Assembly: GCA_030616475.1 (NCBI GenBank)
Contig: JAUWXF010000002.1
Span: 18 to 64,017, forward strand
DNA from: Desulfobacterales bacterium
Lineage (GTDB): Bacteria > Desulfobacterota > Desulfobacteria > Desulfobacterales > C00003060
DNA: 64,000 nucleotides
Reading direction: 5' to 3'
The notes beneath the pieces were generated by a model. The model made no database searches. It was given only the letters and a program-made list of their open reading frames with translations, and was not told the origin of the DNA. Numbering within the stretch: position 1 is the first letter of the stretch; each line of letters starts with the position of its first letter. This document shows, one piece after another, positions 1-64,000 of this stretch. The translations under genes and the position numbers were made by a program.

Positions 1-155
1 GAAACCTACATGTGCCCTGAAACCTGAAACCTGAAACCAAAACGGGATAAAGATTTAGGTCCATATAAGAATTAATCTAAGTACGAATTTATTAAGCGAA
101 CGATGAGTTACAATGTTGAACAGGCTCTATTCTTGTGTCTAAACTACTTCCCGTT

Positions 156-605
156 TTAAACTTTTACCTTGCTTATCGTCGTGTGGTTCCGGATGAAATA
201 TTCCAGCTGAGATATCTGGTTGTGCGTCAACTCCCCAAATTGCACACCTCTTCGCCTCATTGTGATGGAACTCAAAGGGATTTCGTTGGTTTTGACATCC
301 GAAATGGTTTCAAAGGGTATCTGGCGCAAATGAAAACTATTGTCGGCCAAAAATATACCTAATTCAAACGATGAGTTTGACTGGCCCTCGTCAGCAATAT
401 AACTGAACGCAAGCCCATGCATGCTCATATCTATAATTTGACCGACTTTAGTAGAATGAGGCCAAGGCGGCGCCCCAAGTACAACAAATGCACTGCCCTG
501 GACCTTGAATCGCTTATGTTTCCTTCGCTCGACCATCTCTTTTCTCTTGCCATGACACAAGTTTCGCACCGGAGAGGCAACCTTCTCCGGATATCTAACA
601 ACCAC
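156..605 (-). CDS. PilZ domain-containing protein
   Basis: 149-aa ORF. RRKHKRF followed by DMSMHGLAF fits the RxxxR ... D-x-S-x-x-G c-di-GMP-binding signature of PilZ domains (recognised from memory). Confidence 0.6.
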   Translation of the reverse strand: MVVRYPEKVASPVRNLCHGKRKEMVERRKHKRFKVQGSAFVVLGAPPWPHSTKVGQIIDMSMHGLAFSYIADEGQSNSSFELGIFLADNSFHLRQIPFETISDVKTNEIPLSSITMRRRGVQFGELTHNQISQLEYFIRNHTTISKVKV

Positions 606-847
606 CTTGACCGTGCATTGACTTGCCTCACTGGTCGATAGATTTACGTGTAGAGTAAACTACAATATCTTCGCATTATGCAAAAATCATGCAACATCAA
701 GCTGTTAGGGTATTTATCTTTTCTTCCCAACGAGTTAGCCCGTAACGCACCAGGAAACAGACCCCGGATATTGCGTAATCAAGTTCACACATTGTGAAAA
801 AAAATGCCACTTTTGAGCAACAGAATGCAGAAACCAAACAGAACGGT

Positions 848-934
848 TGGTGCCGAAGGGGAGACTCGAACTCCCACGGGCATACACCCACTAGACCCTG
901 AACCTAGCGCGTCTACCAGTTCCGCCACTTCGGC
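848..934 (-). tRNA. tRNA-Leu (anticodon CAG)
   Basis: The reverse complement reads GCCGAAGTGGCGGAACTGGTAGACGCGCTAGGTTCAGGGTCTAGTGGGTGTATGCCCGTGGGAGTTCGAGTCTCCCCTTCGGCACCA. It has a 7-bp acceptor stem, anticodon loop TTCAGGG, a long variable arm, a T-loop and an encoded CCA. The layout is very close to E. coli tRNA-Leu(CAG). Confidence 0.9.
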
Positions 935-964
935 AGATCGGAAGGCAGAAAAAGGATTGATTTT

Positions 965-1960
965 ATGCTGAGAATGCATTACATAAAATCTTTTAAATCA
1001 TTTGTCAAGGCCAACGTAAAGGGATTGAGCATGCAGATTATTAAGGATATTAGCGAAATTTCTAATACATTAAAGAATGCCGTTGTGACCATTGGCAACT
1101 TTGACGGGGTTCACATAGGGCACCAGGCACTTTTTAATCAGGTCATTGAAAAGGCGGAAAGCATAGACGGCACCTCTGTCGTAATAACGTTTGAGCCACA
1201 TCCCATCCGGGTCATCACTTCCAACAAGCACTTCCCACTCATAACCCTTTATGAGCAAAAGGTCGAATTGATAGGTGCAACAGGCGTGGACACCCTGATA
1301 TGCATTCCGTTTACCCGTGAGTTTGCGGCCACGCCTGCTCGCACTTTTGTCAAAGAAATACTGTGTGACCTGATTGGCATGAAAGCGATTGTCGTGGGCC
1401 AGGATTACTCCTTTGGGAGAGAGCGTGAGGGAGACATCTCCCTGCTCAAGGAAATGGCTGAACCCCATGGTTTTGAGGTGATCATCTCAGGATGGATTGA
1501 ACTTGAAAGCGGTCGCATTAGCAGCACCGAGATCCGAAACCTGGTAAGAGATGGCAGGGTTGATGAGGCTAAGAAACTATTAGGGCGCCATTATCAGGTG
1601 AGAGGGACCGTTATCCGTGGCCGCGATCGAGGAGCAAGGTTGTTGGGTTTTCCCACGGCAAACCTGACGCTGTACGATGAACTCTGTCCCAAGACAGGGG
1701 TATACGCCGTAACCGTGGAACACGATAACACCCTTTACAAAGGCGTGGCCAATATTGGATACAGCCCTACTTTTCAGGAGGGTCAGTTCGGTGTGGAGGT
1801 TCACATCTTTGATTTTGACAAGTCAATCTATGACCAACCCATCCGCCTGAATTTTGTCCGCCGCCTGAGAGACGAAAAGAAGTTTTCAGGACCTGAATCC
1901 TTAGCAGCTCAGATCAGCTACGATATTGAAAAGGCCCGGGAGATCCTGTCCGGCGAATGA
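965..1960 (+). CDS. ribF: bifunctional riboflavin kinase / FMN adenylyltransferase
   Basis: 331-aa ORF with the GNFDGVHIGHQ nucleotidyltransferase motif and a C-terminal riboflavin-kinase region (GFPTANL). The true start may be the internal ATG at 1031 (MQIIKD). Confidence 0.9.
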   Translation: MLRMHYIKSFKSFVKANVKGLSMQIIKDISEISNTLKNAVVTIGNFDGVHIGHQALFNQVIEKAESIDGTSVVITFEPHPIRVITSNKHFPLITLYEQKVELIGATGVDTLICIPFTREFAATPARTFVKEILCDLIGMKAIVVGQDYSFGREREGDISLLKEMAEPHGFEVIISGWIELESGRISSTEIRNLVRDGRVDEAKKLLGRHYQVRGTVIRGRDRGARLLGFPTANLTLYDELCPKTGVYAVTVEHDNTLYKGVANIGYSPTFQEGQFGVEVHIFDFDKSIYDQPIRLNFVRRLRDEKKFSGPESLAAQISYDIEKAREILSGE

Positions 1961-2040
1961 TTGGGTGCGAAGCCCAAAGAACTTAGCTCCGCTTCGCTCC
2001 CTCCGGGGCGTAGGCCCTACGGGCCGGAGGCCGCAATTCG

Positions 2041-2110
2041 TCGAGTGGTTGATTAGTTGAGTGGTTCAAGGACCCTTACAACTCAACGACTCGACTATTT
2101 AACCACTCGA
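2041..2110. repeat. intergenic hairpin built from repeated words (GAGTGGTT / GTTGAGT and their complements)
   Basis: tcgagtggttgattagttgagtggtt ... acaactcaacgactcgactatttaaccactcga. The arms are imperfect inverted copies made of reiterated short words. Confidence 0.75.
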
Positions 2111-2223
2111 CCAAAGTCGCAGGAATTTCGATAAGTTGTAGAAATTACGAGACGTTCAAAGGTAATATCAGACGCCTTTCATTTTGGATCTTGACGGCAC
2201 CGGTCGGTCTCAGGAGAGGCTTG

Positions 2224-2306
2224 AAATCCGCAATCCCTGGCCCAGACCTGGACTGTAGGCTATGTGTCTATGAATATAAACAGAGCGCCAGGGCGGGCCG
2301 CAATCC
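2224..2306. repeat. GC-rich intergenic repeat modules (AATCCGCAATCC, CTGGCCCAGACC, GCGCCAGGGCGGGC)
   Basis: The same modules recur at 6893-6950, 45950-46236 and 47990-48005. Confidence 0.7.
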
Positions 2307-2317
2307 TATAAGACGCT

Positions 2318-3505
2318 ATGCCCGGGAACAAAAAAATCATGCTATCTCTGATAGTAGGGCTTTTGCTGTCTGGTATTGCCCTTTATCTCACCTTCAAGAA
2401 TGTTCCGCTTCCGGCGCTGATGGGCTATTTGAGAACCGTAAATTACTGGTGGGTAATCCCTGCGGTGGCGATTGCACTGATGAGTTTTTTGATCAGGGTT
2501 GTCAGGTGGCAGCTTCTCCTCAGTCCGTTCAAGAAAACAGGCTTTTTGAGCGCTTACCACCCTCTTATGATCGGATTCATGATCAATTGCCTTTTGCCCG
2601 GCCGGGTAGGAGAACTGGCCCGGCCGGCTATTTTTTGCAAAAAGGAAAGGGTTCCGTTTTCCAGGGTACTCGCTACAGTGGGCGCTGAAAGGGTCTTTGA
2701 TGTAGTCGTGCTGCTCCTTTCTTTTGTCATTGTCCTCGCCAGTGTTGAAATCAGCCCAACCCTTGATCTGACCTTCGGCAACTATCATCTTAACAAGGCC
2801 ACCCTTGAGACGATCGGCATGACAACCCTGCAACTTTGCCTTGCACTGATTGCATGCATGGCCCTGGTGAGTATCAGACAGAGTCGCGGGTTCATAACAC
2901 GCACTATCCTGAGCCTGCCGGAGCTCCTCTTTTTTGCTGGCAGCCCCTTTAAAGAGAAGATCAGGGAGAAGCTTTTCGTAAGGCTCACCCATATTATCGA
3001 CAACGTGGCCACCGGGCTTGACCTGCTGAAGAGCCCCAAGAAGGTTGGCCTTTGCCTTGGTCTTTCGTTCCTGGTGTGGGCAGTGGCCGGGATTTCTTAT
3101 TACGTCATGAGTTTCGGCTGTCCAGGAATTGAGCTCTCTTTTTTTGAAATATATGCGACGATGGTCATCCTTTGCTTCTTTATTTCGCTCCCCTCTGCCC
3201 CGGGTTTCTGGGGCCTCTGGGAAGCTGGGGGGGTGTTTGGGCTTTTGATCTTTGGTGTCTCCGCCAAAGAGGCCGCAGGATTTACCCTGGCCAATCATGT
3301 CATTCAAATGGTTCCTGTGATCATCATAGGTCTTATTTCATCGATTATTACTGGCGTCAATGTCGTGCAGGTAGCCTACACCAATATTGAGGATCGGCCC
3401 CTGGAAAAAGGTGCCCGGGTCGAGATGAACAAGGGCGTTTACACGGACGAGGTGCCCCATGAATATCTTGAAGACTTTGGACCTCACGGAAAGTCCATGG
3501 ATTAG
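2318..3505 (+). CDS. multi-pass membrane protein, UPF0104 / lysylphosphatidylglycerol-synthase transmembrane-region-like
   Basis: 395-aa ORF with many hydrophobic segments. The N-terminal layout (KK..LSLIVGLLLSGIALYL, RVVRWQLLL) resembles flippase-like UPF0104 proteins. The family assignment is from memory. Confidence 0.55.
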   Translation: MPGNKKIMLSLIVGLLLSGIALYLTFKNVPLPALMGYLRTVNYWWVIPAVAIALMSFLIRVVRWQLLLSPFKKTGFLSAYHPLMIGFMINCLLPGRVGELARPAIFCKKERVPFSRVLATVGAERVFDVVVLLLSFVIVLASVEISPTLDLTFGNYHLNKATLETIGMTTLQLCLALIACMALVSIRQSRGFITRTILSLPELLFFAGSPFKEKIREKLFVRLTHIIDNVATGLDLLKSPKKVGLCLGLSFLVWAVAGISYYVMSFGCPGIELSFFEIYATMVILCFFISLPSAPGFWGLWEAGGVFGLLIFGVSAKEAAGFTLANHVIQMVPVIIIGLISSIITGVNVVQVAYTNIEDRPLEKGARVEMNKGVYTDEVPHEYLEDFGPHGKSMD

Positions 3506-4007
3506 GCCAAGAAGGGTTGTTTATGAAAACGACAAAGGGCAGGTGCTGAACTGGGATTATATTGAGCGTGTTAATGCCCGCAGCTCGGTCCTTATCATGC
3601 CCCGGTTCAAGGAATCAGGGGACCTGATCTTCATCAGACAATACAGGGTTATCTTTGATTGCTGCGTGATTGGCTTTCCTGCAGGCGTTGTCTCAGATGG
3701 TGAGGATGTCGAGAAGTGCGCCATTCGAGAACTTATGGAAGAGACCGGCTACGAGGGAAGAGTCGTACAGATTTCGCCCGAGTTAACACTCAACAGTGCC
3801 CTGATTAAGGAGACAGCATCCTGCGCGGTCGTTGAACTGGAGGAGGATGCCGTTCCAAAGGGACAGAAACTCGAGCCTTCTGAACAGATTGAAGTTCACC
3901 GGGTGAAAAAGGATCAACTGGGAGCCTTCTTCGAGCAGGCAGCCGCAAAGGGGGATATCATAGGCGCCGGGCCGTGGTACATGTTAATGGCGACTCAATA
4001 CCTATAG
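3459..4007 (+). CDS. NUDIX hydrolase (ADP-ribose pyrophosphatase-like)
   Basis: 182-aa ORF with a Nudix box, GFPAGVVSDGEDVEKCAIRELMEETGY (GX5EX7REUXEEXGU pattern). Confidence 0.8.
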   Translation: MNILKTLDLTESPWIRPRRVVYENDKGQVLNWDYIERVNARSSVLIMPRFKESGDLIFIRQYRVIFDCCVIGFPAGVVSDGEDVEKCAIRELMEETGYEGRVVQISPELTLNSALIKETASCAVVELEEDAVPKGQKLEPSEQIEVHRVKKDQLGAFFEQAAAKGDIIGAGPWYMLMATQYL

Positions 4008-4051
4008 ATTTTAAGATAATGCTCTTGGATAAATGGCCGTGTGTCTTTCAG

Positions 4052-4146
4052 AGGAATCTTTAAGGAATTAAGGAATTGAGGGATTGAGGGATTGAAGACA
4101 CCACCCGTTTTAATTCCTAAATTCCTAAATTCCTAAATCCCAAAAT
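4052..4146. repeat. hairpin of tandem heptamers (AGGAATT / GGGATTG arm versus AATTCCT arm)
   Basis: aggaatctttaaggaattaaggaattgagggattgagggattgaag ... ttaattcctaaattcctaaattcctaaatccc. A sister copy lies at 41562-41630. Confidence 0.85.
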
Positions 4147-4166
4147 TAAGGGCCTAAATAGTATTT

Positions 4167-5105
4167 ATGACCTCCTACCGCATCATATTCCTGGGTACCC
4201 CGGATTTTTCGGTGCCGACCTTAAAGGCCCTGCATGAAAACCAATATGAGGTCCTTACCGTGGTTACACAGCCGGACCGGCCAAAAGGGCGTGGACGTCG
4301 TCTGGTTCCCCCTCCGGTCAAGGAGGTTGCCGGCACATTGGGCTATCCGGTGCTGCAGCCTCTCAGGATTAAGGAACCCTGGTTTATCGAAAAAATCATA
4401 GCCCTGGATCCGGACGTTTTTGTGGTGGTCGCCTACGGCCGTATCTTGCCGGGGTCTTTCCTGTCGATTCCCCATCTTGGGGCGATCAACATCCATCCCT
4501 CACTTCTCCCCAGATACCGAGGGCCTGCGCCAATCCAGTGGGCCATTATCAACGGAGAGCAAGAGACCGGGGTCACGACCATGTGGATGGATGAGGGGAT
4601 GGACACAGGAGACATTCTGCTGAGCTCTAAGGTCGCGATCAGGCCGGACGACACCTCCGGGAGTCTTCACCGCCTGCTGGCTGAGGTCGGGGCGCAGCTT
4701 TTGATCGAAACGTTGACCCGGCTCAAGTCCGGGAACCTTGTGGGTCAACCCCAGGACAAGTCGGGTGCCACTTATGGACCTTTACTGAAAAAGGAAGACG
4801 GGCGCATAGACTGGACCACGGATGCTGAATCATTGGATGCCCTTGTTAGAGGGATGAACCCCTGGCCCGGGGCCTTTACATTTCTCTCCGGCAAGAGGCT
4901 CAAGGTATTGAAGGCCAAAGACCTTCAGAAGCGAGCCAAGGAAAAGCCAGGCACTGTTTTGGAAGGATTTTTAGGGGACTTCGATGTGGCGACCGGCCGG
5001 GGCATATTGGCGCTGAAGGAGGTTCAGCTTGAATCTGCAAAACGCCTTCCGGTGAGAGATTTCTTAAGAGGCTGTCCTGTGCCGGCCGGCACACTCCTTG
5101 GATAG
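4167..5105 (+). CDS. fmt: methionyl-tRNA formyltransferase
   Basis: 312-aa ORF. It has the typical N-terminus RIIFLGTPDFSVPTLKAL, the HPSLLPRYRG motif and a C-terminal OB-like domain. It precedes rsmB, as in many bacteria. Confidence 0.95.
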   Translation: MTSYRIIFLGTPDFSVPTLKALHENQYEVLTVVTQPDRPKGRGRRLVPPPVKEVAGTLGYPVLQPLRIKEPWFIEKIIALDPDVFVVVAYGRILPGSFLSIPHLGAINIHPSLLPRYRGPAPIQWAIINGEQETGVTTMWMDEGMDTGDILLSSKVAIRPDDTSGSLHRLLAEVGAQLLIETLTRLKSGNLVGQPQDKSGATYGPLLKKEDGRIDWTTDAESLDALVRGMNPWPGAFTFLSGKRLKVLKAKDLQKRAKEKPGTVLEGFLGDFDVATGRGILALKEVQLESAKRLPVRDFLRGCPVPAGTLLG

Positions 5106-6495
5106 CTGGGCCATGGTAGCCGTTTCCCGTCGTATTGCCCTTTCTGTCTTGAACGGCCTGGATGACTCAAATGCTTTCCCGGAGCGTCTCCTTCACACAG
5201 CCTTTGAACGAGAGCCACAGCTCATCAGGAAAGACCGGGCCCTGGCCACTGAGCTGGTCTATGGTGTGCTTCGGTGGCGGAGCCGCCTTGACTGGGTGAT
5301 CTGCCAGCTTTCAAAGACCCCTGTCCACAAGATAGACCGATATGTGCTAAACATAATCCGGCTGGGCCTCTATCAAATCCTTTTCCATTCCCGTATTCCT
5401 CCATCTGCTGCGGTAAACGATTCTGTTGAAATGGCCAAGGGGAGAGCACCATTGTGGGTGGTGCGTTTTGTCAATGGTGTGATGCGATCTGCGGTGCGGA
5501 GAGCAAAAGAGATTCCCCTGCCGGGTTATGCTGATGATCCGGTTCAAGCCATTGCCATAGGAGAATCACACCCTTTGTGGCTGGTCAAACGATGGGTGGA
5601 GCGTCTGGGGGTAGAAGAGACTCGAAGAGTGTGTAAGGCGAACAATCAGGTCCCTTCCGTGACAGTTCGGGCCAATACCCTCAAAGTTAGCAGACGGGAA
5701 CTGCTCAACTCATTGAGAGACTACGTCAGGCAAATTACACCAACCAGATTTGCCCCGGATGGGCTGTCCCTCAGAGGATTGAGACACGGCGTTGCCGACA
5801 TCCCTTCATTCAAGGATGGCTGGTTTCAGGTCCAGGATGAGGCTGCGCAACTCATCACTCATCTGCTAGATCCAAGACCGGGTGAAACAGTCCTGGATGC
5901 CTGTGCCGGATTCGGCGGCAAGACAGGCCACATTGCACAGCTTATGAAGGATAGAGGCAAGATCAAAGCAATGGAGAACCGGTCATGGAAATTGCACCGG
6001 CTCAAGACATCATTGGCGCTCCTTGGTATCTCCGCGGTGACCACGTGGCACCATGACCTGCCAGAGCCGGTTCCTGTTGGATACTTTGGTACCTTTGACC
6101 GGATTTTGCTTGACGCGCCCTGTTCGGGTCTTGGTGTGCTCCGGAGGAATCCGGACGCCAAATGGAAGAAAACTGAGGCGGATCTCACAAGGCTTCGGGC
6201 CAGTCAACTACGCTTCCTTGGCTCCCTTGCTCCCTTACTCAAAAGAGGTGGACGACTGGTCTACTGTGTGTGTAGTCTTGAGCCTGAGGAAAGCGAATAC
6301 GTGGTGGAAGACTTTTTGAAGAATCAAGGCCAATTTGTTATAGATCGAGCACCCGTTGGGCTCTTGGATGTGGATGAACGTCTGATGGACAGCTCGGGCT
6401 TTTTCAGAAGCTTACCTCATGAGCACGACATGGACGGATTCTTTGCAGTACGTCTGAAAAGAACCAATAGTCGTCCATATAAGGTAAGATCTTGA
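5098..6495 (+). CDS. rsmB: 16S rRNA (cytosine-C5)-methyltransferase RsmB/Sun
   Basis: 465-aa ORF with an N-terminal NusB-like region and a C-terminal AdoMet methyltransferase (DACAGFGGKT, DAPCSGLGV). The track start is TTG. The ATG at 5113 is an alternative start. Confidence 0.9.
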   Translation: MDSWAMVAVSRRIALSVLNGLDDSNAFPERLLHTAFEREPQLIRKDRALATELVYGVLRWRSRLDWVICQLSKTPVHKIDRYVLNIIRLGLYQILFHSRIPPSAAVNDSVEMAKGRAPLWVVRFVNGVMRSAVRRAKEIPLPGYADDPVQAIAIGESHPLWLVKRWVERLGVEETRRVCKANNQVPSVTVRANTLKVSRRELLNSLRDYVRQITPTRFAPDGLSLRGLRHGVADIPSFKDGWFQVQDEAAQLITHLLDPRPGETVLDACAGFGGKTGHIAQLMKDRGKIKAMENRSWKLHRLKTSLALLGISAVTTWHHDLPEPVPVGYFGTFDRILLDAPCSGLGVLRRNPDAKWKKTEADLTRLRASQLRFLGSLAPLLKRGGRLVYCVCSLEPEESEYVVEDFLKNQGQFVIDRAPVGLLDVDERLMDSSGFFRSLPHEHDMDGFFAVRLKRTNSRPYKVRS

Positions 6496-6542
6496 AATTT
6501 ATGTCAAGTTTTGCAGTTAAATCAATCTCTGCTGATTTAAAA

Positions 6543-6571
6543 TTCGAAACTCGAAATTCGAAACTCGAAAC
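6543..6571. repeat. tandem heptamer TCGAAAY x4
   Basis: ttcgaaactcgaaattcgaaactcgaaac. It forms the left outer arm of the composite element 6539-6866. Confidence 0.85.
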
Positions 6572-6712
6572 AATACCGAAATTCAAATGTTCAAAATTCG
6601 AAACATCTCAAATGCTTACTTGGTGTGGGGCAAGGCTTTTTGTTTTAGAACATTGAGATTCTGGTCATTAGAATTTGTTTGCGGCTTACGCCTTGAGAAC
6701 AGTACGGATTTC

Positions 6713-6847
6713 GACCTGCCCGCCATTGCCAGAGACCTGCCCGCCATTGCCACGCATGCTGGCATTGAAGCTGCCCGCTGTGCCTGGCGAAGGCAGGCGG
6801 GTGCCGGCACATAAGCTGAATGCTGTCTCAGGCGTTGGCAGGCGGGT
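6713..6847 (+). repeat. GC-rich CTGCCCGCC element, copy A
   Basis: gacctgcccgccattgccagagacctgcccgccattgcc ... ggcaggcgggtgccggcacataagctgaatgctgtctcaggcgttggcaggcgggt. It is nearly identical to 34998-35132. Confidence 0.9.
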
Positions 6848-6976
6848 ATTCGATATTCGTATTTTCTTATTGGCTTCGTGCCTCGTCGGCCCGCCCTGGC
6901 GCGACACGCTGGCGAGAGGCTATCACGCTCCCCAACCAGGTCTGGGCCAGGGTTTGAGGCGAAGCTTCGCTAGAAT

Positions 6977-7960
6977 ATGAGACCTTTCTTAAAAATAGCG
7001 GTCCTGTTTTGCGTTTTTTTAGGGGTTGCAGGGATCAGCGGATATCTTACCCTGAGGTTTATTATAAAAAGCGAAGATACGGTGATTGTCCCAGAGCTTG
7101 TGGGAAAAGACGTAGTATACACCCTGGACATTCTCACCGATCTGGGACTCAACACCAAGGTGAGTGGCTTCGAATACAGGGCTGACGTGCCGAAAAACCA
7201 TGTGGCATACCAGGAGCCAGGACCCGGTAGTGAAGTCAAGAGAAATCGTGATGTTCGCATCATCATCTCGAAAGGGCCAAAGACCTTGGTGGTGCCGGAT
7301 CTTATCGGGATGGATATCCGGCAGGGATATATCATTATGGAAGAAAACGGCCTGTCGCGAGGTGTTTTGTCCCGCACCTTCAACGAACGGGTTTCTACAG
7401 ATGGGATCATAAGCCAGATGCCGCCCTCCGGTACAGTTGTCACGCGGGGTGATTCCATCGACCTGCTGGTCAGCCTTGGCAGACGGCCCGTAACTTATAA
7501 GATGCCCTATCTGGACGGCCTGGTCCTGGAAGATGCTATCTTCATCTTGGAGCGTGCGCACCTTGGGCTTGGTCAAATACGATCTGTTCAAAGAGACGAC
7601 TTGCCGAAGGATGTAGTGGTGGAGCAAGACCCCCGATCCGGCTACCAGGTGGCTTCAGGGACTCTGGTGAATCTGACCCTCAACCGGGCAGCAAAGGGCC
7701 CGATTCTTGATCAGGGGCTAAGCCTGTTTCATCATCGTGTGCGTGAGGGATTCTTGAAAAAGCAGATCCGGATTCGCGTCAATGCCTTTGGTATGTTCTA
7801 TGACTTCCTTGATGCTTTTGTGCGTCCTGGAGAACACATCTGGTTCTTGGCCCCACAAGATTCTGAGACCACGGTCTTCGTGTACCAGGATGGCGAACTT
7901 GTCTTGAGTCATTCTTTTTCCTCCACTTCTGTTGCGGGTTTTTCTCTGAGGTTGAAATAG
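6977..7960 (+). CDS. PASTA domain-containing membrane-anchored protein
   Basis: 327-aa ORF with an N-terminal TM helix and three PASTA-like repeats (VIVPELVGKD..., LVVPDLIGMD..., YKMPYLDGLV...). Confidence 0.75.
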   Translation: MRPFLKIAVLFCVFLGVAGISGYLTLRFIIKSEDTVIVPELVGKDVVYTLDILTDLGLNTKVSGFEYRADVPKNHVAYQEPGPGSEVKRNRDVRIIISKGPKTLVVPDLIGMDIRQGYIIMEENGLSRGVLSRTFNERVSTDGIISQMPPSGTVVTRGDSIDLLVSLGRRPVTYKMPYLDGLVLEDAIFILERAHLGLGQIRSVQRDDLPKDVVVEQDPRSGYQVASGTLVNLTLNRAAKGPILDQGLSLFHHRVREGFLKKQIRIRVNAFGMFYDFLDAFVRPGEHIWFLAPQDSETTVFVYQDGELVLSHSFSSTSVAGFSLRLK

Positions 7961-7989
7961 TTGACAACATGTCTTAATTGTTATAAATA
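7961..7989 (+). promoter_or_regulatory. candidate sigma70-type promoter
   Basis: TTGACA at 7961-7966 is followed 15-17 nt later by ttataaata (TATAAA/TAAATA). It sits immediately after the PASTA gene stop, at the left edge of the AT-rich segment. Confidence 0.3.
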
Positions 7990-8164
7990 TCGAGAACCGT
8001 GGGTTGACCGGCCCACCAGCCGGAGGCCCGTCCGTCAGGGCGGGGTTACGGGGAACTATCAATAACGTTTATCTTCCATACCGGGCGGCTAAGCCAGCGA
8101 AGCATCCCTCCTTCTTCACGCCCGGCAGGCTTTACGACGGGGTTTAGCCCCAAGGACGTAGGCC

Positions 8165-8296
8165 GTGAGCATTATCAGACATGATTCGGATGATATAGTC
8201 GTTTCATCTCGATATGATCCCTACCATGTAACCAAGATCAAAGCGATTAAGGGAGACCGATGGCATCCACCACATAGCTTTGGAGCAGCTTCTTGA
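8165..8296 (+). pseudogene. possible relic of a tyrosine-recombinase N-terminus
   Basis: This frame reads VSIIRHDSDDIVVSSRYDPYHVTKIKAIKGDRWHPPHSFGAAS*. The Y-D-P-x5-IK-x-I-x-G-x-R-W-H-P pattern resembles the N-terminal extension of some XerC/D- or integron-type integrases (from memory). A +1 shift continues as HIALEQLLEDP. No catalytic domain follows. Confidence 0.3.
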
Positions 8297-8611
8297 AGAC
8301 CCTTGAAAAGGTTTCTAGTTTTCCGAGGCTGGCAATTCCATGAGCTTGCTAATGATCGCAAAAATAGCCCCCTGGCGGCCTCACGGCCTAAAACAAAAAA
8401 AGCCTGAAGTCCCCGGCATAGGCAACTACCCCAAAGCCTCACAACTAAGGTATCTTCAATCCCTCAATGTATTGTTATGGGTTTCATTTGCGTATGGTTT
8501 GGGGAAACCCTTTGCCATAAAAAAGGCCTATATGTTTGCATATAGCCCAATTTGTTTATAATGTAAGAAAAAAGTTGCAAATCCGCTCAAGAAAGTTTAA
8601 TAGCCAGAGGC

Positions 8612-8788
8612 ATGAAGGTGGCTGTAAACATCAGAATGCCAGAAGACATGAAAAGGGTCCTTGACAAAATTGCTGGCAGTGAATTTCGGTCTCTCAATAG
8701 TCTGATCCTACAACTCTTGGATGAGCAGCTTGAATCCAAAGGTATCGATTGGCGCAAGGGAGCTGAAGAAAAAGAACCCAAGAAATAA
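8612..8788 (+). CDS. ribbon-helix-helix (CopG/Arc-like) small DNA-binding protein
   Basis: This 58-aa ORF is below the track cutoff: MKVAVNIRMPEDMKRVLDKIAGSEFRSLNSLILQLLDEQLESKGIDWRKGAEEKEPKK. The beta-strand then two-helix pattern is typical of RHH proteins. The GTG at 8618 is better spaced from AGAGG. It ends 21 nt upstream of the next gene. Confidence 0.6.
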   Translation: MKVAVNIRMPEDMKRVLDKIAGSEFRSLNSLILQLLDEQLESKGIDWRKGAEEKEPKK

Positions 8789-8809
8789 CCTTACTAAAGG
8801 GTGCCGTGA

Positions 8810-10756
8810 ATGGCTAAGAACTATATTTATAGGATGGACCATGATACCGGATTTGCCCCTAACACAAAGTATGGCATTTGTACGTTAAGCGGGTGCATGA
8901 AGACGACTGTCGAGCTGAGGGCGGAAAAGGGGAGTTGGGTTGTTGGCATAGGTGGAAAAGGTACGGGAAAACCAGATAAGCTGATTTACGCAATGGAGGT
9001 AGAAGAGAATCTTCTATATTCTGAATTCAAAAAAAGGTATCCGCGGAAGAGCAAGTATTTAGCCCCGGAAAATGCAGGGAGCAACGTATTGATTTCAAGG
9101 AAGTATTACTATTTTGGGCATAATGCGATAGATCTGCCAACCAATCTAAAGCATATGATCTGGGATAGGCAAGGATCCAAATGCATTCCCGACGATGACA
9201 TAAACACCCTAAGAAAATATCTCTCAAAGAAAGGATATGATCACGGAATATGGGGAAAACCAAACAATATTAACTACACAAAATGTATGAATTCTTGCGT
9301 TAAGAATTGCCATGGTTTGGGTCAAAAGGGTTTAGCTCAAAGAAAACCAAGAGTGTCTTGGGATTCTGCGTCACAAGAGGTAGATGCGCATATTAAGCAG
9401 CTAAAATCGGACTACAAAAGATACAGAGAACCGATACGTTTCCGTTTTCGAGATACTTGTAGCCAGTGGCTTAAGAGATCTGACAAATATACCCATATGA
9501 TCCATAGCTATCCAGCTAAATTGTTACCATATATTCCCATCTTTTTCCTATTCGACCCGTCATATGAAAATAGAACCGGATACCTTCTTGATCCCTTCGC
9601 TGGGACTGGAACTGTTCTATTAGAGGGAGTTATTCATCCTTATCAAAGAATGAATTCCCTTGGTGTTGAGATCAATCCTCTGGCCAGATTAATTTCCAAA
9701 GTCAAAACAACCCCGCTAGATACAACAGTCCTTCAGGAGATGGCTAACGACCTAGTAACTGCCATCGAGACAACTCCCGGCCAATTTGAGGTACCACAAT
9801 TTCCCAATATAGATTTCTGGTTTAAGAAGAAAGCTCAGAGAGATCTCGCAAGAATAAGATATCACATCGACTGCCTCGAAGATTCGGATTACAAAGACTT
9901 TTTTTGGGTATGTTTTTCATCCATTATTCGCCGTTCTTCAATGGCCGATCCGAAGATTGCCCCTCCCATCATTCTGAAACCGATAGTTTTCTCTGACAAA
10001 AAGCAGACAGAAAGAGTCCGCAAACAAATCATGGAAAAACAGAAACCTGAACCCATAAATTATTTCGACGAGGAAATCAAAAAAAATATTAGACGTCTCG
10101 ACGAATTTTGCGCAGCGTTCGAAGACAGAACTGTCAGGAGCGAAATAGTCTGGGACGATGTCAGAACATTACAGAAAGGAAATTATGTTCACAAAGGCCA
10201 AATAGATAAGTCCAGTGCAACCTCGCTGTCAGGAGTTGATCTTGTCATAACTTCACCACCTTACATCAATGCGCAGAAATATATAAGGACTCTAAAATTC
10301 GAACTGTTCTGGCTGGGCCTAATAGATTATGAGGATCTTGCGGAGATGGATAAGCAGTTCATAGGGACAGAACGTATTTACACGGAAGAGTATTCCAAAA
10401 TGATTCAAGTCGGCGAAAAGATTGCGGACAGTACAATTAAAGAAATATATCAAACCAATAAGCGACGTGCCGGCATTGTGGGTACCTATTATCGAGATAT
10501 GGCGGTGGCCATGAAACAAATCTATGATGCTTTGAACTCGGGGGGGCGCTTCATCTTGGTTGTTGGCAATAATTTGGTGTGCGGCAAACGAGTACAGAAT
10601 CATCATGTACTGGCAAACATCGCGACTCAACAGATAGGTTTTGAGCTAGAATTCATTGCACGGGATGAGATCAAGTCTCGTGGCCTAATAACGAAAAGGC
10701 ATGAAACCTCTGCAATCATCTCTGACGAATGGATAATGGTTTTGAATAAGAATTAG
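8810..10756 (+). CDS. fusion protein: Nmad2-like N-terminal domain + N6-adenine/N4-cytosine DNA methyltransferase
   Basis: 648 aa. The N-terminus YRMDHDTGFAPNTKYGICTLSGC resembles the Y-x-x-x-D-x-GFAPNP...CTLA-CKP signature of Nmad2-type proteins (from memory). The methyltransferase part has HSYPAKLLPYIP, LLDPFAGTGT (AdoMet motif I) and, about 210 aa later, DLVITSPPY (motif IV). This gives the order I-TRD-IV. Confidence 0.8.
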   Translation: MAKNYIYRMDHDTGFAPNTKYGICTLSGCMKTTVELRAEKGSWVVGIGGKGTGKPDKLIYAMEVEENLLYSEFKKRYPRKSKYLAPENAGSNVLISRKYYYFGHNAIDLPTNLKHMIWDRQGSKCIPDDDINTLRKYLSKKGYDHGIWGKPNNINYTKCMNSCVKNCHGLGQKGLAQRKPRVSWDSASQEVDAHIKQLKSDYKRYREPIRFRFRDTCSQWLKRSDKYTHMIHSYPAKLLPYIPIFFLFDPSYENRTGYLLDPFAGTGTVLLEGVIHPYQRMNSLGVEINPLARLISKVKTTPLDTTVLQEMANDLVTAIETTPGQFEVPQFPNIDFWFKKKAQRDLARIRYHIDCLEDSDYKDFFWVCFSSIIRRSSMADPKIAPPIILKPIVFSDKKQTERVRKQIMEKQKPEPINYFDEEIKKNIRRLDEFCAAFEDRTVRSEIVWDDVRTLQKGNYVHKGQIDKSSATSLSGVDLVITSPPYINAQKYIRTLKFELFWLGLIDYEDLAEMDKQFIGTERIYTEEYSKMIQVGEKIADSTIKEIYQTNKRRAGIVGTYYRDMAVAMKQIYDALNSGGRFILVVGNNLVCGKRVQNHHVLANIATQQIGFELEFIARDEIKSRGLITKRHETSAIISDEWIMVLNKN

Positions 10757-10766
10757 TCGGATCATT

Positions 10767-11906
10767 ATGACCAGATACCCACATCTTTATCTATCGGATT
10801 GGCCATTCCATACAATTCCCGAGGAGCAATACTGTACGTTCATGGCAGATCGTGAGCAAATGAATCAGGATATCAATTTACTGCTCAGGAATTTCTCTCG
10901 AAGAGATCATTCCACCATCAACGTCATGTGGGCTTGGTATGGTGCGGGGAAAACGCATACCCTAAGATACTTAGCACATCGGTGCAGGAAACAAAACGTT
11001 ACATTTGTGCCGATTTACAACGAATTTCCAAGGGATACTCGCTCCTTCCTGGACTTGTACACAACCTTTGTAGAAAAAATAGACATTGAACTCATTCAGG
11101 ACTTCTACCTTGAAGTATTTACAAGCCCTCGAAAAAACGAAGCACAAAAAGCACTTCATCGTGACTATCCAGACCTTTCGAATGCGATGAAGGCCCTCTG
11201 TACGGAACGGGAAGACAAGGCAACCCTTGCCATGTATTGGTTACGTGCCCAAAATCTACCACTAAAGGATCTGAAGCAAATAAACATAACTAGCAGGATC
11301 GATAAAGCTGAGAAAGCTCTTAAAGTGATCGCATGGCTCGTTCAGTTGTTCAACTGGGCTCAATCGGCTGAACAAACTATTCCCGCAAGAATCATATGGA
11401 TGATTGACGAATTTCAAAGGATCACAGACCGCCGAGTGCCGGTACAGGAAGAAATTAAGGGTTGCTTACTATCTGTTTTCAATCGTTGCCCGAGGTCTTT
11501 TTCATTGTTTTTGTCTTTTTCTGGAAACCCGGGCAAAAAGATGCCGTCCTGGATGTCAAAAGATCTAGCAGACCGAATTGGTATAGAGAAGGTTCTGGTT
11601 CTACCGCCGCTAACATCAGCAGAAGCAGTCAAATTTGTTTCTGATGTTCTCAGTCATTACAGGGAACCTGGCAAAAGTCCTCCAGTATCAACATTTCCTT
11701 TTGACAATGAAGCTATTGAAACTATTGTGCACCTGCTCCAGAAAAAAACAGAGATCAAACCCAGGACAATCATGCAGGCATGCAACGCTGTTCTTGAAGA
11801 GGCAGACTTGTTAATTGAAGCTGGAAATATGAAAGTAATTGGTAAAGAATTCGCCGAGTCAATTTTAAAGGACAGAGTATTTATCGACACCGAAGATGAG
11901 GGGTAA
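10767..11906 (+). CDS. P-loop NTPase (ORC/Cdc6- or BrxD/DUF2791-like), paralogue 1
   Basis: 379 aa. Walker A is WYGAGKTHTLRYL and Walker B is IIWMIDEFQRI. The architecture and length match the ORF at 12711-13865. Confidence 0.75.
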   Translation: MTRYPHLYLSDWPFHTIPEEQYCTFMADREQMNQDINLLLRNFSRRDHSTINVMWAWYGAGKTHTLRYLAHRCRKQNVTFVPIYNEFPRDTRSFLDLYTTFVEKIDIELIQDFYLEVFTSPRKNEAQKALHRDYPDLSNAMKALCTEREDKATLAMYWLRAQNLPLKDLKQINITSRIDKAEKALKVIAWLVQLFNWAQSAEQTIPARIIWMIDEFQRITDRRVPVQEEIKGCLLSVFNRCPRSFSLFLSFSGNPGKKMPSWMSKDLADRIGIEKVLVLPPLTSAEAVKFVSDVLSHYREPGKSPPVSTFPFDNEAIETIVHLLQKKTEIKPRTIMQACNAVLEEADLLIEAGNMKVIGKEFAESILKDRVFIDTEDEG

Positions 11907-11918
11907 GGCGGTTCCACT

Positions 11919-12710
11919 ATGCCGGGACTTCTAGCAAGCGAAGTGTTAGGACAGCCGGGTGTCTTTAGCTTTCTTAAGGAACTACACACACTTCAGGCAA
12001 TACGAACGGATAAAGTCTCTGATCTATTACTCACCTCTGGGATCGAGATGCCGGCTCCTGTGTTTAACCAGTTGACCGAGATTAGTATCATTTTTGAAGC
12101 CGCTAACAAGTTCTATTTATCCCCTAAAGGCCACCAAATGTGGTGGCTTTTGCAAGCAATAAATGGGGGTAATTTAAAAGAAATTTTACAGCAGCTCAGA
12201 CAGCTGGATCCAACCCTTTTTCCTTACGAGATCGTTACCGAGGGAATGACTGCTGACTTCATACACGGCCTTGCCTCGCTCCCTTCGTTCAGAAGGGTGC
12301 TGATCTGTTCTCCTTGGGTCTATCTAAAACCGAAAGTATTACACAAATTTGCTTATGCTGTGTATAAAGCACAGGAAAGAAGTCCGGGAAATAAAGTTGA
12401 TGTGATTGTCATTGCTCGGCCCCTAAAACAGACGGATCCACAGTATGATAAGCGTTTCGAAGTCTTTCGCTCTCTAACCAGGATCGGGGTAGAAATCGTT
12501 TTGCATGAGAAGTTACATTCAAAACTATATATCCGAGACCCCGGAACTGCCGGGGGGGTCAGTCAGGCGATTTTTGGTTCGGAGAATCTAACTAGCAAAA
12601 GAAATATAGAGCTTGGCATACGGATAACTAACGATACTGTAATAATCAATAAACTTATAACGTACTTCTTCGAACGGTATTCCGAATGTACACCATTCAA
12701 GGAGGATTAA
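11919..12710 (+). CDS. phospholipase-D-family (single HKD) nuclease with an N-terminal helical/wHTH-like region
   Basis: 263 aa. LHSKLYIRD matches HxK(x)4D, and it is followed by GSENLT (the conserved GSxN). Single-HKD proteins such as Nuc and BfiI act as dimers. Confidence 0.8.
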   Translation: MPGLLASEVLGQPGVFSFLKELHTLQAIRTDKVSDLLLTSGIEMPAPVFNQLTEISIIFEAANKFYLSPKGHQMWWLLQAINGGNLKEILQQLRQLDPTLFPYEIVTEGMTADFIHGLASLPSFRRVLICSPWVYLKPKVLHKFAYAVYKAQERSPGNKVDVIVIARPLKQTDPQYDKRFEVFRSLTRIGVEIVLHEKLHSKLYIRDPGTAGGVSQAIFGSENLTSKRNIELGIRITNDTVIINKLITYFFERYSECTPFKED

Positions 12711-13865
12711 ATGGCTGCTAAGGTTGATATTCAGACGCGTTACCTTTTAAGGAGAGCCAACTTCGTTCTTAACCCACTGTCGGATGAGGATGCCGACTTC
12801 TTTGCAGATCGCACGGGAGTGAACGTAAGCAAGATAATCGAAGATCTGCAAATAGATCTTGCTACCGGCTTGCCTCCAAAAAGGATGTTGTGGGGGCCTT
12901 ACGGTGGTGGAAAAACTCACACGCTTCAACATACGATGAGAAAACTTTCATCACTCACACCTGTTCATCCTGTGTACGTTGAGTGCCCGGACCTTTCGAA
13001 ACGATCCTCTTTCCTTGAGCTTTACCGTGAAGGTTTTATGCGAGGTTGTGGCCAGGACTTCATCCTTTCACTTTTTGAACGGACCAGAGAAAATGTGGGT
13101 TATGCGAAAAGGGAGGAAGTCCTCCGAAAGTTACGGGAAGCACTCCTTGATGAGGAACTTGCAAAAGCTGTTGCAATTCTTACAGATCCATCGGAACAGA
13201 ACAAGCTTTTGTTATGGGCATGGTTCTCAGGCGTTCCAGTGCCTCGTGGTGATTTATCAGATCTTAGTCAGACGCAAGATTTAACGTCGGCTGAACCTGC
13301 CCGTCTTGCTAATTATATTACAATCATTGGAAAGCTTGTTCAGGATCTTGAACAAAAGACATTGATTCTCGTCTTGGATGAGATGGACCGCATCGGGTTT
13401 GTTGGGCCAGACAATATTGTCCAGTTCAGGACAGCATTCACTCGCCTAATGGATCCAAACCAAAAATATGTGTCCGTACTGTTAGGCCTATCAGCAAAAA
13501 ACTTCCCTGATCTACCAGACATATTTGGTGGTGGAGGTCCAATAGTTAGCCGTATAGGTCGAGATGCAATCCAGGAAGTGCCAATGCTGGACGATCTTGA
13601 TGTTGAACCTTTCATTAAAAAAATTATCGGATTTTTGCGTGTCCCTGGTGCTGATGTCAATTCACTAATTACGAGCGCAAAGGAACAGACAACCGAAGAG
13701 CTTTCAGAGGCCATTTTTCCGTTCACCAAAGAAGCAATAGAGGCAATAAAGGTCGGGGTGGGCCAGGAAATGACACCACGAGAGATCACACTGAAGATGA
13801 CACGAGCAGCTGGGAAAGCTCATAATTATGACAAGCCCCTTGTTACATCCGATTTGGTTGACTAA
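12711..13865 (+). CDS. P-loop NTPase (ORC/Cdc6- or BrxD/DUF2791-like), paralogue 2
   Basis: 384 aa. Walker A is WGPYGGGKTHTLQH and Walker B is LILVLDEMDRI. It starts on the base after the PLD gene stop. Confidence 0.75.
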   Translation: MAAKVDIQTRYLLRRANFVLNPLSDEDADFFADRTGVNVSKIIEDLQIDLATGLPPKRMLWGPYGGGKTHTLQHTMRKLSSLTPVHPVYVECPDLSKRSSFLELYREGFMRGCGQDFILSLFERTRENVGYAKREEVLRKLREALLDEELAKAVAILTDPSEQNKLLLWAWFSGVPVPRGDLSDLSQTQDLTSAEPARLANYITIIGKLVQDLEQKTLILVLDEMDRIGFVGPDNIVQFRTAFTRLMDPNQKYVSVLLGLSAKNFPDLPDIFGGGGPIVSRIGRDAIQEVPMLDDLDVEPFIKKIIGFLRVPGADVNSLITSAKEQTTEELSEAIFPFTKEAIEAIKVGVGQEMTPREITLKMTRAAGKAHNYDKPLVTSDLVD

Positions 13866-13888
13866 TTCCGATTCATAGGAAAGCAGAA

Positions 13889-15361
13889 ATGGAACAATTT
13901 CCGATCAAGCAATTCAGATTAAGACACGGCTATTCCTTCGATCAATCTTTAGGGGGACCGGAATTTCGAAAAGATAATATTCTTATAGCTGGAACGACAG
14001 ACGATAGCCCATTGGAAGCCATTTTTCTTGGTAAGTTGGCGGAATATGACAATATGAGGGCTAATGTCTGGCTCGACCTGAATGGAGCACACGCGATATA
14101 TATCATGGGAAAACGGAGGAGTGGTAAAACTTTCACTCTGGGTGGCATTGCAGAAAGCCTTGCTTCGTCACAATGGATCAAGCAAGGCACACAAAAACAA
14201 GCAATATTGCTACTTGACACGATGAACGTTTTTCTTACTATGCCGCACACTGTTGAAGAAGTGTTCGGAAAGAATAGCGCTGAAGGCAAAGAGTTAAAAC
14301 AATGGGGCATTCAATCGGAGGATCTTCCAATAAAGCTATTCTATCCGAAAGGAACGCCTGCCCCACCTGAGGGGCTGACTCAGGAATTATCACTCCGAGC
14401 CTGTGATCTAACAGGAGACGACTGGGCCTCACTGTTTGGTGTAGACACCTTCAGCGAACCGATCGGTCAGCTTTTGTCAGAACTGTATGATCGGGTTGCA
14501 ATCGAGGGTTACGAAACAGTTCAGGAAAAAACCGTTACTGCAAATACAAACTACAGCATCTCAGATTTACTGAGATGCCTTAACGAATGCGGTGAGATAC
14601 AAAGATTTGAATTCAGAACAATAGAAGCGGCTAGACGTTACTTAGGCGCGGTAAACCGTCTTCCGATATTCTCTGAAACAGGGATTAATATTCAAGAACT
14701 TTTTCAAGAAAATCAGGTGTCAACCGTCCTTCTTCGTGACTTGGATCACAACTTACGGGGTCTCATGATTGGCATAATTGTCAAGAAAATTATGGAACAC
14801 CGGAGCATCTCTGACAGATATGAGCGCCTGGCTGACATTTACAGTTCAAAATATGAAACCCTCAAGCAAGACAATCCAGAAAAGGCTAAGGAGGTGCTTC
14901 AAAAATTTGAGGAATATATGATCCTGGCAAAGAAAGGCCTTCCGCGGGGCTGGATAATCATCGATGAGGCACATAATTATCTTCCAGCTAAAGGTATCAT
15001 AGCCTCTCGTACCCCTTTGAAGAAATATGTGAACGAGGGCCGTAACCTTGGTCTATCGATTGTTGTGGCTACGCAACAACCATCAGGGCTTGACCCGGCA
15101 ATCCAACGTAATGCTGACATTCAAATCATACACTCCATGACTATGAGCGATGATATCCAGACGGCAGAGCGTATGATAAATACCTTCGTGCCAGAGTCAG
15201 TTGTTTATGATAATCGTGACCGTATTACCACTCGAGTTTTTGAAAAGATGATTCGCAGCCTTGATTTGGGATTTGCAGTTATTTCAAACGAAAGGATGAA
15301 TAGGGTCTTTCCCATCAAGGTTCGTCCGAGGATAACTGTTCATGGCGGGAAGAAATACTAA
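13889..15361 (+). CDS. HerA/FtsK-like (DUF87-type) ATPase
   Basis: 490 aa. Walker A is IMGKRRSGKTFTLGG and Walker B is WIIIDEAHNYLP. GRNLGLSIVVATQQPSGLDPAI is typical of HerA-like translocases. Confidence 0.75.
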   Translation: MEQFPIKQFRLRHGYSFDQSLGGPEFRKDNILIAGTTDDSPLEAIFLGKLAEYDNMRANVWLDLNGAHAIYIMGKRRSGKTFTLGGIAESLASSQWIKQGTQKQAILLLDTMNVFLTMPHTVEEVFGKNSAEGKELKQWGIQSEDLPIKLFYPKGTPAPPEGLTQELSLRACDLTGDDWASLFGVDTFSEPIGQLLSELYDRVAIEGYETVQEKTVTANTNYSISDLLRCLNECGEIQRFEFRTIEAARRYLGAVNRLPIFSETGINIQELFQENQVSTVLLRDLDHNLRGLMIGIIVKKIMEHRSISDRYERLADIYSSKYETLKQDNPEKAKEVLQKFEEYMILAKKGLPRGWIIIDEAHNYLPAKGIIASRTPLKKYVNEGRNLGLSIVVATQQPSGLDPAIQRNADIQIIHSMTMSDDIQTAERMINTFVPESVVYDNRDRITTRVFEKMIRSLDLGFAVISNERMNRVFPIKVRPRITVHGGKKY

Positions 15362-16458
15362 TGGAAATAAGACTTCTGCTGAAGACACATTATCAAATAA
15401 GCAAACCAGGCATTTTTTCAGTTCTTGTACGTAAATGTACCTCTGCGGATCAAAGTACTTACCCGGAAGTAATTTCGGAACGGCTAGCTAATATAAAGTT
15501 TGAAACCATTGCACTGAACAAGGAATCTGCCAAATTTGCAGTTGCCATGGCTCAGTCTTTTGGTTTCATTACAAGAAATATGTTTTGGGGCTGGAAAGGC
15601 CGTGCAATAAACATATTGCTCGAGGAAAGCCCAAGAGAAGAATCAGATGATTATCTTGACCTCACACCTGCGGAAAAGATACTTTATCTAAAATATTACT
15701 TGGAGGCTGACGGTGCAACGATACTTGAAATCTGCAGGAGGCTTAGGTCAAGGGGTAAAATATCCCGTAACGAACTGCTTTCGAGCGATTTTATTGACCA
15801 GATCTTTATTGGTGTCTGGGAGACTTATAGACAACTTGCATTAGATCTTAGCCAAAAGGTTCAACTAAGAGGGAATATACAAAAGCTTAAATCAAGACCG
15901 TATACTTTCAAAACGAGGATTCACAAAGCACTCGCACATGTGGCGCCGTTGGTAGATTTTGATTTTATTGAACGGAGAAAAGAAAGGAATGAAATAATCT
16001 TTGTCCCTAAAAGCAGTAATAGCTCGTCACCTATGGATAAGCTAACGCAAGAATTGGATACCATTGAAACTATGGAATGGCGATTTTCAAAGTTCCAACA
16101 TTTCGAAATAATTGGCAACATCTACGATTTGGAACCCGTTGGTTATGATTCAGATAGTCATACGGACTTGTTGCGCGAAAACATTATTAAAACCTATATA
16201 AAAGCGCGTACCGAACCATCCAAAATGGCCTCAATTGCAGTAATATCAGATGTAATTTCCGCAAAGTTTCTGGCAGAGAAAGGAATTTTGGTCGAAAGGC
16301 CGGATATTGAAATAGAATTAGACAGGTTAAAGTCAAACTATTCTCCCGATGTTCATTACCACGTAGATATGGGTGGGAAAAAGGCTTTCATCGTTCTTTC
16401 AGATAGGCTCTGCAACTCTGTCCATAAGTCTACAAAAACTTCGGCTAAAAGCAGGTAA
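15361..16458 (+). CDS. hypothetical protein (last gene of the operon; possible central wHTH)
   Basis: 365 aa. Its ATG overlaps the upstream TAA by 1 nt. I recognise no motif. LEADGATILEICRRLRSRGKISRNELL looks HTH-like. Confidence 0.6.
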   Translation: MEIRLLLKTHYQISKPGIFSVLVRKCTSADQSTYPEVISERLANIKFETIALNKESAKFAVAMAQSFGFITRNMFWGWKGRAINILLEESPREESDDYLDLTPAEKILYLKYYLEADGATILEICRRLRSRGKISRNELLSSDFIDQIFIGVWETYRQLALDLSQKVQLRGNIQKLKSRPYTFKTRIHKALAHVAPLVDFDFIERRKERNEIIFVPKSSNSSSPMDKLTQELDTIETMEWRFSKFQHFEIIGNIYDLEPVGYDSDSHTDLLRENIIKTYIKARTEPSKMASIAVISDVISAKFLAEKGILVERPDIEIELDRLKSNYSPDVHYHVDMGGKKAFIVLSDRLCNSVHKSTKTSAKSR

Positions 16459-16524
16459 ACGCGATATCAGCGACATTCCCAAAGTGTGCTTTGGGCAAAT
16501 TCTCTTATCTGCAAAACATTGAGG
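16443..16524 (+). other. degenerate attC-like site candidate
   Basis: GGCTAAA-A-GCAGGTAA ... TTATCTGC-AAAAC-ATTGAGG. The stem plus 5-nt bulge layout matches sites a-e, and the sequence is strikingly similar to site d. The outer TAAC/GTTA boxes are not conserved. It overlaps the stop codon of the preceding gene, as site d does. Confidence 0.3.
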
Positions 16525-17307
16525 AAAATATCCAGAACATCCACAAAACTTTAACGGAAACTTTGCATTAGCCTAATATTCTTTAAAAACAACAGGATAA
16601 ATAAGGATAACCAGTCTATGATAAAAGGCGCATTTATCTATTTTTCAAGCTTGGTTATCTCGGCTGAACAGATGGGGGCATTCGAGTTAGCGCGGTACAA
16701 TATTCCGGAAAAGATAATAGACTCCTGGATCAGCCAGATATACGATTGCGGATTGGGGATTGCGGATTTGACCCAACCACGTTAAGTAAACAGATCTCTA
16801 CCTGCCGATGCTTGGCGCTGGCGGGGCGGGTCAGGCGAACCCAGGCGGGCTCAGGCTAGACGGGCGGGTCGGCCAGGTATTGTCTGCGTGTTTCTGCGGT
16901 TGAAAAAAATGGCTCAGGAGCGAGATCAGAAACCACACCCTGACCACCGACGGAAAGATCATAGAAAACGACGGGTCCGGAAGCTATTGGCTCTCCGTTC
17001 CGCCACTGGCCCAGCCCCGAGGCTTGAAGGCTATTAGCTGCAGGCACATATGCACCAGGGCAGGCAGATAACGTAACCGTACATAAAGATAGCCTTTTGA
17101 AGGACTGGAATGCTGTGGTGAGGGAATTGGTGCAAAAGGTATAGTTTTGTAATGGTGTTGCCGTGTTGATATTTTCACGATATCCCAAGCTCTTGAAAAA
17201 TGCGTGCAGTGGCAACTTATGTGTAAACTTTTGAGAGATGAAAAGGTTCTGTGAGAGTATGTCATATCCGAACTTGTTTCGGTATGAACAAAAGGAGGTA
17301 GTGAGTT

Positions 17308-18423
17308 ATGAAACGGACACTTTGTTGGATGTTAATTCTGGGACTGGTAATCTCCCTCGGAATGCTTGGGTGTGCGAAGAAGGAGAAAGAGCTTAAGATT
17401 GGCATCATAACGCCTTTGACAGGAGATGTTGCCTCTTGGGGAGAGATGCAACGCAATGCAACAGAACTCGCACTGGAAAAAGTTAAGGACTTAAAGATAA
17501 AGGTTATCTTTGAAGATGATCAGGCGACTCCTAAAATAGGGCTTAATGCCTTCAATAAATTGGTTGCTATTGACAAGGTTCCAATTGTTGTAGGTTCACC
17601 TGCGAGCAATGTTACTCTCACGATTGCGCCGGTCGCCAATGAAAAGAAGACTATTTTACTCTCTTCAGGTTCGACTGCAACGGAAGTTGGAAAAGCTGGT
17701 CCCTATATCTTCAGAATCATGCCATCCGATGAGGTGCAATCATCAATAATGGCTGATTGGGCTTCGCAGTTAGATTATAAAAAGATTGCTATTGTATACG
17801 TTGAAAATTCTTGGGGACGGGGTCTTATGGAAGGCTTTAAGAATGACTTCCTTCGAAAAGCTGGACAAATTCTAACTATCCAATCAACTGAACAAGATAC
17901 AACGGATTATAGGGGACAGTTGCTTAAGATCAAGGTTGCAAATCCCGATGCGATATATGCTCCTTTATATACTAAGGGCGCTGGCCTTATGATCAAGCAG
18001 GCTAGAGAATTGGGTCTCAAACAACAGATTCTGGGTGCCGATGTTTACGGAGCGCCTGAATTGATTACAGCGGGTGGAAGTGCCGTAAACGGTGTTCTTT
18101 ATACAACTTTTAGTGAATATCATGGCCCTGAATATCAGGAGTTTGCTAGTCGTTATAAAGAAAAATACGGCAAAACACCAGAGACATACACGACTTATTG
18201 CTATGACGCTTTCATGATTGCTGTGGAGGCTATCAGGCGAATTTCAAAGGGTGCCGATATTAATGGTCCGAATATACGCGCGGAATTACTTAAAATTAAC
18301 AACTATAGAGGTGTGACGGGGGTTACCTCTTTTAATGGCATGAACAGCGCGAGTGGCAAGACATTCGATAAAATGACAGTGATAGACGATTCGTTTAGGC
18401 CGTACAAAAGCAGCACAAAATGA
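17308..18423 (+). CDS. ABC transporter substrate-binding lipoprotein, branched-chain amino acid (LivK/LivJ) family
   Basis: 371 aa with a lipobox (LGMLGC). It shows type-1 periplasmic binding protein features (IGIITPLTGD, GS.ASNV). Confidence 0.85.
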   Translation: MKRTLCWMLILGLVISLGMLGCAKKEKELKIGIITPLTGDVASWGEMQRNATELALEKVKDLKIKVIFEDDQATPKIGLNAFNKLVAIDKVPIVVGSPASNVTLTIAPVANEKKTILLSSGSTATEVGKAGPYIFRIMPSDEVQSSIMADWASQLDYKKIAIVYVENSWGRGLMEGFKNDFLRKAGQILTIQSTEQDTTDYRGQLLKIKVANPDAIYAPLYTKGAGLMIKQARELGLKQQILGADVYGAPELITAGGSAVNGVLYTTFSEYHGPEYQEFASRYKEKYGKTPETYTTYCYDAFMIAVEAIRRISKGADINGPNIRAELLKINNYRGVTGVTSFNGMNSASGKTFDKMTVIDDSFRPYKSSTK

Positions 18424-19640
18424 CAGCGTCCTCGGAATGCTCATACTATAATATATTTGCACCCCATTCGTTCGAACGGAATCAGGAGAACGAGTTCATT
18501 TCGAACAATATGACCATAGACTATTATTTTGGTCATAGAAAAATAGTAGAACAGTTCGCAAAGAAGCGGAAAGAATTCCTCGCCCATTATCAATCTCTAA
18601 GGAATTTATCCAATTCTGAGTTGGCAAGATATGTCGACCGTGCGCGTAAAAAAAGTGTGCTTTTGACAGTCGTTATGCTTACAGGCAAATGTGATGCGAA
18701 CTGCAAGATATGTTGTACCGATCGTACTTACAAGGATGACGAAGAGTTAAAGATCGAAGAAATTTCGCCGATTTTTAAGCAGGTAAAGAAATTGGGGTGC
18801 AAGACAATATATATACCAGGTGAGGGAGAGCCCCTTTTAGACAAGAATATTTGGAACATTCTTGATCTATCGAGACAAATGAAATTCAATGTGATTATTT
18901 TTACAAATGGCATAATTCTTTCAAATAATAATCTTGCTAGAAACCAATGGGGAATGACAAGTGAAGAGGTCGTTAGAAAACTTTCTGCCTATCCAGTTTA
19001 CATATATCACAAGTTGTGGTCGACAGACGAGATGCTACTTTCTGAATTGATGCAAATACCACGCGGTATTTATTCCTTTAGCACTTTTTTCATTAATGGT
19101 AACGATAACAAAGCAAAACGAACAATTATGATACCCAAAGGTATTAGTCTGCTTTTGAAGTACTTTCCACCTGACAGGGTTGGCATTGAATCAGTCGTAA
19201 CAAAACAAAATTTTCAGGAATTAAAAAATATTATCATACCATTTATTAAACAATCTGGAATAAAGTCATATATAGAGCCATTAATACATGGTGGGCGGTG
19301 TTTGGGCATACATGACTATGATCTCGAGTCAAGCAAGCATCTTGAATTACATCCGTGGTTATGCAGACTCGGCTGTCGGAGGCTTGGCTATAAAGTGTTT
19401 ATTAGTAATGCAGGTTATGCTTCATTTGGTATACAAGTTCCACTTGAAAAGTACTTACCTGAGAGGAAACATGAATTTTCTATCCGGAACGGAAAAGGTA
19501 AGGTTAAAGATATCTATAATCTGGTTCATTCAAATGAATTATTGGTTAGGGGAAGATATGCAATGAACGGCTGTTTATGTGAAAAAATCTCTGTCAATAT
19601 TGAGAAACATGGGTTTTCGGAGTTTCTTAGAGATGGTTGA
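18420..19640 (+). CDS. radical SAM enzyme
   Basis: 406 aa with CDANCKIC (CxxxCxxC) and GEGEPLL. There are additional C-terminal cysteines. Its ATG overlaps the stop of the binding-protein gene (ATGA). Confidence 0.8.
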   Translation: MTASSECSYYNIFAPHSFERNQENEFISNNMTIDYYFGHRKIVEQFAKKRKEFLAHYQSLRNLSNSELARYVDRARKKSVLLTVVMLTGKCDANCKICCTDRTYKDDEELKIEEISPIFKQVKKLGCKTIYIPGEGEPLLDKNIWNILDLSRQMKFNVIIFTNGIILSNNNLARNQWGMTSEEVVRKLSAYPVYIYHKLWSTDEMLLSELMQIPRGIYSFSTFFINGNDNKAKRTIMIPKGISLLLKYFPPDRVGIESVVTKQNFQELKNIIIPFIKQSGIKSYIEPLIHGGRCLGIHDYDLESSKHLELHPWLCRLGCRRLGYKVFISNAGYASFGIQVPLEKYLPERKHEFSIRNGKGKVKDIYNLVHSNELLVRGRYAMNGCLCEKISVNIEKHGFSEFLRDG

Positions 19641-20346
19641 CAAAACTGAACGCGATAAAGTTGAAGAAAATTTTGTGGTTAGAGCCTTGAAATATTTTGG
19701 CTTATTCTTGTTAATGCTTCTCTCTGTTTTGATTATTTATAAAATAGTTATAGGAACGAATTTAATCAATGATTTGAGAGGGAGGTCTTATATTATACTT
19801 CCCGTTGCACCCGTTACACCGGAAGAAATACTCTCACAAACGCAAAACATAATATCGTTTGTGGCTGTTGTAATTGCTTTAGTTTCAATTGCTGTAGGCT
19901 CAATCTTCTGGCATGTGAGAAAGAAAATAGAAAAGTTTGAACAAATTGAGGAGCGTTTCTCAACAATGAATCGTACGTTGTTAATTGCAATGGAAACAGC
20001 TATTTTGGGGCTTCCAAAGTTTGATGAATCACAACATATTCCTCTAAAGTGTGCAGAGATTGCCTGTGAAATCGACAGGATTTTTCAGAATCATCCTGAG
20101 CTTGAACAGGAAATTGATAAAATCGGCAATGGCGCAAAGTTGAGGTTAGTAAGATCTCTTCACTACTTTGCATTTGGCGATTATAAGAAATGTATCGGAT
20201 ATTTAACGGAAATTGTGGATAATAACCTTGGTGATATGGATGCCAGAAGAAATGCATGCTATTGGTTGGGAATAGCATATAGGCAAAGAGGTGATTATGG
20301 GCTTTCTGCAAAATACTTTTCTGAGATGGAAAATTACCGATGTTAA
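19633..20346 (+). CDS. membrane protein with C-terminal TPR-like repeat
   Basis: Two predicted TM helices and a TPR-like CYWLGIAYRQRGDYGLSAKYF. I prefer the ATG at 19633, which overlaps the radical-SAM stop (ATGGTTGA), over the track start at 19579. Confidence 0.55.
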   Translation: MVDKTERDKVEENFVVRALKYFGLFLLMLLSVLIIYKIVIGTNLINDLRGRSYIILPVAPVTPEEILSQTQNIISFVAVVIALVSIAVGSIFWHVRKKIEKFEQIEERFSTMNRTLLIAMETAILGLPKFDESQHIPLKCAEIACEIDRIFQNHPELEQEIDKIGNGAKLRLVRSLHYFAFGDYKKCIGYLTEIVDNNLGDMDARRNACYWLGIAYRQRGDYGLSAKYFSEMENYRC

Positions 20347-21713
20347 ATGACGTCACGGCAAGAACGGGCAAACTGTTGACTTATTACAAAGCTTATAAGG
20401 TGGGTAACGTGAATTCGGAGCAGAGTCTGAAGGACACCTTTCCGGATGATAAAGTAATAAAGCAGTTTTCTGTTTCGAATGATGCGGATTTCCCGAAAAG
20501 TTATCTGAAGTTTTTGTTCGACAATATGTATTCAGTTTTTAAAGATCGTAGGAAGGACGTCCTTGTCCGATTTTATATTTGTGAGTTGATATATGATTTG
20601 CATCAAGCAGGGTATCAATTGACTGGCCATGAACATTCGCTTTTTAGAACTCTGCATAATGAGTTAATGAAGTTTGAACCTGAAGAGCATGACAAAGACA
20701 ATGCTATATTGGCGAACTACTATTTTTGCCTTGCTCTTGTATGTCGATGGTCCTTGGAGTTGGCTCTAGCGTTCGGACAGGGAATGTCAACCCTCAATTC
20801 AGAGCAAATTGCGGAGCAGCATACCCTCATCAATAAGGCGTATGATCTTTTAAAATACTCTAAGAAGTATGCTGGATTAGTGGAAAGCAAGGAAAATATT
20901 TTTTCAGAAGAAAAACTCGGTGAAGTGTCGCGTGATGAGTTCCTCAACGAAATTAAGAGGTTGGAAACTTGTTTTTCACAAAGAATATTGCCTGAAGTCG
21001 AAAAACCGAGAAAACAAAAGATAAAGGAATTGTTTAATAAGTTTGCACCAGAATATAAAAACCATGAGGAAGAGACGAAGCATATTGACGCCCAACGTAA
21101 AGTATTGATTACCATTTTCCAAGAACTTGATAAGAAGCATGTTGACAAAAAAATTAAAATTTTAGATATCGCTACAGGTCCTGGTATTGTCCCATGTATT
21201 ATTTCTGAGATATATGCGATCGCAAAAATCAACAAGATTATCGCTATTGATTTTAGCAACTCAATGATTGAACAAGCGAAAAAAGAGCTTTCAAAGCTGA
21301 TCGCCGATAATAAATGTCAACTAAAAGTCTGTGACATAGAGGCATATTCCGAAATAGTTCGGTCTGAAATAAATGAAGACGATTTTGATGTGATTATATT
21401 CTCCTTTGTATTTGCATGGCTCTCAGATCGGGAGAGAGCTCTTCAGAACATCGATAAACTGCTGAAAAAGAGTGGAAATATAATCATATTAGAGGAGTTT
21501 TTCAAAATTGGGCAGAATAAGCCTATCTTTTCGCAAAAAGCCGAAGAACTCTCTTTTATGAATGAGCTTGCAAAACTATACGATCATATTCCGATATTCG
21601 AAATCATTGAGCTTGCGAGAAAGTATAATTTTGAACAAAAGTCCGGTCATTTTTATTCGGCTAAAATCGATGATGTACACGATGTAGTAGGACTATTTTT
21701 TCATCGGGCTTGA
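20340..21713 (+). CDS. helical N-terminal domain fused to a class I SAM-dependent methyltransferase
   Basis: 457 aa. The C-terminal half has ILDIATGPGIV (motif I), AIDFSNSMI and FDVIIFSFVFAWL...SGNIIILE. Confidence 0.7.
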   Translation: MLNDVTARTGKLLTYYKAYKVGNVNSEQSLKDTFPDDKVIKQFSVSNDADFPKSYLKFLFDNMYSVFKDRRKDVLVRFYICELIYDLHQAGYQLTGHEHSLFRTLHNELMKFEPEEHDKDNAILANYYFCLALVCRWSLELALAFGQGMSTLNSEQIAEQHTLINKAYDLLKYSKKYAGLVESKENIFSEEKLGEVSRDEFLNEIKRLETCFSQRILPEVEKPRKQKIKELFNKFAPEYKNHEEETKHIDAQRKVLITIFQELDKKHVDKKIKILDIATGPGIVPCIISEIYAIAKINKIIAIDFSNSMIEQAKKELSKLIADNKCQLKVCDIEAYSEIVRSEINEDDFDVIIFSFVFAWLSDRERALQNIDKLLKKSGNIIILEEFFKIGQNKPIFSQKAEELSFMNELAKLYDHIPIFEIIELARKYNFEQKSGHFYSAKIDDVHDVVGLFFHRA

Positions 21714-21744
21714 AGAAATTTTTTGGGTTTCACAAGGAGGTATA

Positions 21745-21852
21745 ATGCTTCTGAATCTGTATGTACATAGGGGTTGTTACCTCGAAGCACTAATAGGGAA
21801 GGGTAACTCCAGTCGCCCAGAGTTACCCTTTAAGAAAACCACTTGCCCCTGA
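21745..21852 (+). CDS. speculative 35-aa ORF (MLLNLYVHRGCYLEALIGKGNSSRPELPFKKTTCP)
   Basis: It is preceded by AAGGAGG 4 nt upstream of the ATG. The same bases also read as a TATAAT box. The ORF contains a perfect 9-bp hairpin (GGGTAACTC...GAGTTACCC). Confidence 0.2.
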   Translation: MLLNLYVHRGCYLEALIGKGNSSRPELPFKKTTCP

Positions 21853-21928
21853 CGAGGAGGAGCAGCGGGACATCCTTAAATAAATTCAGTTTTAGCCGCA
21901 CTAACTTATTCGCTTAAGGAGAAGGCCT

Positions 21929-22807
21929 TTGCTCCCGCAACTAATATTGAATGGCATAATCGCAGGCAGCATTTACGCTGTTATTGCTATTGGCTTTACC
22001 GTCATATATCGCACTGTAAAGTTTTTTCACTTTGCCCACGGTGTGGTTTATACGATTGGAGCATATTTCGCTTATACTCTGATTATCTCATTACACTTCA
22101 ATCTTATCCTTTCTTTTTTTTTGTCCATAGTCCTGGCTGCCCTTCTTGGCATTGCTATTGACAGATCTGTCTATTATCCCCTCCGACAACAGAATGCATC
22201 CAACCTGATCTTTCTCCTCGCCTCTTTCGGCGTCTTTATTTTCCTTCAGAACCTGATCCAACTTATCTATGGAGCACAGATTCTTACAATAAGAACTGGT
22301 CCTATCAAAGAAGGACATCATTTCTACGGAGCAGTGATTACTGATATACAGATTTTGATTTTAGTGGTCTCGATCATTCTTATGATATTTCTGTGGCTTT
22401 TTATCCAGAAGACGAAACTCGGTAAGGCAATGAGGGCTGTGGCTGACGATCCCGTGGCAGCAAATGTTGTTGGTATAAATCCCGAAAGGATAATCCGAAC
22501 TTCATTTGCCATAGGCTCAGCATTGGCCGGTGCTGCTGGGATACTTATATCTTTTGAAACCAATATTGAACCTACCATGGGATTCAGTGCCCTCTTGAAG
22601 GGAATTATTGCCTCTATTATTGGTGGCATCGGTAGTATTCCAGGCGCAGTACTGGGGGGATTCTTTCTAGGATTAGCTGAGAACCTTGGCATCTGGAAGA
22701 TATCAGCCGGATGGAAGGATTGTATAGCATTTCTTATTCTCATAATTTTCCTTTTGATAAGACCATGGGGGTTCTTGGGCACTAAAACTGAAAAGGAAAC
22801 AATTTAA
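21929..22807 (+). CDS. livH: branched-chain amino acid ABC transporter permease
   Basis: 292 aa, polytopic, LivH-type sequence. It has a TTG start with an AAGGAGAAGG RBS. Confidence 0.88.
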   Translation: MLPQLILNGIIAGSIYAVIAIGFTVIYRTVKFFHFAHGVVYTIGAYFAYTLIISLHFNLILSFFLSIVLAALLGIAIDRSVYYPLRQQNASNLIFLLASFGVFIFLQNLIQLIYGAQILTIRTGPIKEGHHFYGAVITDIQILILVVSIILMIFLWLFIQKTKLGKAMRAVADDPVAANVVGINPERIIRTSFAIGSALAGAAGILISFETNIEPTMGFSALLKGIIASIIGGIGSIPGAVLGGFFLGLAENLGIWKISAGWKDCIAFLILIIFLLIRPWGFLGTKTEKETI

Positions 22808-22812
22808 GCCTC

Positions 22813-23682
22813 ATGGACTATCTCTTACATATCCTTGTTATTGCCGGGATATACATAATTCTCACATTGAGTCTGAATCTCATTGTGGGGTATACAGGAT
22901 TACCTGCGCTGGGGCATGCAGCCTTTTCTTGCATAGGTGCATATACATCAAGTCTGCTGGCATTAAATATGGGCTTGTCTCCATGGATAGGGTTATTGAT
23001 AGGGGCCTGTGTGGCGGCATTATCGGGGATAATCATAGGATATCCAGCGGTCCGACTAAGGGGAGACTATCTTGCCCTGGCAACATTCGGTTTGGGAGTT
23101 ATCGTGTATTCCATTGCCAAAAACTGGGTATCTCTCACAAGAGGGCCAATGGGGCTTCCAGGAATACCCGGCTTCTCAGTATTAGGTTTTCAGTTGTCAG
23201 AAATTTGGTCTTACCTGTTGCTGGTTCTATTTTTCGTGATAGTCACCGTCTTTGCTATCAAAAGAATAGTAAATTCTCCCTTTGGCAGAATACTGAGGTC
23301 TATCCGGGAAGATGAGATTGCTTCAGAGGCCTTGGGGAAGGATACAACCAGGCACAAACTACTGGTGTTCATCATAGGGGCATTCTTTGCCGGTATCGCA
23401 GGAAGCCTTTATGCTCATTACATAACCTTTATCGATCCATCGAGTTTTACTGTAATGGAATCTATCACCATTCTCCTGATGGTTATCTTTGGAGGAATGG
23501 GGAGTATATCAGGCTCTATAGTAGGCGCGGTCATTCTGGTTGTCTTTCCTGAGCTTTTGAGATTTCTGGGAATGCCGTCATCAATTGCAGCGCCAATGAG
23601 ACAGATGATATACGGGTTGCTCCTGGTAGTTCTTATGCTCAAAAGACCTCAGGGTATAATGGGGGCATATCGGTTCAAATGA
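22813..23682 (+). CDS. livM: branched-chain amino acid ABC transporter permease
   Basis: 289 aa, polytopic, LivM-type ([13 protein letters not shown]). Confidence 0.88.
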
Positions 23683-24461
23683 GTGGTGAAATCTTGTTAG
23701 ATGTAAAAAATCTTTCTAAGGAATTCGACGGTCTTGTTGCTGTGAATAACCTTAACTTCTCTGTTCAACCGGCCAGTATAAACGCCCTGATAGGCCCTAA
23801 TGGTGCGGGTAAGACGACCGTGTTTAATATAATCTCTGGATTCTACGACTCTCAATCAGGAGATGTTTATTTTAAGAATAAAAGGATTACCAATTTGCCA
23901 CCATACAAGATAGCCAGATTAGGTATCTCACGGACATTTCAGAATATCAGGCTTTTCCCACAGATTACAGTCCTGGAGAATATGTTACTGGCAACGAAAT
24001 ATGAGAAAGGTGAGAGGCTTATATTTGCCCTTCTTCAATCAAAGATTATGAAGAATGAGGAGCAGAGGAATAGGGAGAAGGCCCTCGAATATCTTGAATT
24101 GCTGGGTCTTTCAGACAAGAAAGACGACCTTGCACAGAATCTGTCTCATGGACAGAGGCGACTGCTTGAATTGGCCAGAGCACTGGCAATGGAAGCTGAA
24201 CTATTTCTGTTGGACGAGCCAACGGCAGGGGTTTTCCCTAATATGAGGGTTGAGATACTAGATGTGCTAAAGAGCTTGAAGGCTAAAGGTAAGACGATCC
24301 TGTTCATTGAACACAATATGAAAGTAGTAACAGGAGTTTCTGATAATGTCATTGTGTTGAACTATGGTCAGAAAATTGCAGAAGGGCCACCAGAAGAGAT
24401 TACCAGAGACGAGAAGGTCATAGAAGCCTATCTTGGCAGGAGGCGAGGAAGTGCTTCTTGA
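23679..24461 (+). CDS. livG: ABC transporter ATP-binding protein (LivG type)
   Basis: Walker A is GPNGAGKTT, the signature motif is LSHGQRR and Walker B is LFLLDEP. Confidence 0.9.
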
Positions 24462-25200
24462 AGTCAGAAGCTTGACAGTATATTACGACACCGTCCTCGC
24501 TCTGGACAATATTTCTCTCACTGTTAGTGAGGGAGAAATTGTGGCAATGATAGGACCAAATGGTGCAGGCAAATCTACGGCCCTAAAAGCAATTTGCGGT
24601 TTGCTGAAGCCGCGGTCAGGAGAGATCTTATTTCAAGGGGAAAATATAAATGACAAACAGCCATACCAGTTGGTTGAGAAAGGGCTTTGTCTCGTGCCAG
24701 AAGGGAGGCGAGTCTTTACTTCAATGACTGTTTCAGAGAATCTTGAAATGGGAGCCTATACAGTTTCCAGTGGTCAGTTCTCAGCGCTCAGAAGAAGAAA
24801 CCGACAACCGAGGACTGACATCAGGCACCTTTTAGACAAGGTATTCGTGTTATTCCCGGTGCTTAAAGAAAGACGAAAACAGAGAGCAGCAACGTTAAGC
24901 AGTGGCGAGCAACAGATGCTCGCCATTGGCAGAGCACTGATGTTAAAACCAAAACTGCTCCTATTGGACGAACCATCACTGGGACTTTCTCCGAATTATG
25001 TGGATACTGTATTTGAAAACATAAAGCAGATTAACACAGATGGGACCACCATTCTTCTCGTGGAACAGAATGCGAGGATGGCTTTAGAATACGCAGACCG
25101 AGGCTATGTATTTGAAATAGGCAAAATTGCCTTTGAAGATAAAGCAAAAAACCTCCTTGAAAATGATGAGGTTAGAAAGTCGTTTTTGGGGGAGCATTAA
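24451..25200 (+). CDS. livF: ABC transporter ATP-binding protein (LivF type)
   Basis: Walker A is GPNGAGKST, the signature motif is LSSGEQQ and Walker B is LLLLDEP. I prefer the GTG at 24451, 7 nt after AGGAGG, over the TTG at 24433. Confidence 0.88.
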
Positions 25201-25242
25201 TAGCGCTGCAAAATGAAAAAGTTAAAAAGCGGCAGCAACTTC

Positions 25243-25320
25243 ATGTAACACGCTGTTTGTGGCTTCACTTTGTTTCGCTCAAACCGTACGGGCTTCACAA
25301 ACAGCGGAAGCGTTATCTGC
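25243..25320 (+). other. attC-like structured site a
   Basis: TGTAAC-A-CGCTGTTTGTG (25251-25261) ... CACAAACAGCG (25296-25306)-GAAGC-GTTATCTGC. Confidence 0.6.
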
Positions 25321-25354
25321 CATGCGAAATGATATAATGTGAAGGTGAGAAAGC

Positions 25355-26119
25355 GTGTCTTCTTTCTTGGTTCGCAATAGTGTCGGCACGCCGATCAATT
25401 CAGTAGAAGAGTGGTTCCACCGTGCCCCTCCGAAAAAGGGCGCTAAACAGTGGAAAGACGGGCGAAGTGCCAAAGAACTTGCCAAGGTATGGTTCAAGAC
25501 CGGAGAACCTATTATCCCTTGTGAACTCAAGGCATTACTGGACAGTCATCCTTCTACTGAAAACTTCGTCCCCTCGATTGCGGTGCCAGAAATGGTTACG
25601 CCCCTCGATGATTTCAGGGGTGAGGGGCGTAACCATGATTTGGTGTTGCTCGGCCACGTTGGGGATCGAAAGACGCTGGTGTCCATTGAGGCAAAAGCAG
25701 ATGAAACCTTCGGCGACATAATCAGCGATCGTCTGGTGCGAGCAAAGTCGTTTTCCAAAGTCCCTGACCGCATCGCCCTTTTGTCGCAAGCGCTTTGGGG
25801 TCGCTCAATCGATAAACGCCTAGGAAGAATCCGCTATCAGCTTCTCACCGGCCTGGCCGGCACACTCATCGAAGCCCGAAGGCAATCAGCTGTTCAAGCA
25901 GTTTTCGTTATTCATGAATTCATTTCGGAAGCCTTAACCCAAGATAATGTTAACCGGAACGCTGGCGACCTTGAGGCGTTCATTAGGACTTTTCCTGCAA
26001 TGGAAGAGACATCTGTACACACAGGTATCATGATTGACAAAATCGTGTTCCCGGGTGGTCCGTTTGTGCCAGGAAATATTCCGACATTGATTGGCAAAGT
26101 CGTAACGCACATTGAATGA
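25355..26119 (+). CDS. PD-(D/E)xK-fold protein, DUF6946-like
   Basis: 254 aa with a GTG start after GAAGGTGAG. HDLVLLG ... VSIEAKADE fits a D...ExK nuclease core. The N-terminal WKDGRSAKELAKVW resembles DUF6946 proteins (from memory). Confidence 0.55.
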   Translation: MSSFLVRNSVGTPINSVEEWFHRAPPKKGAKQWKDGRSAKELAKVWFKTGEPIIPCELKALLDSHPSTENFVPSIAVPEMVTPLDDFRGEGRNHDLVLLGHVGDRKTLVSIEAKADETFGDIISDRLVRAKSFSKVPDRIALLSQALWGRSIDKRLGRIRYQLLTGLAGTLIEARRQSAVQAVFVIHEFISEALTQDNVNRNAGDLEAFIRTFPAMEETSVHTGIMIDKIVFPGGPFVPGNIPTLIGKVVTHIE

Positions 26120-26137
26120 ACAGATGCATTTCGTACG

Positions 26138-26243
26138 GCGGATAACATGGCCTTACCGGCGAAGCTGTCGCTTCGCCCAAATGCCGCCTGTGTGGAAAAC
26201 ATTCGCGTGGTGGCACTTCGGTAAGGCCAGAAACGTTATCTGC
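26138..26243 (+). other. attC-like structured site b
   Basis: GCGGATAAC-A-TGGCCTTACCG (26148-26158) ... CGGTAAGGCCA (26219-26229)-GAAAC-GTTATCTGC. Confidence 0.65.
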
Positions 26244-26267
26244 TACTGCGGGCAGAGGAAGGCTTAC

Positions 26268-28037
26268 ATTATAAAAAAGTTAACGACTTTAGTAATATTG
26301 CTGGTATTCTTGTTTGTTTCTATGACACTTTTTGCACAGGAAACCGACAAAAAGAAACGAAGGGATCCTATCCAATGCTTTGAAAAGGAAGCAAAACAGC
26401 TTGGTAAGATATTGAGTACGGAACATATTGAAAAATTAATTCAACATTTCCGGGAAAATAGACCTTTAAACCGCTGGTTGAGTATAATAGAAATCAAAGA
26501 ATATATCGAGCCGCTTAAGGATAAAAATGCTTATTCCTTTTGTATCATTGCGGAGTTAATGAAACGAGTAGGAGACTACCAAGCTGAAGATTATTATAAA
26601 AAAGCTATTGGTGCGAGTCCTGACGAACCTGCATATGAATTATTTTATGCAGATTATTTACGAAACTTTAGAGGTGCGCAGCGTCCACTCTTCCCAGAGG
26701 CAGAAGAGCATTACTATAAAGCATTAAAGAAACTTGAAGAGCTAAAGCAGAAGAAACATCGGAAAGCCTTTGACGTTGAAACTCAAAGGCGAGTTGAAAG
26801 AGGGCTTATCGCGCTTTATCAACAAGACGGTCTTCCGCTTCTTTGTTGGAAGTCCGATATTATTGAACCGAAAAGGGTTCTCGAAAGACCCTTTGTTTTT
26901 TTCAGCACAATTGATAAATATGCCAAACAAACTACGGATTTTGATGAAGTAGACGATGTAAGAGACTTCACATCGGAAGCTCTCTTTGCTTCAAGTAAGA
27001 TGAGGCTGAATCGCGCCTTAACGGAAGATGAGTTAAAGAATGTTATTCGCTCGAAGAAGCAATGTGAGACCTTAAATCGACTTCGATTTCGCTACAGATA
27101 TCGGCCTGCTTTAGATATCTTCTACAGATATCGAGAAATTGATGATGCTCAGATTACTAACTTTTTCGAACCAAATAAATATAACGATGTAAACCTAAAC
27201 GAATACGGTATGGCTATAGAAAAGCCTTTAGGCTTCTCTCAATACTTTGATCTTTTTCTAAAGGGTACGTTTAAAAGAACCAAACGAGAGGGAATAATCG
27301 AATTTCTTCCTGACACCAAGGAAGACATCAATCATTTTGAAGCTAAAACAGCACTTTCCAGATTTTTTGGCCCTAACAAAGCAAATTTAGAATTAACGTA
27401 TGTATTTCAGGATATCGATCCCGATATCGCCAATCCACCAAAAAGAGATAGGCAGATATTTGCCAGTACACTTGTCCTTTTACGGCCACTTTATGAACTG
27501 CGTTTTGAGACACGAGGTTTAGAAATATTTGGCGGTATCGTCCATGATAAAGAGAAGTTTGGACATGTGGATGTTAGGAAGAATGACTATTTCGTTGGTG
27601 CTTCCCTTAAAGGTTTTGAACTTTCTGAACAACTTAATACTTTTGATGTTACTATTCAACCAACAATTTTTACTTCAGAAGTTGAAGGGGATAAATCTCA
27701 GGATAATTCTCAGTATCGGACGAATTTTACTTTGCTATATAGAATATGTGACGAAGAAAAGGTGCCAGGGATTCCAAAAAAGGTTATGGGAACATATCCA
27801 GCATTTTTACATCTGGCGATTGCTATTAGACATGATATAGCAATTGATGGTCCTAAAGATTTCGAGAGTTTTAAAGCTGGTATCGAACTTAATACGAAGT
27901 TTTTTATTAGATCATTTGGAGAAACAAAAGTTTTCGGAACAACGTTCTTGGCTTCCTTAGGATATTACTATCAGCATTTCCACAGATTGGATAGAGATTT
28001 AAATCTCTTTAGCTTTAACATAAGTATGGGTTTTTGA
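26268..28037 (+). CDS. secreted / outer-membrane-like protein (C-terminal ...FNISMGF)
   Basis: The long ORF's upstream part (26112-26243) is occupied by site b. A signal peptide, IIKKLTTLVILLVFLFVSMTLFA, begins at ATT 26268, 5 nt after GAGGAAGG. This implies a non-canonical ATT/ATA start. The terminal aromatic residue is typical of beta-barrel OMPs. Confidence 0.5.
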   Translation: MIKKLTTLVILLVFLFVSMTLFAQETDKKKRRDPIQCFEKEAKQLGKILSTEHIEKLIQHFRENRPLNRWLSIIEIKEYIEPLKDKNAYSFCIIAELMKRVGDYQAEDYYKKAIGASPDEPAYELFYADYLRNFRGAQRPLFPEAEEHYYKALKKLEELKQKKHRKAFDVETQRRVERGLIALYQQDGLPLLCWKSDIIEPKRVLERPFVFFSTIDKYAKQTTDFDEVDDVRDFTSEALFASSKMRLNRALTEDELKNVIRSKKQCETLNRLRFRYRYRPALDIFYRYREIDDAQITNFFEPNKYNDVNLNEYGMAIEKPLGFSQYFDLFLKGTFKRTKREGIIEFLPDTKEDINHFEAKTALSRFFGPNKANLELTYVFQDIDPDIANPPKRDRQIFASTLVLLRPLYELRFETRGLEIFGGIVHDKEKFGHVDVRKNDYFVGASLKGFELSEQLNTFDVTIQPTIFTSEVEGDKSQDNSQYRTNFTLLYRICDEEKVPGIPKKVMGTYPAFLHLAIAIRHDIAIDGPKDFESFKAGIELNTKFFIRSFGETKVFGTTFLASLGYYYQHFHRLDRDLNLFSFNISMGF

Positions 28038-28049
28038 TAGAGCAACATA

Positions 28050-28820
28050 GTGAAAACAGTAATAGAGACAGCACATACTTTAATGGCTTTAATAATAGCG
28101 GTGACTTCTTTAATTACAGCCCTGACTGTTCTTTTAAGAAAAATCAATGAATTTCTAAAGGGGTATAGAGAACTGGTAAATTTAATTAAGGAAGGAGGTA
28201 AACCTAAAATGACAAAACCTATAACGATTTTTTTTATTGTTACTGTTTGTCTCTTTATTGGCCTTGGAATATTAGGGATAAGGGGATTTACAGAACCAAT
28301 TCCAACCCTTCGTGCCCCGTTTGATATGACTCTATATTTCTACCCTTCAGGATGGATGGGAGATGGAGAATTAGGCACAAGACACGTCCAACTTAATACA
28401 GGTTTTTGTGAATGCCAGCGTACTGGCGATACTGACGGCATTTGCATCAAAATAAGCTACCAGCCAGGTCCAAGGGGTTGGGCAGCTATCTATTGGCAAT
28501 ATCCAGATAGTAATTGGGGTGGCCAGCCTGGAAGGAGAATTGTAGGAGCTACAAGAATTGCCTTTTGGGCAAAAGGGGAAATAGGCGGTGAAATAGTTGA
28601 ATTTAAGGCGGGAGGAATTAGTGCCCACAACAAGCCTTATCGAGACAGTTTTGAAGTTTCGCGAGGGCGTATTAATCTTACAACATATTGGACAAGGTAT
28701 GAGATTACTCTATCGGGGGAGGACCTTTCCCATGTTATAGGAGCGTTCGCATGGGTAGCGTCAAGGGATGCAAATCCTGATGGTTTGATGTTCTACATAG
28801 ATGATATTCGATATGAATAA
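28050..28820 (+). CDS. membrane-anchored hypothetical protein
   Basis: 256 aa with two N-terminal hydrophobic helices and then a beta-rich domain. It starts 12 nt after the previous stop. Confidence 0.5.
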   Translation: MKTVIETAHTLMALIIAVTSLITALTVLLRKINEFLKGYRELVNLIKEGGKPKMTKPITIFFIVTVCLFIGLGILGIRGFTEPIPTLRAPFDMTLYFYPSGWMGDGELGTRHVQLNTGFCECQRTGDTDGICIKISYQPGPRGWAAIYWQYPDSNWGGQPGRRIVGATRIAFWAKGEIGGEIVEFKAGGISAHNKPYRDSFEVSRGRINLTTYWTRYEITLSGEDLSHVIGAFAWVASRDANPDGLMFYIDDIRYE

Positions 28821-28885
28821 ACTAGCAGTCAGCTTCTACTTAACATGATGAAATGGGACGGGTCTATTTTAAAAATGCCCGCAAC

Positions 28886-28954
28886 GACAGATAACACGAT
28901 GCATGTGTGAAATGAAAAATGCTCTGCACTTCACATGCACCGAAACCGTTAGCC
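28886..28954 (+). other. attC-like structured site c
   Basis: CAGATAAC-A-CGATGCATGTG (28897-28907) ... CACATGCACCG (28932-28942)-AAACC-GTTAGCC. The stem has one mismatch. Confidence 0.6.
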
Positions 28955-29013
28955 AAAACTACGTCAGTTTTAGTAAAAATGTCGGATGTCTACCATAAAG
29001 GGTTGGAAATACG

Positions 29014-29757
29014 ATGGCAAGAGTGGTGAAACAACAAGAGAGTCTTAACTTGGCCTTCAAAAAGAGAAGAGGACTTGGATTAGGAATTATTTCTGTTGGG
29101 GCAGTTATATTATTACTTTCTTGTTCTCTTGATTTTTTGTCATCTAATGTGAGGGGTATATCGGTTTTTTTAGGAATACTGTTAGTTTCCTTTGGGGCTA
29201 GGGTGATAAGTGTAGGACGTAAGTTTAAGGTAGGAGCAGTTGGTGAAAGTCGCGTAGTTGAAGTACTGGCCAGCTTTCCGAAATATTGGTATGTATTTAA
29301 TGACATGTTTGTTGGACGCTCCCAAATTGATCACATAGTTGTTTGTCCTAAGGGTGTATATACGATAGAGACAAAGAATTACCAAGGCACTATTTATGGA
29401 AATGCTGAAAAACAAGAGTGGTCTCAGGTCATCAACTATGATTACAAAACACCATTTTATAACCCTGTAAAGCAGGGGATAGGCCACTCAGTAGCACTAA
29501 GCAAGTATCTTGAGAAAGGTGGTTTTAAGAAGATTTGGGTCAACACAATAGTGGTATTTGCTGAGCCGAGCGTTAAGCTTAAGGTGTTTTCTCCCAAAAT
29601 ACCAGTGATTTATCTATCTGAATTGAATGAGTTTTTCAACAAGCAACAACAGATTATGAACCCTGATCAATGTATTAAGATAGCTAAGTGCGTACATAAA
29701 TTAATTCATGCTAAAAGGGAAAAGGCGCATGGCGTAGCTTCGGCTAACAGCGGATAA
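29014..29757 (+). CDS. NERD (nuclease-related) domain protein with N-terminal TM helices
   Basis: 247 aa. GAVGESRVVEVLASFPKYWYVFNDMFVGRSQIDHIVVCPKGVYTIETKNYQG matches the NERD pattern (GxxGE ... DH(l/i)vv ... ExK). Confidence 0.8.
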   Translation: MARVVKQQESLNLAFKKRRGLGLGIISVGAVILLLSCSLDFLSSNVRGISVFLGILLVSFGARVISVGRKFKVGAVGESRVVEVLASFPKYWYVFNDMFVGRSQIDHIVVCPKGVYTIETKNYQGTIYGNAEKQEWSQVINYDYKTPFYNPVKQGIGHSVALSKYLEKGGFKKIWVNTIVVFAEPSVKLKVFSPKIPVIYLSELNEFFNKQQQIMNPDQCIKIAKCVHKLIHAKREKAHGVASANSG

Positions 29758-29825
29758 AAGGGAAATCAAAGATTTCCCCAAATTGCCCTGCGGGCAACTT
29801 CTTTTATCCGCAAAACGTTATACGC
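29742..29825 (+). other. attC-like structured site d
   Basis: GGCTAAC-A-GCGGATAAAAG (29750-29760) ... CTTTTATCCGC (29801-29811)-AAAAC-GTTATACGC. The 11-bp stem is perfect and the loop holds two small hairpins. The site overlaps the NERD stop codon. Confidence 0.7.
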
Positions 29826-29867
29826 AATCGGACTTCGGCGGATAGACCATAAATATGAAATCAAGAG

Positions 29868-30965
29868 GTGGACGCTATGGTAAAAGACGAAGAAAAGCGC
29901 AAAACAACATTTCATAGAATAAGCAAAAAATGGAGAGAAAGCGTAGATAAAGTTAAAGAGTACGAGGTTGTTGAGGGTGAGGAAAAGATTTCTGAAGAAT
30001 TTATACCATTTGGTATCGATTATCAAGAGTACCAGGAAGCAGAAAAATTAAAACAGAGGCTGCTGAAGAAGTATAAAGGTAAGACATTGGAAGATGTAAT
30101 CGAAGGTAAGGAACTTAACACTAAAGAAGGCGTATGTTATTATATAGAAAATCAAGACAGATTAAGCTTAAAGATAATTAATCCAGAGCATGCAAGAAAG
30201 AAAATTCTATCAGATCTAAAATTAATTTACGGGATAGGAGAAGTAACAGAGCGGATTTTGAAAGAAGAGGGATGTAAAACAATTGAGGATCTTACGGAAC
30301 ATCCTCGTTTTGGTTCTCAAGCTATAGAGTTTTTAAAAATCCTTGACAAATGCGATACTTGCCAAATTGTTGACTGGATCGCACATTGGTTTCCAAAATC
30401 TCATCCATTAATCCTATATTCTTCGAGTTTCCACAACAAAGGGGACCTTATCATTTTTGATATAGAAACCATGGGGCTTTTTACTAGGCCTATTATATTG
30501 TTTGGTGTTGCCCGAATTTCTGGTGACCAGATATTGATAAACCAATATCTCTTACGCAACATAAAAGAAGAACCTGCAGCTCTAAAGGGCTTTTTATCCC
30601 ATATTAGTGAGGATAGTGTCTTTATAACATTCAATGGTCGAACCTTTGATATACCTTATGTTAGACAGAGGTTAGCGTATTATAGAATGAAAGGAGACCT
30701 TGAGAGGCCACACTTTGATATACTTCATTTTTCAAGGCGTGCATGGAGAGAAAAGGTGCCCAATTGCAGATTGAACACATTAGAGAAATATTTACTCGGC
30801 ATAGCAAGGAAAGATGATGTTCCAAGTGCTTTAGTTCCGGATTTCTATGAGACATATATGAGAAGCAAAAATGTAGGACCTTTAATTCCAATAATTGAGC
30901 ATAATAAACAAGATTTAGTTACAGTTGCTATTATCTTTTCAAGACTGCATGAAGAGTGGAGATAA
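29868..30965 (+). CDS. RNase H-fold 3'-5' exonuclease, YprB/MrfB-like
   Basis: 365 aa. LIIFDIETMGL ... FNGRTFDIPY ... HNKQD are DnaQ-like ExoI/II/III motifs. It overlaps the following helicase gene by 10 nt. Confidence 0.7.
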   Translation: MDAMVKDEEKRKTTFHRISKKWRESVDKVKEYEVVEGEEKISEEFIPFGIDYQEYQEAEKLKQRLLKKYKGKTLEDVIEGKELNTKEGVCYYIENQDRLSLKIINPEHARKKILSDLKLIYGIGEVTERILKEEGCKTIEDLTEHPRFGSQAIEFLKILDKCDTCQIVDWIAHWFPKSHPLILYSSSFHNKGDLIIFDIETMGLFTRPIILFGVARISGDQILINQYLLRNIKEEPAALKGFLSHISEDSVFITFNGRTFDIPYVRQRLAYYRMKGDLERPHFDILHFSRRAWREKVPNCRLNTLEKYLLGIARKDDVPSALVPDFYETYMRSKNVGPLIPIIEHNKQDLVTVAIIFSRLHEEWR

Positions 30966-33313
30966 TGGTAGAAAGAATAGTAAGTGCCTTAGAAAGGAAT
31001 TCACGATATAAGAACCGTGTGGAACATATTGAGATCTTGTCACCTAAGGAGCCTACTTTTGGAAAACTGAAAAAAGATCTATCGCGCAACATTAAGAATT
31101 ACCTCTTAAAAAAGGGCATTAAACTCTATAAGCATCAATGCGGTGCAATTGAGTACCTGAGAGCAGGAAAAAGCATTGTCATAACAACACCCACAGCATC
31201 GGGGAAAACGCTTGCCTTCAACGTCCCAATCTTTGAGAGATTGGACCAAGATAAGAGTGCTACTGCACTTTATCTTTATCCCACAAAGGCACTCGCCAAT
31301 GACCAATTAAAAGTAATAAAAGAGTTTGATAGCCTAAGTGGAATAGGTGTAAATCCAAATGTATATGATGGCGACACACCACCCAATAAAAGACCAAAAA
31401 TTAGAGAGACTTCGAGAATAATAATAAGCAATCCCTATCAACTACATCAGGTCTTGGCCTGGCATTATAAATGGCAAAAATTCCTCAGTAATTTGAAGTT
31501 TGTTGTGATAGATGAGGCACATCGGTATAGAGGTGTTTTTGGTTCAAATGTAGCATTTTTAATTAGAAGGTTACGGAGGATATGTGGCTTCTATGGCTCC
31601 GAACCCCAATTTATCCTATCGACTGCTACACTTGCTAATCCAATCGAATTTAGTGAAAGGTTAATTGGGGTTAGATTCAAGCTAATTGCCAATGATGGAT
31701 CACCTAAGGGAAAGAAATACTTCATTTTCTACAATCCCTATTTTGATGGTATTAGCACGCTATCCACTCATCAAGAGACAAAGGATTTATTCCTATTTTT
31801 TGTAAGAAAAGATCTTCAGACGTTGTGTTTCACACTGTCTAGGAAAATGGCAGAATTAATCGCATTATGGTCGAAGAAAGGGGTTAAAGAATCCGAACCA
31901 TACCTTATGGACAAAATTACTGCGTATAGAGCGGGCTATCTTCCAGAGGAAAGAAGAGAAATAGAGAACAATTTAAAAAACGGGATTTTAAGAGGTGTAA
32001 CCTCCACTAATGCTTTAGAGTTGGGAATCGATGTTGGTTCATTAGACAGCGTAGTAATTTCAGGTTACCCAGGAACGATTATATCAACGTGGCAACAAGC
32101 AGGAAGGGCGGGAAGAGGGGTTAGCGAGTCTGTTGCAACTTTAGTTGCTTTCCAAAATCCTTTAGATCAATATCTTATGAAGCATCCGAAGCTTTTCTTT
32201 GACAAACCTCATGAGCACGCAATAATTGATTTATCAAATCCTTATATAATCTCCGGACACTTGATGTGTGCTGGATCAGAGACGCCAATTAAATTGTCAG
32301 AAGAAGGGATATATTTTGGAGATGATGTTGAAGACATTTTAAAGGCATTAGAAAGAGAGGGTTTAATTCAGAATACACCAAATGGTTGGGTTTATTCAGG
32401 GAAAGGGAGAGCTACGGAGGCTGTTAGTTTAGATAACATTTCTTCAGACATATTTAAGGTCATTTGTGATGGGGAATTACTTGAGACAATGGATAGAAGA
32501 CAAGCATATAGAGAAGCGCATAAGGGGGCAGTTTTACTTCATCAAGGGGAAACATATATTGTGGAAGATTTAGATTTGAAGAAGTCTGTTATTCAAGTTA
32601 AAAAGATAGATGTAGATTACTACACAGAGGCTATGAAAGTTGTGGATATAGAGATTTTAGAAGAGATTGAAAAGAAAGGAATTGGCAACTTTGCTGTTTC
32701 GTTTGGTGATGTGGAAGCAAACGAGCAGTACGTTGGATACAAAATAATGAAATATGACAAAGTAATAGGAATGGAAAAACTCGATTTACCACCATTAAAC
32801 TTTAAAACAATGGGATTATGGTTTACCGTGCCAGAAGACACAAAAGAAAAAATATGGAAGAAAAGGAAGGAAGACGGAGATATTAAAGAAAATTTGAATA
32901 AAAGATCGGAAGAAGACTTAAAGAGAGGGGTGTTTGCCGGTGGGCTTCATGGTATTGAACACGCAATGATTGGAATAATGCCTTTTCATGTTATGTGTGA
33001 TCGATGGGATATAGGAGGTGTATCTGCGCCAAATCATCCAGATACAATGAAACCAACAGTCTTTATCTACGATGGTTTTGAGGGTGGAATTGGATTAACC
33101 GAGAAAGCTTTTGAATTGATTGTAGAAATAGTCAAAATGACCCTCGAACTTGTGAGAGACTGTAAATGTGAAGATGGTTGTCCTGCATGTATATATTCTC
33201 CCAAGTGTGGAAATGAGAATAAACCTTTGGATAAGAAAGCAACCATATTGATATTGGAGGAGTTACTTAATCTCATGAAGCAAGAAGATAAAATTAAGGT
33301 GAGGGGTCGATGA
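30956..33313 (+). CDS. DEAD/DEAH-box helicase with C-terminal DUF1998 zinc module, YprA/MrfA-like
   Basis: 785 aa. It has TPTASGKT (Walker A), VIDEAH, QQAGRAGR and a C-terminal CKCEDGCPACIYSPKCGNEN four-Cys module. Confidence 0.85.
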   Translation: MEIMVERIVSALERNSRYKNRVEHIEILSPKEPTFGKLKKDLSRNIKNYLLKKGIKLYKHQCGAIEYLRAGKSIVITTPTASGKTLAFNVPIFERLDQDKSATALYLYPTKALANDQLKVIKEFDSLSGIGVNPNVYDGDTPPNKRPKIRETSRIIISNPYQLHQVLAWHYKWQKFLSNLKFVVIDEAHRYRGVFGSNVAFLIRRLRRICGFYGSEPQFILSTATLANPIEFSERLIGVRFKLIANDGSPKGKKYFIFYNPYFDGISTLSTHQETKDLFLFFVRKDLQTLCFTLSRKMAELIALWSKKGVKESEPYLMDKITAYRAGYLPEERREIENNLKNGILRGVTSTNALELGIDVGSLDSVVISGYPGTIISTWQQAGRAGRGVSESVATLVAFQNPLDQYLMKHPKLFFDKPHEHAIIDLSNPYIISGHLMCAGSETPIKLSEEGIYFGDDVEDILKALEREGLIQNTPNGWVYSGKGRATEAVSLDNISSDIFKVICDGELLETMDRRQAYREAHKGAVLLHQGETYIVEDLDLKKSVIQVKKIDVDYYTEAMKVVDIEILEEIEKKGIGNFAVSFGDVEANEQYVGYKIMKYDKVIGMEKLDLPPLNFKTMGLWFTVPEDTKEKIWKKRKEDGDIKENLNKRSEEDLKRGVFAGGLHGIEHAMIGIMPFHVMCDRWDIGGVSAPNHPDTMKPTVFIYDGFEGGIGLTEKAFELIVEIVKMTLELVRDCKCEDGCPACIYSPKCGNENKPLDKKATILILEELLNLMKQEDKIKVRGR

Positions 33314-33347
33314 TAGATTTATTTGGAAATCCCGCCTTCGCCCGACA

Positions 33348-33437
33348 GCGTATAACACAGCATATCTGGCTCGCACCTACGGTGCTCACCCAAATTTGCC
33401 TTCAGCAAACTTAAGATATGCTGGAAACGTTATCCGC
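33348..33437 (+). other. attC-like structured site e
   Basis: GCGTATAAC-A-CAGCATATCT (33358-33367) ... AGATATGCTG (33414-33423)-GAAAC-GTTATCCGC. Confidence 0.65.
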
Positions 33438-33473
33438 AATCGCTGCTCTGAAAATGTTATGGGAGGGTGAGCT

Positions 33474-33743
33474 ATGCCAGCTAATAAGCACAACACAACT
33501 AAGAAAAATACCGAAAAGGCGAGTGAAAAAATCCCATTTCCCCTCAAGGGTATAACGAATGGCTATGGTAGGGTTGCTACCGAGCGAGCAATCATAATCC
33601 ACACATTGGAACGTTTGAACACAGAGGTGGATCAGTATCAGCCGACAGAGTTCAAGAACACCATTGATGAGAGGAGAATAGGGTTATTTCGAGCTATTAT
33701 ACACGCGGTCATAAATAATTGCGCATTACTGGGGATTCGATGA
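33474..33743 (+). CDS. hypothetical protein
   Basis: 89-aa ORF. GGGAGGGTGAG lies upstream. Its stop overlaps the next ATG (ATGA). Confidence 0.4.
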   Translation: MPANKHNTTKKNTEKASEKIPFPLKGITNGYGRVATERAIIIHTLERLNTEVDQYQPTEFKNTIDERRIGLFRAIIHAVINNCALLGIR

Positions 33744-34015
33744 TTCAATCGTTCAGCAGCCAGCGCTTTGATGCGCAATTATTTATGACCGTCTGTATAA
33801 CTAATGAATTGCTTGCCTTTGAAGCCGATCACGTATGGATAAGCGAAAATCTGAAAACGCTTCTGGACCAGTATGCCGAACAGTGGATCGCTGTCAAGGA
33901 TGGTAAGGTGATTGCCAGTGATCCCGAGCTGGCAGGACTGCTGTCGAAGCTGCCAGACCCAGCCCACACATGCGTTGAATTCATTACCAGTGAGCCCTTG
34001 GAGATGGTGCTATGA
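33740..34015 (+). CDS. DUF5678-like small protein
   Basis: WIAVKDGKVIASDPELAGLLSKL resembles DUF5678 proteins (from memory). I chose the ATG at 33740 because it overlaps the upstream stop. Confidence 0.45.
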   Translation: MIQSFSSQRFDAQLFMTVCITNELLAFEADHVWISENLKTLLDQYAEQWIAVKDGKVIASDPELAGLLSKLPDPAHTCVEFITSEPLEMVL

Positions 34016-34134
34016 TCATTCGGGGCCGCTTCATCGGAGATGCACCATATTTTACCATTGAAATTCGGGATAATATGAGCGATCTGTATGTGGTTGAGTC
34101 CGCGTGGGGCGGAGAGGGAGCAGGTGAGAATTAG
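34012..34134 (+). pseudogene. truncated retropepsin-like aspartic protease N-terminus (40 codons)
   Basis: MIIRGRFIGDAPYFTIEIRDNMSDLYVVESAWGGEGAGEN*. The first roughly 28 residues resemble the start of clan-AA protease partners of DUF5678 genes (from memory). The reading frame ends where backbone DNA resumes, just upstream of rpe. Confidence 0.3.
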
Positions 34135-34164
34135 CCCTGTGATCGGATACGAAGGAGGACAAAG

Positions 34165-34821
34165 ATGAAGCTGATAGCGCCATCCATATTGTCTGCGGAT
34201 TTTTCGAGATTGGGCGAAGAGGTTAAGGCCGTGGAAAGAGTCGGGGCCGATTGGATCCATGTAGATGTGATGGACGGCCATTTTGTGCCGAATATCAGCA
34301 TCGGACCGCTCGTGGTTGAAGCGGTAAAGCGGGTAACGGAGCTGCCGCTTGACGTGCACCTTATGATAGAGGATCCAGACCGGTATCTAAAAGACTTTGC
34401 AAAGGCAGGAAGTACATTAATGACTGTGCAGGTAGAGGCGTGTGTGCATCTGCACAGGACCATTCAGGCTATCAAGGCCTTCGATGTGAAGGCCGGGGTT
34501 GCACTCAATCCGGCAACGCCGCTTTCGACCATAGAATCGATCCTGGAAGATGTGGACCTGGTTCTTATCATGAGCGTAAACCCGGGCTTTGGCGGCCAGA
34601 AATTCATCCCCCAGGCGCTTCAGAAGGTAAGAGACCTCAAGCCCGTGATCCGCGAAAAGAATCCGAACGTCGTCATTGAGGTTGATGGAGGCATCAATCA
34701 AGAGACCATCCGGCCGGTGGCAGAGGCAGGTGCGGACGTATTCGTAGCTGGCTCAGCTATCTTTGGCAGCTCTGATTACGGCAAGACCATCAGGGAGTTG
34801 CGTTCGCTTATAGAGGGCTAA
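34165..34821 (+). CDS. rpe: ribulose-phosphate 3-epimerase
   Basis: 218 aa. It has PSILSADF, HVDVMDGHFVPN and MSVNPGFGGQKF. Confidence 0.95.
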   Translation: MKLIAPSILSADFSRLGEEVKAVERVGADWIHVDVMDGHFVPNISIGPLVVEAVKRVTELPLDVHLMIEDPDRYLKDFAKAGSTLMTVQVEACVHLHRTIQAIKAFDVKAGVALNPATPLSTIESILEDVDLVLIMSVNPGFGGQKFIPQALQKVRDLKPVIREKNPNVVIEVDGGINQETIRPVAEAGADVFVAGSAIFGSSDYGKTIRELRSLIEG

Positions 34822-34833
34822 CCCGGATAAACC

Positions 34834-35149
34834 GGAAATACGAAGCACGAAATCCGAAATTCTAAACAAATTCAAATATTAAATGCTCAAATGTTCAAAA
34901 TTCTATGAGCGGTCTCAAGCTCGATTGAATCAGCCTTCGGCGGGTCTTATCGTTTTTCAATTTTGAATTTCCGTCATTCGATATTGTTTCGGATTTCGAC
35001 CTGCCCGCCATTGCCAGAGACCTGCCCGCCATTGCCGTGTATGCGGGCATTGCAGCTTCCCGGCGACCGTGGCGTTGGCAGGCGGGTGCCGGCACATAAG
35101 CTGAATGCTGTCTCAGGCGTTGGCAGGCGGGTATTCGTATTTCGGATTT
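34834..35149. repeat. composite nested-hairpin element with a GC-rich CTGCCCGCC core (copy B, core 34998-35132)
   Basis: The outer arm aaatacgaagcacgaaatccgaaat pairs with ttcgtatttcggattt. The core is nearly identical to 6713-6847. Confidence 0.9.
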
Positions 35150-35201
35150 ATTTTCTGCCACAAAAAACACGATCTTCATAACTAACGGACTAAAGCGGGG
35201 C

Positions 35202-35299
35202 TGGCGGAAGTGCATGGGAATCGAACCCACCCGGGACGGTTTTAGCGCCCCACACCGGATTTGAAGTCCGGGAGCCCCACCAGTGAGCTATCCACTTCC
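35202..35299 (-). tRNA. selC: tRNA-Sec (anticodon TCA)
   Basis: The reverse complement is GGAAGTGGATAGCTCACTGGTGGGGCTCCCGGACTTCAAATCCGGTGTGGGGCGCTAAAACCGTCCCGGGTGGGTTCGATTCCCATGCACTTCCGCCA. It has a long acceptor stem, a CTTCAAA anticodon loop and a long extra arm. It aligns well with E. coli selC from memory. Confidence 0.9.
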
Positions 35300-35496
35300 G
35301 CAATCGAGTTATAAAATCACTCCGTGATTTTATATAACGCGGCTACGCCGCTCAAAAAGGAAATTCCTATACAATCAAGTTATATCTACATATTATTTCT
35401 GGGGCCTGTCAACGATTTTGTATGGGTACAATCTCCCGTGAGCTGAAAGGTCAAGGCTCAAAGCTGAAAGGGCAAGGGTGAAAGGGGAGAGATGGC

Positions 35497-36654
35497 ATGG
35501 TGAATCACGAGCGCTTGGGTGATCTTTTTAAGACCCTGATTCATATAGACAGTGTTTCAAAAAAAGAGGGGGCAATTGCGAGAACCTTACAGGGGATCTT
35601 TGAATCCCTGGGGGCGGAGGTACTGATCGATGGGGCGGGTCCTAAGGTGGGAGGTGATACCGGCAACCTGATCGCCAGGTTCAAGGGGGCCAGGGCGGAG
35701 GTTGTCCCGCTGCTGCTCAATGCCCATATGGATACGGTCCAGCCGGGCGAGGGGATCAAGGTCCTTTTTTCGGATGGCACTTTTTCGAGTGATGGGTCCA
35801 CCGTCCTGGGGGCCGACGATAAGTCGGCCTTGGCCGTTATTATTGAAACCATCAAGATACTCCGGGAAAAGAGACTTCTGTGGGGTCCATTAGAGGTAGT
35901 CGTAACTATTTGCGAGGAGGTTGGTCTTGTGGGGGCAAAGAATCTTGATTATTCACTGATCAAGGCCCAATACGGTTACAGCCTGGATGCCACCGACACA
36001 GAGGGGATTGTGACCCGGGCCCCTGCTGCCAATCACATTGAGTTCAAGGTCCATGGGCGGGATGCGCATGCCGGGGCGGCGCCTGAAAAAGGGATCAACG
36101 CCATACATCTGGCGAGTCGGGCGATTTCAGAGATACGCGTTGGCCGTATTGATGAGGAAACCACAGCCAATATCGGGCTGATCGAAGGCGGCAAAGCCAC
36201 CAATATTGTCCCTTGCCTTGTGACCGTGGCCGGCGAGGTCCGCAGCCATAGCCCGGACAAACTGGAGGAAGAGACACAAAAGATTGTTGAGAGTTTTGAA
36301 CGTCAAGTCTCAAACTACAAGGAGGCATTTCCCTCGGATGACGGACTTCCAAGGCTGGAGGTGGCAGTTCGACAGGATTTTTCAAACTTGAAGATTCCCG
36401 AGGACCATGCTGCTGTTACCCTGGCAAAGGAGGCTGCGTCCAGCCTGGGACGCTACATGAAAACCAAGACCAGCGGCGGTGGGAGCGATGCGAACATATT
36501 CTTTGGCCACGGGATTGTTACGGGTGTCCTTGGCACGGGAATGAAGGACATGCACACAGTGCGAGAGTCGATCCGGCTGGATGACATGGTCAAGTCCGTA
36601 GAACTCCTCCTTGAGATCATACAGCTTCATGCCAAGAAAGCAAGACAAGTTTAA
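35497..36654 (+). CDS. M20-family metallopeptidase (PepT/ArgE/DapE-like)
   Basis: 385 aa. It has LLNAHMDTVQPG, GADDK and a typical dimerisation-domain layout. Confidence 0.8.
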   Translation: MVNHERLGDLFKTLIHIDSVSKKEGAIARTLQGIFESLGAEVLIDGAGPKVGGDTGNLIARFKGARAEVVPLLLNAHMDTVQPGEGIKVLFSDGTFSSDGSTVLGADDKSALAVIIETIKILREKRLLWGPLEVVVTICEEVGLVGAKNLDYSLIKAQYGYSLDATDTEGIVTRAPAANHIEFKVHGRDAHAGAAPEKGINAIHLASRAISEIRVGRIDEETTANIGLIEGGKATNIVPCLVTVAGEVRSHSPDKLEEETQKIVESFERQVSNYKEAFPSDDGLPRLEVAVRQDFSNLKIPEDHAAVTLAKEAASSLGRYMKTKTSGGGSDANIFFGHGIVTGVLGTGMKDMHTVRESIRLDDMVKSVELLLEIIQLHAKKARQV

Positions 36655-36911
36655 TACGTTAGAATCTGCGACAGCTTCTCGAAAACGTTACCAAGACAGG
36701 TGGTTACACCTATTATATAAAGGAATGGTTTAAGTTATGAAAGATCGTAGGTCGGGTGGTTCCCCTACACCAACCTTGCTGCGTGATGACCTGATCGGTT
36801 TCGATGGTGGGGGCAAGGTTTTTTGACTGTTAGGGAGCAGTGTGTTAAGAAATCAAAAAATTCGGATTGCGATAGCTGGTCGCCAGGCTCGGGGCCACAT
36901 GCAGGACATGG

Positions 36912-38081
36912 ATGGGAATGAAGATCGCCTACTTTGACTGTTTTGCCGGGATAAGCGGCGACATGATTCTCGGTGCCTTGATCCATCTTGGGGTGCCTGG
37001 AGATTTCATTGAAGAGAATGTCCGCAACATGCCCCTTGAGGCCTTTGATTTGGAGATCAGCACGGCGGCCCGTATGGGGATTCACGGCAGACAAGTAGAA
37101 GTCGTGGTTGCCGATAGAGACAAACCAGCCAGGAATTATCAAGACATAAGGTCGCTTGTCGACAACAGCCCCCTCCCGGACACGGTAAAAGGCTTGAGCC
37201 TTAAGATCTTTGGCAGGCTGGCCGAGGTTGAGGCGTCTATCCACAACTGCCCCAAAGAGAGTGTCCATTTTCATGAATTAGGCGGTGTAGATGCTATTGT
37301 TGATATCGTGGGGGCTGCTCTTGGTGTGGAATGGCTTGGCATTGGCAAGATTTCCGCTTCAGAGATTCCAGTGGGCAAAGGGTTTGTGAGCTGCCAGCAT
37401 GGGAGACTTCCAGTGCCGGCCCCTGCCACCCTGGCCCTCCTTGACGGCGTGCCGGTCTACGGCACAGGAGTTTCCAACGAACTGGTTACACCCACCGGCG
37501 CTGCGATTCTTACAACGCTTTCTCAAGATTTTGGCCCAATGCCCAAAATGCTGATTCGTGAGATCGGTTACGGCGTGGGGGCGCGTGATTTGAAAGAGAT
37601 GCCAAACCTGCTCAGGGTTGTGCTTGGGGAGCCCGATTTTGCGTGTGAGGCAGATTGTGTGACAGTCGTTGAGACCAACATAGATGACATGAATCCCGAG
37701 ATATTCGGCTTTGTCATGGAGAGACTCTTTGAAGATGGGGCCCTTGATGTGGTCTTGATTCCCGTCTTTATGAAGAAAAACCGACCCGGGACCATGGTGC
37801 AGGTTATATGCAAGGAGACTGATCGAGAGACCGTTGTGCGCCGGATTCTTTCGGAGACCACGGCTACCGGGGTGCGGCATTACCGGACGGGGCGATCAAA
37901 GCTCCCACGAAAGGTCAAAGAGGCCACTACCTCCTATGGCAAGGTGCGTGTAAAGGAGGTTTCAGGTCCCACAGGCAGGATTTCTGTGGTACCTGAATAT
38001 GAGGACTGCAAAAAGATTGCTTTGGAGAAGAACGTACCTCTGAAGGTGGTGTATGAGACTATTGTGAAGGAGACGGCGTAG
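36912..38081 (+). CDS. larC: nickel-pincer cofactor biosynthesis protein LarC (DUF111)
   Basis: 389 aa. MKIAYFDCFAGISGDMILGALIHLGV is the hallmark N-terminus. The likely start is the ATG at 36918. Confidence 0.85.
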   Translation: MGMKIAYFDCFAGISGDMILGALIHLGVPGDFIEENVRNMPLEAFDLEISTAARMGIHGRQVEVVVADRDKPARNYQDIRSLVDNSPLPDTVKGLSLKIFGRLAEVEASIHNCPKESVHFHELGGVDAIVDIVGAALGVEWLGIGKISASEIPVGKGFVSCQHGRLPVPAPATLALLDGVPVYGTGVSNELVTPTGAAILTTLSQDFGPMPKMLIREIGYGVGARDLKEMPNLLRVVLGEPDFACEADCVTVVETNIDDMNPEIFGFVMERLFEDGALDVVLIPVFMKKNRPGTMVQVICKETDRETVVRRILSETTATGVRHYRTGRSKLPRKVKEATTSYGKVRVKEVSGPTGRISVVPEYEDCKKIALEKNVPLKVVYETIVKETA

Positions 38082-38125
38082 GATTGACGATTGACGATTG
38101 ACGATTGATGATTGACGCTTGACGG
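38082..38125. repeat. tandem heptamer GATTGAC/GATTGAT x6
   Basis: gattgacgattgacgattgacgattgatgattgacgcttgacgg fills the whole larC-pgpA spacer. Confidence 0.9.
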
Positions 38126-38626
38126 ATGTACGTGCAAGGAGAACGTAGGGCTGGTGGCAAGGCGTTGCATAGGATCGGCGAAAAATGTGTGGTTTTGTTG
38201 GCAACAGGCTGTTATGCAGGATACATTCCCATTGCCTCCGGGACGTTTGGCACCCTAATTGCGATTCCTATCTGTTATGTCATTTCCATGTTTGGCCCAT
38301 TTCAGGGCCTGCTAGTCATAGCGGTATTTTCGGGATTTGCCGTATGGATGTCAGGTAAAGCAGAGAAGGTATTCAACAAGAAAGACAGCGGCTTGATTGT
38401 TATAGATGAGATGGCAGGGTTGCTGGTCACCTTGTTTCTCATTCCCTGGAGCGCTATGAGTGTGGTCATCGGTTTTTTTCTCTTCAGGCTCTTCGATATT
38501 GTCAAGCCCTTTCCCATCAGGAGGCTGGAAACGAAATTGCCGGGTGGGTGGGGTGTAGTCGGCGATGACGTCCTTGCAGGCATTTATGCCAATGTCATTT
38601 TAAGAATCATTGTGGTATCATTTTAG
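38126..38626 (+). CDS. pgpA: phosphatidylglycerophosphatase A
   Basis: 166 aa. It has GYIPIASGTFGTL, IDEMAG, FRLFDIVKPFPIR and GGWGVVGDDVLAGIYA. Confidence 0.85.
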   Translation: MYVQGERRAGGKALHRIGEKCVVLLATGCYAGYIPIASGTFGTLIAIPICYVISMFGPFQGLLVIAVFSGFAVWMSGKAEKVFNKKDSGLIVIDEMAGLLVTLFLIPWSAMSVVIGFFLFRLFDIVKPFPIRRLETKLPGGWGVVGDDVLAGIYANVILRIIVVSF

Positions 38627-38644
38627 TTTTTTGAAACGATCGTC

Positions 38645-38848
38645 GCGAGCAGGTGATTTGATTCTAAACCGGCTCAAACTCGGGCAAAAGTGGGTGTAAA
38701 GAAAGAACTATGAATATCATTAAACATAGCATCAATGGGGGGGACATCGTCTTACAGTTAGGACAAATGTGCGGATTTGCCGTTCTTTCTTAACACTCAC
38801 TAATGCCCTCACACAGTGAGCCGCTTTAGAATCAAATCACCTGCTCGC
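38645..38848 (+). repeat. 204-nt long-hairpin element, copy 1 (MITE-like or structured RNA)
   Basis: It has perfect 24-nt terminal inverted repeats, gcgagcaggtgatttgattctaaa / tttagaatcaaatcacctgctcgc. The inner arms ccggctcaaactcg...gtaaagaaagaac / gttctttcttaac...gagccgc are conserved with copy 2. Confidence 0.85.
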
Positions 38849-38908
38849 TCCATTGGCTCACTCGTTCAAAAGGCTAAATGTATACTCATTGTGAAGTTTT
38901 TCTAGATC

Positions 38909-39406
38909 TTGGATCAAAGGATGGAAGAAAATCCCCTTGAACAGGAAGTGGCGAGGCTACTACTTTCTCTGAAAATGACCGTTGCAGTGGCCGAATCGTG
39001 CACTGGGGGGTTGATTTGCCACCGGTTGACCAACATTTCCGGCAGTTCGGATTATCTGGAAAGGGGAGTGGTGACCTACAGCAACCGCTCCAAGATTGAG
39101 TTATTGGGGGTTTCTGCCCAGGTCATAAGAGAACATGGGGCTGTGAGTGAGGCGTGCGTCCGGGCCATGGCAACCGGCATCAAACGGCTGGCAGGGACGG
39201 ACCTGGGCCTAGCGGTCAGCGGGATTGCCGGTCCCACAGGCGGTACGCCTGAAAAACCAGTGGGCACGGTTTACATGGCCATGGCCTGGAACGAGGATGT
39301 GGAGTGTTGGAAATATCTCTTTGGAGGTAGTCGAGGAGAGATCAAACAGAAGGCTTCAGAGCAAGCCCTCATGCAGATACGGGATCACTGTCAGTCTATA
39401 CTTTGA
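38909..39406 (+). CDS. CinA C-terminal domain protein (nicotinamide-nucleotide amidohydrolase PncC-like)
   Basis: 165 aa with VAVAESCTGGLI and SGIAGPTGG. Confidence 0.85.
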   Translation: MDQRMEENPLEQEVARLLLSLKMTVAVAESCTGGLICHRLTNISGSSDYLERGVVTYSNRSKIELLGVSAQVIREHGAVSEACVRAMATGIKRLAGTDLGLAVSGIAGPTGGTPEKPVGTVYMAMAWNEDVECWKYLFGGSRGEIKQKASEQALMQIRDHCQSIL

Positions 39407-39456
39407 ACGGGCATAATTGGACATTTTCAATTTTTCATCGTGCGCAATATATTGCC

Positions 39457-39630
39457 AAATCCGAAATACGAAGCACGAAATACGAAACAAATCCGAATTT
39501 TCAAATTTCATAGTGTTCGAAACCATGGAGCAGTCAATTTGTTTTGAATTTCTAATTTTGGTAATTTGATATTGTTTCGGATTTGCGGCTTACGCCTTGA
39601 GAACAGTACGATATTCGAATTTCGAATTTA
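39457..39630. repeat. composite word-repeat element lacking the GC-rich core
   Basis: aaatccgaaatacgaagcacgaaatacgaaac ... gatattgtttcggatttgcggcttacgccttgagaacagtacgatattcgaatttcgaattt. It shares the arms and the gcggcttacgccttgagaacagtacg block with 6680-6705 and with the flanks of 34834-35149. Confidence 0.85.
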
Positions 39631-39707
39631 TTTAAACAATAGCCTGAAGCCGATCCCCAACGCAATTTATAAGACACTATTCAATGAGTATGCTCAATAT
39701 ATAAAAG

Positions 39708-40283
39708 ATGCGTGAAAAGATACGGGCTTTCATAGCCATCGATGTGCCGGAACCTGTTCTCCAAGCCATTGAGAAGGCACAGGACACACTTCGGGGATCA
39801 GGTCTTAAGATTAGATGGGTACGTAAAGAAGGCATGCACTTGACCCTGAAGTTCCTGGGAGATATTGACAGGGATGACGTAGAGAAAATCGAGGCCGCGA
39901 TGGTGCGAGCAACGAAGGCCTTTTCCCCATTTACCCTGAGAGCGGAGGGGATTGGTGTTTTTCCGGACCTCAAGCGTCCGCGCGTTGTCTGGGTAGGGCT
40001 ATCCGGAGACGTAGAGGTCGTGCGTGCCCTTCAAAGGGATTTGGAATCCCAGCTCAACGGCCTTGGGTTCCAGAAGGAGAAGCGACCTTTTAAGGGACAT
40101 CTCACTCTGGGCCGCGTCAAAGGTCGTCTGGACCGGGCCAAGCTGGGTAAGGCATTGCAAGCATTGGGAGAGTTTCGAACAGAGTCTTTCACGGCGCAGT
40201 CGGTAGTCCTTTTTCAAAGTGATCTACGCCCCAGCGGCGCAGTCTATAGCAAACTGGCAGAGGTGAGAATAAAAAGTGCCTAA
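39708..40283 (+). CDS. thpR: RNA 2',3'-cyclic phosphodiesterase (2H family)
   Basis: 191 aa with two HxT motifs (HLTLKFLG and HLTLGRV). Confidence 0.85.
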   Translation: MREKIRAFIAIDVPEPVLQAIEKAQDTLRGSGLKIRWVRKEGMHLTLKFLGDIDRDDVEKIEAAMVRATKAFSPFTLRAEGIGVFPDLKRPRVVWVGLSGDVEVVRALQRDLESQLNGLGFQKEKRPFKGHLTLGRVKGRLDRAKLGKALQALGEFRTESFTAQSVVLFQSDLRPSGAVYSKLAEVRIKSA

Positions 40284-40405
40284 AGTGAACTAAAGTGCCT
40301 AAAGTGAGCTAAAGTTGAGGACTTGAAGAAATTCTTTTTAAAAGATCGGTTCTGTTCCTTTAACTTTAGGCACTTTAGCTCACTACTTGCAACTTTAGCT
40401 CACTA
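40276..40405. repeat. hairpin of CTAAAGTG-type words upstream of recA
   Basis: The left arm is gtgcctaaagtgaactaaagtgcctaaagtgagctaaagttgagg. The right arm is ctttaactttaggcactttagctcactacttgcaactttagctcac. The same words occur at 41637-41660 and 46240-46268. Confidence 0.85.
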
Positions 40406-40425
40406 TTACTGAAGGGGGGATACTT

Positions 40426-41442
40426 ATGGGTAGCATATCCATGGACAAGGAGAAGGCGGTCGAACTGGCCATGGGGCAGATAGAACGCCAGTTCGGCAAG
40501 GGTTCCATAATGAAGTTGGGCAGCCAGGTGGTTGCGGACGTCCCGGTTATTCCGACCGGATCGCTTGCCCTGGACCACGCTTTGGGCGTCGGAGGTATTC
40601 CGCGAGGGAGGGTTGTAGAGCTCTTTGGTCCTGAATCCTCGGGCAAGACGACGCTGGCTCTTCACATCGTGGCGGAGGCCCAAAAACAGGACGGCATCGC
40701 GGCCTTCGTGGACGCTGAACATGCCCTGGATGTCAAGTACGCCAGAAAGCTGGGGGTAAACTGTGACGATCTGCTGGTTTCTCAGCCTGACACGGGTGAA
40801 CAGGCCCTGGAGATCACCGAAGTCCTGGTGCGTAGCGGGGCCATGGATGTCGTGGTTATTGATTCTGTGGCCGCCCTGGTGCCCAGAGCAGAGATTGAAG
40901 GGGAAATGGGTGATGTGCACGTGGGCCTGCAGGCCAGGCTTATGTCACAGGCCTTGAGGAAGCTGACCGCCAGTATCAGCAAATCGATGACCTCGGTTAT
41001 CTTTATCAATCAGATTCGGATGAAGATAGGGGTGATGTTCGGCAATCCTGAAACCACGCCAGGGGGGAATGCCCTTAAATTCTATTCCTCGGTTAGGCTT
41101 GACATCCGAAGGATTGGGAGCATCAAGGACGGCCAGGAGGTTATCGGCAGCCGGACCCGCGTGAGAGTAGTCAAGAACAAGGTGGCACCCCCTTTCAAAG
41201 ACGGGGAGTTTGACATCATGTACGGCGACGGGATCTCGACTGCCGGCGACCTTCTTGACATGGGGGTTCAAACCAATGTCGTCGATAAGAGCGGGGCCTG
41301 GTACTCCTTTGACAAGGAACGGATTGGTCAAGGCAGGGAGAATGTCAAGAGCTTCTTGAAGGAAAATCCTGACGTATCTGCTCGTATCCTGGAGAAGGTG
41401 AGTAAGGCCCTTGGACTGGCAAAGGAAAAATCTGATGATTGA
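40426..41442 (+). CDS. recA: recombinase RecA
   Basis: 338 aa. It has [21 protein letters not shown] and [19 protein letters not shown]. Confidence 0.97.
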
Positions 41443-41708
41443 TGATTGATGATTGACGATTGAATATTGACGATTGACTAATGACCAATGACTAATGACC
41501 ACTGACTGTGGAGAAGTGAGCCAAAGTGTCTAACCCTGACAAGCCGGAATTTTGGAATCGCAAATTTAGGAATTTAGGAATTGTGTCTGATTTTAATCCC
41601 TTAATTCCTCAATTCCTGAATCCTGTAATCTCTTCTAACTTTAGCTCACTTTAGGCACTCCGTTATTGACCAATAACGAATAACGAATAACGAGTCACGA
41701 ATAACGAC
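41434..41708. repeat. recA-alaS spacer filled with several word-repeat blocks
   Basis: The blocks are gatgattgatgattgatgattgacgattgaatattgacgattgactaatgaccaatgactaatgacc; aatttaggaatttaggaatt ... ttaattcctcaattcctgaatcc; and caataacgaataacgaataacgagtcacgaataacgac. Confidence 0.9.
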
Positions 41709-44348
41709 ATGACTGGAGATGATCTGCGCAGTAGATTCCTGGCCTATTTTGAGCAAAGGGGCCATACGATTGTGAAGAGCTCGTCGCTGGTGCCGGATGA
41801 TGATCCTACCTTGCTTTTCACGAATGCCGGTATGGTTCAGTTCAAACGAACCTTCTTAGGGGAGGACAAACGCCCTTATGTGCGTGCGGCCAGCTCTCAA
41901 AAGTGTGTTCGGGCGGGCGGGAAACACAATGATCTTGAAAATGTGGGCCACACGGGCCGCCATCATACGTTCTTTGAGATGATGGGAAACTTCTCGTTCG
42001 GAGATTATTTCAAGGAGCGGGGCATTGAACTGGCCTGGGATCTGGTGACAAGGGGATATGGCATCCCTGAAGAGAGGCTATGGGTCTCGGTGTACGAAAA
42101 AGACGATGAGGCTCACAGGCTCTGGTCCAGCCACACAGGGATTCCTGAAGACCGGATCGTTCGCCTTGGAGAAAAAGACAATTTCTGGTCCATGGGCGAT
42201 ACAGGCCCTTGCGGTCCTTGCTCGGAAATACTTATAGACCAGGGTGAGGCGATCGGTTGCGGGCGACCGGAGTGCAGGGTCGGTTGTGATTGTGACCGCT
42301 ACTTGGAGCTCTGGAATCTGGTCTTTATGGAATTCAACCGGGATGAATATGGCAGGATGACGCCCCTTCCAATACCGAGCATTGATACAGGCATGGGTCT
42401 GGAGCGCATTGCAGCAGTGGTCCGAGGGGTTACGAACAACTATGAGACCGATCTGTTCATGCCCATCATAAAAGAGATCGAGACCCTTTCAGGTCACACT
42501 CTTGGGGAATCACCAAAGATTGATGTGTCCATCAAGGTGATCGCAGACCACAGCCGTGCTGCGGCCTTCCTCATTGGTGACGGAGTACTCCCCTCCAATG
42601 AGGGACGCGGATATGTGCTGCGCCGTATCCTGAGACGGGCCATACGTTATGGCCGTACCCTTGGCCTGACGCGCCCCTTTCTGCACCAGACAGCGGGGAG
42701 GGTTTCTCAAGTCATGAAGATGGCCTATCCAGAGCTGTTGGAAGCAGACGCCTATATCAAGAATATTATCAAGAATGAAGAGGTGCGCTTCCTGGGGACC
42801 CTGGACACCGGCCTCCGGGCACTGGAAGATGCACTAAGTGAATTGAAGGCCAGGGATGTCTCAAAGGTACCCGGGGATCTGATCTTTAAGATGTACGACA
42901 CCTATGGTTTTCCGGTGGACATTATCCAGGATATTGTGCGGGATGACGGAACGACCCTCGATATGGCGGGCTTTGAGGCAGCCATGGATCAACAGCGCAT
43001 TCGTTCGCGCATTGCCTGGAAGGGTGCCGATGCTCAGGAGACCGCAGAAGCCTACAAGGCCCTTTCGGCCCGGGGGATACAAACCGATTTCGTGGGCTAT
43101 GACCTGACAAGCATTGACTCGGAAGTCCTCATGGTGGTCCGAGACGGCAAGGCTCTCGAACTGGCCGGTACAGGGGACTCCATTGAGCTTGTAACAGCCA
43201 AGACCCCGTTTTATGGCGAGGCCGGGGGCCAGGTGGGAGATCGTGGCCGTATTACAGGCCCGGGTTTTGAGATGGACGTCTATGATACGGTGAAGCATCC
43301 CAATAACATCATTATTCACAAGGGGAAGGTGCTGCGCGGGAGTATCGCGACAGGGGAGCGTGTGACTCTGAGTGTGGATCAGGGGCGATGTTTGGCCACG
43401 AAAAGGAACCATACTGCCACCCATTTGTTGCATGCGGTACTTCGTCGAGCCCTTGGGGATCATGTGAAACAGTCAGGGTCATTGGTAGGGCCTGACCGTT
43501 TGCGATTCGACTTTACACATTTTTCCGCTCTCGATACGGAGACACTTCAGGAAATTGAGAGCTTGGTGAATGATAGAATTCGTCAGAACATCTCCCTTGA
43601 GATCGAGGAAATGGATGCTGAGGATGCCTTTAAGACAGGGGCGACCGCCTTGTTTGAGGAAAAGTACGGTGATCGTGTTCGGCTTGTGGCTATCGGAGAT
43701 TTCAGTAAGGAACTGTGTGGGGGTACCCATACTGAGCGGACCGGAGATATCGGATTGTTCAAGATTGTGAGCGAGGGGAGCGTGGCCGCAGGGGTTCGGC
43801 GGATCGAAGCACTTACAGGCACAACGGCCGTTGCTTACACACAAGAGGCCTTTCATACCTTGCGGACCCTGGCAGAGACGCTGAAAACCAAGCCTGAAGA
43901 GCTAACAGACAGGCTTCACAGGATCATGGAACATGAGAAGACCCTGGAGAAGGAACTTGCCGCCATTAAGGCCAAAGCACAGACCGAGGTATCAGACCGG
44001 GTCCTTTCCGAGATCAAGGTCATCAACGGCGTATCTGTCCTCGCCCAGGAGGTTTCAGTAGACACAGCTGCGGGCTTGAGAGACCTGGCTGATCGCCTCA
44101 AAGCAAAAATGAAGTCAGGTATTGTGGTGCTGGGGAGCAGGACACCAGATAAGGCCCTGCTGGTGGCCGTGGTGACGAAGGATCATCTAGATCGGTATCA
44201 TGCTGGCCAGATCGTGAAGCAGGTGGCTGCTGTCGTGGGTGGTGGTGGCGGAGGCCGACCTGATATGGCGCAGGCCGGGGGAAGCAAACCCGAAAAACTC
44301 CCGGAGGCACTGGCCGGGGTTTTTGATATAATAGCCAAGGGCTGTTGA
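41709..44348 (+). CDS. alaS: alanine--tRNA ligase
   Basis: 879 aa. It has FTNAGMVQFK, the editing-domain motifs HTATHLL and CGGTH, and a C-terminal DHHA1-like region with GGGGGRPDMAQAGG. Confidence 0.97.
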   Translation: MTGDDLRSRFLAYFEQRGHTIVKSSSLVPDDDPTLLFTNAGMVQFKRTFLGEDKRPYVRAASSQKCVRAGGKHNDLENVGHTGRHHTFFEMMGNFSFGDYFKERGIELAWDLVTRGYGIPEERLWVSVYEKDDEAHRLWSSHTGIPEDRIVRLGEKDNFWSMGDTGPCGPCSEILIDQGEAIGCGRPECRVGCDCDRYLELWNLVFMEFNRDEYGRMTPLPIPSIDTGMGLERIAAVVRGVTNNYETDLFMPIIKEIETLSGHTLGESPKIDVSIKVIADHSRAAAFLIGDGVLPSNEGRGYVLRRILRRAIRYGRTLGLTRPFLHQTAGRVSQVMKMAYPELLEADAYIKNIIKNEEVRFLGTLDTGLRALEDALSELKARDVSKVPGDLIFKMYDTYGFPVDIIQDIVRDDGTTLDMAGFEAAMDQQRIRSRIAWKGADAQETAEAYKALSARGIQTDFVGYDLTSIDSEVLMVVRDGKALELAGTGDSIELVTAKTPFYGEAGGQVGDRGRITGPGFEMDVYDTVKHPNNIIIHKGKVLRGSIATGERVTLSVDQGRCLATKRNHTATHLLHAVLRRALGDHVKQSGSLVGPDRLRFDFTHFSALDTETLQEIESLVNDRIRQNISLEIEEMDAEDAFKTGATALFEEKYGDRVRLVAIGDFSKELCGGTHTERTGDIGLFKIVSEGSVAAGVRRIEALTGTTAVAYTQEAFHTLRTLAETLKTKPEELTDRLHRIMEHEKTLEKELAAIKAKAQTEVSDRVLSEIKVINGVSVLAQEVSVDTAAGLRDLADRLKAKMKSGIVVLGSRTPDKALLVAVVTKDHLDRYHAGQIVKQVAAVVGGGGGGRPDMAQAGGSKPEKLPEALAGVFDIIAKGC

Positions 44349-44757
44349 TTATTGAATATTGATTATTGAATATTGGCTATTTAGGCATCCTTCATTTTCG
44401 CCATAAAGTAGTTTACACCTATTGACCAGTGTTCAGGTTTCAGTGTTCAGGTTTCAGGTCTTGCTTTTTCAGTTCCTGACACCTGATACCTGGTGCCTGG
44501 TTTCAGTGTTCAGGTTTCAGACCCGCCTGCCAACGCCTAGGTCACACCGAGGTTACAATGCCCGCATACACGGCAATGGCGGGCAGGTCTTGCGTTTCTC
44601 GCTCCTGACACCTGACACCAAAAAGTACGAACAAAAGAATTTATCTCTTGGCGCCCGCATTCTTGAAAAGTGTAAACCGAGGAATGAAGGATGCCGCTAT
44701 TTAATGATCAAGAGATTCTTCTTTCAATCGTCAATCGTCAATCGTCAATATTCAATC
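44346..44757. repeat. nested-hairpin composite element with a short inverted CTGCCCGCC core (44521-44590)
   Basis: The outer arms are ttattgaatattgattattgaatattg / caatcgtcaatcgtcaatattcaatcc. The inner arms are gttcaggtttcag repeats / cctgacacctgacacc. The core reverse complement is gacctgcccgccattgccgtgtatgcgggcattg...ggcgttggcaggcgggt. Confidence 0.85.
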
Positions 44758-44760
44758 CTG

Positions 44761-45825
44761 TCATACCCAGGTGATTTGGTGACTCCCCTTTTTCCTTTCC
44801 ACAATGCTGCCTATGACGTATGGCTTTTCGTCCATGGCCGCAAGGAACTCCATAATTCCCTCTGTGGCTCTTTCAGGGACCACAAGGATGAGCCCAATTC
44901 CATTATTGAAGGTTCTCATCATTTCCCGTTTTGAGAGCTTACCTGCTTCCTGAAGGAAGGTGAAAACAGGCGGGGGCTCCCAGCTTGCTTTATCGATCTG
45001 GGCCTTGCAGGATGATGGGAGTATACGGGGCAGGTTGTCTACGATACCACCCCCGGTTATATGGGCAATCCCGTGTATTGGGAAGTCACGCAAGAGGTGA
45101 CGAACAACCTCGGAATAAATCTTGGTCGGCTCCAGAAGCTCTTCCCCAATAGTTCTTCCCAATATGTCAACTGTGTCATCTACCTTCAATTTGAGTCTTT
45201 CAAAGCAGATCTTTCGAGCCAAAGAGTAACCGCTGCTGTGAAGACCGCTTGAGGCGATGCCAATGAGCTTATGGCCTACTGCAATCTCTGATCCATCCAC
45301 GATCTTGCTGTTATCTACAATGCCAACCACAAACCCTGCCAGATCGTACTCCCCGCCGCTGTACAGTCCGGGCATCTCTGCTGTTTCACCCCCTATAAGA
45401 GGACACCTGGCACGTTTGCAGCCCTCGACAATTCCCCGAACAATCGCCTCGGCTGTTTCGGGGACAAGGGTTCCCATGGAAAGATAGTCAAGAAAAAATA
45501 AGGGCTTGGCACCCTGCACCGCAATATCATTGACACACATTGCCACCAGGTCAATCCCGATGGTTTCGTGCTTGTCCATCATGCAAGCAACCTTGACTTT
45601 AGTGCCCACCCCATCCGTGGAGCTTACCAGAACAGGTTTCTCATACTGGCTTACGTCGAGAGAATAAAGGCCGCTGAACCCCCCAATGCCGGCAATTACC
45701 CCGGCCCGAGGGGCCTCCCTGGTGATTTTCTTAATAGTCTTTATGAAGCGATTCGCTTTGTCGATATCGACTCCTGCATCTTGATAGGTAAGAGACTCGT
45801 TCATGCCACGCTCCGTTGGGTTCAT
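44761..45825 (-). CDS. purM: phosphoribosylformylglycinamidine cyclo-ligase (AIR synthetase)
   Basis: 354 aa. It has YQDAGVDID, DGVGTK and GGETAEMPG. Confidence 0.95.
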   Translation of the reverse strand: MNPTERGMNESLTYQDAGVDIDKANRFIKTIKKITREAPRAGVIAGIGGFSGLYSLDVSQYEKPVLVSSTDGVGTKVKVACMMDKHETIGIDLVAMCVNDIAVQGAKPLFFLDYLSMGTLVPETAEAIVRGIVEGCKRARCPLIGGETAEMPGLYSGGEYDLAGFVVGIVDNSKIVDGSEIAVGHKLIGIASSGLHSSGYSLARKICFERLKLKVDDTVDILGRTIGEELLEPTKIYSEVVRHLLRDFPIHGIAHITGGGIVDNLPRILPSSCKAQIDKASWEPPPVFTFLQEAGKLSKREMMRTFNNGIGLILVVPERATEGIMEFLAAMDEKPYVIGSIVERKKGSHQITWV

Positions 45826-45949
45826 GTGTTCATTAGTCCCTTAGTTGTGAAATTCGTATTTTTTCTGGCAGAAAATTTCTTGCTATATTCAACAACAAGA
45901 CATCGGTCGGGCGTAAAGCCCGACCCTACGTAGGGGCGGGGTTTATCCC

Positions 45950-46236
45950 CGCCCGGTCTGAGCCAAAGCCCGCCCTGGTGCGATTCGTTCATATATATTG
46001 ATCTGGGCTATGCATCATTACACACCTGACTTTTTGAGTATAAAGTATTGGTGATCGGTCTGGCCCAGACCGGGTTTTTCACTCTGTGGCATTCTCCATC
46101 TTCTGTCGCGCCAGGGCGGGCCGGGTTTTTCTTCCCTGGGTATGGTCCAACTTCTGTCGCGCCCCTGGCCCAGACCGGGATGATAGGGACGGCACATCAA
46201 TGCTAAAGCTGTCGCGCCAGGGCGGGCAGGGCGGGC
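45950..46236. repeat. GC-rich direct/inverted repeat cluster (TGTCGCGCCAGGGCGGGC and CTGGCCCAGACCGGG modules)
   Basis: cttctgtcgcgccagggcgggc, cttctgtcgcgcccctggcccagaccggg and gctgtcgcgccagggcgggcagggcgggc, plus the palindrome ggtctggcccagacc. Reverse-complement modules occur at 6893-6950 and 2224-2306. Confidence 0.85.
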
Positions 46237-46371
46237 TTTAGGCACTTTAGTTCACTTTAGGCACTTTTTTTTGGTTCCGGCATGTCCGTGTCCGGGTATC
46301 CCATAGTATAATCTTCCAAATAAGTCAAAAGAAATCTATCAATTTAGCCTATTGAAAAAGCGAGCCTAACG

Positions 46372-46578
46372 AGCATACAGGCAATCCGATTCTAAAGCGG
46401 GTCTCTGTTTGAGCGTATTAGTGAGCGTTAAGAAAGAACAGCAAAGTGACATATTCTTTCTAAGGGTCAAATGATATCCGCCATAATCGAGGTTACTTAC
46501 AAAAGTCGGTCCCTGTTCTTTCTTTACGCTCACTTATGCGCGAGTTTGAGCCGGTTTAGAATCGGATTGCCTGTATGC
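46372..46578 (-). repeat. 207-nt long-hairpin element, copy 2 (inverted relative to copy 1)
   Basis: It has perfect 24-nt terminal inverted repeats, gcatacaggcaatccgattctaaa / tttagaatcggattgcctgtatgc. The inner arms are homologous to 38645-38848. The central roughly 70 nt is unrelated. Confidence 0.85.
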
Positions 46579-46693
46579 GATAATGTCTTCAAAGAACTAA
46601 AATGTTACAAGAAATCTTTTTGACATCAGCCCTGCTGTGGTATAATAAGATGTTTAAAAGGAAGGAAATTAGACCATATAGAAGGCTTGCACC

Positions 46694-47860
46694 ATGAAAG
46701 AATTTGCCCGGTTGAACCGGCTTCCTCCCTATGTCTTTACAACGGTAAACAAGATCAAGATGGATGCCCGTCGTGCAGGAGAGGACATTATTGACCTGGG
46801 GATGGGGAATCCTGATATGCCAACTCCAAAGCACATCGTGAATAAGCTGATAGAGGCATCCGGAAAGGGCCACAACCACCGGTATTCAGCATCCATGGGG
46901 ATCACAAAGCTTCGGATGGCGATTGCCGACTGGTATAAACGAAGGTTTGACGTGAATATAGACCCGGATACCGAAGCGATTGTCACCATTGGCGCCAAAG
47001 AAGGGATTTCTCATCTTGTGCTGGTAACCATACGCCCGGGGGATGTCGTCTTTTCGCCGGATCCCACATACCCGATCCATCCTTATTCGGCAGTCATTGC
47101 TGGTGGGGATGTTCGTGGGATTCCCTTGAGTCCGGATCGGGATTTTTTTGAAGACCTGATTGCGGCTACAAGGCAGACATGGCCCCGGCCCAAGATGCTC
47201 ATCATCTCCTTTCCACACAATCCTACAACCGAAGTAGTCGATTTGGCCTTTTTTGAAAAGGTGGTGGATTTCGCCAAAGAGCATGACATCCTGGTGATTC
47301 ATGATTTTGCCTATGCAGACCTGGTTTTTGACGGGTATGAGCCCCCCAGTTTTCTTCAGGTGCCGGGTGCCAAGGATATCGGGGTGGAATTCTTTTCGCT
47401 TTCCAAGAGTTATAGCATGCCGGGATGGCGTGTGGGCTTTTGCGTTGGCAATTCCGAGATTGTCGGAGCACTTCGTCGCATCAAGAGCTATCTTGATTAT
47501 GGCATCTTTCAACCCATTCAAATTGCATCCATTATTGCACTTAACGGACCTCAGGACTGTGTCAAGGAGATCGTAGAGACGTACAAGATTAGGCGCGATG
47601 CCCTGATAGACGGGCTGAACAGGGTAGGGTGGCCGGTCAAGCGACCCAAGGGGACCATGTTTGTCTGGACAAAGATCCCTGAGCCATACCTCAAGATGGG
47701 CTCTGTTGAGTTTTCAAAAATGTTGATCCGAAAAGCTAAGGTGGCCGTCTCACCAGGGCTTGGTTTTGGGGAATACGGAGATGAATACGTCCGGTTTGCC
47801 CTCATAGAAAACAAGATGCGCATTAATCAGGCCATAAGGGGGATTCGGAAGATTCTTTGA
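46694..47860 (+). CDS. class I/II PLP-dependent aminotransferase (AlaC/AspC-like)
   Basis: 388 aa. It has PHNPTT and [15 protein letters not shown] (PLP lysine context). Confidence 0.85.
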
Positions 47861-47880
47861 TGGGGGAATCGTGAATCCTT

Positions 47881-48028
47881 CGATTGATGATTGAAAAAGA
47901 CAATCAACAATCACAAATCGACAATCGACAATCGACAATCGACAATCGGAAAACCAATAACCAATAACCAATAACCAATAACGAGCTTTTAAATCCGCAA
48001 TCCGCATTCAGAAATCCGAAATCGAAAC
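47881..48028. repeat. aminotransferase-hom spacer made of word repeats
   Basis: The blocks are cgattgatgattg; gacaatc-type x7 (47899-47949); aaccaat-type x4 (47951-47983); and aaatccgcaatccgca ... aaatccgaaatcgaaac. Confidence 0.9.
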
Positions 48029-48038
48029 GGGTGTTGAG

Positions 48039-49346
48039 ATGAAGAAAATACACGTTGGTTTGTTGGGGTTCGGAACCGTGGGGTCTGGGATGGTAAAGAT
48101 CTTGCTGGAAAACCGCGAGGTGATCGAGTCGCGCCTTGGGGCCTCTCTTGCACTAAAATGGATAGCCGTCCGTGAGCTTGGAGGGGACCGGGGAGTCGCT
48201 GTGGATGCCAGCCTGCTTACAACAGACGCCGAAACGGTCATTGATGACCCTGAGGTTGACATTGTCGTGGAGCTCATTGGCGGTTATGAACCGGCAAAGA
48301 GCTTCATCTTGAAAGCGATTGAAAACGGGAAACATGTCGTTACGGCCAACAAAGCGCTTCTGGCCGTACACGGGCATGAAATTTTTTCCGCAGCCTCGCA
48401 AAGGGGTGTGGAGGTAGGCTTTGAGGCAAGCGTGGGCGGTGGAATCCCCCTGATTCGATCGATAAAGGAAGGCCTGGTTGCCAACCATATCCAAAGTCTT
48501 TTCGGTATCCTGAATGGCACTGCCAATTATATCTTGACCAAAATGACCGACCAGAGAATCCCCTTTTCAGAGGTATTGAAGGAAGCTCAGGCACTCGGCT
48601 ATGCAGAGGCGGATCCCACCTTCGACATCGAAGGGATCGACACGGCCCATAAACTGACCATACTTCTTGCCATCGCCTATGGGGTACCCATAGATTTTGA
48701 TGCAGTCTATACAGAGGGGATATCAAAGGTCACACCTCTGGACATCAAGTTCATAAAAGAATTCGGATACCGTATCAAACTCCTGGCCATCTCAAAAGAC
48801 GATGGCGGGGCGGTCGAGGCCAGGGTACATCCCACACTGATACCGGAGGACAGTATGCTTGCCAATGTGAATGAGGCTTACAATGCCCTTTACATGAAAG
48901 GGGATGCAGTGGGCAACGTGATGCTTTATGGAGCCGGGGCTGGAATGATGCCCACAGGCAGCGCTGTGGTAAGCGATCTGGTAGATGTTGCCCGCAATAT
49001 ACTAAGAGGTGCGGTGGGAAGGGTGCCGTCTGTGGGGTATCAGCCGGCAGGTACCAAGGCAAGGCGGATCAAGTCAATTGAAGAGCTTAAGACCGAGTAT
49101 TATTTTCGATTTTCAGCCGAAGACAGGCCAGGTGTACTTTCCAAGATTTCGGGGATTCTCGGAAAGCATCAGATCAGCATCAAATCAGTCCACCAGAAAG
49201 GGCGAGACCTAGTGGGCGCCGTACCCATTGTCACGATTACCCATGAGGCCAAAGAGGCGGCCGTACGGAAGGCCCTTTCGGAAATCGATCAACTTGAGGT
49301 GGTCAAGGACAAGACCGTTCTGATCCGGATTGAGGATTGGAGATGA
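48039..49346 (+). CDS. hom: homoserine dehydrogenase
   Basis: 435 aa. It has VGLLGFGTVG, NGTANYILT and a C-terminal ACT domain. Confidence 0.92.
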   Translation: MKKIHVGLLGFGTVGSGMVKILLENREVIESRLGASLALKWIAVRELGGDRGVAVDASLLTTDAETVIDDPEVDIVVELIGGYEPAKSFILKAIENGKHVVTANKALLAVHGHEIFSAASQRGVEVGFEASVGGGIPLIRSIKEGLVANHIQSLFGILNGTANYILTKMTDQRIPFSEVLKEAQALGYAEADPTFDIEGIDTAHKLTILLAIAYGVPIDFDAVYTEGISKVTPLDIKFIKEFGYRIKLLAISKDDGGAVEARVHPTLIPEDSMLANVNEAYNALYMKGDAVGNVMLYGAGAGMMPTGSAVVSDLVDVARNILRGAVGRVPSVGYQPAGTKARRIKSIEELKTEYYFRFSAEDRPGVLSKISGILGKHQISIKSVHQKGRDLVGAVPIVTITHEAKEAAVRKALSEIDQLEVVKDKTVLIRIEDWR

Positions 49347-50725
49347 AATATGTCATCCTGGTAGGCGACGGTATGGGGGATTACCCCATTGCCGAGCTTG
49401 GAGGAAAGACCCCACTTACGGCTGCGCTTACTACGCACATGGACTGGATAGCCGACCATGGAGAACTCGGTCTGGCACGAACCATTCCAGAGGGGTGCGA
49501 GGCCGGAAGTGATACGGCCAATTTGAGTCTCTTGGGATACGATCCGAAAGCGACCGTGACGCGGCGGGCCCCATTAGAGGCGGCCAGCCTTGGCGTCGAT
49601 CTATCTGAGACAGATGTGGCCTTCCGGTGCAATTTAGTCACCCTCTCCACCCAAAATGGCGTATTGACCATGGACGATTATAGCGCTGGCCACATCAGCA
49701 CTGATGAAGCCCGGGAGATTATCGAGGACCTAGACAGGGCCTTAGGAGATGAGACATTTCGGTTTTATCCTGGCGTGAGCTACCGGCATCTTATGGTCTG
49801 GCACGGCGGGGCGGCAGAGATTGATACCACGCCTCCTCACGATATTACAGGCAAGGCGGTCCGCCCCTACCTGCCCGCCAACGCTCTCGTCCGTGCGCCT
49901 CGCAAGGCCTTGGCAAGCGGGCAGGCTCAGGCCTGCCCGCCAGTGCCAGGCGACCTGCCCGCCAATGCCTTATGTGCCGGCATTGCAGTTACCCGGCGAG
50001 CGTGGCGCTGGCAGGCGGGTGGCAGGCGGGCGAGGCAGGCGGGTTTGGATCGTATGACCTCTCACGGGGTGTTGCTTCAACTCATGGATCGTGCAGGAGC
50101 AATCTTAAAAGATCATCCGATCAATAAAAGGCGCATGGAAAAAGGGCTGAAACCGGCCAACCATATCTGGTTCTGGGGGCAGGGGCATGTCCCTCAACTG
50201 GAGGCTTTCGAAGAGAAGACAGGGCTTAGAGGGGCCATCATTTCTGCCGTAGACCTCTTGAGAGGGATTGGTGTTTATGCAGGGCTTGAGGTGATAAGGG
50301 TTCCGGGTGCCACCGGGTATTTTGATACCGATTATGAGGCCAAAGCAGCGTATGCCCTGTCGGCCCTCAAAGGTGTTGACTTAGTCTACGTGCACGTGGA
50401 GGCTCCGGACGAGGCAGGGCACGCCGGTTTGCTGGATAAAAAGATCTCTGCTATCGAGTCATTTGACGCCTTGGTCGTGGGGAAGGTGTTAGATGGGATG
50501 AAGGGCTTTTCGGAATTCCGTATCATGGTGGCAACGGATCACTATACGCCTATCTCTGTTAGGACGCATACCATAGAACCCGTGCCGTTTGCCATTTTTG
50601 GCACAGGCATACGCAGCCCACTGCATGGTTCTGGTGGTTTCAGCGAGGAAAACGCTGAGGCCAGAGCCGTGTTTGTCTCTGATGGTTACAGGCTCATAGA
50701 ACGATTGATACGGTTTTCCAAATAA
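49343..50725 (+). CDS. cofactor-independent phosphoglycerate mutase, archaeal ApgM-type (alkaline-phosphatase superfamily), carrying a repeat-derived insertion
   Basis: MKYVILVGDGMGDYP...PPHDITGK...HVEAPDEAGH are typical ApgM motifs. The ATG at 49343 overlaps the hom stop (ATGA). It is about 60 aa longer than the roughly 400 aa I expect for this family. Confidence 0.85.
   Translation: MKYVILVGDGMGDYPIAELGGKTPLTAALTTHMDWIADHGELGLARTIPEGCEAGSDTANLSLLGYDPKATVTRRAPLEAASLGVDLSETDVAFRCNLVTLSTQNGVLTMDDYSAGHISTDEAREIIEDLDRALGDETFRFYPGVSYRHLMVWHGGAAEIDTTPPHDITGKAVRPYLPANALVRAPRKALASGQAQACPPVPGDLPANALCAGIAVTRRAWRWQAGGRRARQAGLDRMTSHGVLLQLMDRAGAILKDHPINKRRMEKGLKPANHIWFWGQGHVPQLEAFEEKTGLRGAIISAVDLLRGIGVYAGLEVIRVPGATGYFDTDYEAKAAYALSALKGVDLVYVHVEAPDEAGHAGLLDKKISAIESFDALVVGKVLDGMKGFSEFRIMVATDHYTPISVRTHTIEPVPFAIFGTGIRSPLHGSGGFSEENAEARAVFVSDGYRLIERLIRFSK
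49870..50044 (+). repeat. GC-rich CTGCCCGCC element inside a coding sequence (copy C)
   Basis: cctgcccgccaacgc...gcgacctgcccgccaatgccttatgtgccggcattgcagttacccggcgagcgtggcgctggcaggcgggtggcaggcggg aligns with the intergenic copies at 6713-6847 and 34998-35132. It is translated as PANALVRAPRKALASGQAQACPPVPGDLPANALCAGIAVTRRAWRWQAGGRRARQAG. Confidence 0.85.
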
Positions 50726-50767
50726 TTGTTGACAGGATGTGAGGGAGGACTTAAAATATTTTTATGC

Positions 50768-50844
50768 TGCGGGGTGGAGCAGTCTGGCAGCTCGTCGGGC
50801 TCATAACCCGAAGGTCCGTGGTTCGAATCCATGCCCCGCTACCA
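50768..50844 (+). tRNA. tRNA-Met (anticodon CAT), initiator-like
   Basis: TGCGGGGTGGAGCAGTCTGGCAGCTCGTCGGGCTCATAACCCGAAGGTCCGTGGTTCGAATCCATGCCCCGCTACCA. The D-arm and anticodon arm are identical to E. coli tRNA-fMet as I recall it. There are three G-C pairs next to the CTCATAA loop. The 1:72 position is mismatched (U.U). Confidence 0.9.
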
Positions 50845-50851
50845 AATGATT

Positions 50852-52042
50852 TCAATGGGTTAACCGATTTTGGTTAACCCGTTTTTCGTTGTTAGACTGC
50901 TCAGGGTGCAGGGGGGGTGCAGATGGGTGCAGAAAGTCTTGATCATCCAAGGCATCCACTTCATCTTTTTTCTTGCCCGGCATCCAGTGAGAATACACGT
51001 CTAAGGTCAGCTTTGTTGAACTGTGTCCAAGCTGATTTGAAACGTCCTGAATGTTGTCACCTTTGGAGATCCTCAAGGTCGCGTAAGTGTGACGAAGATC
51101 GTGAATCCTGATTCTTAACCCTGCCTTTTTCAGAGCTTTGTTGAATACCCTACGTCGCCAATTATCCTTGTCGATAGGGTTGCCATTGTCGTTCGTAAAG
51201 ATGTACTCAGGAAGGTCCCCCAGGCCCAGGGCAAGACCTTTCTTTTTGCTTTCAAGCTCGTGAGCCTTCAATCTCTTTGCAAGCTGTAGGCTCATGTCAA
51301 CGGGCCTGTCCTCACCGTTTTTAGGTGTGGTGATCTTTCCTCTAACAAGACTCCGCTCAACACTTATGAACCGGCCAGTAAAATCGATGTCACCCCATCT
51401 CAAGGCCAGTGCCTCCCCGATCCTCATGCCGGTACGGGCCAACAGCAGGAACAAAGTGTAATGCTCAGGGAAATGAGCCTGAACGATATCGAGTAACAGC
51501 TTCAACTCCTCTTTCGATAAAGGGTCTATGGCCTTCTTTTGTTTTTTCGCCTTAAGAACGTTCCTTCCGAGACTGTAGACGGGGTTTACAGGGATCACCT
51601 CGTCATCCAGGGCTTTGTTTAGCACTCCTGAGATAGTATCTTTCATGTGGCTTACAGTACTTTTGGCATACCCGTAGTTGATCTTATCAAGCAAGAAATC
51701 CTTGATCTTGCCTCGTGTAATGTCGGCCAGCTTGAGACTATCAAAAACCGGCAGCACGTGAAGCCGGAGAAGGTCCTCATAATCCCTGACGGTTGAATCT
51801 TTGCAGGTTGCAGGAACCGTGGTCCTGATCCATGAGTCTGCATACTCCTTGAACGTGGGGGCCGGCTTTTCTTCCTCAAAGCCAAACTCCCCGAGTTGAA
51901 GCTTTGTCCGGATCTCGCTTGCCACGGCCTGCGCGGCCGCTTTGTCGCCTACAAGCTTTGATGTCCTACTGCCATTATGGGCCACAAACACCCACCACGG
52001 CTTACCCTTGCCTTTATCCTTTTGTCTGACAGTAACGCCCAT
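50852..52042 (-). CDS. tyrosine-type site-specific integrase
   Basis: 396 aa. It has ARTGMRIGEALAL, HDLRHTYATL and GHSSTKLTLDVYSHW (R...HxxR...Y catalytic pattern). Its 3' end lies 7 nt from the tRNA-Met 3' end. Confidence 0.9.
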   Translation of the reverse strand: MGVTVRQKDKGKGKPWWVFVAHNGSRTSKLVGDKAAAQAVASEIRTKLQLGEFGFEEEKPAPTFKEYADSWIRTTVPATCKDSTVRDYEDLLRLHVLPVFDSLKLADITRGKIKDFLLDKINYGYAKSTVSHMKDTISGVLNKALDDEVIPVNPVYSLGRNVLKAKKQKKAIDPLSKEELKLLLDIVQAHFPEHYTLFLLLARTGMRIGEALALRWGDIDFTGRFISVERSLVRGKITTPKNGEDRPVDMSLQLAKRLKAHELESKKKGLALGLGDLPEYIFTNDNGNPIDKDNWRRRVFNKALKKAGLRIRIHDLRHTYATLRISKGDNIQDVSNQLGHSSTKLTLDVYSHWMPGKKKDEVDALDDQDFLHPSAPPLHPEQSNNEKRVNQNRLTH

Positions 52043-52192
52043 TTAAGATCGACCCCCTTTCTTCTTCGCCCTTTTCAGGTACTCAGTCAACGCCTTGATG
52101 ATAAGTCCCTTCAACGTGGTCCCCTCGATAGCCGCCTGGATCTTGGTTTCTCTGTGTAGCTTGTCAGGGAAATCTCTAATGTTTACCGTCAC
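52043..52192 (-). CDS. small ribbon-helix-helix-like protein (49 aa)
   Basis: This ORF is below the track cutoff: VTVNIRDFPDKLHRETKIQAAIEGTTLKGLIIKALTEYLKRAKKKGGRS. It has a GTG start 12 nt after GGAGG. Its TAA stop abuts the integrase ATG (TAAATG). Confidence 0.45.
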   Translation of the reverse strand: MTVNIRDFPDKLHRETKIQAAIEGTTLKGLIIKALTEYLKRAKKKGGRS

Positions 52193-52374
52193 TTTAGTCT
52201 GACACCTCCTTCCTGTTATGTTTTGATACTAATGTATCACAGGATACAGAGGATGTCAAGCCCTAAATTGATATTTTTTTGGTTATAAACCACAAGGGCA
52301 TATTTTGTTCTTAGTCGCCTGTTTTTTCCTGCAAATAGGGCACTCTGCTAAAATTGCCATGTTAAATACCTCCT

Positions 52375-52725
52375 TTAATCTTCTTTTTCTTTGTATTCCC
52401 CTTTTGGAAAGATCACCGGAACTTTGAACCTGACCCGATTCACAACTCTATTTTCACTAACCCGTTCGCCTTCAACGCTCAGAACAGGGATCTTGGCGCC
52501 TCCTTCCACTCTTTTGCTCTCAGCAACAGAAACCTCGATGTCAAACTCAACGTCTTGTCCAATCCGGCTAGTTTTCTTATGTTGAACGCTTCCCGCGCTC
52601 GGCGACAAATACTGACAGCCCTTAGGGTTCACGGCACCCCCAAGTTTCTGAACTGGCCCATGGGAATCTTTCACACCTTTTACAATCTCTCTCAGAGTCT
52701 CTTGTACAAATTCGCTAACTTTCAT
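52375..52725 (-). CDS. hypothetical protein, possibly trypco2-like
   Basis: 116 aa. The C-terminal VEFDIEVSVAESKRVEGGAKIPVLSVEGERVSENRVVNRVRFKVPV resembles the beta-rich core of the trypsin-co-occurring domain 2 as I remember it. Confidence 0.45.
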   Translation of the reverse strand: MKVSEFVQETLREIVKGVKDSHGPVQKLGGAVNPKGCQYLSPSAGSVQHKKTSRIGQDVEFDIEVSVAESKRVEGGAKIPVLSVEGERVSENRVVNRVRFKVPVIFPKGEYKEKED

Positions 52726-52753
52726 AAAAGCCCCTCACTTTCTCCCTGGTAGT

Positions 52754-53185
52754 TTACCCACGGGCAGCCGACAGGGTCCGGTTTTCGGTGATCAGCCTAG
52801 TTCGTGGTGTGTTCAAACCTTTTAACCCCAACTCCCTCTTCAACCGCTCCCTGGCATCCTCAATCGAACCGTCTATAGCCTCAAAGTGGCCTTTGAGTAC
52901 ATCCGGAGGGATCCCCTTGAAGTGCTCTGTAACCTTCTCCTTGATGTTATAGGCGATGGTTTCAAAAAGCCTGTCCAGTTCATCCGGCGCAATGTCATAG
53001 ACGATCTTGCCCTTTGCAGCCATGGCCTGCATGACGTCATTGTGGATGCTCTCGATTATCGCCTTGTTTAGTTTAGGTTTCAAGTTCCTGATTTTCTTGT
53101 ATTTGGGTGGGTGAAATTGACCCACTTTGTTGTTGATTATAGTCAAAGGTCCGAATTTCGTACTTTTGGAATTGAAATCCCCCAC
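52754..53185 (-). CDS. hypothetical protein
   Basis: 143-aa ORF on the same strand as its neighbours. I recognise no motif. Confidence 0.45.
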   Translation of the reverse strand: MGDFNSKSTKFGPLTIINNKVGQFHPPKYKKIRNLKPKLNKAIIESIHNDVMQAMAAKGKIVYDIAPDELDRLFETIAYNIKEKVTEHFKGIPPDVLKGHFEAIDGSIEDARERLKRELGLKGLNTPRTRLITENRTLSAARG

Positions 53186-53243
53186 GCGGGTTGATGGTCC
53201 CTGGAGATCTCCACAAATTTGTGGAGATCTCTGGTAGTAACCA

Positions 53244-53588
53244 CTATATCTTGTGTGCTCTTGTTCGGATTATTTCAAATCCTTCTTCTTTCAATTCCTG
53301 AAGCAACTCTCTCATTTCTTTCTCGTCAGGCCCCCACATCCCCCATTTTCGCAGTACTCTTTCCAGAAACAAAACCCCAGGATAAAGGTCATCCTTTATG
53401 TACTTCACCTCTGCCTCCTCTGCCTCTGAACATTCCAAACAGACAACCAATGGATTTAATTCACCTTTGATCAGTTGTTCTTGCTGTTCCTGATCAAAGT
53501 TTTTCATAGGAATCACCAAGTCTTTGCTACACATTGCGCAGGAAGTAAAAACTTCTTGCTTGTCTATATCTGTATATCCTATTTTCAT
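53244..53588 (-). CDS. hypothetical protein (CxxC ... CxxC zinc-ribbon-like)
   Basis: 114 aa with two cysteine pairs (SCAMCSK and VCLECSE). Confidence 0.45.
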   Translation of the reverse strand: MKIGYTDIDKQEVFTSCAMCSKDLVIPMKNFDQEQQEQLIKGELNPLVVCLECSEAEEAEVKYIKDDLYPGVLFLERVLRKWGMWGPDEKEMRELLQELKEEGFEIIRTRAHKI

Positions 53589-53808
53589 AGTGTCTCACTT
53601 CCTTTCAACGGCCACGGGTATCTTGATAGCCTTTTTCAATACCCTCAAAATTGAGGGTATTAAATTCCTGAGAACACTCAAGGTTTTCAATATGCCTCCA
53701 ATGGGGTATTTTGCCCCATCTGCTATGTACCGTTTCGGTATAACTGACTGAACACGAAGCCTTACGACTCTCATATGCTAAAGTCGTAGTGCTTCGTCTT
53801 TAGTTAGT

Positions 53809-54003
53809 CTACCCTACCTCCTCCCATATCTTAAATAGATCATCTGCTAAACCCTCCAACATGGTACCGATCCCGTTGAACCCGAAAGCCGAAAACTTCT
53901 CAATGGTGCGCTCTTCTTCAAGGGGCCCTAGAAACAATTCCGAGAGGCCCGCAAGCTTCCGGGCAGTGCAAAAAATGATGTCAGTTACCTGTGGTTGTGT
54001 CAT
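53809..54003 (-). CDS. hypothetical protein
   Basis: 64 aa. Its start overlaps the upstream stop by 4 nt. Confidence 0.4.
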   Translation of the reverse strand: MTQPQVTDIIFCTARKLAGLSELFLGPLEEERTIEKFSAFGFNGIGTMLEGLADDLFKIWEEVG

Positions 54004-54557
54004 AGCGTACCCTCCTCATGGTTCTTAGGAGCCTTGCTCACCGGCTTTGCCTCAGAGGCTTCTTCTTGTTGAAACAATGCTTTTGCCAGATCAAAGGCCA
54101 AATCGGGGCCATGGGTTAAGGCCCACGCCCGGAGGCTCGTACCATCGACATAGCCGCGTCCAATTCGTTTATCGAAAAGAGACGTCAGTGTTGCCAGGGC
54201 ATTCACCTTCTTCATATCCGGATCATGGATCCCCCGTGGCCATTTACGGCCATTGTCCTGCATAGCTTCTTTCAGGGTACGCTTTAGGGTTGAAACCTGC
54301 CTTTCCTCATTGTCAAAAAGCCGTTTCAGTTCGCTGATAATGTCTTTCTGCCAGTAGCACATAGATATTATCTGGCCAATGTCTACCTCATAGCACTCGT
54401 CGTCTACGGCCCTGTCTATCATCGAACAAAGAAGCTCAAGCCGGTCAAGCAGGGGACACGCCTCGTTCCACTCGTTTAAGGGCTCCAGGCCTTCAATAAG
54501 GTCTACCAGCTCTTGTGGAATGCTACCATTGCCATTGTTTTTTGATTCTTCTATCAT
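54000..54557 (-). CDS. hypothetical protein
   Basis: 185 aa. It has 4-nt overlaps at both ends with neighbouring ORFs, which suggests translational coupling. Confidence 0.5.
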   Translation of the reverse strand: MIEESKNNGNGSIPQELVDLIEGLEPLNEWNEACPLLDRLELLCSMIDRAVDDECYEVDIGQIISMCYWQKDIISELKRLFDNEERQVSTLKRTLKEAMQDNGRKWPRGIHDPDMKKVNALATLTSLFDKRIGRGYVDGTSLRAWALTHGPDLAFDLAKALFQQEEASEAKPVSKAPKNHEEGTL

Positions 54558-54796
54558 TTTCCATATACCTCCTGTAAGTCGTTAGTTGAGATCCTGGACA
54601 GGACTCTTTTCAAAGAATCAGGATCAACACTCAATTCGGTTGCTGTCTGTTTCAGGGTCATGCCTCCCAAATAGAGGGACACGGCCTTGTCCGTGGGAAC
54701 CGGCTGAAATTTTAGCCCGTTGACCGGCCACATGGCCCTGAACACGGACCGGATTAAATCATTCACCTCCTGTGTGTTCATAGTCATACCCTCCAT
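54554..54796 (-). CDS. small HTH protein
   Basis: MTLKQTATELSVDPDSLKRVLSRI is HTH-like. The upstream part of the track ORF overlaps the protease gene, so I prefer the internal ATG cluster (54796/54787/54781) near GGAGGG. Confidence 0.4.
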   Translation of the reverse strand: MEGMTMNTQEVNDLIRSVFRAMWPVNGLKFQPVPTDKAVSLYLGGMTLKQTATELSVDPDSLKRVLSRISTNDLQEVYGK

Positions 54797-54828
54797 TTCA
54801 CGTTGTTTGCCACCAGCTCCAACCGTTG

Positions 54829-55488
54829 TCAGATTGATAACGGTTGAACTAAATGCCGAGTCTCTTTCCCGAATATTTGACGACACACCCAAATGGGCAA
54901 CGCAAGGTGTGGCCGTGGAGAAGCTCCCATACATTTCCTCTCTCCTTCAGAGATACTGGAAGTCGAAACGATACCAACCAGCTCACCCACATCATTAATA
55001 ATCGGTCCCCCAGAGGTCCCACCTTCGATTTGCTCGTCAAAGTCAATCCAGAGTGCGTGAGCATCTTCTTGGCATTGCATTGCACTTCCCGTCACCCACG
55101 TTCCTTTATGAGTGTAGATATGGACTTTGAACTGCTGAAATAGTGCAAAGTCGTTTTGGCATAACGGTATCGGTTTCGTATGTTGGCAGAATTTCTCAAA
55201 ATCCATTGATTCTTTAAAAAAGGTCTGACCATCCAGTGAACCGAGCACCACTATATCACTGACCGGCTCCACACATAGTGGAGCAACCTTCAACTCGCCT
55301 TCGATAGTCTTGATGTCCTCAATAAAATGATGATCTAACGCCATTTCACCCTCACAGCTAAAATCAATGCAATGCGCAGCGGTGAGAATAAGATTGCCGT
55401 TGACCAAAATCCCTTGTCCCTCCTTTCGCAAAAAAGTTACTGTTGCCTTTACAACATCGTCATAAGTGCTCTCTTGTGATACCTTCAT
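54829..55488 (-). CDS. trypsin-like (S1 family) serine protease
   Basis: 219 aa. The catalytic triad context is LTAAHC (His), SDIVVLG (Asp) and GGTSGGPI (Ser). There is no signal peptide. Confidence 0.8.
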   Translation of the reverse strand: MKVSQESTYDDVVKATVTFLRKEGQGILVNGNLILTAAHCIDFSCEGEMALDHHFIEDIKTIEGELKVAPLCVEPVSDIVVLGSLDGQTFFKESMDFEKFCQHTKPIPLCQNDFALFQQFKVHIYTHKGTWVTGSAMQCQEDAHALWIDFDEQIEGGTSGGPIINDVGELVGIVSTSSISEGERKCMGASPRPHLALPIWVCRQIFGKETRHLVQPLSI

Positions 55489-55883
55489 TCACCATCACCT
55501 CCTCAACGCAAAAAATCCCGTGGCGCTCTCAGGCTCACAATCAAGCCCCCGGATCGTTGCCTTACCGGACACCACGGGAAATCGTTTAGAAACAAAAATA
55601 CCGGATTCACGGACCGGGTGCCGGATTGTGATTTTGAGATGGTTAGATTCATATCATCCTGGATTTAAATGTCAACAGTTTTTTTGCACAGTTTCAAAAA
55701 AATGTCAATAAATACTTGGGGTTATACCGTAACGGTATAACCTTGAATGATTTCCCTCGCTTTTTTTGAGACACTTGCCAAGATCATGGTTCTATGATAG
55801 GTGTGCTCAAGTTTCATAATGGTACGTCAACTCTAACTGAAGGGATTCCATGAATTGAAATTGTTACACAGGAGTTGTAAGAA

Positions 55884-56461
55884 GTGGCTTATCATGCACA
55901 TGCATTCATAGACGGGGCTTATCTCCGATCGTTGACCAAACAACTGCATAAGGACCTAGCTGACCCCAGGATCCTGGCAAACTTTGTCCTTACAGATAGA
56001 GAGATCCAGTGGTGGGGCGCGAGGCAGCCACATGAACCCCCACAGATCGTATTGACCCGGGTCACATATTATGACGCTAGGCCCGATACCCTTGACGAGG
56101 CCCACTTAAAAGATTATTGGAAAGCCGTTGAACTCCTGCCAGATACGCAACTCGGTTTGGCTGGCTCCGCGGAAGGCCCCAACGGCAAAAAGCTGTTGAT
56201 ACTTTGATCGCTGTAGATATGCTCGTGGGCGCGTTTACTAATATTTTCTCTGTTGCCATTCTTGTGGCAGGTGATGCGGACTATGTACCTGTAGTAAATG
56301 AAGTTCGCCGGCGCGGCGTAATGGTAGTGGGGGCTGGCAATGAGGATTGTAAACAAGCCTGCGTGTCAGACGAATTGAAACGGGCGGCCGACAGGTTTTT
56401 TCCCATATCGTCCATACCGTCACTCACGGTCAACGGGAAGACATTTTCCCTAACTACTTAG
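55884..56461 (+). pseudogene. NYN/LabA-like RNase domain gene interrupted by a frameshift
   Basis: ORF 55884-56207 (AFIDGAYL...) and ORF 56204-56461 (...IAVDMLVGAF...VAGDADYVPVVNEVRRRG) are two halves of one NYN domain in different frames. The second frame is open from 56132 and already reads RQKAVDTLIAVDML. The shift must lie near the CCCC run at 56177-56180. Confidence 0.6.
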
Positions 56462-56858
56462 ATAGTCCCTTATAAGCATGCAAGCGACTGATGCGTATCT
56501 GCTACCTTCAATAGGAATTGCCATCTTTCGGCTATAATCCAGGAATATATACGGTGTTGCATCAAAGTTTTCTTCCGTGAATTAGCCCACAATTCCGGCC
56601 GGGGCTTCACCCGCCGCCCGTGATCCGGGTATTCGAATTTCAAAGAGCAAATCACCGTTTAGCGATACCTGAAGCCACAGAGAGGCCCCACAAGCCACGA
56701 TCTCACATTAGCTGATGGTAAGCACGCACCCCGGAACCAATATCCTGCACGAAACCTCCGGTCTTTTGCGAAAATCCGTGAAACCGGCTTCCGGATAGGC
56801 CCAGGATGCCACGATCTCAAAACAGTTAAGGGTAAAAGTCGCACGATGAATCAAGTAG

Positions 56859-57467
56859 TCACGTGCCCTGACCGTGATCGGGGAGTGTGGGTTTTGTTTG
56901 ACTACCAGCAATGCTCTCCCATTCAGCTCTTCGCTCCTTTATGTGGTCGTTTATAGCGGAATCGGTCTTCACGGTCTCGTTGAACCTCTGAACTGCCATT
57001 GCTTCTGCTTGCTCTTTATCCATGTCCTGGCCCAGACACCTTTCATAAACAGCGGATGTCTTAATAACCAGGTAGCAATCAAAGCACAAAATATCGCGCC
57101 TGTGGTCCGGAGCAATGTATTGATTCCATTCCGGGTCATAAAATGTATACGGCCAGACCTCCCCGCACCTAGCGCAGACACGAGGATACCAGACAAAGGG
57201 AAACCGCCCCTTTTTCTCGCAAATCTCCTTCCACATTTCACTAACCTTGCCTGACACCTCGTCATAACCCTCGTCGTCTTCCAGAATTAAACTATCCAAG
57301 GTTCGCATAACTGCCGGGTCTATATACTTCCGCCTGCACTCACAAATGACCACTTCCCGGGGTTGTCCGCAAAACGGACAAGGCTCTTCAGGACATTCCC
57401 ACTCGTGAAGCTGTCCCTCTAAAACCCCACAGTCATGACAGTTGTATCTAAGATCACGTTGATCCAT
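56859..57467 (-). CDS. cysteine-rich hypothetical protein (zinc-ribbon motifs)
   Basis: It starts at MDQRDLRYNCHDCG, with GGGAG 5 nt upstream. It contains several CxxC pairs. Confidence 0.5.
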   Translation of the reverse strand: MDQRDLRYNCHDCGVLEGQLHEWECPEEPCPFCGQPREVVICECRRKYIDPAVMRTLDSLILEDDEGYDEVSGKVSEMWKEICEKKGRFPFVWYPRVCARCGEVWPYTFYDPEWNQYIAPDHRRDILCFDCYLVIKTSAVYERCLGQDMDKEQAEAMAVQRFNETVKTDSAINDHIKERRAEWESIAGSQTKPTLPDHGQGT

Positions 57468-57705
57468 CTTATCTCCCTTACGGCCTAAAAGAGAAGGCCC
57501 AACACATCTCCCGGCCACAGACGGGCCGCCCCATGCGTCGCCACATGAGGTGTGTTGAGCCTTATTTGTTGATTTGAATTTCATCGTCTGTGGTTTGGAG
57601 ATAGTGCCTGTGTACCCGTGTACACTTGTAAAAGGGTAAAGTCAACAAAAATCTGTGAATACGGTTTTTCTTGCAAAATTACACCGCTGTGGTATAGGGC
57701 TCCTC

Positions 57706-57873
57706 ATGAAGCGTAAACAGTTCACAACCACGATAGATGAGAAGCCCCTCAAGGAGATCAAGAAGCTCGCTATTGATCTTGACCGGCCTGTCAACGACCT
57801 CCTGGAGGAAGCCATTAAGTGGCTTCTGAAAAAGTACGAAAAAAAAAGAAATAATATCAACACGTTAAACTGA
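57706..57873 (+). CDS. small ribbon-helix-helix-like protein
   Basis: MKRKQFTTTIDEKPLKEIKKLAIDLDRPVNDLLEEAIKWLLKKYEKK. The pattern is a beta-strand followed by two helices. Confidence 0.45.
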   Translation: MKRKQFTTTIDEKPLKEIKKLAIDLDRPVNDLLEEAIKWLLKKYEKKRNNINTLN

Positions 57874-57927
57874 ACATCCTGGATCCCTACAAAGGGTATC
57901 TCCCCCACAAAATAAAAGGACGTTGCC

Positions 57928-58386
57928 ATGGCACAAAAGACTAAACTCGACAGGAAGTTGCAATTAAAAATATTACTTCGACTTTCAGAAGTATTTCCTT
58001 CAGAAATAAGGTATCCCAAAAGAGAATCCTTTTCTAAGGATCCAAATTTTATATATAATTGGGAGTATTTATTGGAACACGACTTGGTTAAAAGTAGCGA
58101 AGTATATACTGGAGACAAAGGCCCAGGTGACTTTGCAATGATTAATGCTCGTATAACCGCAGAGGGCTTAGATTTCCTTGAAGCTGATGGTGGTTTGTCT
58201 GCTATTAAAAAAACCATTACCGTCCGTCCTGATGTGAAAAGCTTCTTAAATCTTCTAAAAGTTCATGCTGAATCTCTTCCCGAAGCAGAGAAAAAGAATT
58301 TCCTGAAAACAATAACGGATTTTTCCAAACCTATTGTTCAGACAATTCTCCAGACTGTCCTAAACGACTGGTTAAACTTAAAGTAG
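57928..58386 (+). CDS. hypothetical protein, DUF2513-like wHTH
   Basis: 152 aa. KILLRLSEVFP ... NWEYLLEHDLVK ... ITAEGLDFLE resembles DUF2513 (from memory). Confidence 0.5.
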   Translation: MAQKTKLDRKLQLKILLRLSEVFPSEIRYPKRESFSKDPNFIYNWEYLLEHDLVKSSEVYTGDKGPGDFAMINARITAEGLDFLEADGGLSAIKKTITVRPDVKSFLNLLKVHAESLPEAEKKNFLKTITDFSKPIVQTILQTVLNDWLNLK

Positions 58387-58624
58387 CCGGAATTATGCCT
58401 GTCAGAATATAAGTCCTTTTTTGTTTTTCGCTTTGTAATAGTGGTTTAAACGTATGAAGGTTCGTAAAGAACAAAAGTGCAATAAGCTTAGTTTTCCCCC
58501 AAGAGGTAAGTGGTACGGTCATATAGTCTGATGTACCTTTCTTACTTTCATTATCGTTCATTTCCAAAAATAACTGACCATCAGTTATTGTAAAAGTTCC
58601 TGCTATATGATCTAAACTTATCAT
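58331..58624 (-). CDS. hypothetical protein
   Basis: 97 aa with GGAGG 5 nt upstream of the ATG. Its 3' end overlaps the convergent ORF. Confidence 0.4.
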   Translation of the reverse strand: MISLDHIAGTFTITDGQLFLEMNDNESKKGTSDYMTVPLTSWGKTKLIALLFFTNLHTFKPLLQSEKQKRTYILTGIIPATLSLTSRLGQSGELSEQ

Positions 58625-58674
58625 AGTTGCCTCCTCTGCGCATTCTGGCCTATTCTATTGTCTTATATGCCTTT

Positions 58675-59082
58675 TTAATCTATCCTTGGGATAATGGTCT
58701 CAATACTGCCAAGCTCCATGACTGGTAGACCACCGTAGTCTTTTTGTTTCTTACTGCGCGCCCGACCATCCTTATTGAAGATTATCCGAATCAAATTCAA
58801 ACACCCCTGAAGATCATGGATATCCAGCTCAAAAGTGTTTCTTTCATACTCACGTTCACAACCCCTGCAACAAAAACTCTTCCCGGCCTTGGCCGCCCTG
58901 TTCAAACATCGGTCATATTGCCAACAGTAGATGTTTCGATAGTACTTCAAGGCATACCGAAATAGCTCTATAGGTTCCTTTGTAGTGTTGTGCCCCAGGG
59001 ACCCGACTGGGAGAGAGCCCCTGGAGCACGGAGGCGAACAACGCAGGGGACGGAACACCCCGAACCTCCCCTGCAATTCCAC
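58675..59082 (-). CDS. hypothetical Cys-rich protein
   Basis: 135-aa ORF with an uncertain start. It contains CWQYDRC ... CCRGC. Confidence 0.3.
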   Translation of the reverse strand: MELQGRFGVFRPLRCSPPCSRGSLPVGSLGHNTTKEPIELFRYALKYYRNIYCWQYDRCLNRAAKAGKSFCCRGCEREYERNTFELDIHDLQGCLNLIRIIFNKDGRARSKKQKDYGGLPVMELGSIETIIPRID

Positions 59083-59235
59083 TTGGAGAGTCTTTTCCCT
59101 CCAAGAGGAGCGCGATCACTAGGGCGAGATCAGTTCCCCAGAGATCACAGAAGAGGATAATCCAAAAACCGGATCATCCCTATGCTCCAGGTCCCGTAGA
59201 AAGCAGACGAAAAAACCGGGACTGGAGAAACCGTA

Positions 59236-60165
59236 TTAATGCACAACCCCGGAGCGATTCTCTGGTATAATTTTTCTTGTAAGTGCCGGGGGGTGCTTCT
59301 TTGCGCGTCCCTTGACTTCACGTTCCTTGGCTTGCGTTGCTGCAATCTCACGGGCTCGCTTCAGAGTAATGTCCTGGTCCTGGATGAAAGGACTTGGAGT
59401 CACGTGCTTGCGTGTAATCGCCGGGATAGTCTTTCGCTCAATTACAGGTCCCGCAGATACTTTTTTTGATGGCGCCTGAAACTTTGTTCTCACGTGATCA
59501 AGACGTCCGTTAGCCCAAATCAAGTAATCGCGCAATCGATCCCAGAGCTCTTGAGAATTAGCAGTCAATTTTTTCGGGATTCGTGCCCTTTCATTATGAT
59601 TATTCACAACAGAGTTTAGCCAATTGTCATTTTCCTGTGCATCCGGTTCGCGAACTTCCCCCTTGTCGAAAAACGCGGGTAGGGATACTCGACCACTGAG
59701 TTTGTGAAGTATCACCTCCAGAGATTGCGATGGTAGCCGGTTATTCGTGAAGTCGTTCACCAGCTCGTTGAACCGGATTATCTTTTCGTCGAAGTCCTCA
59801 ATAAAGGCATTGATCTCAGTAGCGGATTTCAGGAAGTTCTCGTCAGTTTCTTTGTACTGTGAGATGTGGTCATAGTAAATTACGACCAGCTCTTGCTCTT
59901 GTTTAAGGTTTGCCAACCCATCCCCCAGGAGTTCCCTCGCGCGTGTTAGCTCATCGATCTCAGAAGCAAGGCGCACACAATCTGATCTTTGAACTTTAAG
60001 AGAACTCGGCAGCCGTTGCTTACCCACAGCTTTTGCTACGAGCTGGGCATTACTCTCTTTGAGCTGTGCCAGTTCAGCTTCCTTTTCCTTGACTTGTGAA
60101 TCACAATAATTCATCCGGCTCTGACGATCTTCAATGTCAGTTAGTATCTCCTCTTCCTTGCGCAT
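59236..60165 (-). CDS. coiled-coil protein (scaffold-like?)
   Basis: It is long, heptad-like and rich in E/K/L/Q. I prefer the start MRKEEEIL at 60165, after AAGGGGG. Confidence 0.5.
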   Translation of the reverse strand: MRKEEEILTDIEDRQSRMNYCDSQVKEKEAELAQLKESNAQLVAKAVGKQRLPSSLKVQRSDCVRLASEIDELTRARELLGDGLANLKQEQELVVIYYDHISQYKETDENFLKSATEINAFIEDFDEKIIRFNELVNDFTNNRLPSQSLEVILHKLSGRVSLPAFFDKGEVREPDAQENDNWLNSVVNNHNERARIPKKLTANSQELWDRLRDYLIWANGRLDHVRTKFQAPSKKVSAGPVIERKTIPAITRKHVTPSPFIQDQDITLKRAREIAATQAKEREVKGRAKKHPPALTRKIIPENRSGVVH

Positions 60166-60190
60166 TGTTCCCCCTTTCAATTTTGGAATT

Positions 60191-61000
60191 TTATCGAGAC
60201 AAGTCGAACATGCTTTGAGCCGATACCTCGTCTTCATCGCTTATTTCTTCATTTTGGACACCACCACTGGATGACCGGAAAGTGCTCTCGGCAAGCTTCT
60301 CATCCTCAAAGTCTTGCTGACGTTCCTCGTCAGTCAAAAACTTTTCGTCTTTATCAAACATAGTGTTGATCCCGTGGCAGGTAGAATTGTATATTCCCAT
60401 GACAAGCTTCTCATCCTGAAAATCTTGAAGGTCCCCCTCAACGTTCAAGCTCAAGGTTAAATGACTATCGTTCGAAAAGCCGGGGACAACTCGGCTTTCG
60501 GTGTTTGGGTCATAGCCAAATACCACCACGGAAACTTCGAAAAATATACTCTGACGCCAGATGCTAGCAGGAGGCTTAACCTCTATGCCATTCACCTTGA
60601 TTGGCTTCGCGCCCTCGCCGAGTCGTTCAATATCGGTAGGCCTTGCAAAGATACTTGCCTGCCAAGGAAACGATTCTTTTGATAGCTTCTTGAATTCCGC
60701 GGCCGCAAGTGTATCAAGAAGTTTTGCATCTTCAATCTTTATGCCGCCGTTAAGATGGATCTGACTCCTCTTTACAACACCTACCTTTCGGTCTTTCCGA
60801 TGTTCCTCAAGAACCGGATAGCTGTTTTTGGGAAAAGACATACCAGCAAGATCAATAATAAGATCTCCCCAATAATAGTGATTTCTTACCAGACCGCCGC
60901 TGTATGCAACCATTGACAACGTGTCCGCTTTTACCTTCACCGTGTTTTTGCCTGCATTGAAAACCATTGCATCAATCGGGATATTCATTTTTGTGTTCAT
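60191..61000 (-). CDS. hypothetical phage protein, possibly prohead-protease-like
   Basis: 269 aa with AAGGGGA 6 nt upstream. YPVLEEHRKDRKVGVV ... QASIFARP loosely recalls HK97-type S78 proteases. The similarity is weak. Confidence 0.45.
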   Translation of the reverse strand: MNTKMNIPIDAMVFNAGKNTVKVKADTLSMVAYSGGLVRNHYYWGDLIIDLAGMSFPKNSYPVLEEHRKDRKVGVVKRSQIHLNGGIKIEDAKLLDTLAAAEFKKLSKESFPWQASIFARPTDIERLGEGAKPIKVNGIEVKPPASIWRQSIFFEVSVVVFGYDPNTESRVVPGFSNDSHLTLSLNVEGDLQDFQDEKLVMGIYNSTCHGINTMFDKDEKFLTDEERQQDFEDEKLAESTFRSSSGGVQNEEISDEDEVSAQSMFDLSR

Positions 61001-61050
61001 GATAATTCCCCTTTCAAAGCCTCTCCCTCTTGCGAGGAAGAGGGAAAATA

Positions 61051-61317
61051 TTAGACTAACAATCTTACATAGCCCTCCTCTGACAAATTCGGGCTATCCG
61101 TCTTTAAGCCCGAGATAGTTGTCTCCTGCGAACGCTCAGGATGATTTTTCAGTGCAGCTAAAATATCACTTGAACTCGGGGTTTCGTGTGTTTTGCAAAC
61201 TGCATAAATAAAAACGCGTGTCTTGTCCGACTTGACGGTAATCTTGCACACTTTTGCAATATCCTCCTGGCCACAGATCAAGCATTCTTTTTTGAATTTC
61301 ACGACAACATTAGACAT
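61051..61317 (-). CDS. hypothetical small protein (CxxC)
   Basis: 88 aa, starting 16 nt after the tape-measure stop. Confidence 0.45.
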   Translation of the reverse strand: MSNVVVKFKKECLICGQEDIAKVCKITVKSDKTRVFIYAVCKTHETPSSSDILAALKNHPERSQETTISGLKTDSPNLSEEGYVRLLV

Positions 61318-61333
61318 TATAGAATCACCTCCT

Positions 61334-63997
61334 TTACTTTACTACTCTTCTTACAGCCTCTATGAGATCAACATTACTGCGACATTCATTAGCTACAACG
61401 TAGCCGATTTCATGCCCGTCAACCTCGATTTTTACTGTATTGTGTACGTGAATTTCCTTATCGCTATCATTTTCTGTAAGGTGCCTCGCTATCGCCTCAC
61501 CAATTTTATCAGGGTCCATCCCCATATCATCGAGAAAGTTAGACCGCTGCGGCTCATAGGTCGGCACTACCCACTCAGGTCCCATCTCGCCGGCAAATGA
61601 CAGGCCTGAAGTTAACCCACCATATTGAAGACCGGGTAAAGTAATTTTTAAATTCTTTAATTGTGCTACTATTGACGCCACAAGAGCCGCATAATCCATC
61701 CCAAAACCTTTCATGAAATCAAGGTACTCTGGGATAAATGCCAACAATTCATCAACTTCCCCCTCCATGGCAGTCGCTAAAAGCTTGGCGTATTTGGTTG
61801 CATAATATTCCGCACTCTGGACAGGGGCCAAGGCGCCTCCCGTCAGACTCTCTATCATCGCATCAATGGATTTTATAGATTTATCAAGAGCGGTCTCCAG
61901 TTCTTCTAACGCCTGCAATTGAAGCTCGTAGGCATAGTTAAGATCATCCAGAGCCAGGCCGAGGACTTCGGCTGCCGCAACTTGCTCATCATACCACTTG
62001 TCGAGAGCAAGTTTTTTGAGTTCATATTCTGTTAACGTGAGATCGTTAATAATATCTTGCCAGCCTTCCACCACGCTCTTTTCAAGGGCTTCTATCTGTA
62101 GATCGTATGCTCGGTTGACTTTATCCAGGGAGAGTCCCAGTTCTTCGGCTGTCTCTTTCTGCTTTGTGTACCACTTCTCGATCCCAAGTTTTTTAAGTTC
62201 TGTGGCGCCTAGCGTTAACCCATCTATGATAGCCGTGATTGCATCAAGAAAGTCATTTACTTTGTTTGCATAATCTGGAATCTCCGGCATCTCAGGAAGC
62301 TTGGGAGTAAGTAGATCTTCCATATACTCGATAGCGGGGTCTAACCACCAGCTAGTGAAAGGCGTAGCAACCTTCTTAACCCTCTTCCAAAGCCTCTTAA
62401 CAAACCCTCCGAGACCATATCCTTCTAATTGTTCCTTCGGAATTCTACGTTCTCGGATCGCATCCATCACTGATTTACCGTAGTATTCTACGGTATCAAC
62501 AGGTTGGACGTATTCACCGGCGGTAGCTCTGATAATTACGTCATCAGCTCTTTTGCTAGATGATATTCCGGGAATTTCACCGCCAGCAGCCATACTAGCG
62601 GCGGCAGTGGCGGCGGCGGTGCTTTTGGCTGTAATAGCAGCTATCAGCCCCTCAGAAAATAAACCCATAGTAGCCATGGACTTCAAAAACATGGCAGCGC
62701 CAGCGGCTGCCGACGCACCCCATGATGCGGCTGCCTGAGCAGAAGCTAAAGCTAGTGCACTAGGAAGTGCTGCTAAATTTGCCGCTATTTGAGCGGTCAT
62801 TGTAGCAGCCATGATTGATTTTGAGGTAGCCATTAAAATTAATTGTTGTACACCAATTTTTATCAGTGTTTCGATTGCTATCCTTAAAGTCGCTTCACCT
62901 AAAGCTTTGTATGTTTCTTCCCATGTTTTCGCACGAGTTATAAAATCAGTCATAGCAGTAGCAAAGGTGCTGGAAACACTTGCCATTGCATCGCCAATAT
63001 CGAGCCAGGCGTCTACTCCGTTTTCTCGTATTTCTTCCCAAGTTAGTCCCCATTCCTTGCGAAGCGCATTTGCGACTTGATGTTCTTTTTCCCATTGCTT
63101 TTCCCGAGCTTTAGCTATCTTTCCCGTTACTTTTAACAGATCCGTTTCAGCTTTTATCTTATCTTCAACTGCCTTTAAATACTCCTCATTTGCTACATTG
63201 GTAGATTTTCTAAGTTCCTCATAAACTTCGGTTTTCTTTTTCAACACCTCTCTTGCAAATGCTTCTTCAAGTTGAAGCTTTGCAAGATTCGCCTCTTCGA
63301 TTGACGCTATTCCAGCTTGAGCAAGCAACCCCAAACCAACTTGCTGAAGCCCTAACAGCGTAGCGTGTAATTCGATTTCATCATCAAGTCTTTTGTCTCG
63401 ATATTTCTGTCGAATCTCATCTATTTCGGTTTGTAGTAAATTTTCACTTTCTATTTCATATTTCTTAGCCTGATCATCATAATCCTTCTTTGCTTCAAAA
63501 GCCTTTTTAAAATTAGCCAATCTTTTATTATGACTAATTCCAGCAGCCGCTATTTCTGCTTGTTCCCTTTCGCCAAGAGCCTTATGATGAAATTGTTCTA
63601 TTTTGTCGAAGAAGTCCTGATACGTCCTTTTCTCCTTATCTAAACTATCTCTGAACTTTTTAAGAGCCTTTGCCCTAATATTAACAAGAATTGCCTGAAT
63701 CTTTTCTTCTGTGGCGACTCTGGTTTTAGCATCCTCCAGCTCCATCGCGTATCTTATTTTTAAAGATTCTCTCTTTTTCGTTATTTCCTTTTCTGTTCTA
63801 TCAAATACATCCAGTAAACGATCTTGATCAAGCCTGCCCAGCGTCTGGTAATACGTACCCCACGCATGCCATTCCTTGTCCAAGAGCATTTCTAAATTAG
63901 TGAGGCGACTTTCAAGCAAATCCTTTGCAGTTTTAGCCGCATCCTCAAAATACACCACGAGCATTTGAGACATTTTATCTATAGTCGCAGGATCCAA
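61334..63997 (-). CDS. phage tail tape-measure-like protein (5' end may lie outside the window)
   Basis: At least 887 aa. It has long coiled-coil stretches and a central Ala/Gly-rich hydrophobic block (AANLAALPSALALASAQAAASWGASAAAGAAMF...). A C-terminal AGEMGPEWVVP resembles the GEAGPEA motif of tape-measure proteins. Confidence 0.7.
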   Translation of the reverse strand: MDPATIDKMSQMLVVYFEDAAKTAKDLLESRLTNLEMLLDKEWHAWGTYYQTLGRLDQDRLLDVFDRTEKEITKKRESLKIRYAMELEDAKTRVATEEKIQAILVNIRAKALKKFRDSLDKEKRTYQDFFDKIEQFHHKALGEREQAEIAAAGISHNKRLANFKKAFEAKKDYDDQAKKYEIESENLLQTEIDEIRQKYRDKRLDDEIELHATLLGLQQVGLGLLAQAGIASIEEANLAKLQLEEAFAREVLKKKTEVYEELRKSTNVANEEYLKAVEDKIKAETDLLKVTGKIAKAREKQWEKEHQVANALRKEWGLTWEEIRENGVDAWLDIGDAMASVSSTFATAMTDFITRAKTWEETYKALGEATLRIAIETLIKIGVQQLILMATSKSIMAATMTAQIAANLAALPSALALASAQAAASWGASAAAGAAMFLKSMATMGLFSEGLIAAITAKSTAAATAAASMAAGGEIPGISSSKRADDVIIRATAGEYVQPVDTVEYYGKSVMDAIRERRIPKEQLEGYGLGGFVKRLWKRVKKVATPFTSWWLDPAIEYMEDLLTPKLPEMPEIPDYANKVNDFLDAITAIIDGLTLGATELKKLGIEKWYTKQKETAEELGLSLDKVNRAYDLQIEALEKSVVEGWQDIINDLTLTEYELKKLALDKWYDEQVAAAEVLGLALDDLNYAYELQLQALEELETALDKSIKSIDAMIESLTGGALAPVQSAEYYATKYAKLLATAMEGEVDELLAFIPEYLDFMKGFGMDYAALVASIVAQLKNLKITLPGLQYGGLTSGLSFAGEMGPEWVVPTYEPQRSNFLDDMGMDPDKIGEAIARHLTENDSDKEIHVHNTVKIEVDGHEIGYVVANECRSNVDLIEAVRRVVK

Positions 63998-64000
63998 TCC

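Follow-up and report, generated by a model that had tools for sequence, protein, structure and literature searches.

The stretch of DNA analysed here (the window, 64,000 nt from a Desulfobacterales bacterium) carries seven open reading frames on the + strand at 8612-16458, and the question raised by this locus is whether a DNA methyltransferase, a nuclease, and three ATPases encoded side by side are the parts of a defence system outside those that have been named. In operon order the intergenic gaps are 21, 10, 12, 0, and 23 nt, followed by a 1 nt overlap. The coordinates bear out the close packing described in the first-pass annotation, and every motif quoted there is present in genes 2 to 6. 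Its assignments of an RHH regulator, an Nmad2-methyltransferase fusion, two paralogous P-loop ATPases, a single-HKD PLD nuclease, and a HerA-like ATPase are likewise upheld by the matches described below (Table 1).

Table 1. Genes and candidate promoter of the operon, with positions in the window.
Feature	Position	Strand	Basis
Candidate sigma-70-type promoter, TTTGCA-16-TATAAT	8535..8562	+	~50 nt upstream of gene 1; 10/12 matches
Gene 1, 58-aa Arc/CopG-type ribbon-helix-helix (RHH) protein	8612..8788	+	Pfam Arc 2.4e-7, RHH_1 5e-3
Gene 2, 648-aa Nmad2-methyltransferase fusion	8810..10756	+	Pfam Nmad2, PADLOC MTase_II, motifs I/IV
Gene 3 (ATPase A), 379-aa ORC/Cdc6-like AAA+ protein	10767..11906	+	Pfam AAA_22; hhalign to ATPase B
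Gene 4, 263-aa single-HKD (PLD-superfamily) nuclease	11919..12710	+	HKD motif; PLDc_2 on homologues
Gene 5 (ATPase B), 384 aa	12711..13865	+	Pfam AAA_22; AF2 model and Foldseek
Gene 6, 490-aa HerA/FtsK-superfamily (DUF87) ATPase	13889..15361	+	PADLOC mad8 5e-20, HerA 4e-9
Gene 7, 365-aa protein	15361..16458	+	AF2 model, Foldseek

The operon and its products

The GC content is 0.41-0.44 over the operon and 0.50-0.53 in the housekeeping genes upstream, which suggests horizontal acquisition. The operon had been described as lying in an AT-rich segment beside other defence genes. Its low GC agrees with this, but the genes directly downstream, for a periplasmic binding protein, a radical SAM protein, a TPR protein, and a small-molecule-type methyltransferase, are not of defence type, and NERD and helicase genes are found 12 kb beyond these. 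There are no flanking repeats around the cassette in the window. Promoter-like sites are not enriched relative to shuffles, so that it is position only that speaks for the candidate promoter.

Gene 1 is a probable transcriptional controller of the operon. It has no homologue in 32 related loci and is confined to the window; the small ORF present at this position in locus L034 is unrelated to it. The Nmad2 domain, which occupies approximately residues 1-180 of gene 2 (Pfam 6.6e-27 for the whole protein, 1.8e-28 for the N-terminal 197 aa alone), is also confined to the window and has no counterpart in these 32 loci, the closest relatives having a methyltransferase of 473 aa without Nmad2. The remainder of gene 2 matches PADLOC MTase_II over residues 224-647 (1.6e-49) and Pfam N6_N4_Mtase weakly. 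It carries motif I (DPFAGTGT, residue 261) and motif IV (SPPY, residue 482), and the ~220 aa between them are presumed to recognize the target, which gives it the features of a Type II-like stand-alone DNA methyltransferase. Within the family, SPPY is found in 17/17 sequences and DPFxGxG[T/S] in 15/17, ~220 aa apart, with the order of the motifs kept in all 17. The SPPY motif alone hints, with low confidence, at N4-methylcytosine as the product.

ATPases A and B are full-length paralogues, aligned end to end by hhalign (99.9 %, E 1.9e-33, 340 columns). In the family alignment of ATPase A the Walker A residues G59-G61-K62-T63-H64 (GAGKTH in the window) and Walker B residues D214-E215 (IDEFQ) are invariant and the pair P332-R333 is conserved, as are G65-G67-K68-T69-H70 (GGGKTH), D223-E224 (LDEMD), and P356-R357 in ATPase B. 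The AF2 model of ATPase B (pLDDT 92.4) consists of an AAA+ base and a helical lid, with no C-terminal winged helix and no beta-rich or nuclease-like insert. Foldseek ranks Orc4, archaeal Orc1/Cdc6, and Cdc6 highest for this model (E 2e-6 to 1e-4), with BrxC at 1e-4. As modelled, ATPase B is an ORC/Cdc6-clade AAA+ protein, and ATPase A, judged as its paralogue by alignment, is ORC/Cdc6-like.

Gene 4 fits the HKD/PLD superfamily motif HxK(x)4D(x)6GSxN (HSKLYIRD and GSENLT in the window), and residues H200, K202, G220, S221, N223, L224, T225, and E231 are invariant in 24 sequences. There is a single copy of the motif per chain, which would imply an active site formed by a dimer. PLDc_2 is annotated on the homologue in L004, and the family has weak MkoC, ZacB, and DrmC matches. 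The N-terminal domain of ~100 aa, with a weak match to a LysR wHTH (E 0.11), may be a winged helix.

Gene 6 has Walker A (GKRRSGKT) at residues 74-81 and Walker B (IIIDEAH) at 356-362, overlapping the quoted motifs GKRRSGKTF and IIDEAHNY. Its homologues carry PF01935, and the family profile matches the anti-phage HerA structures 9c1m (2.6e-11), 8wiv, 8ziq, and 8xau. It is presumed to be a hexameric dsDNA translocase.

Gene 7 has no Pfam, PADLOC, or NCBIfam match. Its AF2 model (pLDDT 92.9) retrieves SspB (E 0.099), SarS, and PadR/MecI/ArsR winged helices in Foldseek, all at E of at least 0.07 and none significant globally, with single wHTH regulators matched at a probability of 0.87-0.97. From this model, gene 7 is probably a tandem or multi-winged-helix DNA binder, and it is a candidate for the DNA-recognition or adaptor subunit. 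It is the fastest-evolving component, with a mean pairwise identity of 0.32, and a search of 1.84 billion representatives with its profile yields 255 clusters at 50 % identity. The Walker motifs of both ATPases and the HerA-like protein, the HKD motif, and methyltransferase motif IV are invariant across the family alignments.

A conserved cassette linked to a modification gene

The seven genes had been taken to be one unit. Six of them are conserved together (methylase, ATPase A, PLD, ATPase B, HerA-like, and gene 7), but the RHH gene is without a counterpart elsewhere. The last five form a colinear core, parts of which are present in 27/27 species-representative loci recovered and in the metagenome contigs examined. 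Most are complete and colinear, which answers the question of synteny in other genomes posed by the first-pass annotation; the fragments L022 and L032 are exceptions, as are L003, L014, and L027, where the core is interrupted or rearranged. The fact that the same order recurs in >30 unrelated contigs places this arrangement far beyond chance.

The cassette spans ~15 bacterial and archaeal lineages. The complete core order is seen in Desulfobacteraceae, Pirellulales, Planctomycetia, Dehalococcoidia/Chloroflexi, Binatia, Vicinamibacterales, Xanthobacteraceae, Pseudohongiella, Actinomycetota, Syntrophobacteraceae, Elarobacter, Ca. Desulfofervidus, and Aenigmatarchaeota, while the most divergent and rearranged copy is in Bathyarchaeia and a decayed copy is in Verrucomicrobiae. 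The pairwise-identity matrices of the five core genes correlate with one another at 0.88-0.96, and that of the methyltransferase correlates with them more loosely, at 0.59-0.72. Flanking sequences vary, and include Gabija, AbiEii, TaqI R-M, MANTIS-type DUF1156, Tiamat, DRT, DrmD, integrases, and IS elements, with no further conserved partner gene across the flanks. Approximately a tenth of the nearest neighbours are defence genes and many are housekeeping genes. The cassette was not found in 50,697 phage records or, by pattern search, in IMG/VR, and a search of 72,556 plasmids found only one distant HerA relative (24.7 % identity, E 2e-26).

In every locus with enough flank there is a modification-type gene adjoining the core. 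This is an SPPY DNA methyltransferase in 22 loci, the window and 21 others, where it is placed upstream, downstream on the same strand, or convergently. Two loci have methyltransferases of other families, N6_Mtase in L009 and a DCD-N6_N4 methyltransferase in L027. In six loci, each from a different species, a fusion of a GNAT acetyltransferase and an ABC ATPase is present in place of the methyltransferase, and these six form a single clade nested among the methyltransferase-type loci. As no cognate methyltransferase accompanies the core in these six, methylation is not a universal feature of it. That the SPPY methyltransferase is replaced, once per clade, by another modification-type enzyme points to an essential and functionally equivalent partner.

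Comparison with known systems

The gene set had been claimed to fall outside the named systems, and this holds in PADLOC v2, which gives only MTase_II for gene 2 and mad8 and a weak HerA match for gene 6. The exclusion of BREX, DISARM, and Dnd/Ssp also stands, as their defining genes have no PADLOC or Pfam match: PglZ, BrxC, and PglX of BREX types 1-6 are not matched, and the BrxC likeness is confined to the AAA+ fold of ATPase B. DrmA and DrmB are absent, the sole hint of DISARM being a weak DrmC-like PLD match of a homologue (2.7e-4), and DndA-E or SspA-D are absent, the sole hint there being a DndH HerA-domain match (4e-3).

A single-HKD nuclease coupled to a separately encoded ATPase and methyltransferase is known from CglI and NgoAVII, and in the SIR2-HerA and DUF4297-HerA pairs the HerA hexamer scaffolds and activates the effector; solved examples of such pairs give gene 6 its best sequence matches in the PDB. 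These are, however, two- or three-gene systems, with an SF2-type motor in the CglI type and no modification component in the HerA pairs, and all of them lack both the paired ORC/Cdc6 ATPases and a multi-wHTH subunit.

As an architecture the operon remains without a name, but it is less isolated than was first held, because the combination of HerA, ORC/Cdc6, nuclease, and wHTH has already been predicted computationally (PMC10853773, PMC12839542). The nearest described relatives of the cassette are these two computational predictions, the HerA/FtsK-ORC/Cdc6 "capture" systems (Rakesh, Aravind and Krishnan, NAR 2024, PMC10853773) and the BREX-related capture (BRC) system (Rakesh and Krishnan, NAR 2026, PMC12839542). 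[quoted passage not shown] Their active nucleases are of the PD-(D/E)xK type with a REase fold, whereas that of the cassette is HKD/PLD; in the text and one supplementary file of PMC10853773, HKD/phospholipase D is associated only with the Pbe system and not with the capture systems. Their ORC/Cdc6 proteins carry an inactive REase between the AAA+ core and a C-terminal wHTH, and the window ATPases have neither. Unlike the capture systems, the cassette has two short paralogous AAA+ proteins and is always linked to a modification enzyme. Their wHTH or fast-evolving multi-wHTH protein is of the SspB/DndG type, and SspB, though not significant globally (E 0.099), is among the best matches of gene 7.

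BRC shares with the cassette the HerA/FtsK translocase and the ORC/Cdc6-type ATPase, and its tripartite DNA-binding protein and non-canonical modification module (GNAT, TGT) are similar. GNAT is also found in the sister clade of the window cassette, fused there to an ABC ATPase. PglZ, BrxC, and STAND have no match in PADLOC, Pfam, or NCBIfam, and a DUF6079/BrxC-size ATPase and TGT are absent by PADLOC and Pfam. The nuclease of the cassette is PLD. The plasmid HerA relative of gene 6 sits in a BRC-like locus, with BrxC/D-like, 380-aa, DUF87 HerA, GNAT, and QueF-like proteins, and there is no detectable relation between gene 7 and the 380-aa protein.

The experimentally characterised MANTIS (Gao_RL, BR type 2; Shaw et al., bioRxiv 2026, 10.64898/2026.09.23.753747) has the same functional logic, but its components are not orthologous. 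MANTIS is built from DUF499 MtsA, DUF3780/3870 MtsB, an N6A methyltransferase with DUF1156, and a helicase in which PLD and SF2 are fused; PADLOC and Pfam match none of these families in the window operon. In the cassette, a pair of ~380-aa AAA+ proteins is joined by a methyltransferase of the SPPY type, the PLD and the HerA motor are encoded by separate genes, and a wHTH protein completes the set. MADS, the methylation-associated defence system (Maestri et al. 2024; bioRxiv 10.1101/2023.03.30.534895), is a multi-ATPase operon with a small regulator, and its mad8 profile matches gene 6. The MacSyFinder model of its authors requires Mad6, Mad7, and Mad8; in PADLOC there is no mad6 or mad7 match at E <=0.01. 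The operon is 7.8 kb long, and Pfam, NCBIfam, and PADLOC show neither a kinase nor an HsdS-like domain in it. The mad8 profile derives from HHpred/PDB alignments and so picks up HerA-like ATPases in general.

Proposed function and alternatives

Domain identity, intact catalytic motifs, synteny, and obligatory linkage to a modification gene are directly established. The operon is predicted, with a probability of roughly 0.55, to be an ATP-gated, methylation-based defence resembling restriction-modification, in which a five-protein restriction core is combined with an exchangeable DNA-modification enzyme. The gene 2 methyltransferase would mark a short motif on the host DNA. ATPases A and B, as a probable hetero-oligomer, would load onto DNA in an ATP-dependent manner with gene 7 and the N-terminal domain of the nuclease, which may provide in trans the winged helices that the ATPases are missing. 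On unmodified DNA the HerA-like hexameric motor would be engaged and the duplex pumped, to be cleaved by a dimer of the single-HKD nuclease. Reading of the motif on the restriction side might fall to gene 7 or, as in BREX and MANTIS, to the methyltransferase itself. The RHH protein may control when or how strongly the operon is expressed, in the manner of C-proteins and MtsR-type repressors.

Some observations count against the restriction-modification reading. The methyltransferase follows the core less tightly than the core genes follow each other and has been replaced several times, which is awkward if the core independently reads the same motif; defence genes make up a small share of the nearest neighbours; and the GNAT-ABC loci are without a cognate methyltransferase. 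The looser correlation and these loci would fit a modification-independent capture mechanism, in which ORC/Cdc6 and winged helices find replicating, conjugating, or packaging foreign DNA, HerA seizes it, and the PLD degrades it, with the methyltransferase or GNAT as an accessory (e.g. anti-autoimmunity, backup) and not the discriminator of self and non-self. The same logic has been proposed for neighbourhoods of ORC/Cdc6, HerA/FtsK, nuclease, and wHTH genes (PMC10853773), and the side and strand of the methyltransferase vary, as does its presence, but the modification-type gene beside the core wherever the flank is adequate, and its replacement in position by another such enzyme once per clade, argue against an accessory role, and this explanation is considered unlikely. 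Much less likely is a module for the maintenance, replication, or segregation of a mobile element, with ORC-like initiators, an FtsK/HerA pump, a Nuc-like PLD endonuclease, and an orphan methylase, and no part in immunity. ORC/Cdc6 and FtsK/HerA proteins do have replication and segregation-type roles in archaeal plasmids and viruses, the GC is low in the window, and there are integrases, IS elements, and a resolvase near some copies. However, the cassette has no integrase, replicase, or partition gene as a conserved companion, many flanks are ordinary chromosomal sequence, and the lack of flanking repeats in the window and the results of the phage, IMG/VR, and plasmid searches do not suggest an element of this kind.

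Modification-dependent (Type IV-like) restriction, in which the PLD/HerA core attacks foreign modified DNA, the methyltransferase or GNAT is otherwise employed, and Nmad2 or DCD reads modified bases, is rated lower again. The L027 methyltransferase is fused to DCD, a domain which we take to belong to the PUA-like readers, and that of the window to Nmad2, and PLD-motor enzymes such as SauUSI restrict modified DNA (10.64898/2026.09.23.753747). These reader-type domains are, however, lineage-specific and on the methyltransferase, not on the nuclease or ATPases, and a modification-dependent nuclease next to a methyltransferase that is obligatory and active would attack its own host unless the two differ in specificity. 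Least probable is a divergent member of MADS. A regulator, a methylase, and several ATPases are common to both, and to the gene 6 match with mad8 can be added short mad2 and mad3 matches of related methyltransferases and the ABC domain. The latter extend over only 30-50 residues around P-loop or SAM motifs. The mad profiles, being made from HHpred/PDB alignments, act as generic domain profiles. The window proteins have no mad1-7 match at E <=0.01, and sequence tests already point away from orthology of genes 3, 4, 5, and 7 with Mad2-Mad7.

The restriction-modification reading can be taken further, although this extension is doubtful. The PLD-HerA-double-ORC/Cdc6-wHTH core may be a new and widely transferred restriction class with an interchangeable self-mark, mostly N4- or N6-methylation. 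Displacement of the methyltransferase in situ by GNAT-ABC in one clade would then imply an ATP-dependent acyl mark on the DNA (e.g. of the N4-acetylcytosine type), and Nmad2 in the window might add a step of nucleotide modification or reading.

Implications

Should the cassette prove protective against phages or plasmids, it would be a compact and portable restriction system made from a new combination of parts, with a metal-independent PLD nuclease that is supplied by a HerA pump and gated by two ORC/Cdc6-type ATPases. Protection would also give an experimental footing to the HerA "capture" class, so far purely computational. The natural exchange of methyltransferase and GNAT-ABC at one position provides a ready test of DNA acylation as a self-mark in bacteria and archaea. 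The cassette family is mostly in uncultured anaerobes, Chloroflexota, Planctomycetota, and archaea, groups with poor coverage in current defence catalogues, which draw largely on cultured Proteobacteria and Firmicutes.

Layout of the operon and the conserved unit

The ORF coordinates of the seven same-strand genes (see the table) match exactly the positions reported in the first-pass annotation, with gaps of 21, 10, 12, 0 and 23 nt followed by a 1 nt overlap, and all of the motifs quoted there are found in the gene products. Gene 1 encodes an Arc/CopG ribbon-helix-helix (RHH) protein (Pfam Arc, 2.4e-7) and the N-terminus of gene 2 is an Nmad2 domain (Pfam, 1.8e-28), on which nothing specific was found in the literature searched. 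Neither has a homologue among the 32 related loci searched, and the closest relatives, in which HerA is ~80% identical, carry a 473 aa methyltransferase without Nmad2, so that the conserved unit is of six genes. In the seven-gene system originally proposed, six genes are therefore conserved, while the RHH gene and the Nmad2 domain are specific to the window and are two lineage-specific additions. A small ORF upstream of the cassette in a related locus, L034, was considered as a counterpart of gene 1 and is unrelated to it.

Features of the window, with their positions and the basis on which they were recognized
Feature	Position	Strand	Basis or remark
Short tandem repeat, rsmB-PASTA intergenic region	6540-6571		
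Short tandem repeat, rsmB-PASTA intergenic region	6713-6752		
Promoter-like site	8535-8562		
Gene 1 (RHH)	8612-8788	+	ORF listing
Gene 2 (Nmad2-methyltransferase)	8810-10756	+	ORF listing
Gene 3 (ATPase A)	10767-11906	+	ORF listing
Gene 4 (PLD)	11919-12710	+	ORF listing
Gene 5 (ATPase B)	12711-13865	+	ORF listing
Gene 6 (HerA-like)	13889-15361	+	ORF listing
Gene 7	15361-16458	+	ORF listing
Genes directly downstream of the operon	17308-21713		GC down to 0.37
Second AT-rich stretch	25355-33313		GC 0.37-0.40
DUF6946 protein	25355-26119		family match
ORF	26112-28037		no family match
ORF	28050-28820		no family match
NERD nuclease-related protein	29014-29757		family match
RNase_H_2-type exonuclease-like gene	29868-30965		
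DEAD/Helicase_C/MZB (DUF1998) helicase	30956-33313		adjoins RNase_H_2-type gene
Selenocysteine tRNA	35202-35299	-	ARAGORN and Rfam

The order ATPase A, PLD, ATPase B, HerA, gene 7 recurs across distant bacteria and archaea in the loci compared, which come from public assemblies and a set of GTDB genomes with one per species, so that the synteny check proposed for homologues in other genomes returns the same core gene order. The bacteria are Ca. Desulfofervidus, Desulfobacteraceae, Syntrophobacteraceae, Pirellulales, Planctomycetia, Dehalococcoidia and other Chloroflexi, Binatia, Vicinamibacterales, Xanthobacteraceae, Pseudohongiella, Actinomycetota, Elarobacter, and Verrucomicrobiae (a decayed copy); the archaea are Aenigmatarchaeota and Bathyarchaeia (rearranged). 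The pairwise-identity matrices of the five core genes are correlated at 0.88-0.96, with the highest mean identities in ATPase B (0.55) and HerA (0.53) and lower values in PLD (0.40), the methyltransferase (0.37) and gene 7 (0.32), the fastest-evolving. The methyltransferase is correlated with the core at 0.59-0.72, looser than within the core. Its divergence has the highest partial correlation with that of gene 7 (0.38), a value from non-independent pairs that is not counted as evidence. The five core genes are strictly colinear and co-evolve, with a modification enzyme obligatorily adjacent to them.

The HerA-like proteins, ~490 aa long, form a tight family that comprises over 500 clusters at 90% identity; its members are nearly all metagenomic and unnamed. 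Searched against 1.84 billion representatives, the gene 7 profile recovers no more than 255 clusters (50% identity), and the system is therefore rare but real. Decayed copies are present in L003, where an IS element with two Transposase_mut ORFs (6456-7698) splits ATPase A from PLD, and in L036, where HerA is broken into two ORFs (3386-4858). There is a gap of ~2.5 kb between ATPase A and PLD in L014 (5700-8100), only fragments of the cassette are present in L022 and L032, and in the most divergent cassette, that of L027 (Bathyarchaeia), ATPase A lies downstream on the opposite strand.

The core proteins

Catalytic motifs are intact in all of the enzymes of the operon. Genes 3 and 5 encode paralogues that align over their full length (hhalign 99.9%, E 1.9e-33), each with invariant Walker A, Walker B and C-terminal P-R pair. 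Against PDB, the PLD, ATPase A and ATPase B family profiles gave only sub-threshold matches (LysR wHTH, TnsC, Cdc6), and the ATPases were therefore placed by fold comparison. For the AlphaFold2 model of gene 5 (pLDDT 92.4) the top structural neighbours are Orc4, archaeal Orc1/Cdc6 and Cdc6 (E 2e-6 to 1e-4), and BrxC of BREX matches as well (1e-4). The model consists of an AAA+ base with a helical lid and lacks both a C-terminal winged helix and an inserted nuclease-like domain. Gene 4 encodes a single-HKD nuclease of the PLD superfamily; H200, K202 and G220-S221-x-N223 do not vary across 24 members of the family. For its N-terminal 100 residues the sole match, to a LysR winged helix, is weak (E 0.11). 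The gene 6 product is an ATPase of the HerA/FtsK superfamily (DUF87), and its family profile matches solved anti-phage HerA proteins (9c1m, 2.6e-11). Gene 7 has no family match in PADLOC, Pfam or NCBIfam. Its structure model is highly confident (pLDDT 92.9), with SspB, SarS and the PadR/MecI/ArsR winged-helix regulators as the best neighbours, none significant globally, and with moderate confidence it would be a tandem winged-helix protein.

The modification gene

Beyond Nmad2, gene 2 is a complete stand-alone DNA methyltransferase (PADLOC MTase_II, 1.6e-49, residues 224-647), in which motif I, DPFAGTGT (residue 261), is followed ~220 residues later by motif IV, SPPY (residue 482), an order permuted relative to Pfam N6_N4_Mtase. 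SPPY, which is commoner among N4-cytosine enzymes, is kept in 17/17 methyltransferases examined and may point to an N4-cytosine target, as a lead and not a result; PDB sequence searches did not settle the base specificity or the Nmad2 fold.

A modification-type gene adjoins the core in every locus with enough flank. In 21 loci and the window this gene is homologous to the methyltransferase domain of gene 2 and is placed upstream, downstream on the same strand, or convergently. In L009 an N6_Mtase takes its place, and in archaeal L027 (15143-16393) there is an N6_N4 methyltransferase fused to a Dev_Cell_Death (DCD) domain, a fusion that parallels that of Nmad2 in the window. In six species there is no cognate methyltransferase beside the core and instead a GNAT-ABC ATPase fusion of ~620 aa, with the RGxxLG acetyl-CoA motif of the GNAT acetyltransferase domain kept and the ABC ATPase domain complete (Walker A, LSDGQ, Walker B, H-loop). 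These six loci form one clade, sister to that of the window and nested among methyltransferase-type loci, which indicates a single displacement of the methyltransferase by GNAT-ABC, in situ. This swap is the most intriguing lead of the analysis.

Comparison with named systems and predicted mechanism

The suggestion that these parts fit no named system has stood up to PADLOC v2, which leaves the set unassigned, reporting MTase_II and mad8/HerA and nothing further. Membership of MADS, an 8-gene, 22 kb operon that includes a kinase and a specificity subunit (10.1101/2023.03.30.534895), was rejected, as with profiles built from HHpred/PDB alignments the generic mad8 alone matches and mad6 and mad7 are undetected. 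The defining proteins of BREX, MANTIS, DISARM, Dnd/Ssp and classical type I/III R-M were likewise undetected by PADLOC, Pfam and NCBIfam, in agreement with the earlier exclusion of BREX, DISARM, Dnd/Ssp and classical R-M. No specific description of the cassette, or of PLD + HerA systems, was found in the literature searched. Closest among published descriptions are the HerA/FtsK-ORC/Cdc6 capture systems and BRC, both of them computational. The capture systems share ORC/Cdc6 and HerA parts, and probably a multi-wHTH part, with the cassette, but have REase-fold nucleases and an inactive-REase insert, with no HKD nuclease described for them (PMC10853773). BRC combines HerA, a BrxC-like ATPase, a BrxA-like binder, PglZ and GNAT/TGT modifiers, and its authors have already proposed acyl marks as alternative self-labels (PMC12839542). 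The six-gene cassette is real, conserved, horizontally mobile and outside the defence catalogue searched; it is best filed as a new variant among the ATP-gated, modification-based restriction systems or, equally, among the HerA capture systems, and is no categorically new kind.

The sole plasmid-database relative of gene 6 is in a BRC-like locus adjoining GNAT and a QueF-like gene, on plasmid NZ_CP098519.1 (110820-118224) of the cultured haloarchaeon Haloplanus sp. HW8-1. The locus, which fits the published BRC architecture, encodes a BrxC/D-like 1363 aa ATPase, a 380 aa protein without known function, a DUF87 HerA, GNAT and a QueF-like protein. No relation was detectable between the 380 aa protein and gene 7.

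A defence role for the cassette, and each step of its mechanism, are predicted. The methyltransferase would mark self DNA, the paired ORC/Cdc6 ATPases would load on DNA with winged helices given in trans by gene 7 and the PLD N-terminus, a HerA hexamer would translocate unmodified DNA and a PLD dimer would cleave it, with the RHH protein perhaps governing expression of the operon. The characterized MANTIS is a direct functional precedent for this proposal: there, loading of the methyltransferase and licensing of the PLD-motor nuclease both depend on an ORC/Cdc6-clade AAA+ protein, with an Arc/CopG repressor as an optional component (10.64898/2026.09.23.753747). The modification gene has been replaced repeatedly and co-evolves less tightly with the core (0.59-0.72), which leans towards the motif being read for restriction through the methyltransferase; gene 7 evolves rapidly, which leans towards gene 7 as the reader.

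Neighbourhoods and mobility

The cassette has spread horizontally. Its flanking genes vary by locus, with no further conserved partner across the flanks compared. They include defence genes (Gabija GajA/GajB, AbiEii, TaqI R-M, a DUF1156 MANTIS-type methylase, Tiamat, a DRT reverse transcriptase, DrmD, MkoA), mobile genes (integrases, DDE transposases, IstB, resolvase) and many ordinary genes as well. Phage records, and IMG/VR contigs searched by pattern, yielded no copy of the cassette. In L033, a close relative of the window cassette, a Gabija-like pair (OLD-type ABC/TOPRIM ATPase and UvrD helicase, 13181-16809) is directly downstream, and AbiEii, resolvase and HNH genes are near. In L001/L002 (Ca. 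Desulfofervidus auxilii, 1-3500), a DUF1156 methylase such as MANTIS/Gao_RL use lies ~3.4-6.5 kb upstream of the GNAT-ABC-type cassette; a nucleotidyltransferase/HEPN pair follows this methylase and a patatin gene is nearby, which is a defence-island context.

The operon has a GC content of 0.41-0.44 against 0.50-0.53 in the upstream fmt, rsmB and PASTA-domain genes. Its description as AT-rich and beside defence-type genes therefore holds for composition and not for the genes directly downstream, which are non-defence: a periplasmic binding protein, a radical SAM protein, a TPR protein and a class I SAM methyltransferase, and these may be a small biosynthetic cluster. The operon borders in the window were searched for traces of an integration site, and neither flanking direct repeats nor a tRNA or Rfam element was found there. 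A 44 aa frame fragment at ~8160-8290, with a possible likeness to a tyrosine recombinase N-terminus, has no Pfam match and was dropped. The promoter-like site is well placed and statistically unremarkable. One of the rsmB-PASTA tandem repeats has a 7/14 nt unit in 2-4 copies and the other a perfect 21 nt unit in 1.9 copies. The second AT-rich stretch may be a second defence or repair islet, in which the RNase_H_2-type gene and the DUF1998 helicase (29868-33313) are an MrfAB-like pair.

Follow-up and report, generated by a model that had tools for sequence, protein, structure and literature searches.

An N-terminal Nmad2 domain fused to an alpha-type DNA methyltransferase in a restriction-modification-like operon, with a predicted base-reader fold

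Introduction

Why should a DNA methyltransferase carry an Nmad2 domain at its N-terminus? The question is raised by one reading frame in a window of 64,000 nucleotides (contig JAUWXF010000002.1, positions 18 to 64,017, of the Desulfobacterales metagenome-assembled genome (MAG) GCA_030616475.1); coordinates below are those of the window and every feature lies on the + strand. Nmad2 is a catalogued family for which we know of no biochemical characterisation, and the Nmad names reportedly come from Iyer et al., 2013, in NAR. A literature search on Nmad2 gave no relevant main-text matches. According to a supplementary table, an Nmad2 gene belongs to an experimentally validated E. coli defence unit, together with genes for a thymidylate synthase, a dNMP kinase and a 5-hmdU DNA kinase (PMC13092281).

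The original prediction, made from the sequence alone, offered two roles for the domain, namely a second chemistry on the base or a sensor or regulatory head on the methylase. The reading preferred here, to which we give a probability of about 0.5, is a real and young gene fusion in which a base-reader-like head would steer or gate the methyltransferase.

Results

The fusion reading frame and its methyltransferase

The Nmad2-methyltransferase ORF (P0001, 8810..10756) is a single uninterrupted frame of 648 aa, with abundant stops on the reverse strand. It consists of an Nmad2 domain (8810..9271, aa 1–154), a linker of 27 aa (9272..9352, aa 155–181) and an intact N6/N4 DNA methyltransferase (9353..10756), so the covalent joining of the two domains that had been predicted is borne out. 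The strings quoted in that prediction were found where it had placed them: YRMDHDTGFAPN at aa 7–18, CTLSGC at aa 24–29, HSYPAKLLPYIP at aa 232–243, LLDPFAGTGT at aa 259–268 and SPPY at aa 482–485.

In the Malone-Blumenthal-Cheng classification, the alpha class of amino-methyltransferases has the motif order X-I-TRD-IV-VIII. The order predicted for this protein agrees with the alpha type, since motif I (LLDPFAGTGT, 9584–9613, with DPFAGTG at aa 261–267) lies ahead of motif IV (SPPY, 10253–10264). The distance between motif I and SPPY had been put at about 210 aa; measured, it is somewhat longer, 221 aa from D261 or 223 aa from L259, and the spacing of 221 aa is the same in the close stand-alone relatives shown. 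The region between the two motifs is presumed to be the target-recognition region. The PADLOC Type II MTase profile (MTase_II, PDLC03362) matches aa 224–647 with E 1.6e-49, the Pfam N6_N4_Mtase profile stays below its cut-off (21.4 versus 26.7 bits) and the only solved relative by sequence is 2zie, a marginal match (E 0.002). SPPY is kept in 118 of the 119 relatives listed. Judged by its motifs, the methyltransferase half is intact and should be able to methylate host DNA on its own, and the SPPY form of motif IV suggests m4C, with m6A possible, as the self mark.

The operon and its headless sister

Five co-oriented partner genes (10767..16458), identified with Pfam and PADLOC, follow the fusion. 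They would encode an AAA_22 ATPase (10767–11906), a PLD-type nuclease (11919–12710) with the pattern HxKx4D...GSxN, present in the translation as HSKLYIRD...GSEN, a second ATPase of AAA_22/AAA_16 type (12711–13865), a mad8/HerA-like ATPase of 490 aa (13889–15361; PADLOC mad8, E 5e-20) and an unknown protein of 365 aa (15361–16458). With one methyltransferase, one PLD nuclease, three ATPases and one unknown protein, this six-gene operon looks like a restriction-modification-like defence operon. Upstream of the fusion lies a gene for a 58-aa Arc/CopG-type ribbon-helix-helix protein (8612..8788; Pfam Arc, E 2.4e-7, 30.9 bits against a cut-off of 20.4), which is probably a transcriptional controller; tblastn found no counterpart in any of the loci compared, including the sister operon described below. 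A sigma-70-like promoter candidate, TTTGCA-16-TATAAT (8535..8562), precedes the first operon gene and scores 10/12 in a consensus scan, but it is weak, such sites being no more frequent in the region than expected from shuffled sequence.

The sister operon (L001) has the same six genes in the same order at 70–85% identity, without Nmad2. The self mark of the system thus does not need Nmad2, and since the sister operon evidently works without a head, the head may be dispensable.

The operon lies within a low-GC island of the MAG, with a GC content of 0.41 in the head, 0.42 in the methyltransferase and 0.39–0.46 in the rest of the operon, against 0.51–0.56 in the host backbone. A 76.8-kb JGI contig carries a formyltransferase at least 90% identical to that of the window and might be an independent assembly of the locus.

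The Nmad2 head

A profile search and a structure prediction had been proposed as checks on the Nmad2 assignment. The profile search was clear: PF18753 matches the N-terminus with 94.8 bits (E 6.6e-27) against a Pfam gathering cut-off of 26.1 bits, and a six-frame search of the genome with the same profile had the same outcome. The match comes in two stretches, aa 1–74 and about aa 87–162, corresponding to profile positions 1–75 and 123–198; the head therefore does not cover all 200 positions and has no counterpart of about 47 of them, positions 76–122. This gap is a subfamily trait and not damage because the closest stand-alone relatives (P0121–P0140, L002, L005 and L006) have it too and form with the head a short Nmad2 subtype. 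The signature DxGFAPN...CTLxxC is found at 8828–8896. All 17 positions that are invariant or nearly so in a 49-sequence alignment are kept (Y7, D12, G14, A16, P17, C24, L26, C29, G41, G46, Y60, M62, L94, Y101, G103, P110 and P151), which argues that the head is not decaying.

The closest Nmad2 relatives are stand-alone proteins, 70–74% identical, from Archaeoglobus and Hadarchaeota MAGs. That Nmad2 normally occurs alone, as the original prediction had it, fits the finding that, of the best 150 among 974 relatives, nearly all measure only 60–260 aa. Large protein searches gave rare fusions to Nmad3, TIR, Macro, SLOG and PIN (PIN_12) domains and no second fusion to a methyltransferase; a search of the ESM Atlas re-identified only Nmad2 clusters, with no structure among them, and no relative of the short subtype was found in the phage genomes searched. 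On plasmids elsewhere, Nmad2 genes lie directly behind TIR genes and beside MazG, UDG and SIR2 genes. Nmad3, a frequent partner of Nmad2, is missing from the source genome (92% complete), and a profile-profile comparison of Nmad2 with Nmad3 reached only 12% probability, so that sequence homology between them is not claimed. TIR, PIN, Macro and SLOG domains act as effectors or in signalling, the kind of partner to be expected of a sensor, and by its fusion partners and neighbours the domain behaves like a sensor module elsewhere.

The AF2 model of the head was confident (pLDDT 91.6, pTM 0.84) and had a YTH/EVE/ASCH-like fold. Foldseek returned ASCH, YTH, McrB-N, EVE, THYN1 and DrmA structures as top matches, with probabilities of up to 1.00. 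When 48,161 chains were compared using VIA-align, the top 21 rows were without exception YTH, EVE, ASCH, McrB-N or VcaM4I-EVE structures (Z 5.4–8.9, 112–133 residues aligned), and the next rows had Z of at most 4.4. The best match was the YTH domain 6k6u (Z 8.9 over 112 aa, rmsd 2.7), with the EVE protein 1wmm and the ASCH protein 5guq both at Z 8.0, though a Z of 8–9 is only moderately above the level reached by unrelated models and a shared fold is no demonstration of function. No such link was found at the level of sequence: the Nmad2 profile found only chance matches among PDB sequences and thus no solved PUA-like protein, and a Pfam search of the fusion protein found no family of the PUA clan. 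On the model, the head is a predicted PUA-like beta-barrel of the YTH/EVE/ASCH type. Folds of this type bind flipped-out modified bases, and from the model we infer that the head may bind nucleic acid or a modified base, with the conserved aromatic residues Y7, F15, Y60 and Y101 as candidates only for a base pocket.

The PUA-like fold also includes enzymes, such as the amidohydrolase YqfB and the nuclease ZmASCH, and this bears on the possibility that Nmad2 is itself an enzyme, adding a further chemical step, either at the base that the methyltransferase acts on or its neighbour or at a nucleotide, and making the self mark something beyond plain m4C or m6A. ZmASCH was indeed among the best fold matches, with YqfB at low Z, and the conservation of Asp12, Cys24 and Cys29, polar residues invariant or nearly so across 49 diverse sequences, is a pattern seen more often in enzymes or metal sites than in aromatic cages. 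The family name and genomic company, that is the thymidylate synthase, dNMP kinase and 5-hmdU DNA kinase of the validated unit and the MazG and UDG genes met on plasmids, point to nucleotide-modification pathways as well. However, the best structural matches are overwhelmingly non-catalytic readers, profile searches detected no cofactor-binding or known catalytic motif in the head, and the TIR, PIN, Macro and SLOG partners are themselves the catalytic or effector parts, which leaves the sensor role to Nmad2. Given also that the sister operon has its self mark independently of any head, an enzymatic Nmad2 is considered unlikely. Of the two roles first proposed, the second chemistry thus found no support, and the sensor or regulatory head is favoured by the PUA-like fold and by the effector and signalling fusion partners; if the model holds, guiding or gating the methylase is a likelier task for the head than a chemistry of its own.

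The junction and the uniqueness of the fusion

Model confidence falls after aa 150 (pLDDT 51–77), that is in the linker. Bases 9290–9352 have their homologue in the untranslated methyltransferase leader of the sister operon, with an ungapped local match of 44 nt at 75% identity and a score of 33, where 300 shuffles gave 19.6 ± 2.3 and reached 28 at most. An in-frame TAG of that leader corresponds to CAA (Q177) in the window, two substitutions apart. The linker frame of the window is free of stops and both other frames are full of them. The ancestral methyltransferase start survives in frame as the GTG codon of V182 (9353..9355), which aligns with the GTG start of the sister gene, and the close relatives P0002–P0012 start at this position or within about 12 residues of it. 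A Shine-Dalgarno-like GAGGA lies upstream of the sister GTG, and at that place the window has AAAGAAA; given this change, the methyltransferase is probably dependent on the fusion's own start. The junction, stop-free and with the old Shine-Dalgarno-like sequence lost, looks adapted.

None of the 119 closest methyltransferase relatives listed, which reach 80% identity, has the head, and all of them begin at V182 or close to it. In a collection of 5.8 billion proteins, the fusion is represented by one sequence on one contig. Among 36 genomes of the same genus and 24 of the same order, nothing closely related to the fusion was found; the best match there is 29% identical and confined to the methyltransferase part. 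The Nmad2-methyltransferase architecture is a singleton among the relatives examined, found on one contig of one MAG.

Such rarity speaks for a fusion that is real but functionally incidental: a stop would have been lost between two neighbouring and independent defence genes, with Nmad2 doing its usual job, unrelated to methylation, or with an internal start also yielding the methyltransferase by itself. In favour of this, too, defence genes often lie close together without joint function, the linker is no more than the old leader of the methyltransferase gene, and the ancestral GTG is still in frame. This explanation is nevertheless doubtful, to about the same degree as an enzymatic head: the conserved Nmad2 residues and the methyltransferase motifs are all intact, so neither half is decaying; the lost Shine-Dalgarno-like sequence speaks against separate translation of the methyltransferase; and fusions of readers to methyltransferases recur in other families (PMC7641849). 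That the fusion is an artefact, two real genes joined by a chimeric assembly or by a base error that removed a linker stop, is very improbable even though the source is a MAG of 360 contigs with 92% completeness and 2.3% contamination, the protein is known from a single sequence and both linker Gln codons are CAA, one substitution from TAA, because the Nmad2 frame runs on uninterrupted, the junction and the operon as a whole show uniform composition, a chimera would have had to hit upon an in-frame and stop-free junction by chance, and the two substitutions between TAG and CAA together with the changed Shine-Dalgarno-like sequence indicate evolution and not a single error.

Discussion

On the reading that we prefer, an Nmad2 gene would have become fused, in frame, with the 5' leader of the methyltransferase gene in a six-gene operon, so that the old leader is now translated as a linker of 27 residues and the old GTG start persists as Val182. 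The head would then be a PUA-like binding head for nucleic acid or a modified base rather than a second catalytic module. It may guide or gate the methyltransferase and thereby also the restriction complex, either by recognising DNA that is already marked (hemimethylated) or by recognising foreign hypermodified DNA.

One version of this goes further and is distinctly improbable, more so than either an enzymatic head or an incidental fusion. The head might read the mark written by its own methyltransferase, giving the enzyme a preference for hemimethylated host DNA and making it a prokaryotic 'maintenance' methylase, similar in logic to UHRF1-SRA and DNMT1, and Nmad2, with Nmad3 by extension, might form a new and widespread pair of modified-base readers in defence. 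Incoming unmethylated phage DNA would then rarely be methylated de novo. If true, the loophole of epigenetic escape, a limit on restriction-modification and MADS-type defences, would thereby be closed.

The predicted YTH/EVE/ASCH-type reader fold gives Nmad2, now met in both experimentally validated and predicted anti-phage systems, a concrete and testable function, the binding of modified or flipped bases, and the sister operon is a natural headless control for the fusion. Should the head direct methylation preferentially to DNA that is already marked, or bring the system to modified phage DNA, the fusion would show how self/non-self marking can be tuned in defence; if the head does nothing, the fusion is a young accident.

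Among known systems, alpha-class N6A/N4C amino-methyltransferases resemble the window protein in having an FxGxG-type motif I before motif IV with a variable region between them, whereas the window protein has an extra N-terminal extension of 181 aa. Members of the Nmad2 family share with the head a significant HMM match and the conserved positions, but here the domain is of the short subtype, is joined to a DNA methyltransferase and is without its Nmad3 partner.

[quoted passage not shown] However, MADS has eight genes rather than six and the window methyltransferase matches generic type II profiles. Membership was rejected since a clear match to a mad profile is confined to the 490-aa ATPase; the 379-aa ATPase reaches mad8 at E 0.0057 only, the PADLOC matches of the methyltransferase and the other operon genes include no other mad profile, and Pfam and PADLOC scans of the operon found no Toprim/OLD-type module or kinase domain.

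Heads of modification-dependent restriction enzymes are among the best structural matches to the Nmad2 model. VcaM4I (EVE-HNH), the McrB of T. gammatolerans with its YTH-like N-domain and PD-T4-3 have the same predicted fold as an N-terminal sensing head. In these enzymes the head, joined to a nuclease or GTPase motor, sets off the cleavage of modified DNA, whereas in the window it sits on the protective methyltransferase.

The nearest parallel in architecture is the DCD domain, EVE-like and of the PUA superfamily, which is often fused to Rossmann-fold methyltransferases beside nuclease genes, although fusions of EVE itself to methyltransferases are extremely rare (Bell, Wolf & Koonin 2020, PMC7641849). 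The head of the window protein is Nmad2, without detectable sequence relation to DCD or EVE, and the nuclease is of the PLD type and accompanied by three ATPases where the DCD operons have a PD-(D/E)xK nuclease. Both arrangements place a PUA-like domain of the reader type at the N-terminus of a methyltransferase with a nuclease in the operon, and they share a proposed logic in which the reader would direct methylation in a restriction context.

A single open reading frame for Nmad2 and methyltransferase

The reading frame at 8810–10756 (forward strand) spans 648 aa without interruption, and numerous stop codons break up the opposite strand. Its N-terminus matched the Pfam Nmad2 profile (PF18753) with a significant 94.8 bits (E = 6.6e-27) against a cut-off of 26.1 bits. 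The match fell into two pieces, aa 1–74 on profile positions 1–75 and approximately aa 87–162 on positions 123–198, so the Nmad2 of the fusion belongs to a short subtype that lacks the central insert of ∼47 positions. PADLOC type II methyltransferase profiles matched aa 224–647 (E = 1.6e-49) of the methyltransferase half, which makes up the C-terminal 467 residues; the score for Pfam N6_N4_Mtase fell slightly under its cut-off. The original prediction of an Nmad2-like domain fused to an alpha-type DNA methyltransferase was thus confirmed, and the motifs lie where it had placed them, LLDPFAGTGT at aa 259–268 and SPPY at aa 482–485, a spacing of 221 residues counted from D261. The motif order (motif I, variable region, motif IV) is that of alpha-class amino-methyltransferases. 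SPPY is the form typical of N4-cytosine methyltransferases.

The fusion gene is the second in a tightly spaced operon in which all genes are co-oriented on the forward strand. It is preceded by a gene for a 58-aa Arc/CopG ribbon-helix-helix (RHH) protein (8612–8788) and followed by genes for an AAA_22 ATPase (10767–11906), a 263-aa protein with a single PLD-type HxKx4D...GSxN motif (HSKLYIRD...GSEN; 11919–12710), a second AAA_22/AAA_16 ATPase (12711–13865), a mad8/HerA-like ATPase (13889–15361; PADLOC mad8, E = 5e-20) and, in seventh place, a 365-aa protein with no assigned identity (15361–16458). The 263-aa protein, for which the Pfam NgoFVII PLD match was marginal (E = 0.1), is probably the nuclease of the operon. 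GC content is 39–46% in the operon against 51–56% in the adjoining housekeeping genes (fmt, rsmB and a PASTA-domain gene), and a low-GC stretch of ∼26 kb begins with the operon. This stretch (8000–34000; 37–47% against 50–54%) ends shortly before a tRNA-SeC gene (35202–35299). It also carries a liv-type ABC transporter, broken up by radical SAM and methyltransferase genes, and cassette-like genes for DUF6946, NERD, an RNase H-like exonuclease and a DEAD/MZB helicase. The source genome is a MAG of 360 contigs, 92% complete, and probably belongs to the Desulfobacterales, since its formyltransferase falls into a cluster (at least 90% identity) with one assigned to a bacterium of that order.

Rarity of the architecture

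The best 119 relatives listed for the whole fusion among 5.8 billion clusters were 368–499 aa long, covered the methyltransferase part only and reached at most 80% identity; the closest (P0002–P0012) start at Val182 of the fusion or no more than ∼12 residues from it. A search with the Nmad2 head alone among proteins of 356–1134 aa returned solely the window's own protein. When the head was run exhaustively with HMMER against 1.84 billion representatives, 974 relatives emerged, and the best 150 of these were nearly all 60–260 aa long. Nmad2 was found by profile search in 13 other proteins of at least 395 aa, partnered with Nmad3, TIR, Macro, SLOG cluster2 or PIN_12 and in none of the 13 with a methyltransferase. 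One of the 13, a 670-aa NCBI protein (P0283), joins a truncated Nmad2 N-terminus to pieces of AAA-ATPase_like, PDDEXK_9 and MFS_2, and gives the impression of a chimeric or wrongly called gene, not of a genuine architecture. Within the phylum, 9 of 401 sampled genomes carried Nmad2, in ORFs of 171–254 aa in all but the fusion, and no close relative of the fusion was present in 36 genomes of the same genus and 24 of the same order. The Nmad2-methyltransferase protein is a new domain architecture made from known kinds of parts, with a single occurrence.

Origin of the fusion

A metagenome contig (L001) has the six genes of the operon from the methyltransferase onward, in the same order and with 70–85% amino-acid identity; Nmad2 and the RHH gene are both missing from it. 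The start GTG of its methyltransferase aligns exactly with the GTG for Val182 (9353–9355), and ungapped DNA homology extends 63 nt further upstream. The best local match inside this leader was 44 nt at 75% identity with a score of 33, where shuffles gave 19.6 ± 2.3 with a maximum of 28 (n = 300). In L001 the leader is non-coding, with an in-frame TAG against CAA (Gln177) in the window, and has a Shine-Dalgarno-like GAGGA box against AAAGAAA. Given this homology, the linker of the fusion (aa 161–181) is the old methyltransferase leader, now stop-free and translated. The disappearance of the old ribosome-binding site argues that the methyltransferase is presently produced solely as the fusion. 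That the fusion is an artefact of assembly or sequencing is very improbable in view of its uniform composition, the stops filling the alternative frames, the two substitutions separating the window from L001 at the L001 stop and the loss of the ribosome-binding site.

The Cys codons of the linker correspond to Ser and Tyr codons in L001, each one substitution apart, and these differences are compatible with either direction, insertion of Nmad2 in the window or an ancestral Nmad2 lost in L001. Where the window has RHH and Nmad2, L001 has a short frame (L001:300–454) whose motif NEMFARHGYRF is YARHG-like; apart from the 63-nt leader, then, the two operons have unrelated 5′ ends. The nearest stand-alone Nmad2 proteins (70–74% identity) come from archaeal MAGs, Archaeoglobus sp. 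JdFR-27 (L051/L002) and a Hadarchaeota archaeon (L050), which suggests transfer between domains of life. The Archaeoglobus gene neighbours an HD-domain protein and a Hjc-like nuclease, and no Nmad3.

Predicted fold and company of Nmad2

An AlphaFold model of aa 1–175, built from a 49-sequence alignment, was confident (mean pLDDT 91.6, pTM 0.84), with the linker alone disordered. Foldseek against the PDB matched it to ASCH, YTH (Mmi1, YTHDF1/2), EVE (PH1033), THYN1, the DrmA N-terminus and the McrB N-domains of S. marinus and T. gammatolerans (E ∼1e-3, probability up to 1.00; TM-score 0.40–0.47 for the YTH/EVE/ASCH rows). In the independent VIA-align comparison of all against representatives the 21 top rows came from the same clade and the following rows had Z of at most 4.4. 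The head aligned with YTHDC2 at Z 8.9 (112 aa, rmsd 2.7), MRB1 YTH at 8.8, PH1033 EVE and ZmASCH at 8.0, VcaM4I EVE-HNH at 7.2 and T. gammatolerans McrB-N bound to m5C DNA at 6.8. As modelled, Nmad2 therefore has the PUA-like barrel fold seen in readers of modified bases; a sequence profile search of the PDB found no link to PUA-like proteins at the sequence level.

Nmad3 (PF18754) is often found beside Nmad2 or fused to it. It is the gene after Nmad2 in two loci (L006:8549–9247 and L005:8558–9262, both beside stand-alone Nmad2) and in genome G128, and fusions of the two occur in both orders. The Nmad3 model (pLDDT 86.2) matched the same EVE/ASCH/YTH/McrB-N set, with VIA Z of 8.5 to PH1033 EVE, 8.1 to VcaM4I and 8.0 to ZmASCH; R7, D11, H70, D72 and P73 are invariant. 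Nmad2 and Nmad3 thus look like a pair of reader-fold proteins. Two-gene TIR-Nmad2 modules, TIR first and with a spacer of 0–3 nt, occur on plasmids of Gloeothece (NC_011732.1; L072:3500–4633) and Cupriavidus (NZ_CP062806.1; L073:3533–4627) in typical defence islands with a MazG-like pyrophosphohydrolase, nucleotide kinase, UDG, SIR2 and CBASS phospholipase. A validated E. coli defence unit listed in the DefensePredictor study comprises thymidylate synthase, dNMP kinase, 5-hmdU DNA kinase and an Nmad2 protein; the study describes the Nmad2 domain as being of unknown function (PMC13092281). A small reader-fold domain fused to or beside varied effectors is the usual signature of a sensor.

Proposed function

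The methyltransferase half, unchanged, would mark host DNA, and the PLD nuclease and ATPases would restrict unmarked DNA, a scheme that rests on the domains present and on the parallel with restriction-modification and MADS systems (PMC13662399). The Nmad2 head would bind a modified or flipped base and so steer or gate the methyltransferase or the complex, a reading to which we give a probability of about 0.5. The head may recognise, on hemimethylated DNA, the mark set by the enzyme itself, which would favour maintenance over de novo methylation, or it may recognise foreign hypermodified DNA.

The original prediction had offered either a second chemistry or a sensor/regulatory head. The reader-type fold and varied effector partners favour the latter, and the original interpretation is to that extent partly supported; a second chemistry is unlikely, even with the conserved D12, C24 and C29, the nucleotide-metabolism genes neighbouring Nmad2 and the PUA-like members with enzymatic activity (ZmASCH, YqfB) in its favour. 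It is similarly unlikely that the fusion, though real, is functionally incidental, a reading in favour of which stands its being a singleton built by leader read-through. The main value of the finding lies in a hypothesis for the Nmad2 and Nmad3 families that builds on their fold and can be tested, together with two naturally occurring operons, one carrying the head and one lacking it.

Identity of the operon with MADS was rejected, mad8 being the only clear match. EVE-methyltransferase fusions have been termed extremely rare, and the DCD (EVE-like) family is a direct precedent for reader-methyltransferase fusions beside nucleases (PMC7641849).

Follow-up and report, generated by a model that had tools for sequence, protein, structure and literature searches.

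Both the definition of integrons and the search for them rely on the additional domain of the integrase IntI and on an attC model whose training sites had extrahelical bases. Classical attC sites carry an unpaired spacer of 5–6 nt on each arm together with these extrahelical bases, and have a bottom-strand advantage of 2.12 kcal/mol (PMC5027507). A working system with neither hallmark would escape such surveys or be logged as orphan CALINs. Related arrangements have also been described. The DUF1874 motif, a multistem structure with conserved loop nucleotides located in consecutive intergenic regions, was suspected by its authors to be an unusual attC, for which no integrase was found (Weinberg et al. 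2017, PMC5737381). CTX-phi relies on XerCD of its host to insert one phage genome at dif, using a folded single strand (PMC4792948). In Acinetobacter plasmids, the pdif sites for XerC/XerD are 28 bp of duplex DNA and alternate in orientation; they have no hairpins, attI or dedicated recombinase.

Here, we analysed a 64,000-nt window (the whole stretch of DNA studied) from a Desulfobacterales assembly, in which five structured sites were identified. These are likely to be cassette-end recombination sites bounding four gene cassettes, and to represent an integron-type gene-capture system that is non-classical in both partners; this reading is inferred from sequence comparison. No description of this system was found in the literature searched.

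Taken with its relatives, the system resembles classical integrons, sedentary chromosomal ones included, in having a recombinase gene, an attI and co-oriented cassettes that end in folded palindromic sites. This resemblance extends to the invariant AAC/GTT, exchange at GTT with hybrid boxes, a recombinase in either orientation, a bottom-strand bias of ~2 kcal/mol and defence-like cargo. As in sedentary integrons (PMC5027507), the site sequences form families and the terminal structures are branched. Unlike in classical integrons, the recombinase is missing the IntI-defining additional domain of ~45 residues, extrahelical bases are absent from the sites (the classical criterion being two or three on the bottom-strand L'' arm) and the spacer is 1 versus 5 nt. 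Conserved loop linkers (CCCAAAT, ACTTC), boxes of 9 nt and cassettes of up to several kb also set the system apart.

The window shares with CALINs (at least two attC within 4 kb of each other, no integrase nearby; Cury et al. 2016, PMC4889954) the presence of at least five co-oriented sites without a functional recombinase within 4 kb, and thus satisfies the criteria of spacing and integrase absence. It differs in that a remnant, which we take to be of the cognate recombinase, is kept 17 kb upstream in the same island, and the sites were not shown to fit the attC model that defines CALINs. In common with CTX-phi, the system combines an Xer-type enzyme lacking an I2-like domain with a folded single strand (inferred for the array) whose stem has no extrahelical bases; however, the array type has a dedicated recombinase, its own attI and many cassettes. 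The multistem form, conserved loop nucleotides and consecutive intergenic placement recall the DUF1874 motif, but the window sites had no Rfam match at E ≤ 10 and would be a different sequence family if that motif is in the library. Gene modules flanked by Xer-family recombinase sites are also seen in pdif modules, whereas the array sites are 70–106 nt, structured and in one orientation.

Architecture of the sites

All five sites shared one frame on the same strand, nnnTAAC-A-11 bp stem-branched loop-ACTT-stem-RAAAC-GTTAnnn. They were scored using a covariance model (R1) trained on 51 sites from other metagenomes, with the window sequence left out.

Site a, 25241..25320 (TAAC..GTTA span 25246-25315), + strand: R'' TCATGTAAC, stem CGCTGTTTGTG, R' GTTATCTGC; R1 49.6 bits
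Site b, 26138..26243 (TAAC..GTTA span 26143-26238), + strand: R'' GCGGATAAC, stem TGGCCTTACCG, R' GTTATCTGC; R1 57.3 bits
Site c, 28887..28956 (TAAC..GTTA span 28892-28950), + strand: R'' ACAGATAAC, short loop, R' GTTAGCCAA; R1 34.3 bits, E 5e-6
Site d, 29740..29825 (TAAC..GTTA span 29745-29820), + strand: R'' TCGGCTAAC, stem GCGGATAAAAG, R' GTTATACGC; R1 76.2 bits
Site e, 33348..33437 (TAAC..GTTA span 33353-33432), + strand: R'' GCGTATAAC, stem CAGCATATCT, R' GTTATCCGC; R1 65.7 bits

R1 scores for the window sites therefore ranged from 34.3 to 76.2 bits (E 3e-16 to 5e-6), all on the + strand, and within the 1.3-Mb control the model returned one match. No full site signature emerged from a loose scan of unrelated loci totalling 1.3 Mb. 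The classical attC sites of plasmid R46 gave no scoring match to the family model, the best reaching 8.9 bits. Searching the window sites against Rfam identified no family at E ≤ 10; Rfam also misses the classical attC sites of R46 and is thus no stand-in for attC models.

AAC and GTT were invariant (51/51 aligned sites, 5/5 window sites) and lie within 9-nt boxes of the form [T/G]C-NNN-TAAC and GTTA-NNN-G[A/C]. The purine/pyrimidine pattern of the outer bases (RYYYAAC / GTTRRRY) was partly kept, as GCCTAAC fits and GTATAAC does not. Every window site, and the whole of the alignment (A1), had a spacer of 1 nt (A) on the 5' arm versus 5 nt (RAAAC) on the 3' arm. Perfect stems of 10–11 bp were found in 4/5 window sites, with site c having one A.C mismatch. 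(A)CTTC occurred directly 5' of the 3' arm, site e having CTTA, and CCCAAAT separated the two sub-hairpins of sites b, d and e. The DNA fold z-score was -4.4 for site b and -7.4 for the bottom strand of site e. Near-identical copies of site d were present on many metagenomic contigs.

The initial annotation, made without database searches, had proposed five attC-like sites of shared architecture, and this held for coordinates, strand and independent model scores. Its remark that the 1/5-nt bulge differs from the classical spacer was upheld by comparison with PMC5027507, and its description of the array as integron-like by the staggered boxes, attI-like junctions in relatives and cassette swap presented below. 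The claim that the stems are unrelated held in part only, since 4/11 pairs are nearly fixed across the family and site d is near-identical to many other sites; the (A)CTTC and CCCAAAT elements had been missed.

Arrays, exchange and recombinases in the wider family

The same site type was found in metagenomic arrays comprising 203 sites on 116 contigs, 115 of which carried their sites on a single strand. The longest ORF between sites was on the site strand in 81/86 adjacent pairs and the median site spacing was 882 bp. Hosts included uncultured Nitrospirota, WOR-3, Acidobacteriota and Desulfobacterota-like bacteria, whilst a related AT-rich branch was seen on contigs with a viral classification.

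Four of the 11 stem pairs were nearly fixed across this family (third G-C, sixth T-A, seventh A-T, eleventh G-C) and 9/11 had changes on both sides. Stem positions were paired in 97% of cases, without bulged bases, in aligned sites that had themselves been chosen for pairing. When sites were ascertained from their 3' half alone (n = 118), the 5' arm was complementary at ≥9/11 positions in 80 (control, 6) and the stem was perfect in 43/118, here regardless of pairing. GTTG/CAAC variants of the boxes covaried (loci L229 and L155). The bottom strand was predicted to be more stable in 186/202 sites, by a mean of 2.35 kcal/mol. A second look at strand choice, through the type of stem mismatch, counted 20 G.T versus 26 A.C (p = 0.46) and favoured neither strand.

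In the window, the outer 5 nt of R'' matched R' of the previous site at 4, 4, 4 and 5 of 5 positions and their own R' at 4, 1, 2 and 4 of 5. The whole-box match to the previous site was 7/7 for site d and 9/9 for site e. Across the family (n = 86 adjacent pairs), the outer box matched the previous site at a mean of 4.0/5 positions (perfect in 40/86), compared to 2.6/5 for its own R' (perfect in 2/86). The outer box pairs with the box of the previous site and not with its own, which is the signature of a cassette. Window and family alike fulfil the integron criterion that exchange falls on the R' GTT, leaving the opening bases of a cassette to pair with its own R''.

Family arrays were located downstream of a tyrosine recombinase gene, present in either orientation, and an attI-like junction. 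The junction 9-mer between the recombinase gene and the first site was the exact reverse complement of the first R'' in 6 loci and agreed at 8/9 positions in 4 more. A conserved motif preceded this 9-mer, and the consensus of the attI-like site was TTCG-nATAAAAAC-GA|GTTA. The criterion of an attI next to the integrase gene, as the entry point of new cassettes, is fulfilled in these relatives, based on the 10 loci and on strain variation in the first cassette. Three WOR-3 assemblies with an identical recombinase had the same sequence up to ...AAACGA|GTTAGGCG, beyond which they carried different first cassettes, each with its own site, before identity resumed at R' GTTATCTGAA. The ninth base of these cassettes covaried with their own R''. 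A single exchanged cassette is all that sets these genomes apart, and its limits are the GTT triplets of attI and of the first site. The complete platform exists outside the window, comprising an IntI/XerA-like tyrosine recombinase without the additional domain, an adjoining attI-like site and cassettes that each end in such a site.

The best structural match of the array-linked recombinases was VchIntIA (2a3v, E 4e-46, 161 bits), aligned in two stretches that left VchIntIA residues 172-240 uncovered. These chain residues are the expected place of the IntI-specific insertion, and the same gap was observed against IntI1, whose reference sequence was 100% identical to annotated intI1. Archaeal XerA (4a8e) was nearly as close (159 bits) and the XerA_Arch cut-off was passed. 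Against the NCBIfam integron-integrase model TIGR02249 (cut-off = 265), window-like loci scored 213-235 and the AT-rich viral-contig loci 149-158. The cut-off was reached by none of the 13 recombinase matches found beside this site type (9 full-length genes, 4 fragments), and the additional domain was absent from all 8 array-linked recombinases that could be aligned. The additional-domain criterion (I2 helix region; integron sensu Messier & Roy 2001; IntegronFinder) is consequently not met in the window nor in its relatives. With this domain absent, the term 'attC of an integron' fits how the sites work and are laid out, but does not apply in the strict sense of family membership; the system works like an integron and fails the membership tests for classical integrons.

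A probable decayed platform within a low-GC island

The window array forms the distal part of an island inserted between a PASTA-domain gene and rpe. In Desulfobacterales relatives (loci L047, L010, L012, L006 and L007), the PASTA gene stops 20–80 nt before rpe. GC content was 37–44% in the island versus 50–53% in the flanks. Reading the sites as an array accounts for the presence of a 26-kb defence-like island inside the conserved fmt-rsmB-PASTA-rpe cluster. Its features, with cassettes 1–4 given as the likely reading, are as follows.

7961..34164, no strand: low-GC insertion of 26.2 kb between the PASTA-domain gene and rpe, containing the entire decayed platform (synteny and GC)
8165..8275, + strand: delta-int, remnant of an array-linked tyrosine recombinase of the L216 type that keeps ~37 residues from the start of the N-terminal domain; frame stops at 8294
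8810..16458, + strand: six co-directional genes, including an Nmad2-methyltransferase fusion, two AAA_22 ATPases, a mad8/HerA-like protein and unknowns (Pfam; PADLOC MTase_II, mad8)
16441..16526, + strand: decayed sixth site with TAAA for TAAC and CATT for CGTT; R1 27.4 bits, E 2.7e-4, full model length
17308..25200, + strand: livK, radical SAM, unknown, methyltransferase and livHMGF genes, flanked by the decayed site and by site a (Pfam); cassette status uncertain
25313..26235, + strand: likely cassette 1, DUF6946 protein (25355-26119; Pfam PF22187, E 3e-34); limits are set by the GTT triplets of sites a and b
26236..28948, + strand: likely cassette 2, two ORFs, ~26268-28037 (signal-peptide-like start) and 28050-28820; no Pfam match
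28949..29817, + strand: likely cassette 3, NERD nuclease-related protein (29014-29757; Pfam PF08378, E 2e-27)
29818..33429, + strand: likely cassette 4, RNase_H_2 exonuclease (29868-30965) and DEAD/MZB helicase (30956-33313), an MrfB/MrfA-like pair (Pfam)
33438..34164, + strand: distal end of the island, an 89-aa ORF and a 98-aa DUF5678 ORF; no closing site

Cargo largely consisted of nuclease, helicase and methyltransferase genes of the defence-island kind, and several cassettes look defence-related; the cassette 4 helicase had PADLOC matches to DruE, SngC and BrxH-like proteins. All cassette ORFs were on the + strand, starting 25–58 nt past a site and ending 19–66 nt before the next one or inside it, as with the NERD ORF, which stops within site d. 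For the first ORF of cassette 2 (ORF 2), the most plausible start is an ATT codon at 26268, behind a GAGGAAGG ribosome-binding site. The block at 8810..16458, which terminates within the decayed site, could possibly be one large defence cassette. Inter-site spacings of up to 7.9 kb occur in the family, which bears on the block at 17308..25200. Nonetheless, the cassette status of the entire 8.8-25.2 kb region is unproven because the right-hand box of the decayed site mismatches the left-hand box of site a. No closing site was found after site e. The distal segment (33438..34164) contains an unexplained 30-nt inverted repeat.

The remnant lies at the left (upstream) edge of the island, on the array's strand and 17 kb upstream of it. 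It was detected at 38 bits (E 1.4e-10) in the six-frame translated window using a profile of the N-terminal 70 residues of 113 homologues. The same profile matched only array-linked recombinases in 2.39 Mb of comparison loci, and the remnant peptide had no Pfam match at E ≤ 10. We interpret it as a relic of the cognate recombinase gene, although origin from another protein is conceivable, given that it has only 37 residues of a domain with weak HARP-like similarity.

No intact recombinase for the array was found within the 64 kb, the sole intact tyrosine recombinase being an integrase of the P4 type that lies next to tRNA-Met at a distance of 17 kb; the window also yielded no attI. It contains a decayed platform without a recombinase in cis, in which the recombinase is a remnant and decay has reached one upstream site but spared the five distal ones. 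With the recombinase reduced to a remnant and no attI found, the four cassettes are stranded in cis and, by inference, would be mobile only with a cognate recombinase supplied from another part of the genome. There was no sign of activity in the window's own lineage, where the nearest rpe relative is just 69% identical; when two of the cassette proteins were looked up by exact match, the only records recovered were short contigs from a single sample with the same gene order. Two further points of the initial annotation were thereby confirmed: that all ORFs are on the + strand and start and end near sites, and that no intact integrase flanks the array, the latter now refined by the upstream remnant and the decayed sixth site.

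Proposed mechanism and alternative explanations

In the complete platforms of relatives, exchange takes place within the invariant GTT of the right-hand box or immediately behind it. The 9-nt outer box is therefore a hybrid whose left half comes from its own cassette and is complementary to the opening bases there. By inference, recognition involves a folded single strand, for which the bottom strand, the one used by integrons, is the likeliest candidate. The choice of strand rests on folding energies only, and this energy bias is no more than indirect evidence for the integron criterion that the folded bottom strand recombines with replicative resolution. In the predicted fold, the box helix is followed by a one-sided bulge of 4–5 nt, the 11-bp helix and then a three-way junction. 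Bulge and junction may replace the strand-marking performed by the extrahelical bases and the I2 helix of classical integrons.

A bolder reading, which we rate as slightly less likely than not, is that this is an undescribed sister lineage of integrons, whose recombinase either never gained or has lost the I2 additional domain and whose sites have a one-sided bulge and three-way junction in place of extrahelical bases. If true, it would be the kind of Xer-to-IntI intermediate that has only been postulated (Escudero et al., PMC4792948), and the proposed path from Xer-like to integron integrase would gain a directly testable natural comparison. Mechanistically, the additional domain would not be needed for cassette capture as such. 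Cassette exchange would also reach phyla, and seemingly phages, in which integrons are considered rare.

One alternative is an ordinary CALIN, with classical attC sites, a canonical additional-domain integrase elsewhere in the genome and a 1/5 geometry that is normal attC variation. In its favour, the AAC/GTT triplets, hybrid boxes, same-strand ORFs and bottom-strand fold bias all fit classical attC (PMC5027507). IntegronFinder 2.0 also reports CALINs without complete integrons in Nitrospira (PMC9024848), so such sites may already be called. Against it, none of the 13 neighbouring recombinase matches reached 265 bits, the 8 alignable ones lacked the additional domain, and the remnant at the island edge belongs to this same domain-less type. 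Extrahelical bases were absent, the spacer was 1/5 nt compared to 5–6 nt on each arm (PMC5027507), and the family model gave R46 attC at most 8.9 bits. We regard this alternative as very unlikely.

It is likewise very improbable that the same Xer-like recombinases use the sites as plain duplex DNA, as in dif, pdif modules and IMEX, with hairpins that are incidental or otherwise used. This alternative draws support from recombinases that are as near to XerA (159 bits) as to VchIntIA (161 bits) and lack the domain adapting IntI to folded single strands. However, the stem arms vary yet remain complementary (9/11 pairs change on both sides; 43/118 perfect), and this covariation counts against it since a duplex binding arm would conserve sequence, not pairing. 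The criterion of a short duplex core (two conserved binding arms around a 6–8 bp centre, as in pdif and IMEX) was not met, as the box-adjacent sequence varies whilst its pairing is kept. Folding energy was also strongly strand-biased, and the sites have one orientation, whereas those of pdif modules alternate.

A non-recombination role, as structured RNA at mRNA 3' ends, transcription terminators or REP/MITE-like repeats, is highly improbable: although the sites directly follow stop codons when read on the coding strand, a three-way junction whose linkers are conserved (CAAAT, ACTT) looks like an RNA motif, a T-rich run follows one sub-hairpin of site d and the consecutive intergenic multistem motif of Weinberg et al. 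(PMC5737381) is equally ambiguous, the terminator-like flag was raised for 1/5 sites and is merely a sub-hairpin, Rfam again offered no match at E ≤ 10, the better folder is the non-transcribed strand, and the staggered boxes, attI junctions and exact cassette swap at the GTT boxes require recombination.

Sites and box pairing in the window array

The initial annotation had proposed five attC-like sites, and this claim held: all five were present within 24800-34000 and all lay on the + strand.

25241-25320, + strand, attC-like site a
26138-26243, + strand, attC-like site b
28887-28956, + strand, attC-like site c
29740-29825, + strand, attC-like site d
33348-33437, + strand, attC-like site e

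The sites share a common frame, in which a 9-nt left box ending TAAC is followed by one A and an 11-bp stem arm ending G, then by a 20-57-nt loop, (A)CTT, a complementary second arm starting C, RAAAC (5 nt) and a 9-nt right box starting GTTA. Folding predicted a three-way junction in sites b, d and e, with two sub-hairpins joined by CCCAAAT. The further claim that the ORFs of the cassettes (the DNA between successive sites, numbered 1-4) begin shortly after one site and end shortly before, or inside, the next was also upheld. In cassette 2, site b is followed by no ATG, GTG or TTG from which the first ORF could begin; this ORF most likely starts at an in-frame ATT codon at 26268, which sits 6-7 nt past a ribosome-binding site (GAGGAAGG) and is followed by a signal-peptide-like sequence.

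In the window, left boxes showed complementarity to the preceding site's right box and not to that of their own site; with their own right boxes, sites c and d paired through TAAC/GTTA only. This staggered pairing is the pattern expected if cassettes exchange by crossover in the right-box GTT, whereby half of the preceding box, the outer one, would travel with each cassette.

Table. Left boxes of the window sites and right boxes of the preceding sites
Site c left box, CAGATAAC; site b right box, GTTATCTG
Site d left box, GGCTAAC; site c right box, GTTAGCC
Site e left box, GCGTATAAC; site d right box, GTTATACGC

No full-signature sites turned up when 1.3 Mb of unrelated genomic loci were put through a loose structural scan. 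One loose-scan candidate in the window (53742-53805, − strand) was unsupported by the site model (a covariance model, see below) and was taken as chance. Rfam gave no matches in the array, whether gathering scores or a limit of E<=10 were applied. As Rfam also missed the classical attC sites of plasmid R46, included as a positive control, this null is uninformative on attC membership.

A wider family of sites

Scanning IMG/VR with the shared-frame pattern retrieved 39 stretches, about two thirds of which bear real sites, many in dense arrays. A pattern restricted to the 3' half returned at least 120 metagenomic contigs. Among sites ascertained from the 3' half alone, the upstream arm was complementary at >=9/11 positions in 80/118, and perfectly so in 43, compared to only 6 when another site's arm was used as a control. 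In an alignment restricted to 51 non-redundant sites from outside the window, changes occurred on both sides in 9/11 stem pairs; the figure of 97% paired for these sites is not independent, since they were picked for pairing. The covariance model built from this alignment identified 203 sites over 116 other contigs, with one match in the 1.3-Mb control.

Table. Organisation of sites across the family
All sites on a single strand, 115/116 contigs
Longest between-site ORF on the site strand, 81/86 adjacent pairs
Spacing between sites, median 882 bp (range 65-7865)
Left-box outer 5 nt against the previous right box, mean match 4.0/5, perfect in 40/86
Left-box outer 5 nt against the own right box, mean match 2.6/5, perfect in 2/86

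The window sites scored 76.2, 65.7, 57.3, 49.6 and 34.3 bits with this model, all on the + strand. Site-to-site spacings were 817, 2643, 783 and 3522 bp with ORFs on the site strand and, by spacing and ORF strand, the window array is an ordinary member of the wider family. Site d was almost identical to sites of many other contigs. These data show the family, its hybrid boxes, and the sites together with their specificity. The sole control match (L014:16373-16468, 41.5 bits) comes from the genome of an uncultured bacterium, ~5.7 kb away from rpe, and could be a genuine isolated site.

Classical attC sites have an unpaired central spacer with 5-6 nt on each arm, as well as two or three extrahelical bases, located in the L'' arm of the bottom strand and read by the integrase (Nivina et al., PMC5027507). 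In contrast, the present family has a spacer with 1 nt on one arm and 5 nt on the other, and stems without bulged (extrahelical) bases, for which the bulge and junction may stand in. The family site model did not score the classical attC sites of R46. The bottom-strand folding advantage is present in both: the mean advantage of classical bottom strands over their top strands is 2.12 kcal/mol (PMC5027507), and in our family the bottom strand was predicted to be more stable in 186/202 sites (mean 2.35 kcal/mol). We infer that the bottom strand would be the folded recombination substrate; the mismatch types in 39 imperfect stems, compared with regard to strand choice, were 20 G.T versus 26 A.C (p = 0.46).

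Array-linked recombinases and attI-like junctions

A tyrosine-recombinase match (9 full-length genes and 4 fragments) adjoined the array on 13 metagenomic contigs, and the gene was upstream of the first site in all 12 contigs where it could be placed relative to the array.

Recombinase gene divergent from the array, contigs L168, L229, L204, L144
Recombinase gene co-directional with the array, contigs L141, L216, L180, L223, L209, L240

The extracted full-length enzymes fell into two size classes, 275-291 aa and about 350-400 aa, the latter with an extra N-terminal domain, and array-linked enzymes carried Phage_int_SAM_4 and Phage_integrase domains. Their top solved-structure match was the classical integron integrase VchIntIA (2a3v, E 4e-46), obtained in two stretches, with no counterpart to its chain residues 172-240; the archaeal Xer recombinase XerA (4a8e) scored nearly equally. 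Alignment with IntI1 (reference sequence 100% identical to annotated intI1) left the same ~45-residue gap over the ALER/I2 region, the additional domain of integron integrases. The NCBIfam integron-integrase model gave 213-235 against a cut-off of 265, with the match in two stretches, and the XerA_Arch model was at or over its cut-off for 4/5 enzymes tested. Homologues at >60% identity, from Nitrospirota, WOR-3, Acidobacteriota, Stahlbacteria and hot-spring assemblies, carry only the names 'integrase', 'XerD' or 'tyrosine recombinase/integron integrase'. The association of arrays with recombinases lacking the additional domain is shown; that these enzymes act on the sites, and do so on a folded single strand, is inferred. 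The joint absence of the base-reading domain and of extrahelical bases is at least coherent.

The N-terminal domain of the long-form enzymes (L216:5111-6262, L220 and recombinase protein P0084) spans ~70-100 aa and is weakly HARP-like: the match to PF07443, precomputed for P0084, stays below cut-off at E 0.0015. The HARP domain binds forked DNA, a suggestive resemblance for an enzyme that would have to read branched single-stranded DNA.

Between the recombinase gene and the first site we found a 9-mer, GTTAnnnG[A/C], which in 6 loci was a perfect reverse complement of the left box of the first site and in 4 more matched at 8/9 positions. A conserved TTCG-nATAAAAAC-GA directly precedes it, and together they form an attI-like junction. 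Three WOR-3 assemblies shared both the recombinase, with identical sequence, and its chromosomal surroundings. Two of these (L242 and L243) were identical from the recombinase gene to ...TATTATAAACGA/GTTAGGCG and differed in their first cassettes, one comprising a 75-aa ORF and a DUF5714 protein and the other 185-aa and 76-aa ORFs. Each swapped cassette closes with its own site, identity returns at the right box GTTATCTGAA, and the ninth cassette base changes in step with the left box of that cassette's site (GTTAGGCGA with TCGCCTAAC; GTTAGGCGT with ACGCCTAAC). This strain-level difference represents cassette turnover at attI, as shown by comparison and without experimental data.

An integron-type system with an integrase lacking the additional domain was undescribed in the open-access literature searched, which leaves most subscription journals outside; that the lineage has so far gone undescribed is as likely as not. 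Escudero et al. (PMC4792948) named CTX-phi integration by XerCD, with no I2-like domain and no extrahelical bases, as the sole reaction akin to cassette recombination. The IntI-specific insertion is described as 'not fully conserved' in an integron-like subgroup (Smyshlyaev et al., PMC8138268), and Nitrospira possess CALINs yet no complete integron according to IntegronFinder 2.0 (PMC9024848).

Related contigs (L082-L120, e.g. L119:84-4276, L105:1769-4634, L114, L118 and L089) were AT-rich and viral-classed, some of 120-290 kb. They carried dense arrays (up to 12 sites in 3.3 kb) with the 1/5 geometry and hybrid boxes seen in the window, adjoining 266-270-aa recombinases without the additional domain, and an 89-nt conserved site was common to many of them. 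However, their cassette ORFs were opposite to the site strand and co-directional with the recombinase. The nearest annotated relatives of this recombinase were Cellulophaga and Polaribacter phage integrases (38-39% identity).

The window island and its surroundings

In Desulfobacterales relatives, fmt, rsmB, a PASTA-domain gene and rpe occur in order with 20-80 nt between the last two. In the window, the PASTA-domain gene and rpe were 26.2 kb apart, and the intervening DNA had a GC content of 37-44% compared to 50-53% outside. At the left edge of the island, a stretch at 8165-8275 (+) matched the N-terminal-domain profile of the long recombinases with 38 bits (E 1.4e-10 for the window in six frames); in 2.39 Mb of loci, this profile matched nothing but array-linked recombinases. 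The peptide had no Pfam match and its reading frame stops at 8294; beyond this N-terminal remnant, no catalytic part, attI motif or further recombinase fragment was found in the window. Both the island and the remnant are shown.

8165-8275, + strand, recombinase N-terminal remnant
8810-16458, methyltransferase, ATPase and mad8/HerA-like block, running into the decayed site
16441-16526, decayed site, 27.4 bits with the site model
8.7-kb block ending at site a, liv transporter, radical SAM and methyltransferase genes
Intact cassette 1, DUF6946 protein
Intact cassette 2, two unknown proteins
Intact cassette 3, NERD protein
Intact cassette 4, MrfB/MrfA-like exonuclease-helicase pair with DruE, SngC and BrxH-like scores

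The cassette status of 8.8-25.2 kb remains a hypothesis because the right box of the decayed site mismatches the left box of site a. Two small ORFs follow site e, after which neither a closing site nor a recognisable right-hand junction was found. The island is likely a co-directional platform from which the recombinase gene and attI have been lost and in which decay proceeds from the proximal side, and its cassettes would now be immobile unless served in trans.

A second broken recombinase gene (L209:836-1641, fragments in three frames) lies immediately upstream of an attI-like junction whose 9-mer, GTTAGGCGA, matches the first site's left box 9/9; the window is thus not the only case of recombinase decay beside an array. 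The block at 8810-16458 consists of six co-directional genes, including an Nmad2-methyltransferase fusion, two AAA_22 ATPases and one protein matching both PADLOC mad8 and HerA, and resembles a methylation-associated defence system. After site e, the 89-aa and DUF5678 ORFs overlap, and a 30-nt inverted repeat (33697-33800; arms 93% complementary and 44 nt apart) spans this overlap. At its outer ends the repeat reads (A)TTATACAC... and ...TGTATAAC, which is box-like with the order reversed relative to a site, and it did not score with the site model.

A single genome-collection scan with Rpe as the query, aimed at relatives whose cassettes could be compared, yielded no match at >69% identity. 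Exact look-ups of the Rpe, NERD and DUF6946 proteins retrieved only contigs of 1-2.4 kb from one sequencing run, with the same gene order.

The P4-type integrase at 50852-52042 was ruled out as the array recombinase (about 25% identity, a different N-terminal domain, a position beside tRNA-Met). At 50768-52042, this 396-aa tyrosine integrase (SAM_3 + Phage_integrase) abuts tRNA-Met, and from it to the window end genes turn to the − strand and both GC content and skew shift. This stretch probably represents a separately integrated element with no relation to the array.

GC skew was positive nearly throughout 1-51000, and the + strand is likely the leading strand, with the reservation that gene orientation confounds skew. 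If so, the array bottom strands would be on the leading-strand template. In sedentary chromosomal integrons, such an arrangement is considered to restrict the excision of cassettes.

A tRNA-Sec gene (35202-35299) closely follows rpe, and 9 kb beyond there is an AIR-synthase-related (SelD-like) gene (44761-45825); the organism probably uses selenocysteine.
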